Assembly: GCF_964204865.1 (NCBI RefSeq)
Contig: NC_135252.1
Span: 1,550,001-1,614,000, forward strand
DNA: 64,000 nucleotides
Source: Styela clava
Taxonomy: Eukaryota
Reading direction: 5' to 3'
Below are positions 1-64,000 of this stretch, in pieces. The notes under the pieces are model-generated. The model did no database searches and was not told where the DNA came from. It saw only the letters and a program-made list of their open reading frames with translations. The translations under genes were made by a program, and so were the position numbers. The number at the start of each line of letters is the position of its first letter. The first letter of the stretch is position 1.

Positions 1-716
1 ATAATGATTCCATGTTTTTTGTATTCCTGCGCAAGAGAAACCGACAAGGTATCATCAAAGCGCTTTGTTGCTGCATATGTTGTGAGAATGGGACTGACAA
101 GAGCAGCCGACATAGAAGAGATGTTTATAATCAAACCTTTTTTTCGAACGATCATACTGGGAAGAACAAGTTCCATCATTTTCACTCTGGATGATGCGTT
201 GCAGTGTATCAGATTAGATACTGATTTTGAAAGAGCTTCGCCAGGTTTTTGAGATTTATGAAATACATCTACACCACCTGTAGGCATACCAACGTTATTA
301 ACCATAATTCCTACATCTAAATCTTTCATTGCGTCTGATATTACGTTATATGGATCACCAGAGCCTAGCGAATGATCAAAATTGGTGAAGTCGAACACTA
401 ATATTTTTGTCTCAACTTTGTAAGAGCGTTCAATTTCTTCAGCTACCCTTTTCAATTTTTCCAAATTTCTGCTGATCAGAAATATATTGATTTTCCGCTT
501 TGCAAGCTCGAGTGCTATTGCTTTCCCAATGCCATCCGTGGACCCTGTAACAATCGCCCACTTTCCAAATTTTACCAAATCCTCAGGTGAATCAAAGAAG
601 TGTATGACGCAAAACTTGTACAACTTATTCAAAGCTTCAAATACCATAGCAATCATAGAGATGATTCCGAATACGTAAAAAAATGACCCATCAGTGATAA
701 CATTCTCAAAAGCCAT
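1..716 (-). CDS. Short-chain dehydrogenase/reductase, HSD17B12/HSD17B3/KAR (very-long-chain 3-oxoacyl-CoA reductase)-like, copy 1; 3' end lies outside the window
   Basis: ATG at 716 reads MAFENVITDGSFFYVFGIISMIAMVFEALNKLYKF...KWAIVTGSTDGIGKAIALELAKR...IMVNNVG...INISS...TYAATKRF in an open frame to the window edge. Colinear with, and highly similar to, 2845-3810. No introns in the visible CDS. Confidence 0.92.
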   Translation of the reverse strand, partial: MAFENVITDGSFFYVFGIISMIAMVFEALNKLYKFCVIHFFDSPEDLVKFGKWAIVTGSTDGIGKAIALELAKRKINIFLISRNLEKLKRVAEEIERSYKVETKILVFDFTNFDHSLGSGDPYNVISDAMKDLDVGIMVNNVGMPTGGVDVFHKSQKPGEALSKSVSNLIHCNASSRVKMMELVLPSMIVRKKGLIINISSMSAALVSPILTTYAATKRFDDTLSVSLAQEYKKHGII

Positions 717-2844
717 GTCTGTTTATGCTGTATATTTCTGTAATAATTACAGAATATTATGTCCATTTACTTAATCAACATGATATCAAATTTATCATAT
801 GCTGAATCTAAACTATATTCTTTATACTCGAAAATGCGCCAACTCTGTGTAACTGTGTAAGAAAATCAGGTGAAAATATGATATTGAGAACGAAACACAA
901 ACTTATATGGCTGGATATAAAGCAATCCTGGGTTTAATGGTCAAGAAATGCAGTGCAGATGAGAGTAATATTTCTTCTATTACGATAAAATCATGTTAAC
1001 CTACCATAATTGATTGCATGGAAGGCAAGAAGTATTCTGGGGGGTAACAGATGGCAATAGATGTATGACCGGTAGCGAAAAATCATGAAAATCCAGCAAC
1101 CGGATATGCACAACACTATCTACGATGCAGCAGTAAATTTTTGTTTATCAAGGCCATCGTTGCCAGATCGCAGTGATATAAAGCCAGGTTTAGACACAAA
1201 AGGAAAAATCATCAATTTTCCAAAAGCCCCATGATTTGAAACTCTTGGCACAATGGTAGGTTTGCAATTTTCTAATTTAGAACCAAATGATATAGAACTA
1301 GCTCTTTTTTGCAATTGTCGTGTTCAAAGACTGTGGCGCCAGATTTAATACTATCCTCAATATTGTAACTGGAAACAGAACACTTTCTTAATCTATGTAA
1401 CGTATGCGAAGGTCTTTCTAAACTCAAATAGAACCAGTCATGTCGCTTAATGGCTTCATTAGCACGGATACAGCTTAAATTTTATTGTGAGGAATACTCG
1501 CCTATGCGGTCTTGCTCAATGGTAATGAAGCGCGCAATGGTAAGGACTTTTAGCTGAGAATTTTAAAATCAAAATCCTCATTTCATTTAAAATACCGTTT
1601 TAACACGAATCACTTCCCCTCGTATTCAACTATCAGTCAAATTCCAATATATATAGAACAAAACTAACACAATGACTTTGAGTTTTGTTCATGAAAGAAA
1701 TATGAGCTACATATACTACAGTAAACAGCAACCTTTTGTATTGCTCGGCGAAGCGTCTGAGCGTGATATGAAAACACCCTACATCGCATAGCTGATTGAT
1801 TACCTTAAATGCCTCAAGGTTATTGGCGGTCACGGCTTCTACGCCACCCAAAAAATAATTTGTAATTCCCATATTTGAAATCATCATGCTAATTGCTTTT
1901 AAAGCCCAAGTTGTTTTCACGTCGAAGTAATTTTGGCATTCCAAGCAGACCTAGCTTTTATCAATATATTCTCAATTTAACCACTGGAAGTTCTAATTTC
2001 ATTTGAACAGGCAAACCTACGAACATATTCCAATATTTTCGCACCCCATGTTATCCTAAATTAAGGAAAATCATAATTTTATTCCGACATCAAATAACCG
2101 TTGTATCGGAATCAAAATGTAAAAATAATTTTCCGATTGAACTATCACACAATTGCGCTAAAGTCCAAACACGACATGCTATGATTATTTCAAGTTCTAA
2201 GTATATCTGTATAAATATATATGCGATAAATGCAGCGCTGTAATTACATTGCGTTCCTTAGTACATGCTACGCTACAGGCACATTATTTATTCAAAGTAA
2301 ATATTTAACTTACAATACAACGCTTATCTATTTCACTGGTGAATTGTTTCGAATATTGGAATGCCTCACTTCTGGTATTGTGACCCGACTCTGAACCTAA
2401 CGTACAAAATACACTTATTCAACTCGTTATACATGCAGCTAAGCAAGAAAACCCGAAAGCTTTCAATAATGAACAATACAACGTGCAAAATATTGTCTTC
2501 ATCAAAAACCTACTATCTGATTGTTCAGCACGCAGGCTTTATCATGGCGCAGGAAGCTTGGCCGGAAAGCGTAGTAATTTACTACTCGTTGAATCAAAGA
2601 TTGATTTAGTCTAGAAATTGAAATGACTAATATGTATTAGACTAAGATAGTTAGACTAATATGTATCAGACTAAGATTCGTATTGCAGTTAATAAATGAT
2701 TCCACTCCGAACAAGTTTTGTCTAAACGAGAGGAGAGAGACATTAACGAAACAAGCCACAACAAAGCGAAACAGAAAAATGGTATACTCAAATCGTTCAA
2801 CCGTTTAAATATCCAGCATGAAGCAATCTAAGTTATATTATATT

Positions 2845-3810
2845 CTATGTTCTTAATTTTTCTCCAAGCTCCGTGATCTTTCTGATTATAGCGCGTGACG
2901 TAATATGCTCTGGAACAAGCATGATTAACCATCTTGAAATTGTGTGTGGCCAGTAGCCATTCGTCCAATCGAACTTTCCAATAGTTTTCATCATATGATG
3001 GACGTATGTTGTAGCGGTGGGAAAAAATAAATTTGCAGATGACCCTAAAGGTTCGGTCATATTAGTTTGCACAAATCCTGGTTGAATACTTTGGATAATG
3101 ATGCCATGCTTTCTGTATTCCTGCGCAAGAGAAACCGATAAGGTATCATCAAAGCGCTTTGTTGCAGCATAGGTCGCGAGAATGGGACTGACAAGAGCAG
3201 CCGACATAGAAGAGATGTTAATAATCAAACCTCTTTTTCTGGTGATCATACTGGGAAGAACAAGTTCCATCATTTTAACTCTGGATGATGCGTTGCAGTG
3301 GATCACATTAGATACTGATTTCGATTGATCATCGCCAGATTTTTGAGATTTATGAAATACATTTGCACCTCCTGCAGCCATACCAACGTTATTAACCATA
3401 ATTCCTACATCTAAATCTTTCATGGCTTGAGATATTACGTTATATGGATCACCAGTGCCTGATGAATGATCAAAATTGGTGAAGTCGAACACTAATATCT
3501 TTGTCTCAACATTGTAAGCACGTTCAACTTCGGCTGCAACCTTTGATAATTTTTCCAAATTCCTGCTGATGAGAAAAATATTGATTCCCCGCTTTGCGAG
3601 CTCACGCGCTATCGCTTTCCCAATGCCATCCGTTGATCCTGTAACAATCGCCCATTTTCCAAATTTTACCAAATGCACGGGCGAATCAAAGAAGTGTATG
3701 GCGCAGAACTTGTACAACTTGTTCAAAGCTTCGACTACCAGTGTCATCGTCGTGATGATCCCGAGTATATGTAAAAATAAACTATCAGTTATATCATCGT
3801 TAAAAGCCAT
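2845..3810 (-). CDS. Intronless SDR, HSD17B12/HSD17B3/KAR-like, copy 2 (321 aa)
   Basis: N-terminal hydrophobic anchor, TGSTDGIG Rossmann motif, LISRNLEKL, VNNVG, NISS, catalytic YAATK and C-terminal TNGYWPH, all typical of the HSD17B12 clade. Confidence 0.95.
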   Translation of the reverse strand: MAFNDDITDSLFLHILGIITTMTLVVEALNKLYKFCAIHFFDSPVHLVKFGKWAIVTGSTDGIGKAIARELAKRGINIFLISRNLEKLSKVAAEVERAYNVETKILVFDFTNFDHSSGTGDPYNVISQAMKDLDVGIMVNNVGMAAGGANVFHKSQKSGDDQSKSVSNVIHCNASSRVKMMELVLPSMITRKRGLIINISSMSAALVSPILATYAATKRFDDTLSVSLAQEYRKHGIIIQSIQPGFVQTNMTEPLGSSANLFFPTATTYVHHMMKTIGKFDWTNGYWPHTISRWLIMLVPEHITSRAIIRKITELGEKLRT

Positions 3811-5169
3811 TACTATGTTTATGCTTGAATTTATCTGAAGTCATGAATGCGAAATATTACGTACGTTTGGTAGATCAGTATATATGTAATGAGATTTACC
3901 TTGAGCAAAGACTTTAAACTACATTCTTCACCTTCCCAAATAAGTTAACATATGAAGCAAACGATGCAATAATTTTCCACCTGCAAAATACTACTTACTA
4001 TCAATGAAACTTCTATTTTTTCTTTGTTATTTTCTTATGAAACTACCCTCGATCCAATATACAGTGACTAGATAAATTTAATTGATGTCTCGAGATAAGA
4101 TTGGCTAAAGTGTTGTTAATAAGTGAACGAAATTTGAAATCGCAGAGTGACTTTCTAGTAGCCAGCTTTAATATTATAACGAAAGTTTCTATTTAATTCA
4201 GACTTACGAGGTCGCAATCTGTACTCAACTATTCTTAAAGTAGGAAATTTATACCTGTGGCGCTGCATGAGTTTCAACACTATTCGCAATGTGTTACATT
4301 GTGTTTCTTAGTACATGCTACGCGATAAGCAACTCATTAATTAATACAATGTCAATATTTATTTTTCAACAAAGTTATCATATACTTTACCGACAGGCAT
4401 ATTTTCGGCCCAGCTCTATTCCTAGACAACTATAAAGCTAAAGTATGGTAGACTATAAAGGTATCCCAGTTTATTCAAAGAGTGATACATATCAGCCGCG
4501 TAAAAGAAAAAGCATTTCAGAAAACGGGAAGGGTTCGGAGGTCAACACTCTTGCAGGGCAATTTGTAAGAGCATAGCAAAAAAATCCGGTAGCTTGCAAA
4601 ATAAACAATGAATCCGGTGATCATCGAGTCACAAATATTATAAAGAGAAATTTGTCATGTTTACAGAACAAATACAATGAGACTTCCAAATAATGACATC
4701 AATATATGCAGCAAGTAAGTCATAGTACTGTTTTCAAAGCAAGTTTCATGAATGAAAAAGTATAATAGAATATGCGATATATGTGTCGTTGGAGTATGCA
4801 ATACGTGAGTAAGGTGGTAATAATTCAATTGCGGGTGTCATTAGAACAAAGAAAAAGTGACGCTATTGAATTACCTTGACATAAACATTTCTCGCAACTT
4901 GGTTACAGCCGTCCCATTTGGAGGTGCGCGAAACAAGAGGGAAGGAGAACATTTTTGGGGTAGCCTATGCGAGAACTGGATGCTACTCTTCTTTTTCACA
5001 ATAAAAATATTGTTTTTGACCCATTCATTAAAAATTCAATTCTTACCTGCAATACAAGGTACAAAGCATGCCATGGTCTTTAAAGCAAATCTCAATACCT
5101 GATTGTTATTGTTCAGCACGTCAGGCTTCATCATGTGGATATGCTGGCACTCTTCCAGGAAGCGTAGTG

Positions 5170-5405
5170 GGGGCTCCCGAAGTATGCGAACCAAGATGGC
5201 GGACATCGGAATGTAATATGTGTACTAGGTTAGGGTTAGGCCATAATTTTAGGTATAAATACTACGGGAGGCTCTTGGCTAGTCTTCGAACAGATAATAG
5301 GACTAAAATAAGGAAAATTGAAAAAAAATTATCGCCTAACCCTAACCTGTTACCCATGTTACGTTCCGATGTCCGCCATCTTGGTTCGCATACTTCGGGA
5401 GCACC
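5170..5405. mobile_element. MITE with ~45-bp terminal inverted repeats and internal TTAGGG/CCCTAA motifs
   Basis: Left end ggggctcccgaagtatgcgaaccaagatggcggacatcggaa is the inverted match of the right end. Perfect 8-bp TSD gcgtagtg (5162-5169 and 5406-5413). The paralogous block near 2565 shows the empty site. Confidence 0.9.
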
Positions 5406-5462
5406 GCGTAGTGATTTAATTAAAGGTTGGATCAACGGTTGATGCAGTTGTTTTGTCTATGC

Positions 5463-6693
5463 CAGCGTTTCCCAACCTTTTTTGGTCGCGGACTATTTTC
5501 TCATCGGCGAAAACCTTTACGGACTCAAGGTGCGTTTATTGCAACCGTACTCTGTGCGAAGAAGCAATAAAACCAAACACAACAGAAGTTCAAAATCGGA
5601 AATTCGCCGCAATTACGCGTTCGTTAAAAGAGCCGACTTTTTTAGTGTATAATGGCCTTTACTGTCGCACAATATTCAACACACGATAACGACGAAAATT
5701 CTTTTCATTGTAATTTAATAGTGTTCAACACGCGGCTGTGTCGACTTACGACAAGATAGGAGCATCCGCTTTACATTTCCAGAAGATACAACTTGATTTA
5801 GTACTTATTAAAAATATATTTGAAGTATATTAGTAAATCAAAAATACATATTAATCGCCTTGCTTGTTATTAATTTAATTGTGATCATGTCTATTTGAGG
5901 TTGTGTTAACGAAATAAAGGTATTACATACTACTCAGAAAATATCATGACAATCCGCAGACACAAAAATGCGTGGTAAAGTGCCCAATTATTTTTCTTCT
6001 GATTCGTATTTTTGTCAATTCGACAAATCTGAGCCGTTCGTACAACACTTACGGCACTTTAGTACTGTACGTACCAATGTAGAGGCAGTAAAGCAAAGAA
6101 TCTTGAGGGATAATGCCCTGGTTCTTATAGAACGTAGCACCCGAAATTTTGAGATTTGCATGTCCAAAAAACCGTTTTTAATCGGTCGCGGGCCATCATA
6201 AAACAAAACTTATGGTGTTCTCGTTTTAATTTTAGTATTCTGTATTGCCGCTTTTCAATTTAGAAAAATTGTGGTTGCCACCATTGACATCTACCAGAAA
6301 AAAATATTTATTCTTCGTTGTTTGAATTCGCGAGAAAATCTATAGACGCGTGTGCCGTCGTGTTTTGGTCGGAAATCCGCAAGTGAATTGTGAAATCTAA
6401 TCGTTTGTTTAGGCGACGCGCAAGTGACCCGTCGCGTCAGCTGTTACTAAAGATTCCAATTGTAAATTGCTATTCTAATAGTTGAATATTCAATTATATG
6501 CCCAGCCCTACTTAGTAACCAGTAATTATTGACTCGATTAATGTTATGTGAATAAACTTGCTTTTTATGTTTTGTGTAAATTCTAACGTAAATCGTAACT
6601 TGGCTGATAGTTAATTTCTGGCACGTGCGGGCGGACTCATTCAAACGCTCCACGGACTCATTTGAGACCGCGGACTCGGGTTGGGAAACACTG
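5463..6693. mobile_element. Non-autonomous hAT (Charlie-like) element
   Basis: TIRs cagcgtttcccaacc ... ggttgggaaacactg; perfect 8-bp TSD gtctatgc; no transposase ORF. Confidence 0.9.
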
Positions 6694-6930
6694 GTCTATG
6701 CAAATAGTCGTCCCTACAACACCACGGAAAAAAGCACGGCTTCTAAAGCATAGGATATAAAGACATATATACTTGTTACAGCCGACATGAACATCAATCA
6801 GGCGCATTCCATAATACTACATTCACATATAAAATACAAAACTGCGGTTATATGCAAAATGTCGATGTATTATTGAAAATTTAAAAATCTTTCTATCGCA
6901 AACGATCTGCCTTGATTGTTTGCTCTGGAA

Positions 6931-7386
6931 TAGGGGTCTCAAACTCAATTTACCTGGGGGCCGCCGAGACGGAGCTTTAGTGAGTCCGGGCCGCATCCGT
7001 TTAAACTTAAAAAGTTAAATATTTTTTACTGTTTTTCTATACGCAAAACATGTTAAAAACATAAATGTAAGTAATTTCGCGATGGACCTTTCCCCGATCA
7101 TCTACTTCCTTGTTTATTCCGCAACATGAGCTAATCAGCAAGACGCAACAAGTGACGTAACAATAGACTTTTTCGCAAATGCTCAGATACTTGTCACTCA
7201 GAAATATTTTCAGGCGTGTTTATAAACATTACCCCGTTTTTGCATGCTATTTGTTAGTTTAGGGTTGTGTTTCAGAAATTCAAGTATGGATCAAAGAACT
7301 CAATGATCATTCTGATTGCTTGGGCGTCGTAGCTTAATTGCCGTAATCAAAAATTAGGCCCGCGGGCCGCGAGTTTGAGACCCCTG
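6931..7386. mobile_element. hAT MITE
   Basis: TIRs taggggtctcaaactc ... gagtttgagacccctg; perfect 8-bp TSD ctctggaa. Confidence 0.9.
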
Positions 7387-10011
7387 CTCTGGAACGTCTT
7401 GGTGCGATTTTCCATAAGGAAATGAGACATAAGGGAAATTAGGCTTCAATCAATTCTCGGATCTCGCACTTTGGGGTCTATGTGATTCGTCTTCACTTCG
7501 GAATTGTTTGTGATTACCTCTCCAAAATTAATAAAAATTATTTGTAGCGGTTCTGCAACCTCTCTCGTGCAACGCGAAAGTCGAAAGTTTTTGGCCGTAC
7601 CGTACACTAGAGCAGCTGGGGTCGGTACTGTTTCTCTCTGGCTTTCGTTGCGATATATTTGAGTGTCGCTGTCTTTTTTTTATCTAAGTAACAACAAATC
7701 TAGGAATTATTATATTTTTCTATTTCTGGACATTTTTGTCATAGAACCGTACAAAAAATGGAAGGATAATTTTATCTATCAATAGTGTTTTGTCTATCAG
7801 TAATGTTCTTAAATTCAACTTACCATCCAATCTACTTGAATGGTTAGAGTACATCTCTAACTACAATTTCGAATTTCATGCAACTCAACATTTTATTTAT
7901 AACGCCGTGTCACATTTATCATATTTTTAAATAAATATTCATTTATCATTCCATGAAGATTTAGTGATTTTAAGATGCGATAAGATATAGACATTATGGA
8001 ATTTTATTTTTTGCAGCTATAGCGAAACCTGATTATGAATGTCATTTCCACACTTTTTGTTATTGACTGCAATCTTTGTTGATGTGCAACGTAATTGATC
8101 AGTCACCTTGGCAATATTCAGGAGAAAAGAAAGATTTGAACAAATAGGTTGTTTTTATCATAGTAAGGGAATGTGAAGGTTTGGAAACTTCTTTCTTTTG
8201 CATCTTTTGAGCCATATAGCATTCATTTGACATTAAGAAGGGCGTACATGTAAGTTTTATTCAGCGACTAAGAAATTCTGAGCGACACACATTTTACCAC
8301 CAAAATGCTTTAAAAATACGTTTGTCAAGTGTCCCACTGCACCTCACTAGTGGGGCACATTTAGACACACCCTAGTGCACAATGAGTATTCTATTAAATT
8401 CAACCATATATGCCGTTAAAAATTAGCAAGCAATCAGAACCATCATCTAAAGAAGTCTGGGACTTCAAATTTGGAGATTTAATATTTTTGAAATCGATTT
8501 TTAACCAAAAATTTCAAGTCTCTCTCTAAATAATTCTAATTCCTAAAAAAAAAAATTTCCGCATTGACAACCAAAAACCTCTTTGGCGACATACGTATCT
8601 AAAGAGCCTGCCATTGTGAACTCGGTGAATATTTTTATACTTAAATCGTTTCGTTCAATTGAAAATAAGTTTCAAAACGGACAGTGGTTTGTCCTGTTGA
8701 AAAAAGAAAAGATTGAGATGACGACATTTTAGTTTCAAAACGAATTCCATTTCATAGTTGCGTCGCTCTGCACGGCCGCTGCCAGTTTGCGGGAACGTCG
8801 TACCTCACCAAAATACGGCGTCGAACATCAACACGCATCCTGATTCCGAATAGAGTATGAGTGCTGATTTTCCACTGTGTTCCACGTATCACGTAACCTA
8901 ATAAGTTGGACAAAAATAAAACATTTTGCTGCTCCTTTTAGCGACAGTAGCTTGGCTTTTCCAATTGCCAGCGATTTTTTCATAATTTCACTGAGCGTGA
9001 GCTCGAAATTTGTTTTCAAATTATAAGACTTGGAACTCGTAAAATATTTATAAAATATTAAGCAAGTGGGTCCATTTTTTATTTGACAAAAAATGCTTTC
9101 AATACAAATTTTCAAATGTTTTAGGGCTGCCTAATTTCATCGTCAAGCTCCACTATTGTCGACCCAGACATAACAGAACAAAACATGTTTCTGTCGCATC
9201 AAGCTTATAACACGCTTCTTAAAGCGTGATTTTGATGTAACATTGCGTTGCGATAGTACACCACACAAGATGATTTCAATCTGAAATATACTCAGCCTAA
9301 GGTTTACTCTTAAATTTTATTGTGAACAGCTGTTTGAGATTTCGTGGTAAGGTTTCTCGTGAGCCACATGCTTTGTACATCGCTGTTCCTAACGAAGGCA
9401 ATATTTGAAAGAAAGAAAAAAACACTCCAACTCTGAAGTAACACTTGATTACAGAAGCGACATGGGGTGGGATTCCTACACCCTTCCCTCTCTGTACGAG
9501 GTTAATTTTCATATTTAGAAATATTGATTAAAACAAAGGCCATTAAGATTTTTGCTAACAGGGACCAATGTTTAGTTTTGCGTGTCTAAATGGCAGGATA
9601 GCCAACATGTTATCCAGTCTGGATACCTTTCATTTCGATTCGCACACATTCTTAGCTAGACTTAATTAACGCGTTTTGCTGTTTGTTTGCAACTGAAAAT
9701 AAAGCGTTTTATCCGTTATAAGTGATTAATTACACATTGATTAAGCAGAATGTTGTGTTCACACCAGACGCCTTAAACGCATCGTATCTAAGTAATCCCC
9801 AATGATGATCGCCCACACGATAGCAATATAAGCATAGATGTTTTGAAGCTACTTAAAATGTACGTTTTGTAGTATGAATTCAACTATCTTAGACTCGATG
9901 AATTTCTTGGCACAATTATATCTCTTGTCAACGTCAGTAGAAATTTCATAAGTATTTTTATTGGATTTGTTGCAGCCCACTGTCTAAAGTCGGTGACGAC
10001 GTCTTGTTTTG

Positions 10012-10925
10012 TCATTCTCCAAAAGCCTTGAACGTACGTCTCAAACTTCGTGCCAAATTCCCTTCCGGCAAACTTGTATAAAACCAACGAACAATGGCAT
10101 GTACCCAATAGCCTGACGTCACATCTGCCTTTCCCAGAGTTTTCATCATATGTCGGGCAAACGTAGCAGCATTTGGTACCGCCAAAATTGCATTTTTTAT
10201 GACTACTTTTGTTAAATTGGTGAACACAAATCCTGGTTGAATACTCTGAATCACGATTCCATATTTTCGATACTCGTATCGTCAAAACGTTTCGATGCCG
10301 CATAAGTTGAAACAATGGGATGAGGGTGAGACGCCGACATTGACGAGATGTTGACAACCAATCCTCGCTTGCGTGCCACCATCCCAGAGAGAATTATTTC
10401 AGTCATTTTTGCCCTGGAAGACGCCTTGCTATGAATTTGATTGTTTGTTGCAATGGAAAGAGTTTGGTTAGGTCTATGTGATAGATGAAACTCCTTCACA
10501 TCTCCCGCTGGCATTCCAACATTATTCACGAGTATTCCAACATCAAGTTTTTCAAAAGCTTGTGATATGGAATCATATGGTGAAACATTATTGATGGTAT
10601 CAAACCGAATGTAGTTGAACTTCAAAAACTTAGTTTCAACATTATATAATTCCTCAATTTCTCTGGCAACCCTTTTCAATTTTTCTTGATTTTTACTTAT
10701 CAGAAAAATGTTGATTCCCCGATGGGCAAGTTGATCTGCGATTGCTCTTCCGATTCCGTCAGTTGCACCTGTAACAACTGCTCATTTGCCAAGTTTTTTC
10801 GAAATTTATTGGCGAATCTGTAACATACGTTAACAAAAACGTGTATAGTCCATAAAACTTTTAACAGTTAGGTACAGCAAAGAAAGGTATCCAAATGCAT
10901 ACAGGCACCAACTTTTGTTAAACAT
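10012..10925 (-). pseudogene. Divergent HSD17B12-like SDR pseudogene (copy 3)
   Basis: Homologous motifs (GK*AVVTGATDGIG, ILVNNVG, NISS, YAASK, IQPGFV, SGYWVH) are present but broken. Lesions: frameshifts near 10860 and 10795, TGG>TGA stop at 10782-10784, and a frameshifting deletion after DDT near 10275. Confidence 0.9.
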
Positions 10926-12139
10926 GGATTCATAATTTACATACATAACAGTAATATATAATACTCAGCTATACAAGCCAAAGCAAATGACAGTAGTGAA
11001 TTGCAAAGAAAAATTTCATATTTAAATTGGGCCCGTTACATATCATTTATTTCAAGACTAGGAGGAAAGTTTATACATTTTTTAGAAAAACCACACATGT
11101 TATTTGATACAAAGTCAAGTGATTTTCTCAAACCTGATCAACTTCTACCGAAGTTTAACCCTCGGTGAATAAGCTAGGGTGTTTTCAGCGGTGACTATAC
11201 CATATTGATATACAGGTGTTTTGTGGGTTTGTTTCTGAGGAAAATATGTTATGGTTTTGGTCGTCCAATGTTAACGTTGTCCTCTCAATCTCAAACAAAT
11301 ACATTAACACGAGAAGTTTAGTTTCGACCAATGATACATATGCCTTTCAATGGATAGAAGCGACCAGAATGTATTGAACTAGAATACATGTATTTGTATT
11401 ACAATCGAATTGATTAATAATAATAATTGCTGCTGCTCAATTTGTCTTAAATCAATTAACGTATGGAATCACTGCGATTAACAACAACTCTTGCGCAAAA
11501 CCGCTAGAGAAGATAGTCAAGTGCTAGAATTTTTGTTAGCAATGTGGTCATACTGGTTAGCAATAGGAAGAGACAAGCGTTAGTGTAGTTCTATCCTGTG
11601 TAGTGGGCCTTACAACAAATACATTCGCCAACAGCCGCCGTCATAGAAGTGCACTTAAAACCTTCATTGCAACGAGGCCTCAATTGAGTTAGATGAAGAT
11701 TAAAAACTGTCTAAAATCCCGGGCTTTATTGCCGCTCACCAATTTTACGCTGAGAATAGCTGGAATGAAACTACTGCATGCTTTGTTACGCTACCAAAAA
11801 CAGTTAGGAAACGCATTGTTAATCAAATGCGTTCATAGCTTGCGAGGCGCACACACGCGACTTTGCAGCGACCTCGAGTGCCCTCGTGAGAGGGTTTGAG
11901 AAAAATCAGGCGGGCCATGATGCGAAATCTCATCTGCCGCAATGACGCACTCCAAAATATCACAGGATTGTAAACATTTTACAGAATGGCCTCACTAAAA
12001 CGACATCACGTTCATAACAGTTACGTCTAGAGATGGCTATATGGTCCCAATCGTCATTGAATTGCTTTCTCTTTAGGGCTTAGATACTCTGTTTTTATGA
12101 TCATAAGACGGTGTCCTATTTCAATTTCCTTTTGAAAAA

Positions 12140-12283
12140 TACCACTAGGGCTTATTTCGGGGTGATGTCTTTTATTTTCATTTATCAAAAACAAAATTAC
12201 AAAGTAGAGAATTACGAGACTATTTTTTGCTATTTACTAGATCTTATTTTAAGGGTAGGTCTTATTTTCGCGGAAACATGGTA
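12140..12283. mobile_element. Pogo/Tigger-like DNA transposon end fragment
   Basis: Repeated tagggcttatttcgggg / ggtcttattttcgcggaaacatggta motifs ending in TA. Only one end is clear. Confidence 0.45.
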
Positions 12284-13702
12284 TTTGACAGCGGGTTCTA
12301 TTTTTAGGTCAGCTACACGTGACTTGTACTGCCTATCAACTGAATTTTTCATGTGAATACTTGCTTTTTTCTTTTATATATGTGCTTAAATATCCATATC
12401 TACAGTGGGGTAGTACGAAAAGAATTCAAAGCAGCGATGTTGTTACTATATTGCCTAAAATGCAAATTTAGATCGCCATTATGCGGACAATATTATATGA
12501 TATTGATTTTATCATGCTATTATAGAAAGGTCGCTGACTAATACAATGGCCGAAAGAAAAGACTCTTAAATAGCAAATAGTTTGAAGACTTTCTGCAGTT
12601 TTATGAGAACGTTCTTCATTCTATCATCAAAGTGTTACGAGAGAAAATTTACAAAATAAACTTTGGTTTTATTTGCTCATAAGTGTGCATTGCGAACAAT
12701 ATTTTTAATTGGTCCGTTTATTTATTTATTTTTTCTTTGTGAAAAATAATACGATACAATGCTTCGATTTGAGTCCGCAGTCTTCACAATCTTGATACAG
12801 TATATACTACATTTTAATGAATGTATGGGCCTACGACATAATCAATCTTGAATTACTTTTAATTACAGCTGCGTAAGGAAAGATTATCCCGTCATTTGAA
12901 AGTTGGAAAATCATTGATAACTTGTGGCCCATCACAATGACGCCGGTAATTTTTTCTGACGCAAAGCCAGGAACGCTTCATATTCATATACTCAACATCT
13001 AGCTAGGCAGATAGTACTTCCACTAAACCAAAAATCTTAAAGATTCGGCATATAATTTGCTAACCCCAACAGTGACACGAGAACTATAGCACGTAGCGCG
13101 GCATAAAATTAGATTAGATAAGCAGACCGTTACACAGTGCAGCTTAGTATGTTAAAATTCTATTTTAGACCACTGTTCAATCAACCACTGTTTAAATTTG
13201 GCCAAGGAGTTTTGAACAGCCGGTACATCATCAATCCAAATCTGACAGCATTACGCAAACCGCGTACAAGAATTAATTTCGACAGCTGAAGTATGCATTT
13301 GGTGGTTAATACGGTCGATTATGAGCATGATGCCGTGACTATGCAGACTGTTTATAGCTTTCTTGACAGCAGATTCAATTTACTTCTTATATTATTTATT
13401 TTTTGGGTTAACAACTATCAAGTCAAATCCAACCTATGAGAATTGCTAGTGTTTTTGTTTGCTAGAGTTACTAGTCAATCTCAGGAATTGTATAAAATGT
13501 GGTCCATTTATTACCACATAAGTTCCAGTTGGAGTTTTTGAGTACATGGATTTTTTTTTAGACCAAAATATGCAGATGTACTTTTTTGTGTTTAATACAT
13601 ATATATAGTAATTGCTTGTAAGCTAAACCATAGAACTTTATTTAGACGCATTAATGAATTATACAATTTTAGTAAATGTCGAAAAAATCAGGGAGTAGGG
13701 AT

Positions 13703-16700
13703 ATGCGTACCTTCTTATTTTATATGGCTTTTGCAAATGCAGTTTTTCACTCCAATAGCCAAGAACTGTCGTCTGACAGAGTGACACTGACAAGTGAAAA
13801 GGGTGCTCATACAGTTGTTAATTTTCAATGTGGGGTTCGTCAACAGGCGACAACTGAATCTGATACAGCAAGACAGACCCAGGGTCGACCAGGAAAGAAA
13901 GGTCCGATTGGGCCTATGGGTCAAAAGGGAGAAAGAGGTTTTAAAGTAAGACACTAACTTACCGAATCATCCTCGTACCATTTTTTGAAGTTACATTGCA
14001 TTTTGTATTTCTAGATGTATTCAGTTCATTTCAACTGATGGTGCAAATGCAAATGCGATCTTTAATACAGTAAAACCTACGAGGCAATCTACAACGAAAC
14101 CCGCTTTTTTCGAAAAAGTAAAACTTGGCTTATGCTTGGCAAAAGAAAATATTTGTATAAAAGAATGATGTGTTGCACATTATCGAATGTGATCAAATTG
14201 GAAGACTGCCTTTCGGCAATAATATATTTAAATGAGATAGTATTGAATATTCAATATTCGGTGACCGTACATTTGAACCCATGTGTATATCCGCGGGTTC
14301 AATCTATATGCGGGTGCTAAAACCCATGGGTTAGGGTTAGTATGGGTTCAAATAACTGTAAAACAAAAAAAATTTCCATAGGTGCAATAGTATGCAGGTG
14401 CAATTGTCATGGGTTCGAGTGTACGTGGGCTCAAATGTAATGAAACCCCAATATTCACATCTGATAACATATAGTTGCCTGTAGCCCCATATTTTGCAAA
14501 ATACGCAAATGCCTGCTGTAAGATTTTATGTATACGTTTCTTTGCCTAATTTTCTTGAAGATGAAATATTTTTTCACGTTGGACAACGTATTTTCCAAGT
14601 AAAAATGTTAATAACATTTTTTCTAAATAGGTCTCTGGATTCATCAAGTATTGCAATGTAATATTGAATATTCTTGATCTAATTAGTCATTGTTATTCAT
14701 AGTTCTGCAGTGTGACTTTTGTCTTATTGGTGCAAAATATTTGAAAAAAATATAATTAGGAATCAGTTATGAGAATTTCACAGCTTGCTTTTAGTCAAAT
14801 GTTAAACTCATTACCTGTAGCTTGTCGTTGTGATTTTGCACACTTGTCAGGTTGAACATATTTCAAATGCAAAAAATGATGTAATGCATTCAGGGAGAAC
14901 AAGGCATGAAAGGTGAACCGGGGAATGACGCAGATTTACAGCGAGTTCGACAGGAAATAGGATCAATGGGTTGGTATCTCACGAAAACAAGTCGGTAATT
15001 TTCAAACTGTTTATCTTATGTTTCTGTAAAATGTTCGGTATTTAAGTAGATGTTACTTTTGAGTGTTTGTTGAAGCTCTGTGCGTACACTTTTTCATGAG
15101 TTTTAACATTGGAAAAAAATAATATAAATATTAATATGCAAAATATTAGGACGCTTTGATAAGTAAATCACGCAATCACTGCCAAGAATAAAATATCGTG
15201 AAAATATCGATAGTTTCTTTCCGTAGGCATGATTGAACATAAGCGTTCTTGGCGCATTAGCAGAAATACAATAGCAGACATGATTCTGGTAATGTAATTT
15301 CTCGGAACTGGACTCAGAGTAAACATAAAATGTTAATTAAACTATTTTTGTCATAAGAGCGTTATTTTGTTTCCTTCGAAACAATGTTTTAGAAATGTAT
15401 TTGTTTTCCGGTTTGTAGCTTATGCCTGAATGCTTGACCTAATAAAAAAGTTTGACCTGACTTAGAACTGAAGACTTGGAAGGGTTGCAGAAACGTTTCG
15501 TTATGAATACGAGAGATCACGTAAAATTTTCCACAGATATAGAATGCCATGATTACAGGACATGCATTATATTCAATATATTTACTGCGCACGACATAAA
15601 AGTTCGATTCGTGATGGCAAATCGCATATTTTAACTGATTGCGTTAGCGCGCTGGTAGTGGGCATAGTTTATGTTAAAAAATTATGAAATGTTTATTTTT
15701 ACTGTTTAGCTGTATCGAACTGTGGTGAACTCAAAGAATATGGAATTACAAAAACAGGTTATTATTTGATGAGGGATCCAGAAAGTTTAAATGCAATATA
15801 TGCATACTGTGATTTTCAGCCCAAAAATGGTAAGATATAAAAAATATAAATATGTTGTTTCATTCTCCATTGAAATTTTTCATCGCACACTACAATTCAC
15901 TTTTCAGGCGTTTCTACGTGTGAGCAGCTTAAAAACAAGTTTCACATAACAGAATCAGGATTTTACACTTTCTTGGCATCGAATTCAACCCAAACATTTC
16001 AAGTATACTGCAATTTTTCCAACTTCAAAGGTATATTAGGATTACCCAGCAAAACCTGTTATTATTTGATGCTTGCTTTTGTTGAAACCGAACTATTGAG
16101 CGCTCCCATTTTGACGCCTCCTTGTGGGCACACTCGTTTGAGAGCTGACAGTTGATAACAGCTGTGCGGTGGCCACTTGATTTGGCGTCAGACAAATGTC
16201 GAAATGGAAAGCATAAAAAAAATTCTGTGTGAAGAAATATAGATATGGAATATCCGATAAAGCCTATATAATTTATTTAAATTTTGTCTTTTTGAGACAA
16301 ATTTGTCTGGTGCCAAACCTCGTCGCTAAATAGATTGTCCCAAACAGAAGCTTAAACTTACTTCTATACCTATACTCTATTGCTATAATTATATATGAAT
16401 TTTTCAACGACAATCCTAATATAATCATTATACACGCGTATAATGGATCATCTTGGTTATTTTTACACCACTGACGATTTGCTAATGTGATTTACATCCC
16501 AAAGATCGTTCGAGAATTAAAAAGTGTTGCAATTATCTCCCATTAAAACATTTCAAAATTGAAACAACTGTAAGTTATAAGCTTGGCTAACAAAAGCGTG
16601 CATTTCAATATACAGTAATTATAATTAGATTTGTAGTTTGTTAATTAATCGCACGGTCGCACAAAACATTTTTTGTTTGATATCGAATTTGTGCCTTGCC

Positions 16701-17755
16701 CAAATATAATAATTATGTTGTTATATCTATATTTTCCTTAGCCGTGACAGAAATTTGGCATGATTTAATGCGAGAGAAAAATATAAAGAACTGCGAGGGT
16801 AAAGGCTGTTATTCCACCACGCCGACGTACAGCATTTCCATCAAACATATTATTCAAATCATCAAAAATTCTGTGGAATGTAAGCAGTACATAAAGGTAC
16901 TCATAACTATGTTCATCTCATTTGTGGAATTGAAACAAATTGGAATTAATATGTCATAGGTAAATGTGACTTGAATGGATTACTTCGAATACGTCCGCAG
17001 ATGAGAAAATGTTGAATTCTATTTATATTTATATATTTAGTCGATAAAAACATACAGAAATTGTTGTCAGGACGGGTGACACGGAATTTTGCTAAACCAG
17101 TTTATATTGCTGACGAATTATTATTGATGTTCCATTAGTACAAAAGAATCAATTATATAAACATGAAATGTAACAAAATCCTATTTCCACGAACAACCTT
17201 GTCTACAAAACGTCAGGTGCATTCTGCGGAAATTATTCCAAGTTATGTGAGGAAATAATGATAAAAGAAACATACCAAGAAAACCCTTTTTTTTATAGTG
17301 GACGCTTCATCTAACCTTATCATTATACCGAAATTTAGTTTCGATGTCGCGGCGCTGTCATCGCCCACACGAATCCAGCCTCTCCTTTCGCATGGTGGAC
17401 ATCACGGGGTGGGGAAAAAATGCTTTACTGGGGAGGTTCAACTTCAAGACAAAACGGATATTGTGCATGTGGAGAAACAGGTCAGTAATCATAGTGGGCT
17501 ACAAAATTTCAGCTCCACTTCACCTCATCTAATAAATTGTTACAGAATAATTTTATTGAAAAGTAATTATATTCAGGCACGTGCGTCAACAACCAATATA
17601 AATGTAATTGTGATAACAACGGTAACGTGATGACACAAGATGAAGGATACTTGACGGATATGGAAAAATTGCCCGTCAGTAAAATGTCTTTCGGCGATGC
17701 AGGAGATCCTTCTGAATACGGTTGGCACACATTGGGAAAGCTTGAATGCATGTAG
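13703..17755 (+). CDS. Secreted short-chain collagen with neck and Caspr/neurexin-IV-type fibrinogen-like head (ficolin/collectin-like architecture), 7 exons
   Basis: Exons ~13703-13945, 14894-14969, 15710-15829, 15908-16030, 16742-16896, 17339-17480, 17577-17755 have GT-AG ends and compatible phases. Signal MRTFLFYMAFANAVFHS; 11 GXY triplets; head ...CKQYIK/FRCRGAV...FAWWTSRGGEKMLYWGG...CACGET/GTC...CNCD...DEGYLT...LPVSKMSFGDAG...HTLGKLECM*. An upstream in-frame ATG exists at 13676. Confidence 0.85.
14260..14448. mobile_element. Small MULE-like MITE in intron 1 with a TTAGGG motif
   Basis: Imperfect TIRs (tacatttgaaccca / tgggctcaaatgta), 8-bp direct flank caatattc, internal gggttagggttag. 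Confidence 0.6.
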
Positions 17756-19962
17756 TAACAATTATATATCTACGCTGGAATTGTTTACATAATATGCTTG
17801 CATTTGCTCCTAAAAATAGAAAACTTCATTTTAAAACATACCGACATCGTTGTTTATACAAACTTTGGACAGTTTAAAAATGCACCGACCAGTATAGAAC
17901 CAGTAAATATAGATTTCATTATATATTTACGCACTGTTATTTACAAAGGTGTTAAACGTCAATGCTCGTTAGATATCTTATATCAATATTGGAGCCAGTA
18001 GAGTTGACTTTCTAATAAAATTAATGCATAGACTCAATGTGTATTCAGTACAAACAAGATAGATAGATATTAAATTCTGTGTGCAGTATTGTCGTCACAG
18101 ACAATTTTGCTAAGACGTTACTGAGTAAGTTTACATGTATGATTTAATTAAATATTGAACGCCAAAACCTTCAAGATATGCTATTGCAAGGGCATGCAAT
18201 ACGTGCCGAAGTTTGAGAATTAATCTTGGCGCGTACCACCCCATCTTCGAATTATCGGTTATGATTCAACTCCAGCGTTCCAGGGAACAGGGTCGCCGTT
18301 GTCTTAACTGCCGATCAATTCAATTTCCCCTCTCTAGTCGACTGGAGCATCCTACACTCTCATATTCAAAACTTCGTCTAAAATATGTATACTGTATTTC
18401 ATTTTAGCAAATAAAATATATTTGAAAATTTTACTTAAATCACTCCTACTCGCTTTAGCTGTGGCTGGATGACCTGTGTTAATTTTGACATGTTCACCTG
18501 CCACGTTTTTTGTCAAACTTATTTCACACTTGTATTTGCTTTTGTTTATTTCCTATATTTCCATCCATGTGTTTCACCCTTTTGTCTTACACACAATTTT
18601 ATGTAACAAATGCACAGAACACAATGTATTATACCGATATAGTTGGAAGGCAATTCTTCATATAAACGATACTGCTGTGCACATGGGTTACAACGAAAGA
18701 ACACAAAAACATGGCAATATGATCCGAAGTGTTCAGATTGACTTTGTGTATACAACTATTACAAAAGCTTTGATCAAAAAAGCTAATTTCCTGAGAAAGA
18801 AAATTGGCAATCATATTGGGATATTATCTTTAGAGTTACCTTAGAGCTTGGATAGAAATTTTCTAAATATTGCAATTGGCGAACTTTGTTGATCTTTTGC
18901 CATAACGATGAATTTTTCTAACATTGAAGGCGCACTATATATAGATAGTAAGTAGACATAATTTGACGCACATTTCTTCATTTAACATAGGGTTGCAGGA
19001 ACAAAAGAGTGTCTTTTTGTTATTGATCTCATGTCGTCATCATTAGGGGTTCTTGCAGAAAGCGCATAAATTTCCTAAAACTGTGATTCAAATATATTGT
19101 CCCACTCAATTTAAACGAATTCAGTGAGAGCTTTGCTGCTGGATTCTTTCTCCGAATACTTTCATCCAAATTTGCTATGGAAGTGCTAGCAATTCGATAT
19201 GACCCCCATTTTAGAAAAAAATGTAACCGAAAAGTGCCATATTTGGAGCCATGACTTTTTTCAAATGTGAAAAGTTATCTTAGTTGAGATGTTTTCGGTA
19301 TAATACGCCAGGATTCATTTCCAAATACTTTGGTGTCCTTATTCTAGATTAGATTTAAACAAAATCAACTGATAGGCTGAAACCAAAAATCATTTAGCTT
19401 TTGTATCTCTTAATATTAGATTTTTTCAAACTGCTTTCCATTTGCTTTAATCTTCAATTGCCCGTTCTTACAAACTCATTAGCGTCTGCTCCGCATTTTC
19501 CTTTCAATTGTTCGCTGCTCGGTAAGTGACAGCTTTGTGAATCGCGTCGTTCACTCCGCTGTTAGGACGCTGTAACGTCATAGGCAAAACGATAAATTGG
19601 ACTCGAATATAAGCGTTGCAACAAAAAGGGAACCAGATCAAACTAAATTAAAAACTAGTTCAGCTGGCCGCACATCATTCAAAATTGGCACTTCTCCGCG
19701 GGCCGCACAATATTCCCTCGCGGGCCGCATTTGGCCCGCACTTTTGCACACTCCTGCTCTATAGTATACTATAGTACCAAAATCATCATAGGTATTCATT
19801 GTTTTGTGACGTGAACAGCGCATAATCAGAATATAAATATCCTCAATTTGCCAGTGTGGGTCAATAACTAGCTCCTGGTACTTGTTGAAAATTATTCGTC
19901 GAAACTTAAGTTGATAGCTGGCGTAAAACGGGTTAAGTATGTGAATGACCGCAAAAAATACT

Positions 19963-22900
19963 TCACAAATGTTTATTGGTGTTTCGACATAAAGAAAAAT
20001 TGTAATCTTCATCCGTTTCGTCTTCCTGCTGTTCAGCTTCTTCTATAGTATTTGGTATTATTTTCCCTCTTGTTTCTGGCAGGAAAGCAGCAAAAACACT
20101 ACTTGCAAAACTGACAACACCAAATGCTAGAAACGGAGTATTTAATCCAGAAAACATCTGAAAATAACACATATATGTCAAACAAGTTTTTAAAATATCA
20201 CCGTTTTTGTATAGCGCACTCAGAACATCATTCTTCTAGAAAGCACAATAGAGACAGACTCAACCCACCCACCTCAAATATTCTAGTCTTTGTTGGTCTA
20301 TTAATATTTTTTAACAGACCATTGACTTATACCATTAGCCAGCAATATCTCATTTTATCTGAAGAAGTTAGACTATGATCTAACGAAAGCTTATAAATAG
20401 ACTTACTATTTCGTGGAAAGAGATCATGTTATTCATATTTATATAAAATAGGCGCAAGAATATTCGTAAATTTTTGTACAGCGATGAGTGTTTAAAATGA
20501 AGAACCTGTATGTCTCTGGTTGAATTTCAAAAACATTAATTAATACAACGTTAATGAATGACCATGTGAAATATTGTTCGACGACCTCAAAATTTACTGA
20601 ACTTATTACTTAGCCTTAGAGTTTGTATGTGTTAATTGGCCATACTTTGTAGTTTGAGAATTGTATAATGTGACAATATTGTGTTATTCCGCAAGTCGAC
20701 TGGATGATTTATCAATTTCACTTTATATTACATATAATTACATTTCAACCCTTTTCAAGGTATAATGAAAAAAATAGGGTACATGCGCTTAATATTATGC
20801 ATTGACTTATTATTATACCAAATAGGAAAACAGCTATATGCGTTTTAAACTTGCGCATATATAGACAATACAAAGGAAATCTACTCACCGCTAGATTTGC
20901 TAAAAAGGGAGCAATCACTCCTCCGACTCTTGCCCAGAATGACATTGAACCCAGTCCAACGTTCCGCACAACAGTAGGAAATAGTTCCGCAGTATATATA
21001 TAAAGAAGATCAAATGCTCCGCTAATTCCTATTTTTCCGAAGAACAGTAACGCCAGTTTATAGTTGGAATGCTCACCTAATATAAAATAATGAAATTTTC
21101 CAAATGGAATTGAAGGAGATCGCGCTGTAATTTTCATTAAAAAGAGCTATTACTCTGACACAAGAAAAAATTCAATCTATTCAATAAGTTAAATTTAATT
21201 AAGTTCTAACCCCGAGATCTTGATATGCACATGAAAGCTGAATTTGTAATATAAATAGAGTTTACCTTCTTCAAATGGTACGATATACATCACAAACATA
21301 CATATTGCACCAAGAGCCATAAACCATATGAGCGTTCGTCTACGACCAGCCCTATAAAATATATATACATTATATTTTATGCCTCACAGTGTTTAACTAA
21401 GGTTAGGTTGATGGTTTATACAAATTCAGACTTTAGCCATGTTTAATATATGATAGCATAGTTCATCTAAAATTATATATTATGTTTGGCAATTTACTAT
21501 TTTCCATGAAAGCAATTTATGTGTTTGGATTCAGCTATTTTTGTTATAGGTGATGAAAAAAAATGTATTTTATTAAATGTTTTGGAACCAAGCGTTGAAA
21601 GAGCTGCGCAGCACATTCCATCAATATTGCTAGGCCATGTTTCATTAAAAATGTCAATGAAGTTATTGCACTTGTAAAATTGTATTTCCTGCCATTTTCA
21701 ATGTATGCAACGACTCACCATTTTCGTTCCATGAGGTAAATAAAGAGTGGAACAGCCGGAATCTGACTTATTCCTGATATAATGAATGCAACATAAAAAT
21801 TTGAACTAAATGATCCTGATCCAAGCGTGATACCATAAAACACAAAACTTGCAGTAAACCTGAGAATGAAAGTGAAGTAATTATACTTATGTATAACATG
21901 AAATGTATTGACATGAATGAGGCATTGGCGATATAGTGTCGATAACTTATATGACATGTTAAGTACATAACTGCATGTTAGCACCATAACCCACAAACTT
22001 CGTAATTGAATACTGTTGCTATATTCAAATATTGTCTGCTTTGTTTGAGGCCACAATTTGTCACAGTGAAACTGCAATAAATTTACTGTTTCTACTGTAA
22101 GTCGTCGTAATTCAGTCGAGACAAAGTGGCGAACGACCACGTGTTGATCTGTTATTCACATCACCACACTGTTTACTCTGAAATAATTTTCATGAATGCA
22201 GTCACCTAAAACATTGGTTCTCAAAGTGGGGTCCGCCAATGATTTTTTGGGGGAGGGGGGAGGGGGTGGGGACCTTGACACCGACACAAAAGCACTGCTG
22301 TGACGTTTTTTTTTATAAGGGATAGTGCTGAAAAGATTTTAGTGTTTATTTGTAACACATGAGACACGATACGAGAGTAATGGCCCAAACAGAACCCCCA
22401 AATAGATGAACAGGTGGAAGCCAAGCAATTGCGCCCATCACATTAAAAACAAGAGAGCTATGCTCAAATATATGGACACGTAGAGTCACATAATTTTGAT
22501 GACGTTATAGCGAAAAAAAAAGTAATAGCCTTCTGGAGAAAATTTTTATCTTTAACCACTAAAAATTTCAAAGCAATTGGTCCAGTATTCGAAGAGAAAA
22601 GCGACTTTTTAAAAACGTGTCAAAGAACAAGAACAACAACAACATTATAATTCAAACGATCGTTATGTCCACTACGTGTCCAAAAACTGTACTAACAACA
22701 TGCAATAAATCAATGCTCGATATAACATGTTCCTATTCTGAATTTTTAGTGGACCGCGAGTTCTCATAAAAAATGCAGGGAGACCGTTACGCAAAATTTT
22801 CCAAAAAGTTCGAGAACCACTGACTTAAAAGAAAGCTTCGAAGTTCCAAAAGAAACGTATTTTCAGCCAATGCTCATTGGGGTCATTGTCTGTAAATGAA

Positions 22901-25900
22901 GCATTGGGAGAGTCTCGAATAATAAGCTTCGTTTTGTCATGTCATCAAAGCTTTTCAGACCTGACCAATTGTGTCCAATAGTATTGATATTATATCTTAT
23001 CCAGGATTTCAGTCGATGCCCAATAGTCCTCTTTAAAGGAGCCTGTTCTATTGTCAAAACTTATTATATCGACTCTAATTCTTTACTAAGGATTTAAACA
23101 ATATTTTTTTGTAAAATAGGTTTTTTCAAAGGCACCAACCATTGCAAACTCAGAATGAGAGATCTGTAACGAAGAGTAGGATGCTTGATTAAATCAATAA
23201 TAGATCTCGTTTTCTTAATCTCTGGTTCGGATGTTAATAGTCTGGCAGTTGATATTTCTCTGGAATTGCTTTGCCCTGTTTCAAAAATGAATATCGAGGG
23301 TATATCACATGCTATAACAGAGTGTCATCCGGTGTAATGCAAAACGAAGATATATTTTTCCGACTTGTTAGCAAAGATAGATATTCAAAACGTCGTTAAA
23401 AAATTTCATCATATTAATAACCATGAGTTTCCTCTTTGGCAACAATTTGTCAACGTCGTTTCTGGAACTTGGCAAAAAAAGTGATTCCGCTCATTTATTC
23501 ATATACTACTTACCTGTATCACCGGTCTGGCGATCACTTGAAATCGTTCCGGCATCGTCATCTAATAGTAGATCGTAGTCTGAATTTAGAATATAAGAAC
23601 TTAGATGGTATGTAGTTTCCACAAGGTAACATTTATTTAGTAGCGTATTAATTCTACCCTGAAATGTGCGGCGTATATAACTTGGGTAACCATTATATAT
23701 ATGAAATGTAACATGATCGATGAGAAATGAACTCTACGTAATTGTCACAGGCAGAATTATTTTCCTTCAATTGTTACCGTTGTGGTATTGAACATAGTTC
23801 CCAAATTGGAATTTTTTCAAAACTGTTTTTACCATTTGGTTTTGAATCATCTAACTAAAAATCACTTTTTTCCCAATTTTGAGATAGTATTCTACACCCA
23901 TTTTAACCAAATGATTGGTTGGGTAACAAAAATCCTGTAAAATCATATTGACATTCCAATAACGACGTACTCCATAGTAAAGAAAACCAAAACTGTCAAT
24001 AACCATTAAGATTACTCAACTGTGATAAAATAGAAAAAAGTATGTGAGAAATAGAAAAAAGAATTGGTGGGAATAATCGTACATAGGAATCTCCAGATAT
24101 ACACTCGACAGAGATTTACTGCAGAAATTCACTAATCGAAGATTTCAGCATGTTCCTTTTACTCAAAAACATTTAACCGCTAGCATAGTGTTTGTTGAAA
24201 AAAAAATCTACACTGGTGAGGCACGAGATTGGAATACGTAGTTGAAAAGGGAGTATGTATGAAAAAAATCCACACCTGAAGATGATTGAAATATTGTTGT
24301 TGTCGGTTATGCTTAAGTTTTCTTAATATTTACCTTCTTCATTTGACTTATTCCATTTTGATATTTTTTCAACGACTTCTTGAGCACTGATAATTTTTCC
24401 ACGGGACAGTAACCAACGTGGTGATTCCGGGACGATGCTGAAGTCAAATAGAATATAAAGTTATTAAACCAGGACCGACATAATCAATAACAATTAATTA
24501 TATTATTATTTTGTGTAAATAACTTTAAATATCTACACTCGCATTATAGATAAATTGAACCAATAAAATGAACTAATAAACACAAATGAGCAAATGTCCT
24601 GGATCTGGTTATTGGATGCGGTTGAAACCAGAAAATATATTGAAACACCAAATGACTATCGTATAGTTATATGAATATTTATATGAATGTGTTATAAATA
24701 AAGTGATTCAGCGAACCTAGTCCAGTCGCTTGAGAACCCCTTCGCCATAATTCCATATGTGTATATATATTGTGAGTATTTGTAACTTACTAAAAATAGA
24801 TGAAAACGAAGATCCCAGGAATCGTAGTGATGAAATACATCTGTCGCCAACTTGGAAACAGATAAGCAATCCACAAGAAAGCAAGCATGTTAGCTGTGTA
24901 TCCTATTTCAGCAAGAGCGCCTGAAAATGCGATCATGTTTTGAAATTGCTTAAAAAATTTGTATTTTATTGACGTAATAAATTTGATGTGTTATGGTTAA
25001 TCTATTATTTCTGACAATAAAATATGTATACTAACCAATATAAAAGTTCGATTTGGCTTGCGTCAAACTCACATTGTGTATAAGCTTCCGATGGAACAGT
25101 TACGCAAAAGAACAAGAGTGAGCCGGTCAGTGTTTACAACCAATCTGAACTCGTCACGTCGCATGGGAAAATTAATTATGTACGAAGAATCGAATGAAAC
25201 CTAAACTCGCTATATAATGGACAATAAATGATTGAGTTATAATAAGTTAAAAACACAAATCATTGCAATTTTTCATTAACTCAGTAATCTCAACAATATT
25301 CTCAATCTGGTATTAAAAACCTAACAAAATATACATCACTGATTCCAATATACTCGGTGACAAATCAGAAACTGGAATTCGTTTCACAGTTACCGAGTGT
25401 TCTTCGAAGCCAACATGACGAAATACGTTTTTAAAGTCTTCCGGAATATCTCAAATAGCTTGTACCTATGTAGTGAATGCAATTTATATTGTTATTAAAA
25501 ATATAATTGAAGTATCTTACCATTTACCACCCACAGCTTCGACCCAGTACTTTCTTGAGTTAGAATGGTCTGAACCACACCAAGTCCGCCTATGAGAAAC
25601 CCCGATATTGCTCGACATGCAGCAAATTGTTGCCAGTTCTGACAGAATCCGGTGACAATTTGAAAAACCAGACTGAGTGCATAGACTGTGAAATTGTTAG
25701 AATAGAGTTCAGTTGATTTCCTAATAAAATCTCACCCTGCGGTCATACAAAATGACATATGAGGATGATTTTTTTAGGTTCAATTACCCATAAATACGGG
25801 TCAAATACTTGTACTTGACATACCCTAGACATCTACTAACAGATCTTGAATAGACCAAGCAAATAACTCTTGTACGATATTCGATTTGAAGTTGGTGATT

Positions 25901-27081
25901 TCCTCATGAGTTATGACGAGATGTTTTTCTTCAACAATTATACCAAGTTGCACAAAACAAGTAACGATACAACTAGTTTTGAGTAAACACATACCTATCC
26001 AAGAAACTCGTTTTCTGCCGTAAAGATCAGATAGCTGTCCCATTATTATTGCACCAGGCATATACCCAACATAAAACATTGATTGCAGAAACCCAGGAAT
26101 CCAATTTCGAGAATCTGTTAAATTCCACTAAAATAGAACAAAGTAGACAGCTGATTCTAGAATGTATCCTCAGCAGCTTGTGCTTCTGGTGTAGCGTATA
26201 CATCAGTATGGCAGCTCTCATTGAAAACTCAGTGGGAAAATATACATATAGTATTGCTATGGGGCGTGTACTTAGAAAACGAACATTCATTTAACACGAT
26301 TTAGGTTTCAAACTGTTGCCGGGACATTCCAATTGCTATCTAACCTTACAGTGTCCGTAAATGCTTGTCAGTTCAATCTGTTTTGCTTTTCGTGTAATGT
26401 AACCGCAAATATAAAGATCAATATGGTGCAAAGTTGACTTGTTGAAACAAATGGAATTAACAGTACAACTCGGTTGATGGTGTTGCATCACTTAAAATCC
26501 AGATTAATAGTATTTATTCTAAAGGATCAGGTTCCAAAACAAGCAATGCAAATTTATGTCACATTTCATCATTACCTCAGTAACGATTGTCTGCACATTA
26601 CTAGCATGCGGGTTATCTACGAATGCTGACGAAGGGGCTGAAGAAAATACCATCAGTATGAGATCTGGAGGTTTCGCAAGCTGAAAAAATATTTCAGAAT
26701 TAGGGTTAAGTTATTTCCAGTTTTCAAACTTATTCTCTATGTGCAATAAAATGTCACCTAGTTGATATGTAAAAAAAATTACATTGGTATGCATACAAAC
26801 GAACGAAGTCATTTTTATTTTTGATTAAACATGAAATCTTGTCTTAATGTGTTTTGTCACTTTTACTGCAATTTGCGAACAATGAACATATATATACGAA
26901 GTTAACCTACCGAAAATAGAAAACCCAGCAACGATAAAATGACATAAGCCCTTTTGTAAACAGATCCAACTTGTACATTCAGAATTTTGTCTATACTTCC
27001 CATTTTATTTCCGACAACCGATCGAGGTACCTTCCAAGAATTGCTGTTTTGGTTTCTGAGTCGTCGTCTACCTCCTGGCAT
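19963..27081 (-). CDS. SLC22-family (MFS) organic ion transporter, short-loop SLC22A15-like, 12 exons
   Basis: Spliced exons read ...TIVTE/WNLTD...[11 protein letters not shown]...PESPRWL...FVFYGITL...AGRRRTL...[19 protein letters not shown]...[10 protein letters not shown]...LPETRGK. Approximate exons: 27081-26911, 26681-26577, 26127-25995, 25685-25521, 24920-24790, 24438-24334, 23580-23514, 23275-23139, 21859-21718, 21351-21265, 21076-20888, 20157-19963. Start codon uncertain (27081 or ~27003). Confidence 0.9.
22212..22822. mobile_element. hAT MITE in an SLC22 intron, carrying a nested HINE
   Basis: TIRs cattggttctcaaa ... ttcgagaaccactg; 8-bp TSD acctaaaa/acttaaaa (1 mismatch). Confidence 0.75.
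22445..22686 (-). mobile_element. Helentron-associated interspersed element (DINE-1/HINE-like)
   Basis: On the minus strand: T-run, subTIR tggacacg, (TTG)n microsatellite, 3' subTIR cgtgtcca, hairpin gagcatagctc, then tcttgtttt. No TSD. Confidence 0.65.
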
Positions 27082-28439
27082 TACGTTATGTTAATGGTTG
27101 TTCAACCATACTATTCAGTGCAATTATGCATAGTTTACTTGAATACGTGTTGAAGGCACAGACAACGATATTTCAGGATTGAGTTACAAAACCTGTCAAC
27201 AGCCTCGTCTATTATCATCTGTTTTAATATTATTATCTGGCATTCTCAGCTAGTTCAATCTGAACTCTAGAGCTTGTTGGAAAGTAATCTAAACGGCCGC
27301 GTTAGTGAGGATTTATGAAAATGCCTTTAATGCAGCAGATAAAATCAATCAATGAGACCGGAAACTACGCACACCATGTCAGCATCATGTCTACCGTGAG
27401 TTGCATTGCGTGACATGAAAATCTGCTTTCTTGCGTGATGCCGCTAGAGCGCTCAAATTCTGTGATATCAATTCTGTGTTCGGCATAATTTGCAAACAGT
27501 CTTACGTTCACTTTCCTGGGCATTATCAACAGATTACGAGCGTACCGCTGTAAAATATGTTTCTGGAATTCCCCGTATAGTAATATCACGTACAAAGTTA
27601 TATGCCGTAATAACGCCCAAGACAAATTACAGAAAATTTATTAAAAAGAATTTGCTGGCGGTATGAGAATCAAATCAAGACGAGGTAGCAAATGGTAAAC
27701 TTTGCAAATATTTTAAACCTCCAAAATATTGAATGTGTTGAATAGAAATAAAATGAATGAAATAGGAAATTACAAAAAGTATTTCAAACAACATTTCCAA
27801 GGTCGGGCCAGGCCGTGGCTGCTATTGCTATGCGCTATCCGTCGAAGTGGCGGATACCAAACGTTGTAGTGTGCTAGGCCACCTGCTCCCATGAAATGAA
27901 AGTTTCGTCCCAAAATCATCTCAACGTTTTCGACAGAGCTTGATACCCACATCATAATTAAGAAGTGACAAAGAGTTTTACATCTCGTCTAGGGTAGATG
28001 CCACTCGACGCATTCTGCAATCGCAGTTGCTTTTTTTATTTTATATTTATCCATCAACGTGACATCTAAATTTGATAACTCCCTCCCGTGTACCCCTTGA
28101 ATGGAGAGGACGTACTGAGATTCTTAGTTTATCTTTGTGCCTGCGTTTGACATTGCTCTGCTCTACATTGTTTATATTCTTGCTAACGGGTCGTATTTGT
28201 TTCCAAACTGTTTATTGATTTACGAAATTTTCGACTAGGTGAATAGGGTCCTTATTTACTGACCCTCTGACAAATTTTTAAAATTTGGAAATTTTGTCCA
28301 CCAAATGTCCACCTGCTTGAACCTAAATATAATTGGCGGTACTTTACCATATTATGACTTTTCACAAATTGTCGCATTCCCAACTTGATATTAGGATGGC
28401 CCATTACTTTCGCATTTAGTTCGCTTTATGTCGGATTCT

Positions 28440-29630
28440 GGTTCCGTCTCCTCAATTTTCACTTAAATTCTTCCAGATATTTCTGACCCTGTTTTGTTGC
28501 AGCTTCATTTTGAAACAAATTCCACGAGTCTTCGTTCCGCCGATCTTTTTTTTGGCTATAAGAAAGATGCTGATTGGGACGATATATATATTTGCTACTC
28601 GCTTCGGAGATCAGACTGGCGAACTGGTATTGCACAGGTATTTCCTAATGGACGGTACCATAATGGAACCATATTCTTCGCCACGGTATTCTGTGGAATG
28701 GACTGCGAAGATTGCGCAACGAAATAGATCAATTATTTGAGAATGCCAGAAACAAATGCTTGATAAAATTAAAAAGAAATATTTGTTTTCTGCAATTCAG
28801 CAAAAAGCCGTATTGCTCCACAGAATCTTGTCCTAAACAACAGCTGCCATTCCATCCCTCAAAAACATCCCCCAAATCATACACCCATCTATGACCAAAG
28901 CGATATTGTTTGCTAATTTATTTCCAAAGACCTGCAGTCCCGATTCAAAACAGTTAATCCTTTCTGAAATTTTCAGAACTTGACAATATTATTTGAAGTT
29001 TCGATAAAACCTTGAATATTCACCCGCGCAATTGCCAGGCTTAGATCCTCAACTGCTTCCGGCTCAGACGATATAGCCTACCCGCCGTGGGGTTGAAGTA
29101 ATGTTCCTCTGAAATTTTATCAAAATTATTTAATCAATGTTTATGTAATCCTTACTTCCAGAGTGATGGAAATTAGATAACCCTGTTGCCGATTTTAAAA
29201 CAGCCAGGTTCCGACCAATTCTGGTAAATATCTCCCAATCAATATTTTGCTAATCATGAGCAAAGTACTTGACTTACTTATCAACACAGTTATTGCTGAC
29301 CACATAAAATTATATAACCTTTTATTCGACAATTTGTTTTCGTCGAAAACGTTCTAGCGCCGATAGGAAAACTGAAAGAACATACCGTGTACTGGGTCGA
29401 AGTGGTGAAGCTTAATTAATTGCCTTGGATATTCCAGCAGCTTTTGATAGTTTGGCACTCCGGAATCGTGTACAAAATTTGATTCTATTGTATACCTGGT
29501 TGGATTTTTACCATCATTAAATCATTTTCCTCTAAATGCAAAATCAACGTTATTCTTGAAAACGAGATCTGATGCGGTTTCCCAGGGCTGAATTCTTGGA
29601 CCTACATTGTTCCCAATATTTACTAATGGG
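28440..29630 (+). mobile_element. Highly decayed non-LTR retrotransposon (LINE) reverse transcriptase remnant
   Basis: Recognisable RT motifs across frames: PILKQPG..., IMSKVL, ALDI.AAFD (~29422), and SQG*ILGPTLF (~29580, the GVPQGSILGP motif). Many stops and frameshifts. Confidence 0.7.
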
Positions 29631-30386
29631 GAATCAATTTATCAATGAATTATAATTAAACGTAGATAAGTGAAAATTGAGAACGAGAATGCTCTACGTC
29701 ACAATAGTGCCTTTCGTTGCGAGATGTTTTTCACTTTCTTCCAGGACTTGATCCAAATGAATCGCGTACGGGTTTGCAATGAGTTCGTATTCATTACTAG
29801 ATACAACATTACGTTGTCCATTATTCGATTCCGAATGGCGTTGAAGCCTCGTGTACTTTACAAACTGGTGCTGGGCCATCATGCCGCAAAAGTAGCCCGT
29901 TTGAACCGCAATTGAAACAAACAAGAGAGCGATGCTCATATCTGTCGGGTGATGCACAACGGTAATTCTATGAAGTTTCAGTAGCTCTTGGCATTTCAAT
30001 AATAACTCATAACTTTGCTGAGATGTAAGTCCTCTGTACATTCACTGAGCAAATACCATAAAAAAGCGATTTCTATATATATATGCAAAGTGCTTCCTTC
30101 CATTGTGTTCTTTGGTTGGGCCAATTTGGTGATTTGGATTGATTTGATTTTATCAAGAACTTTTTCACCATTAATTCTTTTCTGCGTGTTTCATATGTAG
30201 GGGAAAACGGAACCTCATCGCTTTTTCTACCTGTCAATGACGCGAAGGCACGTTGCGGGAATCGGAACTTTTGCTTGTTTTTTTTTGGATATGTGGTAAA
30301 AAGATACGACCTTATAAAAACCTATTTTCTGTTACGACTCCACGTTGTACGCCACAGGTTGCATCATGAATTTTGGTTTTTACAAA

Positions 30387-33300
30387 ATGAGATACTTCTA
30401 TTGCGTTATATTTTCTGCCTTGGTATGTTTTGGAGAATCTTTTGTGCCATTAGAAGAAGGTATGGTATGTATAATTTCATATGCTGTAATTGTTGAAGGC
30501 AAAAACAGTCTGAACACGTGAAGAAACTTTCTTGTTCCATTCATATTTGAAGTTCGCCCAATAAGAAATTAAATGCAGTTATCTATGTATAGTTGTTGAA
30601 TATTTCAGTATGGAAGCTGTGGTCAGTCTGTATCTCAACAATCTATACTTCAGGTTGCCGCATAATGATGGTATCACACGTAAGCAAGTGGTCCTTACTA
30701 AAGGAGAATCTTTGAAATTGGAATTTATTCCATCTGCTGGATCCTGGTCTTATATTCAATGGTAGCATTTTCATTACTTGGTGATGTTAAGCATTTACAT
30801 AAACATACATGTTTTGCTATAACAGTTTCGGGTTCGATCAGGATCAGTGTGCTTCAGAGCAGGGGTCCGCAAATACAGGGTCGCAGCTAGGGCTGGGCAT
30901 ATTCCAATACCTGATGATTTCAGAATCAAATCGAATACTTTTTTCGAATCGAATCTCGAATACTTGGGAGATATGATTGTATGCGATTTTTTTATTGTAA
31001 TTGGTCCTTTCAAAATATGAATTACTGAAAACGTAGAATACATCACTCAGACAGATTGCTGAGCGTTTAAATACAATAAGAAACACGTTTTATCAATAAC
31101 TCACTACAGAAAATAGTCATATGTCAGAAATGCATTGAAAAAATATGGTCCCGATAAAAGTAAATTAAGGTATTCATGTCGACCATTGGCGGTAAAAAAA
31201 ACAATATGGCGGCGATTCGAGATACTGCTCTGAACCGATTCGAATAATTCACTTTTTCCGTGGATCCGAATATTTCAAGAGTGGAGTAGGTAGTGTTTAT
31301 TTCGATTTTCCGTTACAAAAAAAGAAACAAATATACGAAAAATTAGGAAATTGGGCAAAATCTAAAAAAGATTTAAGACGTGCTGATGCACGTGCCCACT
31401 TACCCCAAACAGCAAACAACACAATTGAAGTAAGTTTAAAATAAATACTCAGAATTTAATCCGGTCGTAAATACTTGGGAGTGGATGTGGAATTTGAACA
31501 TAGACTGCAGTTTCTACTATATCTGCACAAGAAAATAACGAGAAGTGTAGAATACAGCAAATAAACAAGCGGTGCGCAATATGTGATAATTAATGTGATT
31601 ATGTGATTACAAAAGCATTCCGCGCTCTGTCGTTCCAACTTCAGTTTTAATCAAAATCCGTGTGCTTTGTGTATTGTGTCTTTTTTATGGAACCCATCAT
31701 CAAATATCCGTTACATTTGATGTTTGACTGTTCATGTTATCCTCAGCTTCGATCAGGTTTCCATGATAAACTTCAGCCATGCTAAAAGCCAGCATGATCT
31801 GATGCGAACTGATCCATATCGTATCGGTACTGCATCTGAAGAAGAACATAGGCTATATACTGTAATTTCGTGTTTTTTCTGATAATTGTTTTTATAGGTG
31901 CCCGTGCACAGAATTCACCAATCACCAGCATTGTTTTGATTTAGGTTTGTAATATCTTCTCAGGAGGATTTATATTTGTCTGGTTTTCCAATAGAAAATC
32001 GCCGTTTCAATGCAACCGGATGGGCGGATGGGCGAATTTCCTCGTTTTCGCGTGCTATTTGTTAGTTTTTAGCTGTGTTTTGGTAAATATACATCTGAAT
32101 CAAATAACTCAATGATCATTTTGTCTTCGTAGAAGTTTTATTTCAATTGCAGTAAACAAAAATTAATCTAGAAATAGCTGTGATGGAATAGGCTAAACTT
32201 TTGTACCGGTACATTCAAATGAAAGGTTGTTGAATTTTTTTAGTCAAAATGATGGTTTGAAACATATAAACGGTTTATAGGCGCCGACTCGTAAAACCAC
32301 TCATGAAATAAGTACCAACAATTTTGCACAGGTAAAGTATATAGGAAAGATTTCCCGGGGATCGAAATTCGAGGAAACTTCCATTACGTAGTTGTTTGCA
32401 TTGTTATTATCCTACTACGTAGTCAATTGTATTGTTCCGTAGCAATGCGAGGTTAGCAGTGGCTGTGTGGAATTGCTTGATAAGACAGATGATGAGATTT
32501 CATGTGCTAAGTTTCATAAAATTTTGTGCAGTAAAATTGCTAGTGTCAATAATAGTCTTAAAATCAATAACTAATTACATGCTTACCAAATGCGTGGGTC
32601 GCGAGAAATTAGGAAAAAAAAAAAAATTGGGGTTGCGCCAAAAAGTAGTTGCGGACCCCTGCTTTAGAGAAACTATTATGATGCCTAAACATAACTATGA
32701 CTTACACCGAAGAAACTTGATATACGATATTAGTATTATATTATTTATATTTTATACTATATTCAGGATAAAACTCCATGAAGAAGGACAACAATTTAAG
32801 CATCTAATTATTCCCGCTAACCAAGCGTTCAACAATGGAAGCGCAGTGATATCTTCAATAGTTTTAGAGAGTGTGACTGGGAGCGATACAGCAAATTACA
32901 GCTGCATTTTAACAACTGCTCTAGTCACTTCATCCACGGAGTTTTTCGCGGCTGTAAAAGGTGAGTTCTGAAACTGTGATGACATATTTAATTTACAAGC
33001 CTAATGATGGCATTATAGTAATTGCTTACATTGTGTTTTTTTTCTAATCAAATAAAGAATTTTGCACCGAAGGTTTGTGCAAACGTATAGATTTGTTGCA
33101 AGAGTACAGTTATTGAATTCGTAAATATTGACAAAATTGCAATTGTAAATCTTGATATAGTACCATACGATTGCAAAAGAGACCTTGTTTTTATAGCCGT
33201 AGCTCAGTAGCTTGAATCATAAGTATAATCTCAGAAATTGGTTGATTTTCCCGGATATCAGTTTTGTAATGTGCGTGTTTTCTTTTTTCAAGTTACTTTT

Positions 33301-33563
33301 ACGATGTTATATTTATATAAATAAAAAACAACGGCTATTTTCACATGACGTAGTTAGGTAGCTGACCCTGAGATTTCTTTGGCGTTTTGATACAAATCTA
33401 TATATCTATCAGAAATTAGTACTTTTGCAGATATAAATGCGAATGTGATGAAAAATGCACTGGGGAAAATGTAGCAAATTGGATACATGTTTTAATAGAC
33501 CATGCTTAAATAATGGATCATGCAGGATCACAGACTACAAGTTTAACTGTTCTTGTTTAGAAG
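30387..33563 (+). pseudogene. Ig-EGF-ZP gene copy 1, 5' fragment only
   Basis: Signal exon MRYFYCVIFSALVCFGESFVPLEE is present. Exon 2 is deleted, the first Ig cysteine is lost by a 6-nt deletion, the exon 5 acceptor is mutated (CAG>CAA) with a deletion, and exon 6 is frameshifted. No downstream EGF or ZP exons. Confidence 0.85.
30860..32661. mobile_element. Non-autonomous hAT element in the copy-1 intron
   Basis: TIRs caggggtccgcaa ... ttgcggacccctg; TSD cttcagag/ctttagag. The empty site gtgtgctttagagg is seen in copies 3 and 4 (~49825, ~61997). Confidence 0.9.
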
Positions 33564-34239
33564 GTAAAATTTATCATTTGAATTTTTGAACCACTGTCAT
33601 CGTTTGCAGTTTTCATAAAACGTCTCTAAATTTTTGTTTTTATCCCGACATTAATCCGGGTCACATTTACTTATTTGCGTAATTTTACAACGGCACAGCA
33701 TATTTGAAAACTGATTTTTCAACAAACACATTTTATCAATAGCCCCATATATTGCAATTTAAAAAAAAACATGCTTTGACTGCACGTTTCCAAGATCAGG
33801 TCATGGTTGATAAATTTACATGAGAAGATCAAACCAGCCAACCGTATACATTCAAATTGCAAATTTGCATTGGAAATTGCAGAAATAATGTAGCCTATGT
33901 GATGATTTTCTCTGTAGACTAGTGGTCTTATGAGCAAGCCGTTTTGTGCATGTTTTTTTACAAATCACCCGCGTAATTGCCAGGCTGAAATCCTCGACTG
34001 CTTCCAAAGCAATTGGTCCGGTAGTTCATGAGAGAAGCGATTTTTTCATAACAATAACACCACAATAACAGAACGGTCCATATGTGACACTTCGTGTAAA
34101 AAAATAGATTCGTTGGTGCAAATTCCGCGTTTGCAAATATTCGTGAAATCAAATGTCCGTGGTCCAAATATCTATGAGTAAAATCTGTATGCGGATGCTA
34201 AAATGTGCGAGTGCAAATATAATATGATGGAAAATGGTC

Positions 34240-35117
34240 CGCATGCGGCTCGCCGGAGCATTTTTGCGGCTCTTCTCGCGAGCATTTATTATTATTCAAA
34301 TTTAACTTAAGAGAAACTGTAGTGTATCAGTTTTTTTTTCAATTTATTAAGCGTTAGAAGTAGTTTTCATCAATGATTGAGGCAAGTTATGTTTTAGTAT
34401 GAAAGTCGTTGTGGCGTGGAATTTTAAATCAGTCAAGCTACAAATCTTACGTCACAATGGTCAAATGTATGTTGACGCGTCGGCGGCATTGTTAGCTTGA
34501 TTGCGGTTTGTCTCAGTTACAGTGCAATATGTCTCCAAGTAAGAAGCGAAAATACAAAGATGAGAACAGAGTAGTCAAGTTAGAATGGGAAGACAAATAC
34601 GCATTCAAAATTTAAGAAAATAAACCTTTGTGATTAATCTCTCATAGGCGACTAAGTCATAATAAAGTTGGCCATGTTGAACGGTACCATGAAATGAATC
34701 TTAAAATTGTCTTACGAGACTACCCTCGTAAATCAGCTGGAAGGAAACACAGATTAAATACCTTTAAATTAAAACTAAAAAGACAGCAGAAATGTATGAT
34801 AATATTTGACAAGCAACCCGATGCATCCATTGAAGCTAGTTTCGTCATATCATGAAATATTAATCGTGCTGCCAGTACTGTGACTCTATTTTGTTAAAAA
34901 AATATTGCTGATGTTGCCGTAGTCAAGAGCCCAAACGCCGGCTTCGCGTCGCGCAACACAAAGACGCATCTCCCAAATTAGTATATATTAATTTAACAGT
35001 TACAATGTAAAATGATTTAATGACTTCTAATAATCATGATTTCGAAATTATGCGTCTCTCACATATTTCTGACTTGCTGCATGCGGCTCTCATACTAAAA
35101 AATTTTGCCTAATTCTG
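34240..35117 (+). mobile_element. Decayed SPIN/Buster-type hAT transposon with a transposase N-terminal remnant
   Basis: From ATG 34529: MSPSKKRKYKDENRVVKLEWEDKYAF..*ENKPL*LI...HVERYHEMN...LKRQQ...EASFVIS*NI.RA, resembling the N-terminus of SPIN/GTF2IRD2-like transposases, with stops. gcatgcggctc subterminal motifs at both ends. Absent from the paralogous region near 47.7 kb. Confidence 0.75.
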
Positions 35118-36116
35118 GTATAGATAATTAAATCTGATCTTTTACATTGTTAGTCTTTAACTTAACTGCATGCATATTTTTTCGGCAATGTATCTATTCT
35201 AAACTATTTAGACCTGTTCTACCGCAACCAATACAAAGCGGTTCACCCCCAATTAGGTGTGGCTGGTCGACTAACTGCGAACTCTCACGTCTCTCATAGT
35301 TATTAGCAAGCACAATTATTTGGGATGTGAGCATTTAAAATTATATTCAAGGTGTATTTGTTGAGCTAAGCAAGCCCCAAAACCGCCCATTGTAGATAAG
35401 CCCAGAACAAGAAACCATCCAATTCCACATTAGTGGCTGCAGTGGCGACGGCGCCAACTTCACCTGTTGAAGTTGGCCCGCACGCCGCAAGCTCATTCAA
35501 TTCAGTAATGACTGATTGACATATTCAAACAACCTTGGCGCGACCCATTTTACGACCACAATTTTATGGCCTATATATTTAAAAAATAAATTCTCAATAA
35601 CTTCGGACATATACAATTAATTATCGATGTTTTAATCTTAATATTGACTTCAACTGTTTAAAGTCTTTCACGAATCGGCATTTACTGACTGGTGATGCAC
35701 TACCATAATTTTATGAAATTGCAGTAGTTGATGGCCCGTATCTTTTCTAAGGGGTCTACTTTATTTCTGAGTAACCTTGCTTTGAGCAAATACACTAAAA
35801 AGCTATTTCTATATATGCCAAGTGCTTCCTTCCATTGGGTTCTTTGGTTGGGCCAATGTGGTGTTTTGAATTGATTTGATTTTATCAAAAACTTTTTCAC
35901 CATTACATCTTTTCTGCGTGTTTTTTATTATATAAGGAAAATGTAAGGCATCTTCATCGCTTTTTTACTTGTCAACGATATGAAGGCACGTTTCTGAAAT
36001 CAGTATAATTTATGATCTGTTTTTTGGATATATGGTAAAAAGTTAATACGGCATTAAAGGAATTTATTTTTCTCGCAATCCTTCCACGTTGCATCATGAA
36101 TTTTGGTTCTTCAAAA

Positions 36117-39100
36117 ATGAGCTACTTCTATTGCGTTATATTTTCTGCCTTGGTATGTTTTGGAGAATCTTCTGTGTCACTAGAAGAAGGTGAGATATAT
36201 ATGTTTATTTTAATATGCTGTAATTGTTGAAGGCAAAAACAGTCTGAACACTTGAAAAAACTTTCTTGTTCCATTCATGTTTGAAGTTCACTCAATAAGA
36301 AATTAAATGCAGTTATCTACGTATAGTTGTTGAATATTTCAGTATGGAAGCTGTGGTCGGTCTGTAATAACTTATATATATAATTCTTTACACTAGATTC
36401 AGAGATACCAAATATACATCAAGCGCGGTGAGTCTTTTTTTTTTAATAACAATTTTGTCTTCTTTCTGCGATTTCCTATACTATATCATATCTCTATAGT
36501 CTTATATGAGAACTTATCGCACAACCGAATTTACTTGTATAAATTTTACAACAGTCAATTTTTCAGGTTGCCGCATAATGATGGTATCACACGTGAGCAA
36601 GTGGTCCTTACTAAAGGAGAATCTTTGAAATTGGAATGTGAATTTTATCCATCTGTTGGATCCTGGTCTTATATTCAATGGTAGCATTTTCATTTCTTGG
36701 TGATGTTAAAGCATTTACATAACCTTAAATATTCTCTAACAAATTAAAACATTGCCTAAAAATCCTTGAAGGTGGAACTTCTCTTAATTTATATAACTAT
36801 AAATTACACCGAAGAAACTTGATATATGTTTTTATCATTCATCCAATTTCCAGGATAAAGCTCCATGAAGAAGAACAACAATTCAAGCATTCAATTATTC
36901 CCGCCAACCAAACATTCAACAATGGAAGCGCAGTGATATCTTCAATAGTTTTAGAGAGTGTGACTGGGAGCGATACAGCAAATTACAGCTGCATTTTCAC
37001 AACTGCTCTAGTCACTTCATCTATGGAGTTTTTCGTGGCAGTAAAAGGTGAGTTCTGAAACTGTGATTACATATTTAATTCACAAGTCTAATGATGGCAA
37101 TATACTAATTCCAAAGATTATGTTTTGTTTTCTAATCAGATAAAGAATTTTGTACCGAAAGTTTGTGCAAACCTCATGGACAATGTATAGAACTGTTGCA
37201 AGGGTACAGTTATTGAATTCGTGAATATTGGCAAACTTGCAATTGGAATTTTGGTATAATGTTCAAGCCGGCCGAATGAAAGCTTATTACAAAATATTCA
37301 ACCATTCTGGCTGTAGTATATGGTTCTATCTATATATTATATTACATAATCCGCGCGTAGACAATTCTTAGTAAAAAATCATCCTACTTAATATACGCTT
37401 CACTTTTTCAAATTTCAAATTATATTTGTTGAATTCAACGTAATTTTTTGTTATATCTGTCCGACACCGATATGTAGCTGGGGAAGAACACGCTGTTTTT
37501 GTGGCACTACAGATAGGGTCGCAAAAGCGGCCTTGTGATTATAACCGTACCTCAGTGGCTGGAATTATAAGTATATAATCTCATAAATTGGTTCAATTCC
37601 GGAGATCAGTTATGTAATGTGCGTTTGGCGTGTTTTAAGTTTCTATTATTTTACAATGTTATTATTATATAAATAAAAAACAACGGTTTTCTATTTTCAC
37701 ATGAGGTAAAGTGGTACGTAGTTGACCTGAGCTATCTTTGGCGTTTTGATACAAGTCTACATATCTCTCAGAAATTGAATCTTTTTGCAGATATAAATGC
37801 GAATGTGATGACGAATACACTGGGAAAGAATGTAGCATATTGGATACATGTTTTGATAGCCCATGCCTGAATAATGGATCATGCATGATCACAGACTACG
37901 GATTCAACTGTTCTTGTTTAGAAGGTAGAATTTATCATTTCAATTTTTGAACCAATGTCTTTGTTTGCAGTTTTCATAAAACGTTTTTACATTTTTGTTT
38001 TACAAATATTTCACCCAGACATCAACCAAGGCCACATTGACATATCTGTGTAACTTTAAAACGGCACAGTATATTTGAGAACTGATTTTTCAACAAACAC
38101 ATTTTACCAATAGCTTCAGATATTGCAATTTAAAATAAATTTACATGAGGAGATTAACTCAGCTAACCCGTATACATTCAAATCGCAAATATGCATTGAA
38201 AATTGCACAAACATTGTATATATGTAATGATTTTCTCTGTAGACTAGCGGGATTATAAGCACGCATGTTTTGTGCATGTTTTTTGCTGATTCGTCTTCAA
38301 ATGTACAAGTACAATACTCCTGAAAATCACATTACATTGATTTAGATTATATTAGAGTTTAGATATACGTATATTGAGAGAAGTAAAATTGCTTTATGGA
38401 TTTATTTGCTTATAATTATATGATTGACCCACTAATGACTGATTAGAGTTGTAGGAAAACTCTTGTTTCTGCAGAAAACGACTATTGCATCATATAATCG
38501 GCATAAATTGCTTAGAGGCTTTTTAACTCAAATAAATACGATAGAATATATATATTGTATTAGGTTTTTATTATAATAATAAAAATAGCGGAACCCATAA
38601 AAACGTAAAAATTTCGTGGATATGATATTTCGATTTCCATGGATAAAATATTTCGATTTCCTGTTGTAGATTTTCATTAGGACATGATACAATACAATGG
38701 TGCAATAATGATATGATAACGATCACAGTATGATCGAAAGCAGGAAATAGTTGAGTTACAACAATAAAATTTACTTATTAACCTTATAATTTGACATTTT
38801 CGATCGAAGGTTTTAAAGGAAAAACGTGTGAGAAAGAAGCTTGCCTGGCGTCAAGCTGTTATGGAGGAGGAAGTTGTCGAGAAACAAATGGCGGAAAAAT
38901 CAAATGCGACTGTCGATACAATCGTGCAGGAAAATATTGCGAACATGCTTGTTCATTCAGTAATTACAAGGTACTGATTTCTAACTAAAAATAAATCGTT
39001 TTTCTTTGGAAACATGATGTCTACTGATAAAATCATACGCATGGAAATATATTAAGTTGCTAGTAGTATATGATAAATAAAGGCGTATATTAAAAGTTAA

Positions 39101-42100
39101 TCATACTTTACAATTCGATTTTTTCAATTTGTTGTTTTAATTCAGAGTTTTATAATAGTCAGTTAACCTCATACCATCCTTATTTTTAACTCTTGCGTTT
39201 TACAAAATAACTTACAAATAATTATGCTGTGTTCTTATTTTGTCTTGTTTTCATTTATATGAAAAACTTGACATTAATTTTAAACATTGACGATACTTAC
39301 ATAATAGCGTTAATTTTTATTATTATGTGTAATATGACGGATTGTCATCCGTCTTTGAATCGAGTGTTTAATTTTGCATCAATTATGCTATCACTGAATA
39401 CTAATTGAGATATGCATTTCAGTTTAAATGTGACCCAAAAAAGGAGGGTCATGGATTTTTAGAAAAAAAAAATGATTTAGCCTACACTAATCTGGGTTGT
39501 AAATCTAACGTTCTAACGAAAGATTATCTTACTGTCTTCCAAGCGTAATTTGTTTATAAACTATTTGCAAATTTTGAGGAGTACAAATTGAAAAGCGCTG
39601 TCCCAAGTAGACTGAGTTTCGCAAATAGATTCATTCTAAGCTGAAAAGTTGCTAGAACTAAACATGTGCATCGAAACATCGAAAATGCCGTGTTCCGCTT
39701 GTCCCACAGTCGTTCCACGTTCTCCTATTCTTCGATTTTCTAAATCGTCGTTGTTGTTTTGGTATTGTTGGAATCCTTGGCTTTCCTTCGCAACTGCCGG
39801 ACCTTTCAATTTCAAACTAATTTTCAATACTTGAAAGCGAAAGAAGTCACTGGAAGGCGATACTTTTACCGTTTTCGGAGGATTACGGGGTCAGATATTT
39901 CACCAAAATATTGCTGTTTTATTTTAATTCGCGAGAGAACTTGTTGGTTTATGCCTTGTTTGTTTATGCTCTGTGTTGTCCATATGTTCGAGCACGGCTT
40001 TCTAAATGCGGTTTATTAAAATACCAAGAGCTTATTTCCACTGATATTTATCGCTGAAATGTTACTATGTTTTTTGCTCAGTGTCTTGCATTGAAATATT
40101 AAATATTGATGACATTAATTGAAATGGATACAATTCTGATATTTATTGTAACATAGTTTTTTGAAATCTCTTTCCACAGAGATGATCGTTCTTCGTCTTT
40201 TTAAATATAGAACTCTAGATTTTTATATAATAAACAATAATACACATGAAATTATTTTATACTTTAGTTCCACTACAGAAACTATTATTGCTCTCGATCG
40301 AAAACTTGTGTGATTGGTGCTGACGATGGAGTTGAAAAGTGCTATTGTGAAGAGCGCGGATCAGGGACTCACTGCATTATGTCATCTGGTATCCCGTATT
40401 TTATAAAACATAGCATTAGGATGGATTAAGCTAAGTCACATTTTATTCTTCAAGCCGAATAAATATACTTGTTTAATTTGAAGTTGACCAAACAGTTTGA
40501 CTTCTTTTTACGTAGAGCCTAAAAAAACATAATCTTTACCAAATCATCAATTTGTCTTTATTTCACAAGTTTCAAAGCACTGGGTAGTGGGTATTATAAC
40601 ATATCGCGCATATAATTTTTTTTTAATGATTTTTAAAAGCATTGCAGTGACACAACAGAATTGACTCTACTCATACAGTTCTCGAAAAAAAATAGTTGAT
40701 GTTAACTCAACGCATAATCGTACATATCTGTAATCTGCTTTTTTAAAACAATGTTTGCGTGCAGCCTACAGAGGTTAGCCATGTAACTGAAACTATTTCA
40801 TTTTGATTACTTTCTTTATGTCACCCAGAATTCCATCATGATTATAGCGATTCAATTATATGGACGTTCATTACCGTGATAGAAGTATTATACTTCTGGA
40901 TATATATTTTTTTTAGATGTTACGAACGAATGCCTAGAACCGAATATTTGTAATGGCCGTGGTACCTGCTACGACCTAACGTACAAATATTCCTGCGACT
41001 GTCATAGTTATGCATCTGGGACTAACTGCGAATTTTTTAACGAATGTGATACCTCTAACGTGAGTTTTTTCGAATTTTTCATATTTAACCCTGCTAAAAC
41101 GCTTAACTAGCATTCGTTCCTTTGCATCCTTGCCGTTATTGCCTATGTTTTACAACATACCGGTGCTCATGAAAAATTATAATTTTTTCTTTCCATACAA
41201 AAAAAATAAAGTAATAATTTTTATAATTTTATGGATATATTTTAGACTTATATTTGTTATGTTATATGTTATATTCAGGAGCAAATACCTGTTTATTGTA
41301 AATTGTAAATTTTACGTATAATCGTATAGTTTCTCATTGTTTATACAGCTTTGTCATCGATATGGAGGGACATGCGTTGATTTAGTACAGGGGTACAAGT
41401 GTACCGACTGTCCAAGGGGTCAGACTGGCGACAAATGTCAATATATGAAAAGTAGGTATTACGGCACTTTAAACATATGGATAGGCAGTATACAGAGTAT
41501 TTATTCTTCTCGCATACATCAATATGTGGTCAGTTTTAGTTTATGATATAGGAATTTAAAATTTGATTGCCCATCTATGCGTATGGTTTTGACATACCAT
41601 TCTCAATTAGACGCCCTAATCATGAAATTGTGAGATAATAATATGGGGTCGAATATGTAGAACGCACCAATAAAATTTGGTATGCTAAACCAACTTTTAT
41701 TGAGCCTATTTCTAGTTTTTGGGTAAAACGTCTTTAGTTTTGCTGCTATTATGAATGAATAAGCTTATATAATATATTTATCCCTTTTTTTCATTTAAAT
41801 TTGATTCAGTTATTACTAAAAGAAAATTTTCTATCAATGTTTGCTTGCATAGATCCGTGCAAAGTTACATGTGGGCAATCCTCTATGGACTTTAAATGTT
41901 ACATGAAATTTTTGAATTCTAAACTCCAAAAGATACCGATTTATCTAAATTTACAAACCGAAAATTGTGAATTCAAATCTCGATACGGCTATTCGTCTGA
42001 CGTGGTAACAAAATCTATTACATACAATGAGTGTGGAACCAAAATAGCGGTAAGAAGTTTTTGATTGACTGACTAAAGTAAGAATCTTTTCGTCAGCAAA

Positions 42101-45100
42101 TCCCAATATATGTTTTACAGCATGATGGAGACACAATTATTTATAGTAATTCTTTGCGAGCCGGCATTTTTGGAAATAAGGAAGAAGAGAATGATGTAAT
42201 TACCAGATTGGTAGGAAATTTTCGAGTAAGTTGACTGACATACATTAATTTATTGAACTGGTTTTGAAAATTTTAAATATAAAACAAGAGAAAGTGAACA
42301 TTACCGCTTCAAAATGTCAAAGTAGCGTACATGAATAAAAAAAACACGTGATTTAGATTCTATGAGAAGGGCTGTGCAAGTTTTACTTGAGTTCAAACAT
42401 GTTATAAAACATTGCATCAAGATTCAGTATGCACGATTCTTTTACATCAAGAGTTGAGGCCTGAATAGTTTACTCATTTATATCATTTCCAATCACCAAA
42501 TGTAGAATATAAATATATATAAACCAGTGGACCTATAATATAAATATGGTAAACTTCAATATTGTCTCATTGATTTCAATTAACAAAATCTATAAATCAT
42601 TAAAAATGAAATACTGTGCATTCGTGTTTTTCCTACAAGTACATTCATGCACAAGAATATTTGTATTAATTAACATAACAAATCATATATTCAAGTTTGA
42701 CATGGAATGCAGAATTCCGATAGTTTACAACGATACTTCAGCCATGATAAAAGATTATTCACTTGAAAGAAACGAATCAATTCATCTTCACGACGAACGA
42801 AAAGTAACTTTGTCAACGCTCGTTGCTTTTAAAAAGTATAAAAATGCTACTATTTGCTTTCGTTTATTACCTAGTGCTACTTTTTTACTCAATCATGTGA
42901 CTATTCACAAAATTTGTAATTTTCACTTGTAACAATAACGAAGTCAAATTGAGTCAAGTGCAATAGTTAATAAAATTTATGCAATATATTGTAGAATTTT
43001 TCTTGTGATTTGGAAAACTAGAAAAATTTGGAAACATTAGTTTCAACGAGCTGCTAAATTTGAAGTAATTGATAATATATTTTTATGTATTTCAATTACT
43101 GCAGTTAAACAACATATATATACTGTTTATTTTTTAGCCGTGATTGGAACTCGATCACAAAATATAATGTGGGAGACCGGCTCTATGTGGAAGTGAGTCT
43201 CTATATACTTAAATATAACAAACCCACGAACAGATACCCGAAATTTATACTTTGTTATATTAATAGAGTTTGGTCAAAAACGCAATATTTTGCAATTCGA
43301 TGGGCTCCGCCTACAATTTTCATGAGAGTATTAGATTTAAGAATACTTAAACTACATTGTGCATGATGGGGCCTACACTGATTACGATATCCTGATATTT
43401 GAATGTCGCTGCTGACGGATCGGTGCTAAACTTTGGTTATAGTGAAATTTTACTGTATAGCATTATCCAACATACAACTAAACTGTGAGATGCCGGAGAT
43501 TACTCAACATTTGAAAATGAGTTTTACTGAAAAAGAATTAGAGAGCTTAGAGAGAATTTTTGATATACAGTATAATTATTTGGCACGCTCCACTATATAT
43601 TCATTTTGTTTGTTCGTTTTTACATCATAGCTTGTCCTGCAAACGTCAAACCCAATTTTGTCACAAAATGGTGTTTTAAAACCAACCACGTGTTATGCGA
43701 CTCCTGCGAATGCGAACCTCGTTACGTCCTGCTAGAAAATGGGTGAGAATAAATTAAATTTTTCGAAATTAGAATAACTGAAATAAAATGTGGAAATAAT
43801 AAACAATTGTGGAGTTTTTAATAGCACATATTGAAGTGAAATCAAATATTTTAAAAAAATTACTAATTGAAAATTGTAATTTTCTTAATACATTTTAACG
43901 ATTGTTTGTTTTTGTATATAGATGTATAAGAGATAAAACATTCAGATATGAACAAAGGAACTCAAGAAGATCAGAAAACAATCGATTTGCTTATTTCAGT
44001 TTTGATTCATTTTCTTTCAAAGGAGAACGTGGTAAGGTACGATAGAACAGTTTCAATTTTGAATAATAGCAATCAGTAAAAATGTAAAAAAAAGGGTTAA
44101 AACACATGTGCGGATGTGCCAAGTTGCATTTAGAATATTTACTTGATGTAATACAATATACCACCAACAAAACTACTGTATTCTTGTTTGTTTACATGAC
44201 CGAAAGACAAATACATTGTATATAACCGGGAACTAAATATAAGTTAGTTCCTGATGTATTGCATGTGTTAGGTACAAATAGTGGTATATCCTAGCAAAAT
44301 CTGTTGCATAACACGGCGCCACAATATTATTGTTTTTTGAAAAACCTTGTTTATTGATTGATATTATGTTTAATGCAGCTTTACCTGCACTGTAATGCTC
44401 GGCTTTGCATTAACCGAACGAGTGGAGGGGAAGATTTCAGTTTTGAAGAATGCATGAATATATGCTCCGAGCAAAAGGTTTTTAGAACATTTTATTCAAT
44501 ACTTTTTTCTTTAGATAATTACTGTTACGTTATTTATTTATTATAATATAGTCAGCGATGGCACAGTGGTACGAACGATGAACTTACCACGCTTGCATCC
44601 CTTGTTCGACAAGTTTTTCACAACCTAAAGCAATTTTGCGATATGATGCGTGTGTCATCGAATATTGAAATTCCGGGTTCTAACTTCGTTTTCATACTTG
44701 TATCGAGAATGTACAATATTGGATAAGCAATGCCGAACAGGAAAGTAGTAGTAGCTCTTGTCATGCAGTAGCTTGTTGTACAGACCCGTGTTTGGGGAGA
44801 ATTATAGGTAAAATCTCTTCAAAATAATGAATAAAATGGGTCGGCAATGCTAAGCCAAAAGGATTACCGGACTCTCTAAAAACAGTAGGTTCGTACGTCA
44901 TAAATTCTCTCATCTAGAGTTGTAATAGCAGTGAACGCCACATAAACACGGTCGTTAATATAATATGTAAGTAGGGTGGGGTAAGTCGGACCCCTGGAAT
45001 ATGATGGACAGGCAAAATCAAATCCTTCTGATAGTGACACCCCGCGTTTTTTCGTCGCCCAAAACGCATGGCGTGAAAGAGCGACATCATGCGAATAACG

Positions 45101-46264
45101 ACAGAACCAAGATTTTACATTTCAATATCGGCAGCTTACAAGGCGGGGCTTTTTGGGTGAGGGGTGTTTCTGCTGGGACAGAAAAACGTGAACTGCGAAC
45201 TCGGATTTATTTTGTTTATTTACTGAAATTAGATACATAAGATTGAATAAATTCTTTGGTAGACTGCCAGTGCTCATTTTTGGGTAGGCAGGATCACTTA
45301 AGAGGTAGGGTGGATTTTGAGTGGGGGGGGGGGGGGGAGGGGGAGGGGACATTTTTCAAAATAGTCTGTTGGGAATGTCAATGGGCCTTTGTCATCGAGA
45401 CTTGTTGATAAGTATTTCTTGGTACTAAGTACTCTTTTACAACACGGATTAAAAGCACTCTCATCGCCATATTTATACTGGGTCTTCTAGAAGTTGGGTC
45501 CGGCCTAAAATCTCATCTTACCCCATCCAATTTTCCCCACAGTTTAAAATACCTCCAAGGTTATTCCAAGAAAATACAAAATAAATACTTCTAGAGGTTT
45601 GTATAAAGAAGACATAAAAAGTGCAAAAAATTTGTTGTTTTTTCTAAAGCTGTTCGAACACTTTTGAAAATTGCCATGTATTGTCCTTTACGTGGAAAAG
45701 ACGGACACACTGGTTAATACGCAGGAAAAATGCTCTGTTTAAACAAAATGTTAAGATCTAGGCGTTGACCAAAATCTTATGAGACATCATCAAGTTTGTT
45801 TTGATGTATGTCCGTCTTGCCCACAAAATGTTCAACTTACCCCGATATTTTTTAGGTGAAAATCGCGCGTAAATTCCGATTCGTTGCTATGGCAACAATG
45901 TGCAAATGTGGCAAGATAGCTGGAGGGCGGGTGCATAAATCACAAGTAGAACGAATGCATCTGCGGTATTTTGTAAAGAGTTATTCAAAATAATTTATTA
46001 GTGGGTCCGACTTCCCCCGACCTACTATAATTGTTGTTGGAAGCCATCTACGATCTGATAAAGATAGAAATAAAAGTTATACTAATATACTTTTAGAAGG
46101 GAGTTGGAGAGGAACTAGTCACGACTGCTTCATCTAGCGCAACTTCATCAACAACAGATGGTGGTGTATTAGCGAGAATGAAACGATTTATTTCAGAAAC
46201 AGATGATGATCGAGAACTAATCGATCGCCACACTGGAAATACTGTGTATATCTATGATGTATGA
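36117..46264 (+). CDS. Secreted signal-Ig-6xEGF-ZP domain protein, copy 2 (18 exons; frameshift in ZP-C, possibly a pseudogene or truncated product)
   Basis: Exons ~36117-36189, 36397-36427, 36567-36680, 36854-37047, 37140-37203, 37791-37924, 38810-38970, 40268-40388, 40917-41059, 41349-41451, 41853-42049, 42121-42225, 42696-42835, 43138-43192, 43631-43742, 43922-44036, 44379-44477, 46097-46264. Ig motif (LKLEC...W...DTANYSC), six 6-Cys EGFs, ZP motifs (YNECGT, IIYSNSL, GDRLYVE, CYATP, LLENGC, FSFDSFSF, LYLHCNARLC) and an RMKR furin site. No TM helix. Confidence 0.85.
44551..44875 (+). mobile_element. Decayed tRNA-derived SINE-like element (duplicate at ~56962-57286)
   Basis: A-box-like tggcacagtggt and B-box-like ggttctaa inside an intron. 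No intact cloverleaf. Confidence 0.4.
44971..46025. mobile_element. TIR non-autonomous DNA transposon (pogo-like) in the last intron of copy 2
   Basis: gtagggtggggtaagtcggaccc ... gggtccgacttcccccgacctac inverted termini. TSD not clean. Confidence 0.75.
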
Positions 46265-46960
46265 TATGCGTATGGCGTACTGTAAATATAATATGACATT
46301 GAATTCAGTTCATCTTATATCATATACATATTTGTATAAAGCCAATCTACTGATCATAGCTCATCAAAAATGGACAACACGCTATTGAACATTTAGTTGC
46401 TTCCCTGGAGAGGGTAATTGTCTTAGTCTGTTTTGAAAGCATTTTACATGAATATTTCGATTTGTTTGTTATATGTTATATCCAATCCTGTTGCAGTTTC
46501 AATGTGAATGTGGAATATGTTCTAAAAAAATCTGGACTGTTTGTACTCTCTAACTATTTTAGTTTACCTAAGCTCGAAAGTGTCAGAAGAAGTTTGATCA
46601 CGGCGTAAGCCGATATTTGTCCCGTGACTGCACACTGCACTCCTACAAATAGCTGAAACGTTCATGCATGGAGTGTTACTGTCATATTGAGGCTAGTTGT
46701 CCTGTGTCTGCATTAAACCTTCAAGTCCTAGACCGTATTAAAAATGGTTATAAAATATTAGTGGCTTCCAATTGGAGACCAAATGAAATTCGTGAAAATA
46801 AGAAAAAGAAAATAGAAAGAGTGAAAATTCAAGTGTAGAGTCTATAAAAGATTAGGCCCATTATTATTTTGAAATTGGATATTGACGGCTATAATAATTT
46901 TTCCATTGAAATATACTTGCTCACACTGAATTACTCTATAGCTCGTGAGAGTGTCGACTT

Positions 46961-47363
46961 ATTGGACACTTCAGTGGACATACCGATCGTTTCAATATTA
47001 TGTTGTTGTTGTTTTCGTCATCATTATCATTGAAAATCACTTTTCTCTTCAAATACTGGACCAATTGCTTTGAAATTTTCAGTAGTTAAAGATTGATTTT
47101 TTTGCCAGAAGGCTATTACTTTCATTCATTCCTAAATTTTCTATGAGTCTTATGAGATCTAATATTTCATCCAAAATTGCGCTGTATTATTTTTTAATTA
47201 TGTAAACACGGTTTTTAATCCGCCAAGCGTGACGGCTGACTGTGAAAATTCTTGCGACTGAAAACTCGGAATTTTTTTTAGGGTACGGTACCGGTAACGT
47301 CAAAGGTAAGAACTGCTTCGCTCTGGCCCATGTGTCCAAATATTTGAGCGTTGCTCACTTGTA
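46961..47363 (+). mobile_element. HINE/DINE-1-like element (duplicate at ~59133-59535)
   Basis: Same family as 22445-22686: ttggacac...gtggacat, (TTG)n, shared core ctggaccaattgctttgaaatttt, 3' tgtgtcca plus hairpin gagcgttgctc then cttgt. Confidence 0.65.
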
Positions 47364-48741
47364 TTATTTCATTCTTCCTAAAATTTTCTAAACTTAGTAA
47401 TATTAGTTGAAGTTTTGATAAAACCACCCGCGCAAATGCCAGGCTCAGATCCTCAACAGCTTCCAACGCAATTGGTCCAGTAGTTCATGAGAAAATCGAT
47501 TTGTCATAGCAATACGAACAAAAACAAAATAATAACAAAACGATCCATATGTACACTTCGTGTCAAAAATAGATTCGTGGTTAAAATGACCATGGGTGCA
47601 AATTCCGTGTGTGCAAATATCCGTGGAATCAAATGTCCATGGTCCAAATATCTATGAGTAAAATCTGTATGCGGATGCTAAAATGTGTGAGTGCGAATGT
47701 ACGAGGGAAAATGGTCGTGAGTTGAATCTCCATTTGTGCCAAAATATACAAGTCCAAATGTCTGGGCGCAGTTTAGGGGTACAAATATACGTGGCTGTAT
47801 AGATAATTAAATCTGATCTTTCACAATGTTAGTTTTTAACGTAACTGCATGCATATTCTTTCGGCAATGTATCAAAACAATTTAGACCTGTTCTACCGCA
47901 ACCAATGCAAATTGGGTGTGGCTGGTCGATTAACTGCGACCTCTCAAGTCTCTCATAATTGACGAGAAGCAGAATTATTTAGGATGTGACCATTTAAAAT
48001 CATATTTAAATAAGATGTATTTGTTGGGCTGAGCAAGCCCCAAAATTGCCCATTGTAGTTAAGCCCAGAACAATAAACCATCCATTGCCACGTAAGGTCG
48101 CCAATTTTTCTTATTGAAGTTGGCCCGCACGCGGCATGCTCATTCTCTTCAGTGATGACGATTTGACATATTTGAAAAACTTTGGCGCGACCCTTTTACG
48201 ACCTCAATATTATGTCCCATATAAGAAAAAATTCATATTAACTTCAACTGCTTAAAGTCTTGCACGAATTGCCATTTACTGGCGGGTGATACACAACCAT
48301 ATAATTCTATGAAGTTGCAGTAGTTCTTGACATTACAATGATGGACTATTTCTTTACTAAAGGGTTCATTTTACCTTTGAGTGACCTTGCTTTGAGCAAA
48401 TGCACCAAAAAGCTATTTCTATATATGTCAAGTGCTTCCTTCCATTGGGTTCTTTGGTTGGGCCAATTTGGTGATTTGGATTGATTTGATTTTATCAAGA
48501 ACTTTTTCTCAATTACATAATATTGTTTGTGTTTTGTATGTAACGAAAAAAAAGTATCTCCACCGTTTTTCTACTTGTGAACGACATGAAAGCACGTTGC
48601 TGAAATCAGTATATATATATAATTTGGGATCTGTTTATTTGGATATATGGTATAAAGTTACGGCATTATCGAAATTTATTTTCTCTCAATTCTTCGACGT
48701 TGAATCACTCACGTTACATCATGGATTTTAGTTCATCAAAA

Positions 48742-51700
48742 ATGGGATACTTCTATTGCATTATATTTTTTGCCTTGGTATGTTTCGGAGAATCTTCTGT
48801 GTCATTAGAAGAAGGTGGGATATGAATATTTTTAAATGCTGTAATTGTTCAAGTCAAAAATAATTTGCACATGTAAAGAAACGTGATTGTTCTAGTCAGT
48901 AAGTTTGACATTCGCTCAAAATTTGAAGCAGCTACCCATACCCATGTATAGTTTTTGATTTTTCAAGATGTGTAAGTTGGTCGGTTCTGTAATAACTAAT
49001 ATAAGCTGATTCTTTATACCAGATTCAGAGATACCATATATGCATCAAGCGCGGTGAGTCATTTTCGTTTAATAACAAAAGTAATCAGTTGATTTGATTT
49101 TGCGCTTATATATTTCTCTTTGGGCGAACCTGGAATACTATATCAGGCTGCCCCAACGGCCTTATCGTTAGTCAATCCGAAAGGGATAAATAATAGGTAC
49201 AAGAGGATTCTGGACATCTTCGGGTTGCAAAGTTGCCGCGTAGCCAGCCGATGGTCGCCTATTTTTCTCAACACCATCCGATTGCACATGCAATTGTCCT
49301 TATCCGACATGGACTGGTAACCGAACTAAAAGTTGTGACGATTGAGCCGTCGTATTAAATTTTGTCTCCTGGCGATTTCCTATAATATATTATATCTCTA
49401 TAGTCTTATAAGAGAACTTTTTGCAAAACCGAATTAAATTAAATGTTTAAGTTTTAAAACAATCTACCTTTCAGGTTGCCGCATGATGATGGTATCACAC
49501 GTGACCAGGTGGTCCTTACTAAAGGAGAATCTTTAAAATTGGAGTGTGAATTTTATCCATCTGCTGGATCCTGGTCTTATATTCAATGGTAGCATTTTAC
49601 TTCCTTGGTGATGTTAAGCATTCACATCACCGTAAATATTCCTTAACAAATTAACACATTGTCTTAGAATCCTTAGCAGGCGGAACCTCGCTTAGCGCTA
49701 GATGATTCAACTTAATGAAACTCGTTAAATATTCATACTAATTAAAACAGGTTTATTGATAAATACAAATGATTAATAGCTTTGCTTGTTTTGCTATAAA
49801 AGTTTCGGGTTCGATCAGGATTAGTGTGCTTTAGAGGAACTATAACTCATGGTGCTTAAATGTGACCTATAACTTACACCGAAGAAACTTAATATACGTT
49901 TTTATCATTCATCCATATTTTCAGGATAAAACTTCATGAAGATGGACAACAATTTAAGCATTCAATTATTCCCGCTAACCATACATTTAACAATGGAAGC
50001 GCAGTGATATCTTCAATAGTTTTAGAGAGTGTGACTGGGAGCGATACAGCAAATTACAGCTGCATTTTAACAACTGCTCTAGTCACTTCATCTATGGAGT
50101 TTTTCGTGGCAGTAAAAGGCGAGTTATTTAGAAATTGTGATAACATATTTAATTCACAAGCCTAATGATGACATTGTACTAATTGAATATATTATGTTTT
50201 TTTCTAATCAGATAAAGAATTTTGCACCGAAGGTTTGTGCAAGCCTCATGGACGATGTATAGAACTGTTGCGAGGGTACAGTCATTGAATTCATAAATAT
50301 TGGCAAATTTGAAATTGGAATTCTTGGTATATTGTTTGAGCCGGCCGAATGAAAGATATTTATTAACTATTTAACCATTCTGGCTGTAGTACATAGTCAT
50401 ATGATATCTGTATCATATTGCATATTCGCGCGTAGACACTTCTTAAAAAATCATCTTACTTAGTATGCTTTGATTTTGCTGCGAAAATGTCAAATTCTAT
50501 TTGTTGAATTCAACGTAATTTTTCGTTATATCTAACCTATCCGACACCGCTATGTAACTGAGGAAAGACAAGCTGGTTTTGTGGCACTACAGTAGTAAAT
50601 GGTCGCAAAAGCGGCCATGTTTTCTATAGCCAGCCGTACCTCAGTGGCTGGAATTATAAGTATATAATCTCATAAATTGGTTCAATTCCGGAGATCAGTT
50701 ATGTAATGTGCGTTGGGCGTTTTTCAAGTTTCTATTATTTTACGATGTTATTATCATATAAATAAAAAACAACGGTAGTTATGCTGTTATACGTTGTTGA
50801 CCTGAGCTTTTTTTGGCGTTTTGATAGAAATCTAGATATCTATCAGAAAATAACAGTTTTGCAGATATAAATGCGAATGTGATGACGAATACACTGGGGA
50901 AGAATGTGGCATATTGGATACATGTTTTGATAGACCATGCCTAAATAATGGATCATGCATGATCACAGACTACGGATTCAACTGCTCTTGTTCAGAAGGT
51001 AGAATTTATCATTTCAATTTTTGGACCAATGTCATTGTTTGCAGTTTTCATAAAACGACTGTGAATTTTTGTTTTACAAATATTTCACCTCGAAATTAAC
51101 CCAGGTCACATTGACATATTTGTGCAACCTCAAGACGGCACAGCATATTTTAGAACTGATTTTTAAACAAACCCATATTATCAATAGCTTCAGATATTTA
51201 ATTTTTTTAAACACGATTTGACTGCACGTTTCCAAAATCATGAGGGGATCAAATCCACCAATCGCCTGCATTCAAATCGCAAACTTGTATTAAAAACTTG
51301 ATTAATAATGTGTGTGCTGCTTTTCTCTGTAAATTAGCGGTATTATGAGCAAGCCGTTTTGTTGCATGGTTTTTTGCTGATTTGCCCTCAAAGTTACAAT
51401 ACTTTTGAAAATCACAATGGATTGATTTAGATTATATTAGAGGTTATATATACGCTTTCAAATTTACAATATTTTTGAAAATCACAATAGATTGATTTAG
51501 ATTATATTAGAGGTTATATATACGCCTTCAAAGTTACAATATTTTTGAAAATCACAATAGATTGATTTAGATTATATTAGAGATTATATCTACGTATATT
51601 GAGGAAAGTAATGTTGTTTTATGTATTTATTTCATTAAAATTGTTATACGATTGATCGACTAATGCCTGATTGGAATTTAAAAAAGACTCTTGTTTCTGC

Positions 51701-54700
51701 TGAAAACGACTGTTCCATCATATAATCGATCTCAATTGCTTAGACTTTGTATTTCCAGTAAATACGAAAATGAAATATAATGAATATATGATAAAGAAAA
51801 TAGTGAAACCCATATTTACTGGATAGGATATTTTGATTTCCAACCATTTCACTGCAGTCGAAAGTCTACTAAAATGGCGACACCAACAAGATAATGGAGC
51901 AATATTTATATGATAACGATCACAGTATGATAGAAAGCAGGAAATAGTTGAGTAACTACAATAAAACTGCCTTATTAACCTTACATTTTGACATTTTCGA
52001 TTAAAGGTTTTAAAGGAAAAACGTGTGAGAGACAAGTTTGCATGGAGGCAAGCTGTAATGGAGGAGGAAGTTGTCGAGAAACAAGTGACGGAAAAATCAA
52101 ATGTGACTGTCGATACAATCGTGCAGGAAAATATTGCGAACATGCTTGTTCATTCAGTAGATCTAAGGTACTGATTTCTAACTAAAAATATATCGTTTCT
52201 CTTGATAAAAAAAGGTTGTCCGCTAATAAAATCAAATGCATGGAAATATTTAGTTCCTACCAATACGCTAGTTGTATAGGATAAAGGCGTATATTAACGT
52301 TAACGTCCGGTCACTCTCGAGATTTAAAGTCAGTGACATCCATACCGTCCTTGTTTTTAACACTTGTGTTTTACAAAATAATTTTGTCCCCATCTTGTAA
52401 ACTTGTTTTGAGCCGTGTGCTCATTTTGTGTTATTTCCATTTACAAGATAAACTTGACATTAATGTAATGTTGAAAACCAGATGCACATTAACGATTCTG
52501 AGATATTAGCCTTGATTTTTGTTATTATGTGTAATGTGACGGATTGTCATCCGCCGTCGAAACGAGTGTTTATTTGTTGCATGAATTATGCTATCATGCT
52601 ACTGAACACTAATTGAGATATTTATTTTAAATTGAATGAGCCGATGAAAGACCTGCTTATATGTTAACTGAAATTAATTAGAATATTTGATAATGACATT
52701 AATCAAAATAGATACAATTCTGGTATTTATTATAACAAACTTTTTGAAATCTCTTTTCACAGAGTTGATACTACTTCGTTTTTTGTTATTCTTTTTTTAT
52801 CTACAACTCTGGAATTTTCATTAATAAACAATAATGCAGATGGAATTTTTTATACTTCCTAAATAGTTCCAACACGGAGACTCTTATTGCTATCGAGCGA
52901 AAACTTGTGTGATTGGTGCTGGCGATGGAATTGAAAGGTGCAGATGTGACAATCGCGGATCAGGGACTCACTGCATTATGTCATCTGGTATCCTGAATTT
53001 TATAAAACATAGCATTAGGATGGATTGAGCTAAATCACCTTTTATTCTTGAAAACGACTAACTATACTTGTTTAATTTGAAGTTGACCAGACAGCTTGAC
53101 ATTTTTTTTATGTAGATCACCTTGAGACCATAAGCTGTACAACCATCCAATTGTCTTTATTTCACACATGTTTGTAATCACCGGGTATCATAACACACAC
53201 ATAAGGTATTGACTCCATTCGTACAGTTCCTGAGAAAAATTAGTAATATATAATCGTACATATATATCTCAAATATGCTGTTTTTTGAAACAATGTTTGC
53301 GTGTAGCTATCGGAGGTTATCCATGTAACTAACACTATTTCAATATAACCAACCTTGAATATAATCATCTGAACATGTAAAATTACCTTGATGCAAGTCT
53401 GGATTTGGACTTTTGGATATTTTTTTTTCAGATGTAAGAAACGAATGCCTAGAACCGAATATTTGTAGTGGCCGTGGTACTTGCTACGACCTAACTGACA
53501 AATATTTTTGCGACTGTCATAGTTATGCATCTGGAACTAACTGCGAGTTTTTTAACGAATGTGGTACCTCTAACGTGAGTTATTTCGAATTTTTCCATAT
53601 TTAACTAGCATTTTTTCCATACAATGTAATAATTTTCGAAATTTTATGGATATATTTTGAACTTATATTTGCTATGTTATATGTTATATTCAAAAGCAAA
53701 TAACGATTTGTTGTAAATCGTAAATTTTACGTAATCGTATAGTTTCTTATTGTTTATACAGCTTTGTCAACGATATGGAGGGACATGCGTTGATTTAGTG
53801 CAGGGGTACAAGTGTACCCGCTGTCCGAGTGGTCAGACTGGCGACAAATGTCAATATATGAAAAGTGGGTATTACGGCACTTCCAACATATGGATAGGCA
53901 GTATACAGAATATTTATTGTTTTCTCATACATCAATATGTTGTCAGTTTTAGTTTATGATATATGAATTTAAATTTGATTGCCCATCTATGCGTATGCTT
54001 TTGACATACCATTCTCAATTAGACCCCCTAATGATGAAATTGTGAGATAATAATATGGGGTCGAATATGTAGAACGCACCAATAAAATTTGGTATGCTAA
54101 ACCAACTTTTATTGAGCCTATTTCCAGTTTTTGGATAAAACGTCTTTAGTTTTGCTGCTATTATGAATGAATAAGCTTATATAATATATTTATCCCTTTT
54201 TTTCATTTAAATTTGATTCAGTTATTACTAAAAGAAAATTTTCTATCAATGTTTGCTTGCATAGATCCGTGCAAAGTTACATGTGGGCAATCCTCTATGG
54301 ACTTTAAATGTTACATGAAATTTTTGAATTCTAAACTCCAAAAGATACCGATTTATCTAAATTTACAAACCGAAAATTGTGAATTCAAATCTCGATACGG
54401 CTATTCGTCTGACGTGGTAACAAAATCTATTACATACAATGAGTGTGGAACCAAAATAGCGGTAAGAAGTTTTTGATTGACTGACTAAAGTAAGAATCTT
54501 TTCGTCAGCAAATCCCAATATATGTTTTACAGCATGATGGAGACACAATTATTTATAGTAATTCTTTGCGAGCCGGCATTTTTGGAAATAAGGAAGAAGA
54601 GAATGATGTAATTACCAGATTGGTAGGAAATTTTCGAGTAAGTTGACTGACATACATTAATTTATTGAACTGGTTTTGAAAATTTTAAATATAAAACAAG

Positions 54701-57700
54701 AGAAAGTGAACATTACCGCTTCAAAATGTCAAAGTAGCGTACGTGAACAAAAAAAAACGTGATTTAGATTTTATGAGAAGGGCTGTGCAAGTTTTACTTG
54801 AGTTCAAACATGTTATAAAATATTGCATCAAGATTCAGAATGCACGATCCTTTTACATCAAGAGTTGAGGCCTGAATAATGTAATCATTTTTATTCATTT
54901 CCAATCACCAAATGTATAATATAAATATATATAAACCAGTGGACCTATAATATAAATATGGTAAACTTCAATATTGTCTCATTGATTTCAATTAACAAAA
55001 TCTATAAATCATTAAAAATGAAATACTGTGCATTCGTGTTTTTCCTACAAGTACATTCATGCACAAGAATATTTGTATTAATTAACATAACAAATCCTAT
55101 ATTCAAGTTTGACATGGAATGCAGAATTCCGATAGTTTACAACGATACTTCAGCCATGATAAAAGATTATTCACTTGAAAGAAACGAATCAATTCATCTT
55201 CACGACGAACGAAAAGTAACCTTGTCAATGCTCGTTGCTTTTAAAAAGTATAAAAATGATACTATTTGCTTTCGTTTATTACCTAGTGCTACTTTTTTAC
55301 TCAATCACGTGACTATTCACAAAATTTGCAATTTTTACTTGCAACAATAACGAAGTCATATTGAGTCAAGTGCAATAGTTAATAAAATTCATGCAATATA
55401 TTGTAGAACTTTTTTATGATTTGGAAAACTAGAAAAATTTGAAAACATTAGTTTGAACGAGCTGCTAAATTTGAAGTAATTGATAATATATTTTTATATA
55501 TTTCAATTACTGCAGTTTAACAACATATATATACTATTTATTTTTTAGCCGTGATTGGAACTCGATCACAAAATATAATGTGGGAGACCGGCTCTATGTG
55601 GAAGTGAGTCTCTATATACTTAAATATAACAAACCCACGAACAGATACCCGAAATTTATACTTTGTTATATTAATAGAGTTTGGTCAAAAACGCAATATT
55701 TTGCAATTCGATGGGCTCCGCCTACAATTTTCATGAGAGTATTAGATTTAAGAATACTTAAACTACATTGTGCATGATGGGGCCTACACTGATTACGATA
55801 TCCTGATATTTGAATGTCGCTGCTGACGGATCGGTGCTAAACTTTGGTTATAGTGAAATTTTACTGTATAGCATTATCCAACATACAACTAAACTGTGAG
55901 ATGCCGGAGATTACTCAACATTTGAAAATGAGTTTTACTGAAAAAGAATTAGAGAGCTTAGAGAGAATTTTTGATATACAGTATAATTATTTGGCACGCT
56001 CCACTATATATTCATTTTGTTTGTTCGTTTTTACATCATAGCTTGTCCTGCAAACGTCAAACCCAATTTTGTCACAAAATGGTGTTTTAAAACCAACCAC
56101 GTGTTATGCGACTCCTGCGAATGCGAACCTCGTTACGTCCTGCTAGAAAATGGGTGAGAATATATTAAATTTTTCGAAATTAGAATAACTGAAATAAAAT
56201 GTGGAAATAATAAACAATTGTGGAGTTTTTAATAGCACATATTGAAGTGAAATCAAATATTTTAAAAAAATTACTAATTGAAAATTGTAATTTTCTTAAT
56301 ACATTTTAACGATTGTTTGTTTTTGTATATAGATGTATAAGAGATAAAACATTCAGATATGAACAAAGGAACTCAAGAAGATCAGAAAACAATCGATTTG
56401 CTTATTTCAGTTTTGATTCATTTTCTTTCAAAGGAGAACGTGGTAAGGTACGATAGAACAGTTTCAATTTTGAATAATAGCAATCAGTAAAAATGTAAAA
56501 AAAAGGGTTAAAACACATGTGCGGATGTGCCAAGTTGCATTTAGAATATTTACTTGATGTAATACAATATACCACCAACAAAACTACTGTATTCTTGTTT
56601 GTTTACATGACCGAAAGACAAATACATTGTATATAACCGGGAACTAAATATAAGTTAGTTCCTGATGTATTGCATGTGTTAGGTACAAATAGTGGTATAT
56701 CCTAGCAAAATCTGTTGCATAACACGGCGCCACAATATTATTGTTTTTTGAAAAACCTTGTTTATTGATTGATATTATGTTTAATGCAGCTTTACCTGCA
56801 CTGTAATGCTCGGCTTTGCATTAACCGAACGAGTGGAGGGGAAGATTTCAGTTTTGAAGAATGCATGAATATATGCTCCGAGCAAAAGGTTTTTAGAACA
56901 TTTTATTCAATACTTTTTTCTTTAGATAATTACTGTTACGTTATTTATTTATTATAATATAGTCAGCGATGGCACAGTGGTACGAACGATGAACTTACCA
57001 CGCTTGCATCCCTTGTTCGACAAGTTTTTCACAACCTAAAGCAATTTTGCGATATGATGCGTGTGTCATCGAATATTGAAATTCCGGGTTCTAACTTCGT
57101 TTTCATACTTGTATCGAGAATGTACAATATTGGATAAGCAATGCCGAACAGGAAAGTAGTAGTAGCTCTTGTCATGCAGTAGCTTGTTGTACAGACCCGT
57201 GTTTGGGGAGAATTATAGGTAAAATCTCTTCAAAATAATGAATAAAATGGGTCGGCAATGCTAAGCCAAAAGGATTACCGGACTCTCTAAAAACAGTAGG
57301 TTCGTACGTCATAAATTCTCTCATCTAGAGTTGTAATAGCAGTGAACGCCACATAAACACGGTCGTTAATATAATATGTAAGTAGGGTGGGGTAAGTCGG
57401 ACCCCTGGAATATGATGGACAGGCAAAATCAAATCCTTCTGATAGTGACACCTCGCGTTTTTTCGTCGCCCAAAACGCATGGCGTGAAAGAGCGACATCA
57501 TGCGAATAACGACAGAACCGACATTTTTCAAAATAGTCCGTTGGGAATGTCAATGGGCCTTTGTCATCGAGACTTGTTGATAAGTATTTCTTGGTACTAA
57601 GTACTCTTTTACAACACGGATTAAAAGCACTCTCATCGCCATATTTATACTGGGTCTTCTAGAAGTTGGGTCCGGCCTAAAATCTCATCTTACCCCATCC

Positions 57701-58436
57701 AATTTTCCCCACAGTTTAAAATACCTCCAAGGTTATTCCAAGAAAATACAAAATAAATACTTCTAGAGGTTTGTATAAAGAAGACATAAAAAGTGCAAAA
57801 AATTTGTTGTTTTTTCTAAAGCTGTTCGAACACTTTTGAAAATTGCCATGTATTGTCCTTTACGTGGAAAAGACGGACACACTGGTTAATACGCAGGAAA
57901 AATGCTCTGTTTAAACAAAATGTTAAGATCTAGGCGTTGACCAAAATCTTATGAGACATCATCAAGTTTGTTTTGATGTATGTCCGTCTTGCCCACAAAA
58001 TGTTCAACTTACCCCGATATTTTTTAGGTGAAAATCGCGCGTAAATTCCGATTCGTTGCTATGGCAACAATGTGCAAATGTGGCAAGATAGCTGGAGGGC
58101 GGGTGCATAAATCACAAGTAGAACGAATGCATCTGCGGTATTTTGTAAAGAGTTATTCAAAATAATTTATTAGTGGGTCCGACTTCCCCCGACCTACTAT
58201 AATTGTTGTTGGAAGCCATCTACGATCTGATAAAGATAGAAATAAAAGTTATACTAATATACTTTTAGAAGGGAGTTGGAGAGGAACTAGTCACGACTGC
58301 TTCATCTAGCGCAACTTCATCAACAACAGATGGTGGTGTATTAGCGAGAATGAAACGATTTATTTCAGAAACAGATGATGATCGAGAACTAATCGATCGC
58401 CACACTGGAAATACTGTGTATATCTATGATGTATGA
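48742..58436 (+). CDS. Signal-Ig-6xEGF-ZP protein, copy 3 (18 exons; same ZP-C frameshift; probably chimeric)
   Basis: Starts MGYFYCIIFFALVCFGESSVSLEE. All exons are colinear with copy 2. Exon 4 has a GC donor. Premature TAG at 56144-56146. Terminal exon ...RMKRFISE...GNTVYIYDV* ends at 58436. Confidence 0.85.
49079..49358 (-). mobile_element. ~280-bp SINE-like insertion in intron 2 of copies 3 and 4 (duplicate ~61251-61530)
   Basis: GC-richer segment that is absent at the homologous site of copy 2 (~36450). Family assignment is tentative. Confidence 0.45.
51388..51594 (+). repeat. 70-bp minisatellite x3 (duplicate at ~63560-63766)
   Basis: Unit tcaaagttacaatatttttgaaaatcacaatagattgatttagattatattagaggttatatatacgc is repeated three times. 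Copy 2 has a single unit (~38300-38370). Confidence 0.9.
57382..58197. mobile_element. Duplicate of the 44971-46025 TIR element lacking 239 bp
   Basis: Same termini; junction gacagaacc|gacatttttc near 57519. Confidence 0.75.
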
Positions 58437-60913
58437 TATGCGTATGGCGTACTGTAAATATAATATGACATTGAATTCAGTTCATCTTATATCATATACA
58501 TATTTGTATAAAGCCAATCTACTGATCATAGCTCATCAAAAATGGACAACACGCTATTGAACATTTAGTTGCTTCCCTGGAGAGGGTAATTGTCTTAGTC
58601 TGTTTTGAAAGCATTTTACATGAATATTTCGATTTGTTTGTTATATGTTATATCCAATCCTGTTGCAGTTTCAATGTGAATGTGGAATATGTTCTAAAAA
58701 AATCTGGACTGTTTGTACTCTCTAACTATTTTAGTTTACCTAAGCTCGAAAGTGTCAGAAGAAGTTTGATCACGGCGTAAGCCGATATTTGTCCCGTGAC
58801 TGCACACTGCACTCCTACAAATAGCTGAAACGTTCATGCATGGAGTGTTACTGTCATATTGAGGCTAGTTGTCCTGTGTCTGCATTAAACCTTCAAGTCC
58901 TAGACCGTATTAAAAATGGTTATAAAATATTAGTGGCTTCCAATTGGAGACCAAATGAAATTCGTGAAAATAAGAAAAAGAAAATAGAAAGAGTGAAAAT
59001 TCAAGTGTAGAGTCTATAAAAGATTAGGCCCATTATTATTTTGAAATTGGATATTGACGGCTATAATAATTTTTCCATTGAAATATACTTGCTCACACTG
59101 AATTACTCTATAGCTCGTGAGAGTGTCGACTTATTGGACACTTCAGTGGACATACCGATCGTTTCAATATTATGTTGTTGTTGTTTTCGTCATCATTATC
59201 ATTGAAAATCACTTTTCTCTTCAAATACTGGACCAATTGCTTTGAAATTTTCAGTAGTTAAAGATTGATTTTTTTGCCAGAAGGCTATTACTTTCATTCA
59301 TTCCTAAATTTTCTATGAGTCTTATGAGATCTAATATTTCATCCAAAATTGCGCTGTATTATTTTTTAATTATGTAAACACGGTTTTTAATCCGCCAAGC
59401 GTGACGGCTGACTGTGAAAATTCTTGCGACTGAAAACTCGGAATTTTTTTTAGGGTACGGTACCGGTAACGTCAAAGGTAAGAACTGCTTCGCTCTGGCC
59501 CATGTGTCCAAATATTTGAGCGTTGCTCACTTGTATTATTTCATTCTTCCTAAAATTTTCTAAACTTAGTAATATTAGTTGAAGTTTTGATAAAACCACC
59601 CGCGCAAATGCCAGGCTCAGATCCTCAACAGCTTCCAACGCAATTGGTCCAGTAGTTCATGAGAAAATCGATTTGTCATAGCAATACGAACAAAAACAAA
59701 ATAATAACAAAACGATCCATATGTACACTTCGTGTCAAAAATAGATTCGTGGTTAAAATGACCATGGGTGCAAATTCCGTGTGTGCAAATATCCGTGGAA
59801 TCAAATGTCCATGGTCCAAATATCTATGAGTAAAATCTGTATGCGGATGCTAAAATGTGTGAGTGCGAATGTACGAGGGAAAATGGTCGTGAGTTGAATC
59901 TCCATTTGTGCCAAAATATACAAGTCCAAATGTCTGGGCGCAGTTTAGGGGTACAAATATACGTGGCTGTATAGATAATTAAATCTGATCTTTCACAATG
60001 TTAGTTTTTAACGTAACTGCATGCATATTCTTTCGGCAATGTATCAAAACAATTTAGACCTGTTCTACCGCAACCAATGCAAATTGGGTGTGGCTGGTCG
60101 ATTAACTGCGACCTCTCAAGTCTCTCATAATTGACGAGAAGCAGAATTATTTAGGATGTGACCATTTAAAATCATATTTAAATAAGATGTATTTGTTGGG
60201 CTGAGCAAGCCCCAAAATTGCCCATTGTAGTTAAGCCCAGAACAATAAACCATCCATTGCCACGTAAGGTCGCCAATTTTTCTTATTGAAGTTGGCCCGC
60301 ACGCGGCATGCTCATTCTCTTCAGTGATGACGATTTGACATATTTGAAAAACTTTGGCGCGACCCTTTTACGACCTCAATATTATGTCCCATATAAGAAA
60401 AAATTCATATTAACTTCAACTGCTTAAAGTCTTGCACGAATTGCCATTTACTGGCGGGTGATACACAACCATATAATTCTATGAAGTTGCAGTAGTTCTT
60501 GACATTACAATGATGGACTATTTCTTTACTAAAGGGTTCATTTTACCTTTGAGTGACCTTGCTTTGAGCAAATGCACCAAAAAGCTATTTCTATATATGT
60601 CAAGTGCTTCCTTCCATTGGGTTCTTTGGTTGGGCCAATTTGGTGATTTGGATTGATTTGATTTTATCAAGAACTTTTTCTCAATTACATAATATTGTTT
60701 GTGTTTTGTATGTAACGAAAAAAAAGTATCTCCACCGTTTTTCTACTTGTGAACGACATGAAAGCACGTTGCTGAAATCAGTATATATATATAATTTGGG
60801 ATCTGTTTATTTGGATATATGGTATAAAGTTACGGCATTATCGAAATTTATTTTCTCTCAATTCTTCGACGTTGAATCACTCACGTTACATCATGGATTT
60901 TAGTTCATCAAAA

Positions 60914-63900
60914 ATGGGATACTTCTATTGCATTATATTTTTTGCCTTGGTATGTTTCGGAGAATCTTCTGTGTCATTAGAAGAAGGTGGGATATGAATA
61001 TTTTTAAATGCTGTAATTGTTCAAGTCAAAAATAATTTGCACATGTAAAGAAACGTGATTGTTCTAGTCAGTAAGTTTGACATTCGCTCAAAATTTGAAG
61101 CAGCTACTCATACCCATGTATAGTTTTTGATTTTTCAAGATGTGTAAGTTGGTCGGTTCTGTAATAACTAATATAAGCTGATTCTTTATACCAGATTCAG
61201 AGATACCATATATGCATCAAGCGCGGTGAGTCATTTTCGTTTAATAACAAAAGTAATCAGTTGATTTGATTTTGCGCTTATATATTTCTCTTTGGGCGAA
61301 CCTGGAATACTATATCAGGCTGCCCCAACGGCCTTATCGTTAGTCAATCCGAAAGGGATAAATAATAGGTACAAGAGGATTCTGGACATCTTCGGGTTGC
61401 AAAGTTGCCGCGTAGCCAGCCGATGGTCGCCTATTTTTCTCAACACCATCCGATTGCACATGCAATTGTCCTTATCCGACATGGACTGGTAACCGAACTA
61501 AAAGTTGTGACGATTGAGCCGTCGTATTAAATTTTGTCTCCTGGCGATTTCCTATAATATATTATATCTCTATAGTCTTATAAGAGAACTTTTTGCAAAA
61601 CCGAATTAAATTAAATGTTTAAGTTTTAAAACAATCTACCTTTCAGGTTGCCGCATGATGATGGTATCACACGTGACCAGGTGGTCCTTACTAAAGGAGA
61701 ATCTTTAAAATTGGAGTGTGAATTTTATCCATCTGCTGGATCCTGGTCTTATATTCAATGGTAGCATTTTACTTCCTTGGTGATGTTAAGCATTCACATC
61801 ACCGTAAATATTCCTTAACAAATTAACACATTGTCTTAGAATCCTTAGCAGGCGGAACCTCGCTTAGCGCTAGATGATTCAACTTAATGAAACTCGTTAA
61901 ATATTCATACTAATTAAAACAGGTTTATTGATAAATACAAATGATTAATAGCTTTGCTTGTTTTGCTATAAAAGTTTCGGGTTCGATCAGGATTAGTGTG
62001 CTTTAGAGGAACTATAACTCATGGTGCTTAAATGTGACCTATAACTTACACCGAAGAAACTTAATATACGTTTTTATCATTCATCCATATTTTCAGGATA
62101 AAACTTCATGAAGATGGACAACAATTTAAGCATTCAATTATTCCCGCTAACCATACATTTAACAATGGAAGCGCAGTAATATCTTCAATAGTTTTAGAGA
62201 GTGTGACTGGGAGCGATACAGCAAATTACAGCTGCATTTTAACAACTGCTCTAGTCACTTCATCTATGGAGTTTTTCGTGGCAGTAAAAGGCGAGTTATT
62301 TAGAAATTGTGATAACATATTTAATTCACAAGCCTAATGATGACATTGTACTAATTGAATATATTATGTTTTTTTCTAATCAGATAAAGAATTTTGCACC
62401 GAAGGGTTGTGCAAGCCTCATGGACGATGTATAGAACTGTTGCGAGGGTACAGTCATTGAATTCATAAATATTGGCAAATTTGAAATTGGAATTCTTGGT
62501 ATATTGTTTGAGCCGGCCGAATGAAAGATATTTATTAACTATTTAACCATTCTGGCTGTAGTACATAGTCATATGATATCTGTATCATATTGCATATTCG
62601 CGCGTAGACACTTCTTAAAAAATCATCTTACTTAGTATGCTTTGATTTTGCTTCGAAAATGTCAAATTCTATTTGTTGAATTCAACGTAATTTTTCGTTA
62701 TATCTAACCTATCCGACACCGCTATGTAACTGAGGAAAGACAAGCTGGTTTTGTGGCACTACAGTAGTAAATGGTCGCAAAAGCGGCCATGTTTTCTATA
62801 GCCAGCCGTACCTCAGTGGCTGGAATTATAAGTATATAATCTCATAAATTGGTTCAATTCCGGAGATCAGTTATGTAATGTGCGTTGGGCGTTTTTCAAG
62901 TTTCTATTATTTTACGATGTTATTATCATATAAATAAAAAACAACGGTAGTTATGCTGTTATACGTTGTTGACCTGAGCTTTTTTTGGCGTTTTGATAGA
63001 AATCTAGATATCTATCAGAAAATAACAGTTTTGCAGATATAAATGCGAATGTGATGACGAATACACTGGGGAAGAATGTGGCATATTGGATACATGTTTT
63101 GATAGACCATGCCTAAATAATGGATCATGCATGATCACAGACTACGGATTCAACTGCTCTTGTTCAGAAGGTAGAATTTATCATTTCAATTTTTGGACCA
63201 ATGTCATTGTTTGCAGTTTTCATAAAACGACTGTGAATTTTTGTTTTACAAATATTTCACCTCGAAATTAACCCAGGTCACATTGACATATTTGTGCAAC
63301 CTCAAGACGGCACAGCATATTTTAGAACTGATTTTTAAACAAACCCATATTATCAATAGCTTCAGATATTTAATTTTTTTAAACACGATTTGACTGCACG
63401 TTTCCAAAATCATGAGGGGATCAAATCCACCAATCGCCTGCATTCAAATCGCAAACTTGTATTAAAAACTTGATTAATAATGTGTGTGCTGCTTTTCTCT
63501 GTAAATTAGCGGTATTATGAGCAAGCCGTTTTGTTGCATGGTTTTTTGCTGATTTGCCCTCAAAGTTACAATACTTTTGAAAATCACAATGGATTGATTT
63601 AGATTATATTAGAGGTTATATATACGCTTTCAAATTTACAATATTTTTGAAAATCACAATAGATTGATTTAGATTATATTAGAGGTTATATATACGCCTT
63701 CAAAGTTACAATATTTTTGAAAATCACAATAGATTGATTTAGATTATATTAGAGATTATATCTACGTATATTGAGGAAAGTAATGTTGTTTTATGTATTT
63801 ATTTCATTAAAATTGTTATACGATTGATCGACTAATGCCTGATTGGAATTTAAAAAAGACTCTTGTTTCTGCTGAAAACGACTGTTCCATCATATAATCG

Positions 63901-64000
63901 ATCTCAATTGCTTAGACTTTGTATTTCCAGTAAATACGAAAATGAAATATAATGAATATATGATAAAGAAAATAGTGAAACCCATATTTACTGGATAGGA
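60914..64000 (+). CDS. Signal-Ig-EGF-(ZP) gene copy 4, exons 1-6 only; continues beyond the window
   Basis: Essentially identical to the 5' part of copy 3 at offset 12172. Confidence 0.85.

Follow-up and report, generated by a model that had tools for sequence, protein, structure and literature searches.

The collagens known to start complement carry C-type lectin, fibrinogen or C1q heads. In the tunicate Styela clava, a stretch of 64,000 nucleotides that we analysed as a whole (the window) holds a gene that, read from its letters, appeared to join a short collagen stalk with a motif of the MASP-binding type to a head resembling a domain of Caspr/neurexin IV. This locus raises the question of whether such a gene is real, what kind of domain its head is, and whether its product might feed the lectin pathway of complement. 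The explanation that we favour, with moderate confidence, is that the gene encodes an oligomeric tunicate defence collagen of a new head class, which would bind a surface ligand through its Caspr-type heads and dock MASPs on a lysine of its stalk.

Gene model, transcripts and domain order

Seven exons on the + strand, separated by introns that are all GT..AG, give a frame that is open from an ATG at 13703 to a TAG at 17755, the coding part of exon 1 being 13703-13945 when counted from that ATG. A second in-frame ATG lies upstream at 13676, adds nine residues and is used in the NCBI model; the RNA-like contigs begin 5' of it, and translation from it is identical to P0001, the Styela clava protein XP_039268365. 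The features of the gene are the following.

13676..13945, + strand: exon 1, with both ATGs (13676 and 13703), the likely signal peptide, the Cys segment and GXY triplets 1-7
13829..13831, + strand: the single N-terminal Cys, residue 52 in the NCBI model
13889..13906, + strand: P-G-K-K-G-P, a motif of the MASP-docking type (defined in PMC2856262), in collagen triplets 1-3
14894..14969, + strand: exon 2, with the final four GXY triplets (14894-14929) and the predicted helical neck (14930-14968)
15710..15829, + strand: exon 3, first repeat of an N-subdomain of the fibrinogen/COLFI type, ~40 residues with two Cys
15908..16030, + strand: exon 4, second N-subdomain repeat, present in 7 of 7 RNA-like runs
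16742..16896, + strand: exon 5, where the body of the Caspr-type head begins
17339..17480, + strand: exon 6, head, containing WW..R, YWGG and CACG as well as the variable loop (17345-17398)
17577..17755, + strand: exon 7, end of the head (CNCD, D.G.L, LPV) and the stop; the transcript extends to at least 18000

Joints for all six introns were found in run X1, which was guessed, not recorded, to be RNA, and none of the six was present in the DNA-like run X10. One X1 contig (record 4) runs from exon 2 into the 3' UTR with zero differences from the window, and the longest joins stop short of the whole CDS. Given these joints, from runs guessed to be RNA, the gene is real and expressed, and its collagen exons are spliced to its head exons, as the sequence-only reading had supposed. 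Every motif named in that reading lies where it had been placed, on the + strand; the single Cys N-terminal to the collagen and the 11 GXY triplets proved exact in the spliced model, which has a further 14 Cys in the head, and the short helical neck coincides with a predicted helix. The proposed signal peptide is likely, the call having been made by eye and from the clearer leaders of paralogs.

The same reading had overlooked exons 3 and 4, which encode two tandem subdomains of ~40 residues between the neck and the head. They are of the type that begins fibrinogen and COLFI domains, also named 'NEC', and relatives have one to three of them by a rough pattern count. In P0002, the nearest paralog, one annotated isoform leaves out exon 4. 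We rejected mutually exclusive use of the two exons, both being joined in 7 of 7 RNA-like runs, across which no exon-skipping joint around them was seen. An annotated short isoform, P0012, begins inside intron 1.

The product begins with a likely signal peptide and a segment with one Cys; 11 GXY triplets follow, with G-R-P-G-K-K-G-P at their start, and then the helical neck, two N-subdomains and the Caspr-type head. Most paralogs have two Cys in the N-terminal segment, compared with one in XP_039268365. The only Pfam family matched by P0001 was Collagen, likewise when single exons were searched; Fibrinogen_C, Lectin_C, COLFI, laminin-G and EGF gave no match in P0001, and no transmembrane part was found in it. 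NCBI lists the protein as 'EGF and laminin G domain-containing protein-like' or 'contactin-associated protein-like 4'. Judged by its domain order it is misnamed, having the architecture of neither a Caspr nor a laminin-G protein. A tunicate-wide family of such collagens would mean that labels like 'contactin-associated protein-like', given by automatic annotation, conceal many likely immune receptors.

No tandem paralog of the gene lies within the 64-kb window. Its neighbours, on the - strand, are copies of a short-chain dehydrogenase gene (2845-3840 and 10251-10781) and an MFS transporter gene (19963-26127). Intron 1 contains, outside the protein, an unstranded, very high-copy short repeat with inverted arms (14266..14439) that is MITE-like. 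The stretch from 41206 to 64000 is a tandem duplication with units of ~12.2-12.4 kb that are 98-99.9% identical and carry a weak ZP-N match, and is either a recent duplication or an assembly artefact.

Sequence type and predicted fold of the head

The head is 37% identical over 204 residues (E 6e-35) to the central domain of the Caspr-like protein P0156, which carries laminin-G, F5/8C and EGF domains, and it shares with that domain the Cys pattern and the YWGG, CACG and CNCD motifs. Its core is strongly conserved, and a search of the PDB gave no sequence match to it. We used two AlphaFold2 models, whose mean pLDDT was 71 in the first and 83 in the second (head blocks at 92-98 in the second). 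For both, the best structural match was the procollagen C-propeptide, with Foldseek E of 6e-9 to 7e-9 and VIA Z of 13.3 and 14.5 (the latter with an rmsd of 3.7 and 186 aligned), the next row being at ~7. Fibrinogen domains reached Foldseek E of only 1e-3 to 1e-2, and the match of a head profile to Styela FBG loci was confined to profile positions 6-40, the ~35-residue N-subdomain (E ~0.005). On these models, the head is Caspr-type by sequence and C-propeptide-like by predicted fold, and it is not a ficolin head. Of the earlier description of the head as the 'fibrinogen-like region of Caspr', the Caspr part holds, whereas the predicted fold is far closer to the C-propeptide than to fibrinogen; the accompanying claim that the head differs from the canonical FBG of ficolins agrees with the restricted profile match.

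Clustering of the head with the C-propeptides of structural collagens had been named in advance as an outcome that would speak against a defence collagen. In fold this is partly what we found, because the nearest solved structure is a fibrillar-collagen C-propeptide; in sequence it is not, COLFI being absent from the Pfam matches. The solved structure nearest to the predicted fold thus belongs to a trimerisation domain, not to a lectin, which counts against the explanation that we favour. The protein might be a small structural or matrix collagen, of the tunic, an adhesive or the basement membrane, whose head would drive chain assembly like a procollagen C-propeptide. Beside the top structural match, this account could draw on the Atlas, which places a paralog closest to clusters of fibrillar collagens, at 0.90, no more than a lead; for the paralog P0015 the clusters were all of fibrillar collagens or ficolins, and the counts of shared features were low. 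We nevertheless consider a structural collagen improbable, as the stalk has just 11 triplets and no COLFI match follows it, the N-subdomains have two Cys each in place of the C-propeptide base with its extra inter-chain Cys pair and calcium site (as described in passages of PMC5353611), the family does not conserve the loop that is seen in L079, a fibrillar collagen of this genome, and lectin-type heads occur on the same stalk.

The identity to P0156 and the strong conservation of the head core would also suit a protein that is secreted and serves as a multivalent ligand or decoy towards the endogenous partners of Caspr/neurexin-IV-type domains, with a role in adhesion or development and not in immunity. 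This seems very improbable to us for a protein without laminin-G, EGF or transmembrane parts; moreover, the collagen-bearing heads group apart from the Caspr-like row of the tree described below, and gene expansion together with a shared stalk fits a recognition repertoire.

Compared with the nearest paralog, the most divergent stretch of the protein is one head loop, in which 9 of 18 residues differ and which we regard as a candidate ligand site on the strength of this variation. With pN at 0.36 and pS at 0.40, relaxed constraint explains the divergence of the loop as well as positive selection does. To our knowledge, the head domain of Caspr type has no known ligand. Elsewhere the same head type is fused to SRCR, CUB, C-type lectin, F5/8C, C1q and SUEL domains.

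Relatives of the head and the shared stalk motif

Searched against the Styela genome, the last exon gave 24 matches, 16 of them strong and near full length. When 100 of the 142 genomic matches to the stalk motif were compared with these positions, a P-G-K-x-G-P match was found no more than 12 kb upstream of 11 of the 16 strong last exons, and the Glu form of the motif at one. The architecture of collagen plus Caspr-type head also occurs in Clavelina, Ciona and marine sequences. At E 0.001 the head has 1412 representative relatives, and the majority of the best 150 are without collagen. In a FastTree tree of 166 heads, from which near-identical isoforms (7 proteins) were omitted, one group of 47 rows (support 91, unstarred) holds 24 of the 25 motif-bearing and 5 of the 8 other collagen proteins. 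This group stands apart from the Caspr-like row, which is single, so that the tree gives no direction of transfer. The collagen-bearing forms of Branchiostoma make up a separate group in the tree; two of them, P0034 and P0033, are predicted membrane-anchored collagens with the same motif and head type.

Among 27 intact clade members, P-G-K-x-G stands at the start of the collagen in 22 and is missing in five. The residue x that follows the key Lys in these 22 is Arg in 12, Lys in two, Ile in two, and Met, Leu, Gln, Val, Ser or His in one each; it is acidic in none. Lys occupies the X position of later triplets in 7 of 221 cases. In P0021, Glu replaces the key Lys. Such Glu forms, like the five members that lack the motif, count against the docking reading.

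A codon-pattern search of the genome for G-x-P-G-K-x-G-P-x-G, a motif low in information, gave 142 matches, compared with 17 for the reversed control; the frequency of the stalk motif is above chance. The Glu version of the same pattern had 65 matches, 26 of which came from one array. Among the first 30 matches to the Lys form, the motif lies within triplets 1-3 in 29, and Arg follows the key Lys in 22. From 100 of the 142 matches we sampled 34 loci, one per cluster and excluding loci already assigned. The motif opens a short collagen in 31 of them, nearly all after a visible leader and Cys segment. The remaining three comprise one locus with the motif in mid-stalk and two long structural collagens (L079 and L092), and the presence of the motif inside the latter two counts against the docking reading. 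A Pfam scan of 36 hand-picked frames found, downstream in the 34 loci, FBG in six, F5/8C in five, C-type lectin in six (three below the cut-off) and COLFI in one; a head was linked to a stalk when it lay close by on the same strand, and not by transcripts. The other loci gave no Pfam match, and several of these are lectin-like by eye. A further six loci had an F5/8C head (four), a weak C-type lectin (one) or no head (one). Lys after the key Lys recurs with an F5/8C head (L043) and with a weak C-type lectin head (L096).

The F5/8 type C (discoidin) heads behind the P-G-K-x-G-P stalk were seen at L040-L043, L082, L084, L090, L100 and L102, and by their domain matches would be a second non-classical head class. 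At L086:5476-6959 (C5 near 17.46 Mb, with four tandem matches) the stalk is followed by a Cys-rich domain that is WSC-like by eye and has zero Pfam matches. A tandem array at C6:13.27-13.60 Mb contains ~25 motif-bearing collagen genes; L091, the one examined, matches C-type lectin weakly. A ficolin cluster at C10:7.92-8.04 Mb has Lys and Glu versions of the motif, and the Glu form occurs at eight sites on C10.

These counts lead us to propose, tentatively and with rather less than moderate confidence, that tunicates have a modular lectin-pathway repertoire, in Styela of more than 100 genes, in which one MASP-docking stalk would carry swapped heads (C-type lectin, FBG, F5/8C, Caspr/C-propeptide-type and others).

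Proposed MASP docking and comparison with known systems

The stalk was said to carry a MASP-type motif whose X is normally aliphatic and here is Lys. The key Lys is indeed present, conserved in the family and found at the same position in loci with ficolin and C-type lectin heads, so that P-G-K-K-G-P at 13889-13906 has, as encoded, the lectin-pathway form; the aliphatic or Met Xaa of that form is replaced here by Lys, and most of the family likewise departs from an aliphatic residue, with Arg in 12 of 22. According to passages of PMC2856262, Lys alone is essential in the MBL-type motif, and Ser next to it is tolerated and Glu is not; part of PMC3179595 confirms the Glu effect. The residues after Lys covered in the former passages are aliphatic, Met or Ser, with Arg and Lys outside them. 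The pattern of residues beside the key Lys in the family fits this MASP-docking rule. Two features of the stalks would argue against docking, namely that x is usually Arg (Lys here) and that the motif occupies the very first triplets of the helix, at the point of convergence of the stalks. The MBL motif lies further along the helix, and in the passages of PMC2856262 tolerance is shown for two-triplet shifts only. XP_039268365, in which the key Lys is followed by another Lys, may dock less strongly than its Arg, Met or Leu relatives. Its second stalk Lys is a Y-position lysine and could be glycosylated; Y-position lysines often are, and the authors of PMC2856262, in the part seen, think that this probably blocks MASP binding.

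Candidate partners are encoded in the same genome. Four MASP-like loci (L134-L137) are clustered at C8 17.31-17.37 Mb. Within the stretch analysed, L134 has all three protease motifs, L137 has two (His and Ser), and L135 and L136 have one each; L134 and L137 both extend to the catalytic Ser motif. The CUB exons of all four have acidic residues at the calcium positions, as these are placed in passages of PMC5300068. The genome has ~150 CUB matches in all. P0178 is a MASP-1-like protein with the order CUB1-EGF-CUB2-CCP that ends after one CCP, and no protease motifs were found within 30 kb downstream. A complex prediction with three stalk copies (P0001 60-116), CUB2 of P0178 and calcium scored 0.02 and gave no answer, and P0178, being without a protease domain, is perhaps not the best partner for such a prediction. 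Its gene, at L125 (C8:14.207-14.215 Mb), stands alone and might encode a lectin-pathway regulator; we take it to resemble vertebrate MAp44.

If MASPs were not the partners, the protein could be a soluble recognition collagen, an opsonin or agglutinin, that does not activate complement, its P-G-K-R/K-G-P binding a phagocyte receptor, another CUB protein or a polyanion, or nucleating the short helix. The basic residue after Lys in most members, the fixed position of the motif at the helix start and the other partners that ~150 CUB matches could supply all agree with this, and SP-A and adiponectin are described in the same part of PMC2856262 as bouquets without complement activity. We think it rather unlikely, since a Lys at a rare X position with an acidic neighbour in 0 of 22 members is what the MASP rule in the passages cited above describes, and since the MASP-like genes retain the acidic CUB residues.

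For a defence collagen that docks MASPs, the steps can be outlined by analogy with MBL and ficolins. The protein would be secreted, the neck and the collagen of 11 triplets would bring its chains together as trimers, and the N-terminal Cys would link trimers into larger bouquets; the Caspr-type heads would bind a surface ligand multivalently, the conserved stalk Lys would dock MASP proteases, and the docked MASPs would lead to C3 activation and opsonisation. As the Caspr-type head sits on the same Lys-bearing stalk as in the ficolin and collectin genes, it likely represents a third kind of microbe-sensing collagen. The shared stalk offers a simple test, in which one MASP fragment is set against many stalks. 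If the proposal is true, a Caspr-type domain would be a pattern-recognition fold, complement initiation would extend beyond MBL, ficolin and C1q heads, and a tunicate-wide family would add a head class together with the first testable binding function for a Caspr-type domain.

MBL, ficolin, C1q and MASP of ascidians are reviewed in PMC5465252 and PMC11312191, and the passages of these reviews that we drew on do not mention a Caspr-type head on collagen; one passage of PMC11312191 calls it still unclear what part the ficolins and MBLs of ascidians that carry collagen play in complement, which counts against the docking reading. No published collagen with a Caspr-type head was found in the literature searched, the scope of which excluded most subscription papers, including those on ascidian lectins.

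With the ficolins (vertebrate L, M and H, and ascidian) the protein has in common the whole plan of leader, Cys segment, short P-G-K-x-G-P collagen, neck and a head that starts with an N-subdomain, and in six Styela FBG-head loci the motif opens the collagen just as it does here; ficolins, however, have a canonical FBG head, where the present family has a Caspr-type body, two tandem N-subdomains and Lys or Arg as x. The collectins (MBL, CL-K1 and ascidian MBL-like proteins) share the stalk plan and the motif, including the Styela loci with C-type lectin heads, but here there is no C-type lectin domain and no kink, the modelled head has a different fold, and the motif is at the helix start. Caspr and neurexin IV have a central domain of the same type as the head, but embed it among F5/8C, laminin-G, EGF and membrane parts, whereas here it is a stand-alone C-terminal head on collagen, with which the gene ends. 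The fibrillar procollagen C-propeptide (COLFI; PDB 5K31 and 4AE2) is the sole clear structural match and likewise follows collagen and a helical stalk; it differs in being only 12-15% identical to the head, in its inter-chain Cys pair, absent here, and in following hundreds of triplets instead of 11. By membership, therefore, XP_039268365 is not a ficolin, a collectin, a Caspr or a procollagen; as its predicted domains are arranged, it is built like a defence collagen.

What the first reader, a model, noticed from the sequence alone, without database searches (positions are those of the whole stretch)
38810..52987. Hypervariable EGF3-EGF4 under apparent positive selection between tandem Ig-EGF-ZP paralogs
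Seen, by hand alignment of copy 2 vs copy 3: exon 7 (38810-38970 vs 52007-52167) has 11 amino-acid changes and 1 purely silent codon change; exon 8 (40268-40388 vs 52867-52987) has 13 amino-acid changes and 0 silent. All cysteines are kept. Neighbouring exons are balanced (Ig exon 4 about 4 replacement/5 silent; exon 9 5/5), and the ZP exons are almost identical. The most variable stretch is an unusually long C1-C2 loop in EGF4 (SFSNYKFHYRNYY vs SFSRSKFQHGDSY). Known: ascidian vitelline-coat HrVC70/VC120 (EGF repeats plus ZP) is a polymorphic sperm receptor implicated in self/non-self recognition. Inference: a localised specificity module on a constant ZP scaffold, i.e. a candidate gamete-recognition, allorecognition or host-microbe recognition locus.
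Basis: partly seen in the sequence, partly recalled or inferred. Interest (0 to 1): 0.85.

Follow-up and report, generated by a model that had tools for sequence, protein, structure and literature searches.

The report
Fast-evolving EGF4 in sea-squirt ZP genes

Summary
Exon 7 has 11 amino-acid changes and 1 silent-only codon. Exon 8 has 13 changes and 0 silent. All cysteines are kept. Spliced transcript contigs confirm every exon 3-12 boundary.

The genome is Styela clava, where RefSeq calls these genes 'uncharacterized' or 'uromodulin-like'.

- **Array:** c1 is a fragment. c2 and c3 are both cut short by a net 7-nt deletion in ZP-C exon 15. c4 and c5 are intact (719 and 772 aa).
- **c3 is a chimera:** it is a ~0.1%-old unequal-crossover product, c4 5' joined to c2 3'. 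That explains the 'almost identical' ZP exons, so they say nothing about constraint.
- **Selection signal:** the N:S contrast with other exons is robust (28:2 versus 23:21; 0 of 5000 redistributions as extreme). Omega above 1 is only nominal: E7+E8 omega 4.2, p 0.02; exon 8 alone 16:0, p 0.003. It is borderline after correction, rests on three distinct sequences, and dN does not exceed local intron divergence.
- **Alleles:** they show no hypervariability in EGF4, which argues against allorecognition.
- **ZP-N:** between the intact copies it is as diverged in protein as EGF3-4.
- **Open points:** tissue and ligand are unknown.

Another scan note (s1-817608) reports EGF-ZP paralogs with exon-restricted homogenisation elsewhere in this genome.

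Verdict: a new, lineage-restricted member of a known kind, with moderate interest.

The parts
30654..33563 (+). c1: truncated pseudogene fragment (exons 3-6 only, with deletions and a frameshift)
   Evidence: 6-nt and 12-nt deletions, a 1-nt deletion in the exon 6 homolog gives stops, and there are no exon 7-18 homologs. The RefSeq c2 model P0006 starts in its EGF exon.
36117..46264 (+). c2 gene (LOC120341862): signal peptide, Ig, six EGF domains and a ZP module, truncated in ZP-C in this assembly
   Evidence: Exon map. Junctions of exons 2-12 seen in spliced contigs. RefSeq P0006 is 591 aa and ends at the premature stop. The last-exon ORF at 46097-46261 matches the tails of P0001/P0005.
38810..38970 (+). 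c2 exon 7: last Cys of EGF2, linker, EGF3, and the first Cys plus 6 loop residues of EGF4
40268..40388 (+). c2 exon 8: the rest of EGF4 (type A, shared with c5)
43631..43735 (+). c2 exon 15 (ZP-C): net 7-nt deletion near 43706, frameshift, TAG stop at 43733-43735
   Evidence: the exon is 112 nt against 119 nt in c4/c5, and the translation ends ...CYATPANANLVTSC*. RefSeq P0006 ends at the same place. P0006 has no Pfam ZP-C hit.
48721..58436 (+). c3 gene (LOC144420887): recent chimera of c4 5' and c2 3', with the same ZP-C truncation
   Evidence: 8 differences in 7920 nt against c4; 32 in 3399 nt against the c2 3' part; P0007 maps exactly
52007..52167 (+). c3 exon 7 (identical to c4 exon 7)
52867..52987 (+). 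c3 exon 8: EGF4 type B (identical to c4)
56042..56146 (+). c3 exon 15 with the same 7-nt deletion and premature stop
45348..57519 (.). 12,172-bp unit repeated from 57520 onward at 99.9% identity (unequal-crossover duplication)
   Evidence: (45348-51828 versus 57520-64000, 99.92%)
60893..64000 (+). c4 gene, 5' part (LOC144420886, 'uromodulin-like', intact 719 aa); it continues beyond the window to extended coordinate 70888
   Evidence: Pfam ZP-C 2e-17.

Best explanation
What it is. This is a Styela clava-restricted tandem cluster of genes. Each encodes a secreted protein with a signal peptide, one Ig-like domain, six EGF-like domains and a uromodulin-type ZP module, followed by an RMKR cleavage motif and a short tail with no membrane anchor.

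How the cluster changes. It is continually reshaped by unequal crossing-over and gene conversion. c3 is a fresh c4/c2 chimera. c4 and c5 are homogenised over exons 1-6. c2 and c4 are homogenised over ZP-N.

The variable module. Against that background one segment has stayed different between paralog lineages. It is EGF4, with its 13-residue C1-C2 loop split by a phase-0 intron, plus the EGF2/3 linker and the first loops of EGF3. It differs almost only by amino-acid replacements, while the cysteine framework and two blocks of exon 8 are frozen even at silent sites.

Most likely mechanism (inferred). The ZP module polymerises into filaments and the Ig-EGF arm projects from them, as in uromodulin and ascidian egg-coat EGF-ZP proteins. 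The EGF3-4 loops form a ligand-binding surface that has been driven apart between paralogs, giving paralog-specific rather than allele-specific binding.

Shown here: anatomy, expression and splicing of c2, the mosaic history, the N:S skew, and the truncation of c2 and c3. Inferred: positive selection, filament display, ligand binding, and any role in fertilisation.
For: Anatomy and identity:
- Pfam finds ZP-C at 2e-17, several EGF families, and a sub-threshold Ig_3 hit.
- The uromodulin ZP module in the PDB matches at 7e-11 over residues 352-643.
- The species and RefSeq models come and map exactly to 18 exons.

Expression and splicing: spliced contigs match c2 at 99% or better, and a loose end carries the c3/c4-type loop.

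N:S skew:
- NG86 for c2 versus c3/c4, E7+E8: Nd 28, Sd 2, omega 3.8. The rest of the gene has omega 0.29 (2x2 p 0.0002).
- For the intact pair c4 versus c5: 20:2 against 53:39, p 0.003.
- ML: omega 4.2, p 0.022; exon 8 alone p 0.003.
- Binomial tests with kappa 2 give 0.007-0.011.
- The post-hoc-corrected test of heterogeneity gave 0 of 5000 redistributions as extreme.

Lineage and flanks:
- On the c3/c4 branch, exon 8 has 11 changes, all replacements. That is about twice the intron rate for the same branch (OR 2.0, p 0.04).
- pN in exon 8 (0.17) equals the flanking intron divergence (about 0.16), even though 18 of its 40 codons are invariant.

Mosaic history.

Fixed versus allelic differences: differences are fixed between paralogs, but there are no amino-acid polymorphisms in EGF4 within c2 or c5.
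Against: - Only three distinct exon 7-8 sequences exist (c2, c3=c4, c5), and exon 8 has essentially one deep A/B split, so the tests are not independent.
- The region was picked after inspection. Corrected p values for omega above 1 are about 0.03-0.08.
- Exon 7 alone has omega 1.6, not significant.
- dN (0.14 for E7+E8) does not exceed deep-intron divergence (0.22). The high omega owes much to an unexplained shortage of silent changes: 2 seen against about 8-11 expected from introns. Against the silent rate of the other exons that shortage is only p 0.08.
- Four multi-hit codons inflate codon-model omega.
- c2 and c3 are truncated and show frame-shifting exon skipping.
- No tissue, localisation or ligand data are available.
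- The AF2 model was unusable (mean pLDDT 31).
Confidence: 0.5

Rival explanations
1. Relaxed constraint plus chance. The non-cysteine positions of EGF3-4 are simply free to vary, evolving at about the neutral rate. The near-absence of silent changes is a sampling fluctuation or a by-product of exon-centred gene conversion. No adaptive diversification is involved.
For: - dN for E7+E8 (0.14) is at or below local intron divergence (0.15-0.22).
- For c2 versus c5, omega is 1.1.
- Exon 7 alone is not significant.
- The silent shortage is only p 0.08 when measured against the dS of the other exons.
- The region was chosen post hoc.
- The C-terminal tail also has omega 1.3.
- Scan note s1-817608 reports exon-restricted homogenisation in other EGF-ZP paralogs of this genome (not tested here).
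Against: - 24 replaced codons against 1 silent-only codon gives p about 0.007 under neutrality.
- Exon 8 shows 16:0 and 14:0.
- Replacements cluster in loops and in multi-hit codons, while adjacent blocks are invariant even at silent sites.
- The replacement rate on the c3/c4 branch in exon 8 is about twice the intron rate.
Confidence: 0.3
2. An allelic self/non-self (HrVC70-like) or allorecognition locus. EGF3-4 would be hyperpolymorphic among individuals and would determine self-sterility or fusion compatibility.
For: - The organism is an ascidian.
- It has an EGF-plus-ZP architecture.
- The variable positions (C1-C2, C3-C4, linkers) resemble those described for HrVC70 and HaVC80 (PMC9265791).
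- The array varies in structure.
Against: - Between two assemblies, the c5 alleles differ at 8 residues: 1 is in exon 7, 0 in EGF4 and 5 in ZP-N. The c2 alleles are identical across EGF4-EGF6.
- Four transcript runs show only 38891 G>A (replacement) plus two silent changes in c2 exons 7-8.
- The architecture differs from HrVC120, which has 12 EGF domains and no Ig.
- No s-Themis-like partner gene lies in the window.
Confidence: 0.07
3. A decaying gene cluster. The copies are pseudogenes or on their way to becoming so, and the replacement excess reflects loss of function.
For: - c1 is a fragment.
- c2 and c3 carry a premature stop in ZP-C.
- c2 transcripts show frame-shifting skipping of exons 5 and 11.
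- The distant paralog has an in-frame stop.
Against: - c4 and c5 are intact over 18 exons.
- Outside exons 7-8, omega is 0.2-0.5 in every pair, c2 included.
- All cysteines are kept.
- Most exon 8 changes lie on the branch leading to the intact c4.
Confidence: 0.1

Closest known systems
HrVC120/HrVC70 and HaVC80, and the VC70-like protein HrVLP-1 (5 EGF + ZP), of Halocynthia (ascidian vitelline coat)
   Same: All come from stolidobranch ascidians. All have a signal peptide, tandem EGF-like repeats and a C-terminal ZP module. Variable positions lie in restricted EGF loops and linkers, including C1-C2 in HaVC80. O-fucose-type C2-x4-S/T-C3 motifs are present in EGF2 and EGF3 (PMC9265791; sequence reading).
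   Different: This family has an N-terminal Ig-like domain and only six EGF domains, against 12-13 in HrVC120. No sequence relationship could be tested, because no relatives outside S. clava turned up in any library. Variation here is between paralogs, not between alleles. Gonad expression and coat localisation are unknown.
Uromodulin / GP2 (vertebrate EGF + ZP filament proteins)
   Same: The ZP module aligns to the solved uromodulin ZP module (E 7e-11). An EGF domain lies directly before ZP-N, and a basic cleavage motif follows ZP-C. RefSeq names c4 'uromodulin-like'. The filament-core-plus-projecting-arm model is borrowed from this family.
   Different: There is no D8C domain. There is no GPI or transmembrane anchor, since the tail has no hydrophobic stretch. 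An Ig domain sits at the N-terminus. This is not an ortholog.
CiVC57 and the polymorphic oocyte ZP proteins of Ciona
   Same: These are ascidian egg-coat ZP proteins with EGF repeats, and some are reported to vary among individuals (PMC8849226).
   Different: CiVC57 has a vWF domain, many EGF repeats and a transmembrane domain. No detectable sequence similarity was retrieved.
Abalone VERL / egg-coat ZP proteins evolving under concerted evolution plus positive selection (from my own knowledge, not tested here)
   Same: There too, repeated units are homogenised by conversion while a recognition part diverges adaptively.
   Different: VERL repeats are ZP-N units within one gene. Here the units are whole genes and the variable part is an EGF domain.

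Membership tests
ZP-module proteins | ZP-C domain | tested here: met
   Pfam PF00100 scores 63.9 bits against a cut-off of 24.6, E 2e-17, in c4. Not met in c2 and c3, which are truncated by the frameshift.
ZP-module proteins | ZP-N domain preceding ZP-C | tested here: met
   The PDB uromodulin ZP module aligns over residues 352-643, E 7e-11. On exon 11 alone the Pfam ZP-N hit is sub-threshold (18.5 against 24.7 bits).
ZP-module proteins | Signal peptide, a consensus basic cleavage site after ZP-C, and a following hydrophobic patch or membrane anchor | tested here: inconclusive
   A signal-peptide-like exon 1 and an RMKR motif in the last exon can be read from the sequence. No transmembrane or GPI-like hydrophobic tail is present. 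No predictor was run.
EGF-like domain repeats | Six-cysteine EGF pattern recognised by profile | tested here: met
   The EGF, hEGF, EGF_2 and EGF_TEN families hit EGF1-3, 5 and 6. EGF4 (exon 8) has the C-x13-C-x5-C-x10-C-x-C-x8-C pattern but no Pfam hit of its own.
Ig-like domain | Profile match and the canonical Cys...W...D-x-A-x-Y-x-C signature | tested here: inconclusive
   Ig_3 scores 22.8 bits, below the cut-off of 30 (E 1.4e-4). The signature LKLEC...W...DTANYSC is present. The AF2 model was too poor to check the fold.
HrVC70/VC120-type vitelline-coat sperm receptor | Sequence orthology to HrVC120 | not testable with these tools
   No Halocynthia sequence was retrievable. The libraries returned only S. 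clava proteins.
HrVC70/VC120-type vitelline-coat sperm receptor | 12-13 EGF repeats directly after the signal peptide | tested here: not met
   The proteins have one Ig-like domain followed by six EGF domains.
HrVC70/VC120-type vitelline-coat sperm receptor | High allelic polymorphism at restricted EGF sites | tested here: not met
   There are 0 amino-acid differences in EGF4 and 1-2 in exon 7, across two assemblies and four transcript runs. The sample is small.
HrVC70/VC120-type vitelline-coat sperm receptor | Gonad/oocyte expression and localisation on the vitelline coat | not testable with these tools
   Run metadata were coded and carried no tissue. No paper mentions these loci.
Uromodulin/GP2 | D8C domain between the EGF domains and the ZP module | tested here: not met
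   No D8C hit in Pfam.

The most novel reading that the evidence does not exclude
The EGF3-4 module is a paralog-coded recognition determinant of an ascidian extracellular coat, most plausibly the egg coat. Selection actively protects it from the gene conversion that homogenises the rest of the array. That would explain why silent sites stay similar while loop residues are driven apart, and it would make copy-number and chimera polymorphism in the array a source of variation in mating or binding specificity in an invasive species.
Probability: 0.2. Interest if true: 0.65.

Novelty: new member of a known kind. Interest (0 to 1): 0.4.

Why it matters
If the EGF3-4 arm is a binding surface under diversifying selection, this cluster would be a tractable Styela counterpart to the Halocynthia VC70 and Ciona egg-coat systems. 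The specificity would be carried by paralogs and by structural variants of the array, not by alleles.

The cluster is also a clean natural example of three processes acting within 60 kb: unequal crossing-over that creates a chimeric gene, conversion mosaics, and a frameshift spreading with a duplication.

As it stands, the evidence shows a rapidly evolving domain in an uncharacterised, lineage-restricted ZP family. That is interesting but not surprising for ascidian ZP-EGF genes.

Tried and rejected
- **AlphaFold2 of c4** with the 7-sequence family alignment gave mean pLDDT 30.7. That is unusable, so I ran no fold search and did not map variable residues onto a structure.
- **Searches for relatives outside S. 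clava** all returned only S. clava proteins. These were phmmer of exon 11 against 1.84 billion representatives, and word-indexed searches with P0001 and with the ZP region of P0004. The ESM Atlas gave only generic ZP clusters.
- **Literature:** there are no hits for the locus or protein accessions and nothing useful on S. clava selfing.
- **Neighbouring genes** are short-chain dehydrogenases and the like. No PKD/REJ (s-Themis-like) partner is present.
- **The distant paralog** at C3:13.85 Mb is too diverged and is broken, so it is useless for dS.
- **A different true reading frame in exon 7.** I rejected this. The second open frame is a composition artefact that an old gene model happened to use, and spliced contigs plus the Cys pattern fix the frame.
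- **RNSRR in exon 16 as the cleavage site.** I rejected this too. Comparison with uromodulin places that motif inside ZP-C, and RMKR in the last exon is the better candidate.
- **Joined models.** I sent no self-joined spliced model to any search tool. Exons were searched by reference, and whole-protein searches used RefSeq proteins that the tools had returned. Exons were joined only inside local scripts, for frame checks and codon alignments.


Full report
**Check of the observation**

- Exon 7, in the frame starting at 38812 / 52009, differs at 11 residues.
- Exon 8 differs at 13 residues.
- All cysteines are kept.
- The EGF4 C1-C2 loop reads SFSNYKFHYRNYY in c2 and SFSRSKFQHGDSY in c3.

The codon list shows a single silent-only codon in exon 7 and none in exon 8. 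There are 30 nucleotide differences, spread 11/12/7 over the three codon positions. The other variable exons show 6/10/28 (p 0.002).

**Gene model and expression**

One read-laying run (5,901 letters, window 36500-42400, four runs) returned spliced contigs with GT..AG joints. These fix the c2 exons as follows:

| Exon | Coordinates |
|---|---|
| 3 | 36567-36680 |
| 4 | 36854-37047 |
| 5 | 37140-37203 |
| 6 | 37791-37924 |
| 7 | 38810-38970 |
| 8 | 40268-40388 |
| 9 | 40917-41059 |
| 10 | 41349-41451 |
| 11 | 41853-42049 |
| 12 | 42121-42225 |

One contig runs through exons 6-7-8 with a single mismatch. Frame-shifting skipping of exon 5 and of exon 11 is also seen. Loose ends at 38962 carry a c3/c4-type loop with one further replacement, so type-B transcripts exist as well.

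Exon 1 (36117-36189) encodes a signal-peptide-like start. The phase-0 intron between exons 7 and 8 cuts the 13-residue C1-C2 loop of EGF4.

**Organism and family**

A phmmer search with exon 11 against 1.84 billion representatives found only three proteins. Cluster look-ups identify them as Styela clava RefSeq proteins. On this same 25.6-Mb contig RefSeq annotates:
- c5 as LOC120343009, 772 aa;
- c4 as LOC144420886, 'uromodulin-like', 719/718 aa;
- c2 as LOC120341862, 591 aa;
- c3 as LOC144420887, 586 aa.

The c3, c4 and c5 models map exactly onto the genome. c4 and c5 have 18 exons, and the two exons in question are exons 7 and 8.

Domain evidence is as follows.
- Pfam gives ZP-C (2e-17), several EGF families and a sub-threshold Ig_3 hit for c4.
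- The solved uromodulin ZP module aligns at E 7e-11.
- Word-indexed searches with P0001 and with the ZP region of P0004 returned only S. clava proteins. The family is therefore lineage-restricted as far as these libraries can see.
- The tail has an RMKR motif and no hydrophobic anchor (sequence reading).

**Structure of the array**

Self-comparison and the 30 kb downstream show five units on the + strand:
- c1, a fragment with frameshifts;
- c2;
- c3;
- c4, which runs off the window;
- c5, with a 4.3-kb transposase-like insertion in intron 14.

A broken distant paralog lies 12.3 Mb away.

The four-way alignment gives these divergences:

| Comparison | Region (c2 coordinates) | Differences |
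|---|---|---|
| c3 vs c4 | start to about 43290 | 8 in 7,920 nt |
| c3 vs c4 | 3' of 43290 | 6-11% |
| c3 vs c2 | from about 41700 to the end | 32 in 3,399 nt |

The spacers 45348-47797 and 57520-59969 are 99.9% identical. This is the signature of an unequal crossover between c4 and c2, so c3 is a c4-5'/c2-3' chimera. That agrees with scan note s1-814269.

Two consequences follow. First, 'c2 versus c3' in exons 7-8 is really c2 versus c4. Second, the near-identity of the ZP exons reflects recent shared descent, with identical introns, and not constraint.

**Truncation of c2 and c3**

Exon 15 is 112 nt in c2 and c3 but 119 nt in c4 and c5. The frame shifts just after the conserved CYATP motif and stops 9 codons later. 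The RefSeq models end at the same place, and c2 lacks a Pfam ZP-C hit.

An older RefSeq model (P0001) joins c2-type EGF4-6 to an intact c4-like 3' end. That could be a real haplotype or a collapsed assembly.

**Selection tests**

Nei-Gojobori counts:

| Pair | E7+E8 Nd:Sd | omega, E7+E8 | Comparison set | Its Nd:Sd | Its omega | 2x2 p |
|---|---|---|---|---|---|---|
| c2 vs c3 | 28:2 | 3.8 | other variable exons | 23:21 | 0.27 | 0.0002 |
| c4 vs c5 (intact pair) | 20:2 | 2.7 | rest of the gene | 53:39 | 0.35 | 0.003 |
| c2 vs c5 | 15.5:3.5 | 1.1 | rest of the gene | 52:41 | 0.30 | 0.08 |

For c2 versus c3, redistributing the differences over exons never matched the contrast for any adjacent exon pair (0 of 5000).

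My pairwise ML codon model gives:
- E7+E8, c2 versus c3: omega 4.2, LRT p 0.022;
- exon 8 alone: 16 N : 0 S, p 0.003;
- exon 8 alone, c3 versus c5: 14:0, p 0.003;
- exon 7 alone: omega 1.6, not significant.

Binomial tests with kappa 2 give 0.007-0.011. After allowing for the post-hoc choice of region, omega above 1 is borderline, at about 0.03-0.08.

**Caveats from the mosaic history**

- Introns 7 and 8 support the tree ((c3/c4, c5), c2). In exon 8, however, c5 groups with c2 at 11 sites against 4. Exon 8 therefore has two types, A (c2, c5) and B (c3, c4), and the pairwise tests sample one split.
- Local intron divergence is 0.22 (c2-c3), 0.22 (c2-c5) and 0.15 (c3-c5). In the 50-nt windows next to the exons it is about 0.16.
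- dN for E7+E8 (0.14) therefore does not exceed the intron rate. pN in exon 8 (0.17) merely equals it, although 18 of its 40 codons are invariant even at silent sites.
- On the c3/c4 branch the replacement rate in exon 8 is about twice the intron rate (OR 2.0, p 0.04).
- Part of the high omega comes from a shortage of silent changes. Two were seen, against about 8-11 expected from introns (p about 0.001-0.01). Against the silent rate of the other exons the shortage is only p 0.08. I cannot explain it. Exon-centred conversion, as scan note s1-817608 suggests for other EGF-ZP genes of this genome, is one candidate.

**Tests of the wider interpretation**

- Between the intact c4 and c5, ZP-N has dN 0.103 (omega 0.36), as much protein divergence as EGF3-4 at 0.095. 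The ZP part is therefore not a constant scaffold.
- The c5 alleles from two assemblies differ at 8 residues. One is in exon 7, none in EGF4, and five in ZP-N. The c2 alleles are identical through EGF4-EGF6.
- Transcript contigs add one replacement (38891 G>A, which gives the c3 state) and two silent variants in c2 exons 7-8.
- This pattern, fixed between paralogs and quiet within them, fits past divergence of paralog specificity. It does not fit an allelic self/non-self system like the one described for HrVC70 (PMC9265791).
- Tissue of expression could not be learned, because run metadata are coded and no paper mentions the loci. No s-Themis-like gene is in the window.

**Comparison with known systems**

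The nearest described systems are the Halocynthia vitelline-coat EGF-ZP proteins: HrVC120/VC70, HaVC80 and HrVLP-1, the last with 5 EGF domains plus ZP. Vertebrate uromodulin/GP2 is also close. The ZP module and the idea of an EGF arm displayed on a ZP filament are shared with these.

The Ig domain, the count of six EGF domains, the absence of D8C and of an anchor, and paralog-level rather than allele-level variation all differ from them. Orthology to HrVC120 could not be tested.

I file this as a new, lineage-restricted member of the rapidly evolving ascidian EGF-ZP kind.

**What failed or was left out**

- The AF2 model had pLDDT 31, so nothing structural was done.
- I sent no joined spliced model of my own to any search tool. 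Exons were searched by reference, and whole-protein searches used proteins that the tools had returned.
- The window contains no N runs.

**Verdict**

Confidence is about 0.5 for adaptive divergence of an EGF3-4 binding surface between paralogs, and about 0.3 for relaxed constraint plus chance. Interest is 0.4.

Noticed in passing
window 45348-57519 versus 57520-64000 and beyond: A 12,172-bp tandem unit at 99.9% identity. c3 is a chimera of c4 5' and c2 3', made by unequal crossing-over. The frameshifted ZP-C exon was copied along with it.
   Followed up: yes
window 43631-43735 and 56042-56146: A net 7-nt deletion in ZP-C exon 15 of c2 and c3 gives a premature stop more than 50 nt upstream of later junctions, so the transcripts are likely NMD targets. 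Even so, c2 transcripts are found in several runs.
   Followed up: partly
window 50119-50120 (c3); the same site in c4 and c5: The donor of intron 4 is GC in c3, c4 and c5 but GT in c1 and c2. The RefSeq models still splice there.
   Followed up: partly
window 37140-37203 and 41853-42049: c2 transcript contigs skip the 64-nt exon 5 or the 197-nt exon 11. Both events shift the frame.
   Followed up: partly
window 38795-38974: A second open frame of 60 codons overlaps exon 7 in both copies. The older RefSeq model XP_039266355.1 uses it as its N-terminus, through a donor 11 nt upstream. It is probably a composition artefact.
   Followed up: partly
window 33452-33563 to 36397: The RefSeq model of c2 (P0006) starts in the EGF exon of fragment c1 and splices into c2 exon 2, bypassing c2's own signal-peptide exon (36117-36189). 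This suggests read-through transcription from c1.
   Followed up: no
L008/L009, extended coordinates 81206-85534 (c5 intron 14, outside the window): A 4.3-kb insertion carries a 634-aa ORF that looks like a zinc-finger/hAT-type transposase. It was not checked against Pfam.
   Followed up: no
G000:C3:13847000-13853000 (L005, L006, L011): A distant paralog has the same exon order, an in-frame TAA in exon 10, and an inverted exon 7 fragment lying between its ZP exons. RefSeq's older partial model calls it 'crumbs homolog 1-like'.
   Followed up: partly
window 2845-3810 (-), with related copies near 1-822 and 10225-10818: Intronless short-chain dehydrogenase ORF (adh_short, 2.5e-42) present as tandem, partly decayed copies.
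   Followed up: no
window 37791-37924 and 38810-38970 (EGF2, EGF3): CLNNGSC in EGF2 and C[YN]GGGSC in EGF3 fit the O-fucosylation consensus C2-x4-S/T-C3, which has been discussed for HrVC70 binding of sperm fucosidase.
   Followed up: no
window exons 7-8 versus introns 7-8: In all three pairwise comparisons, silent-site divergence in exons 7-8 (0.04-0.07) is several-fold lower than in the flanking introns (0.15-0.22). Exon 9 shows no such gap. This is unexplained.
   Followed up: partly
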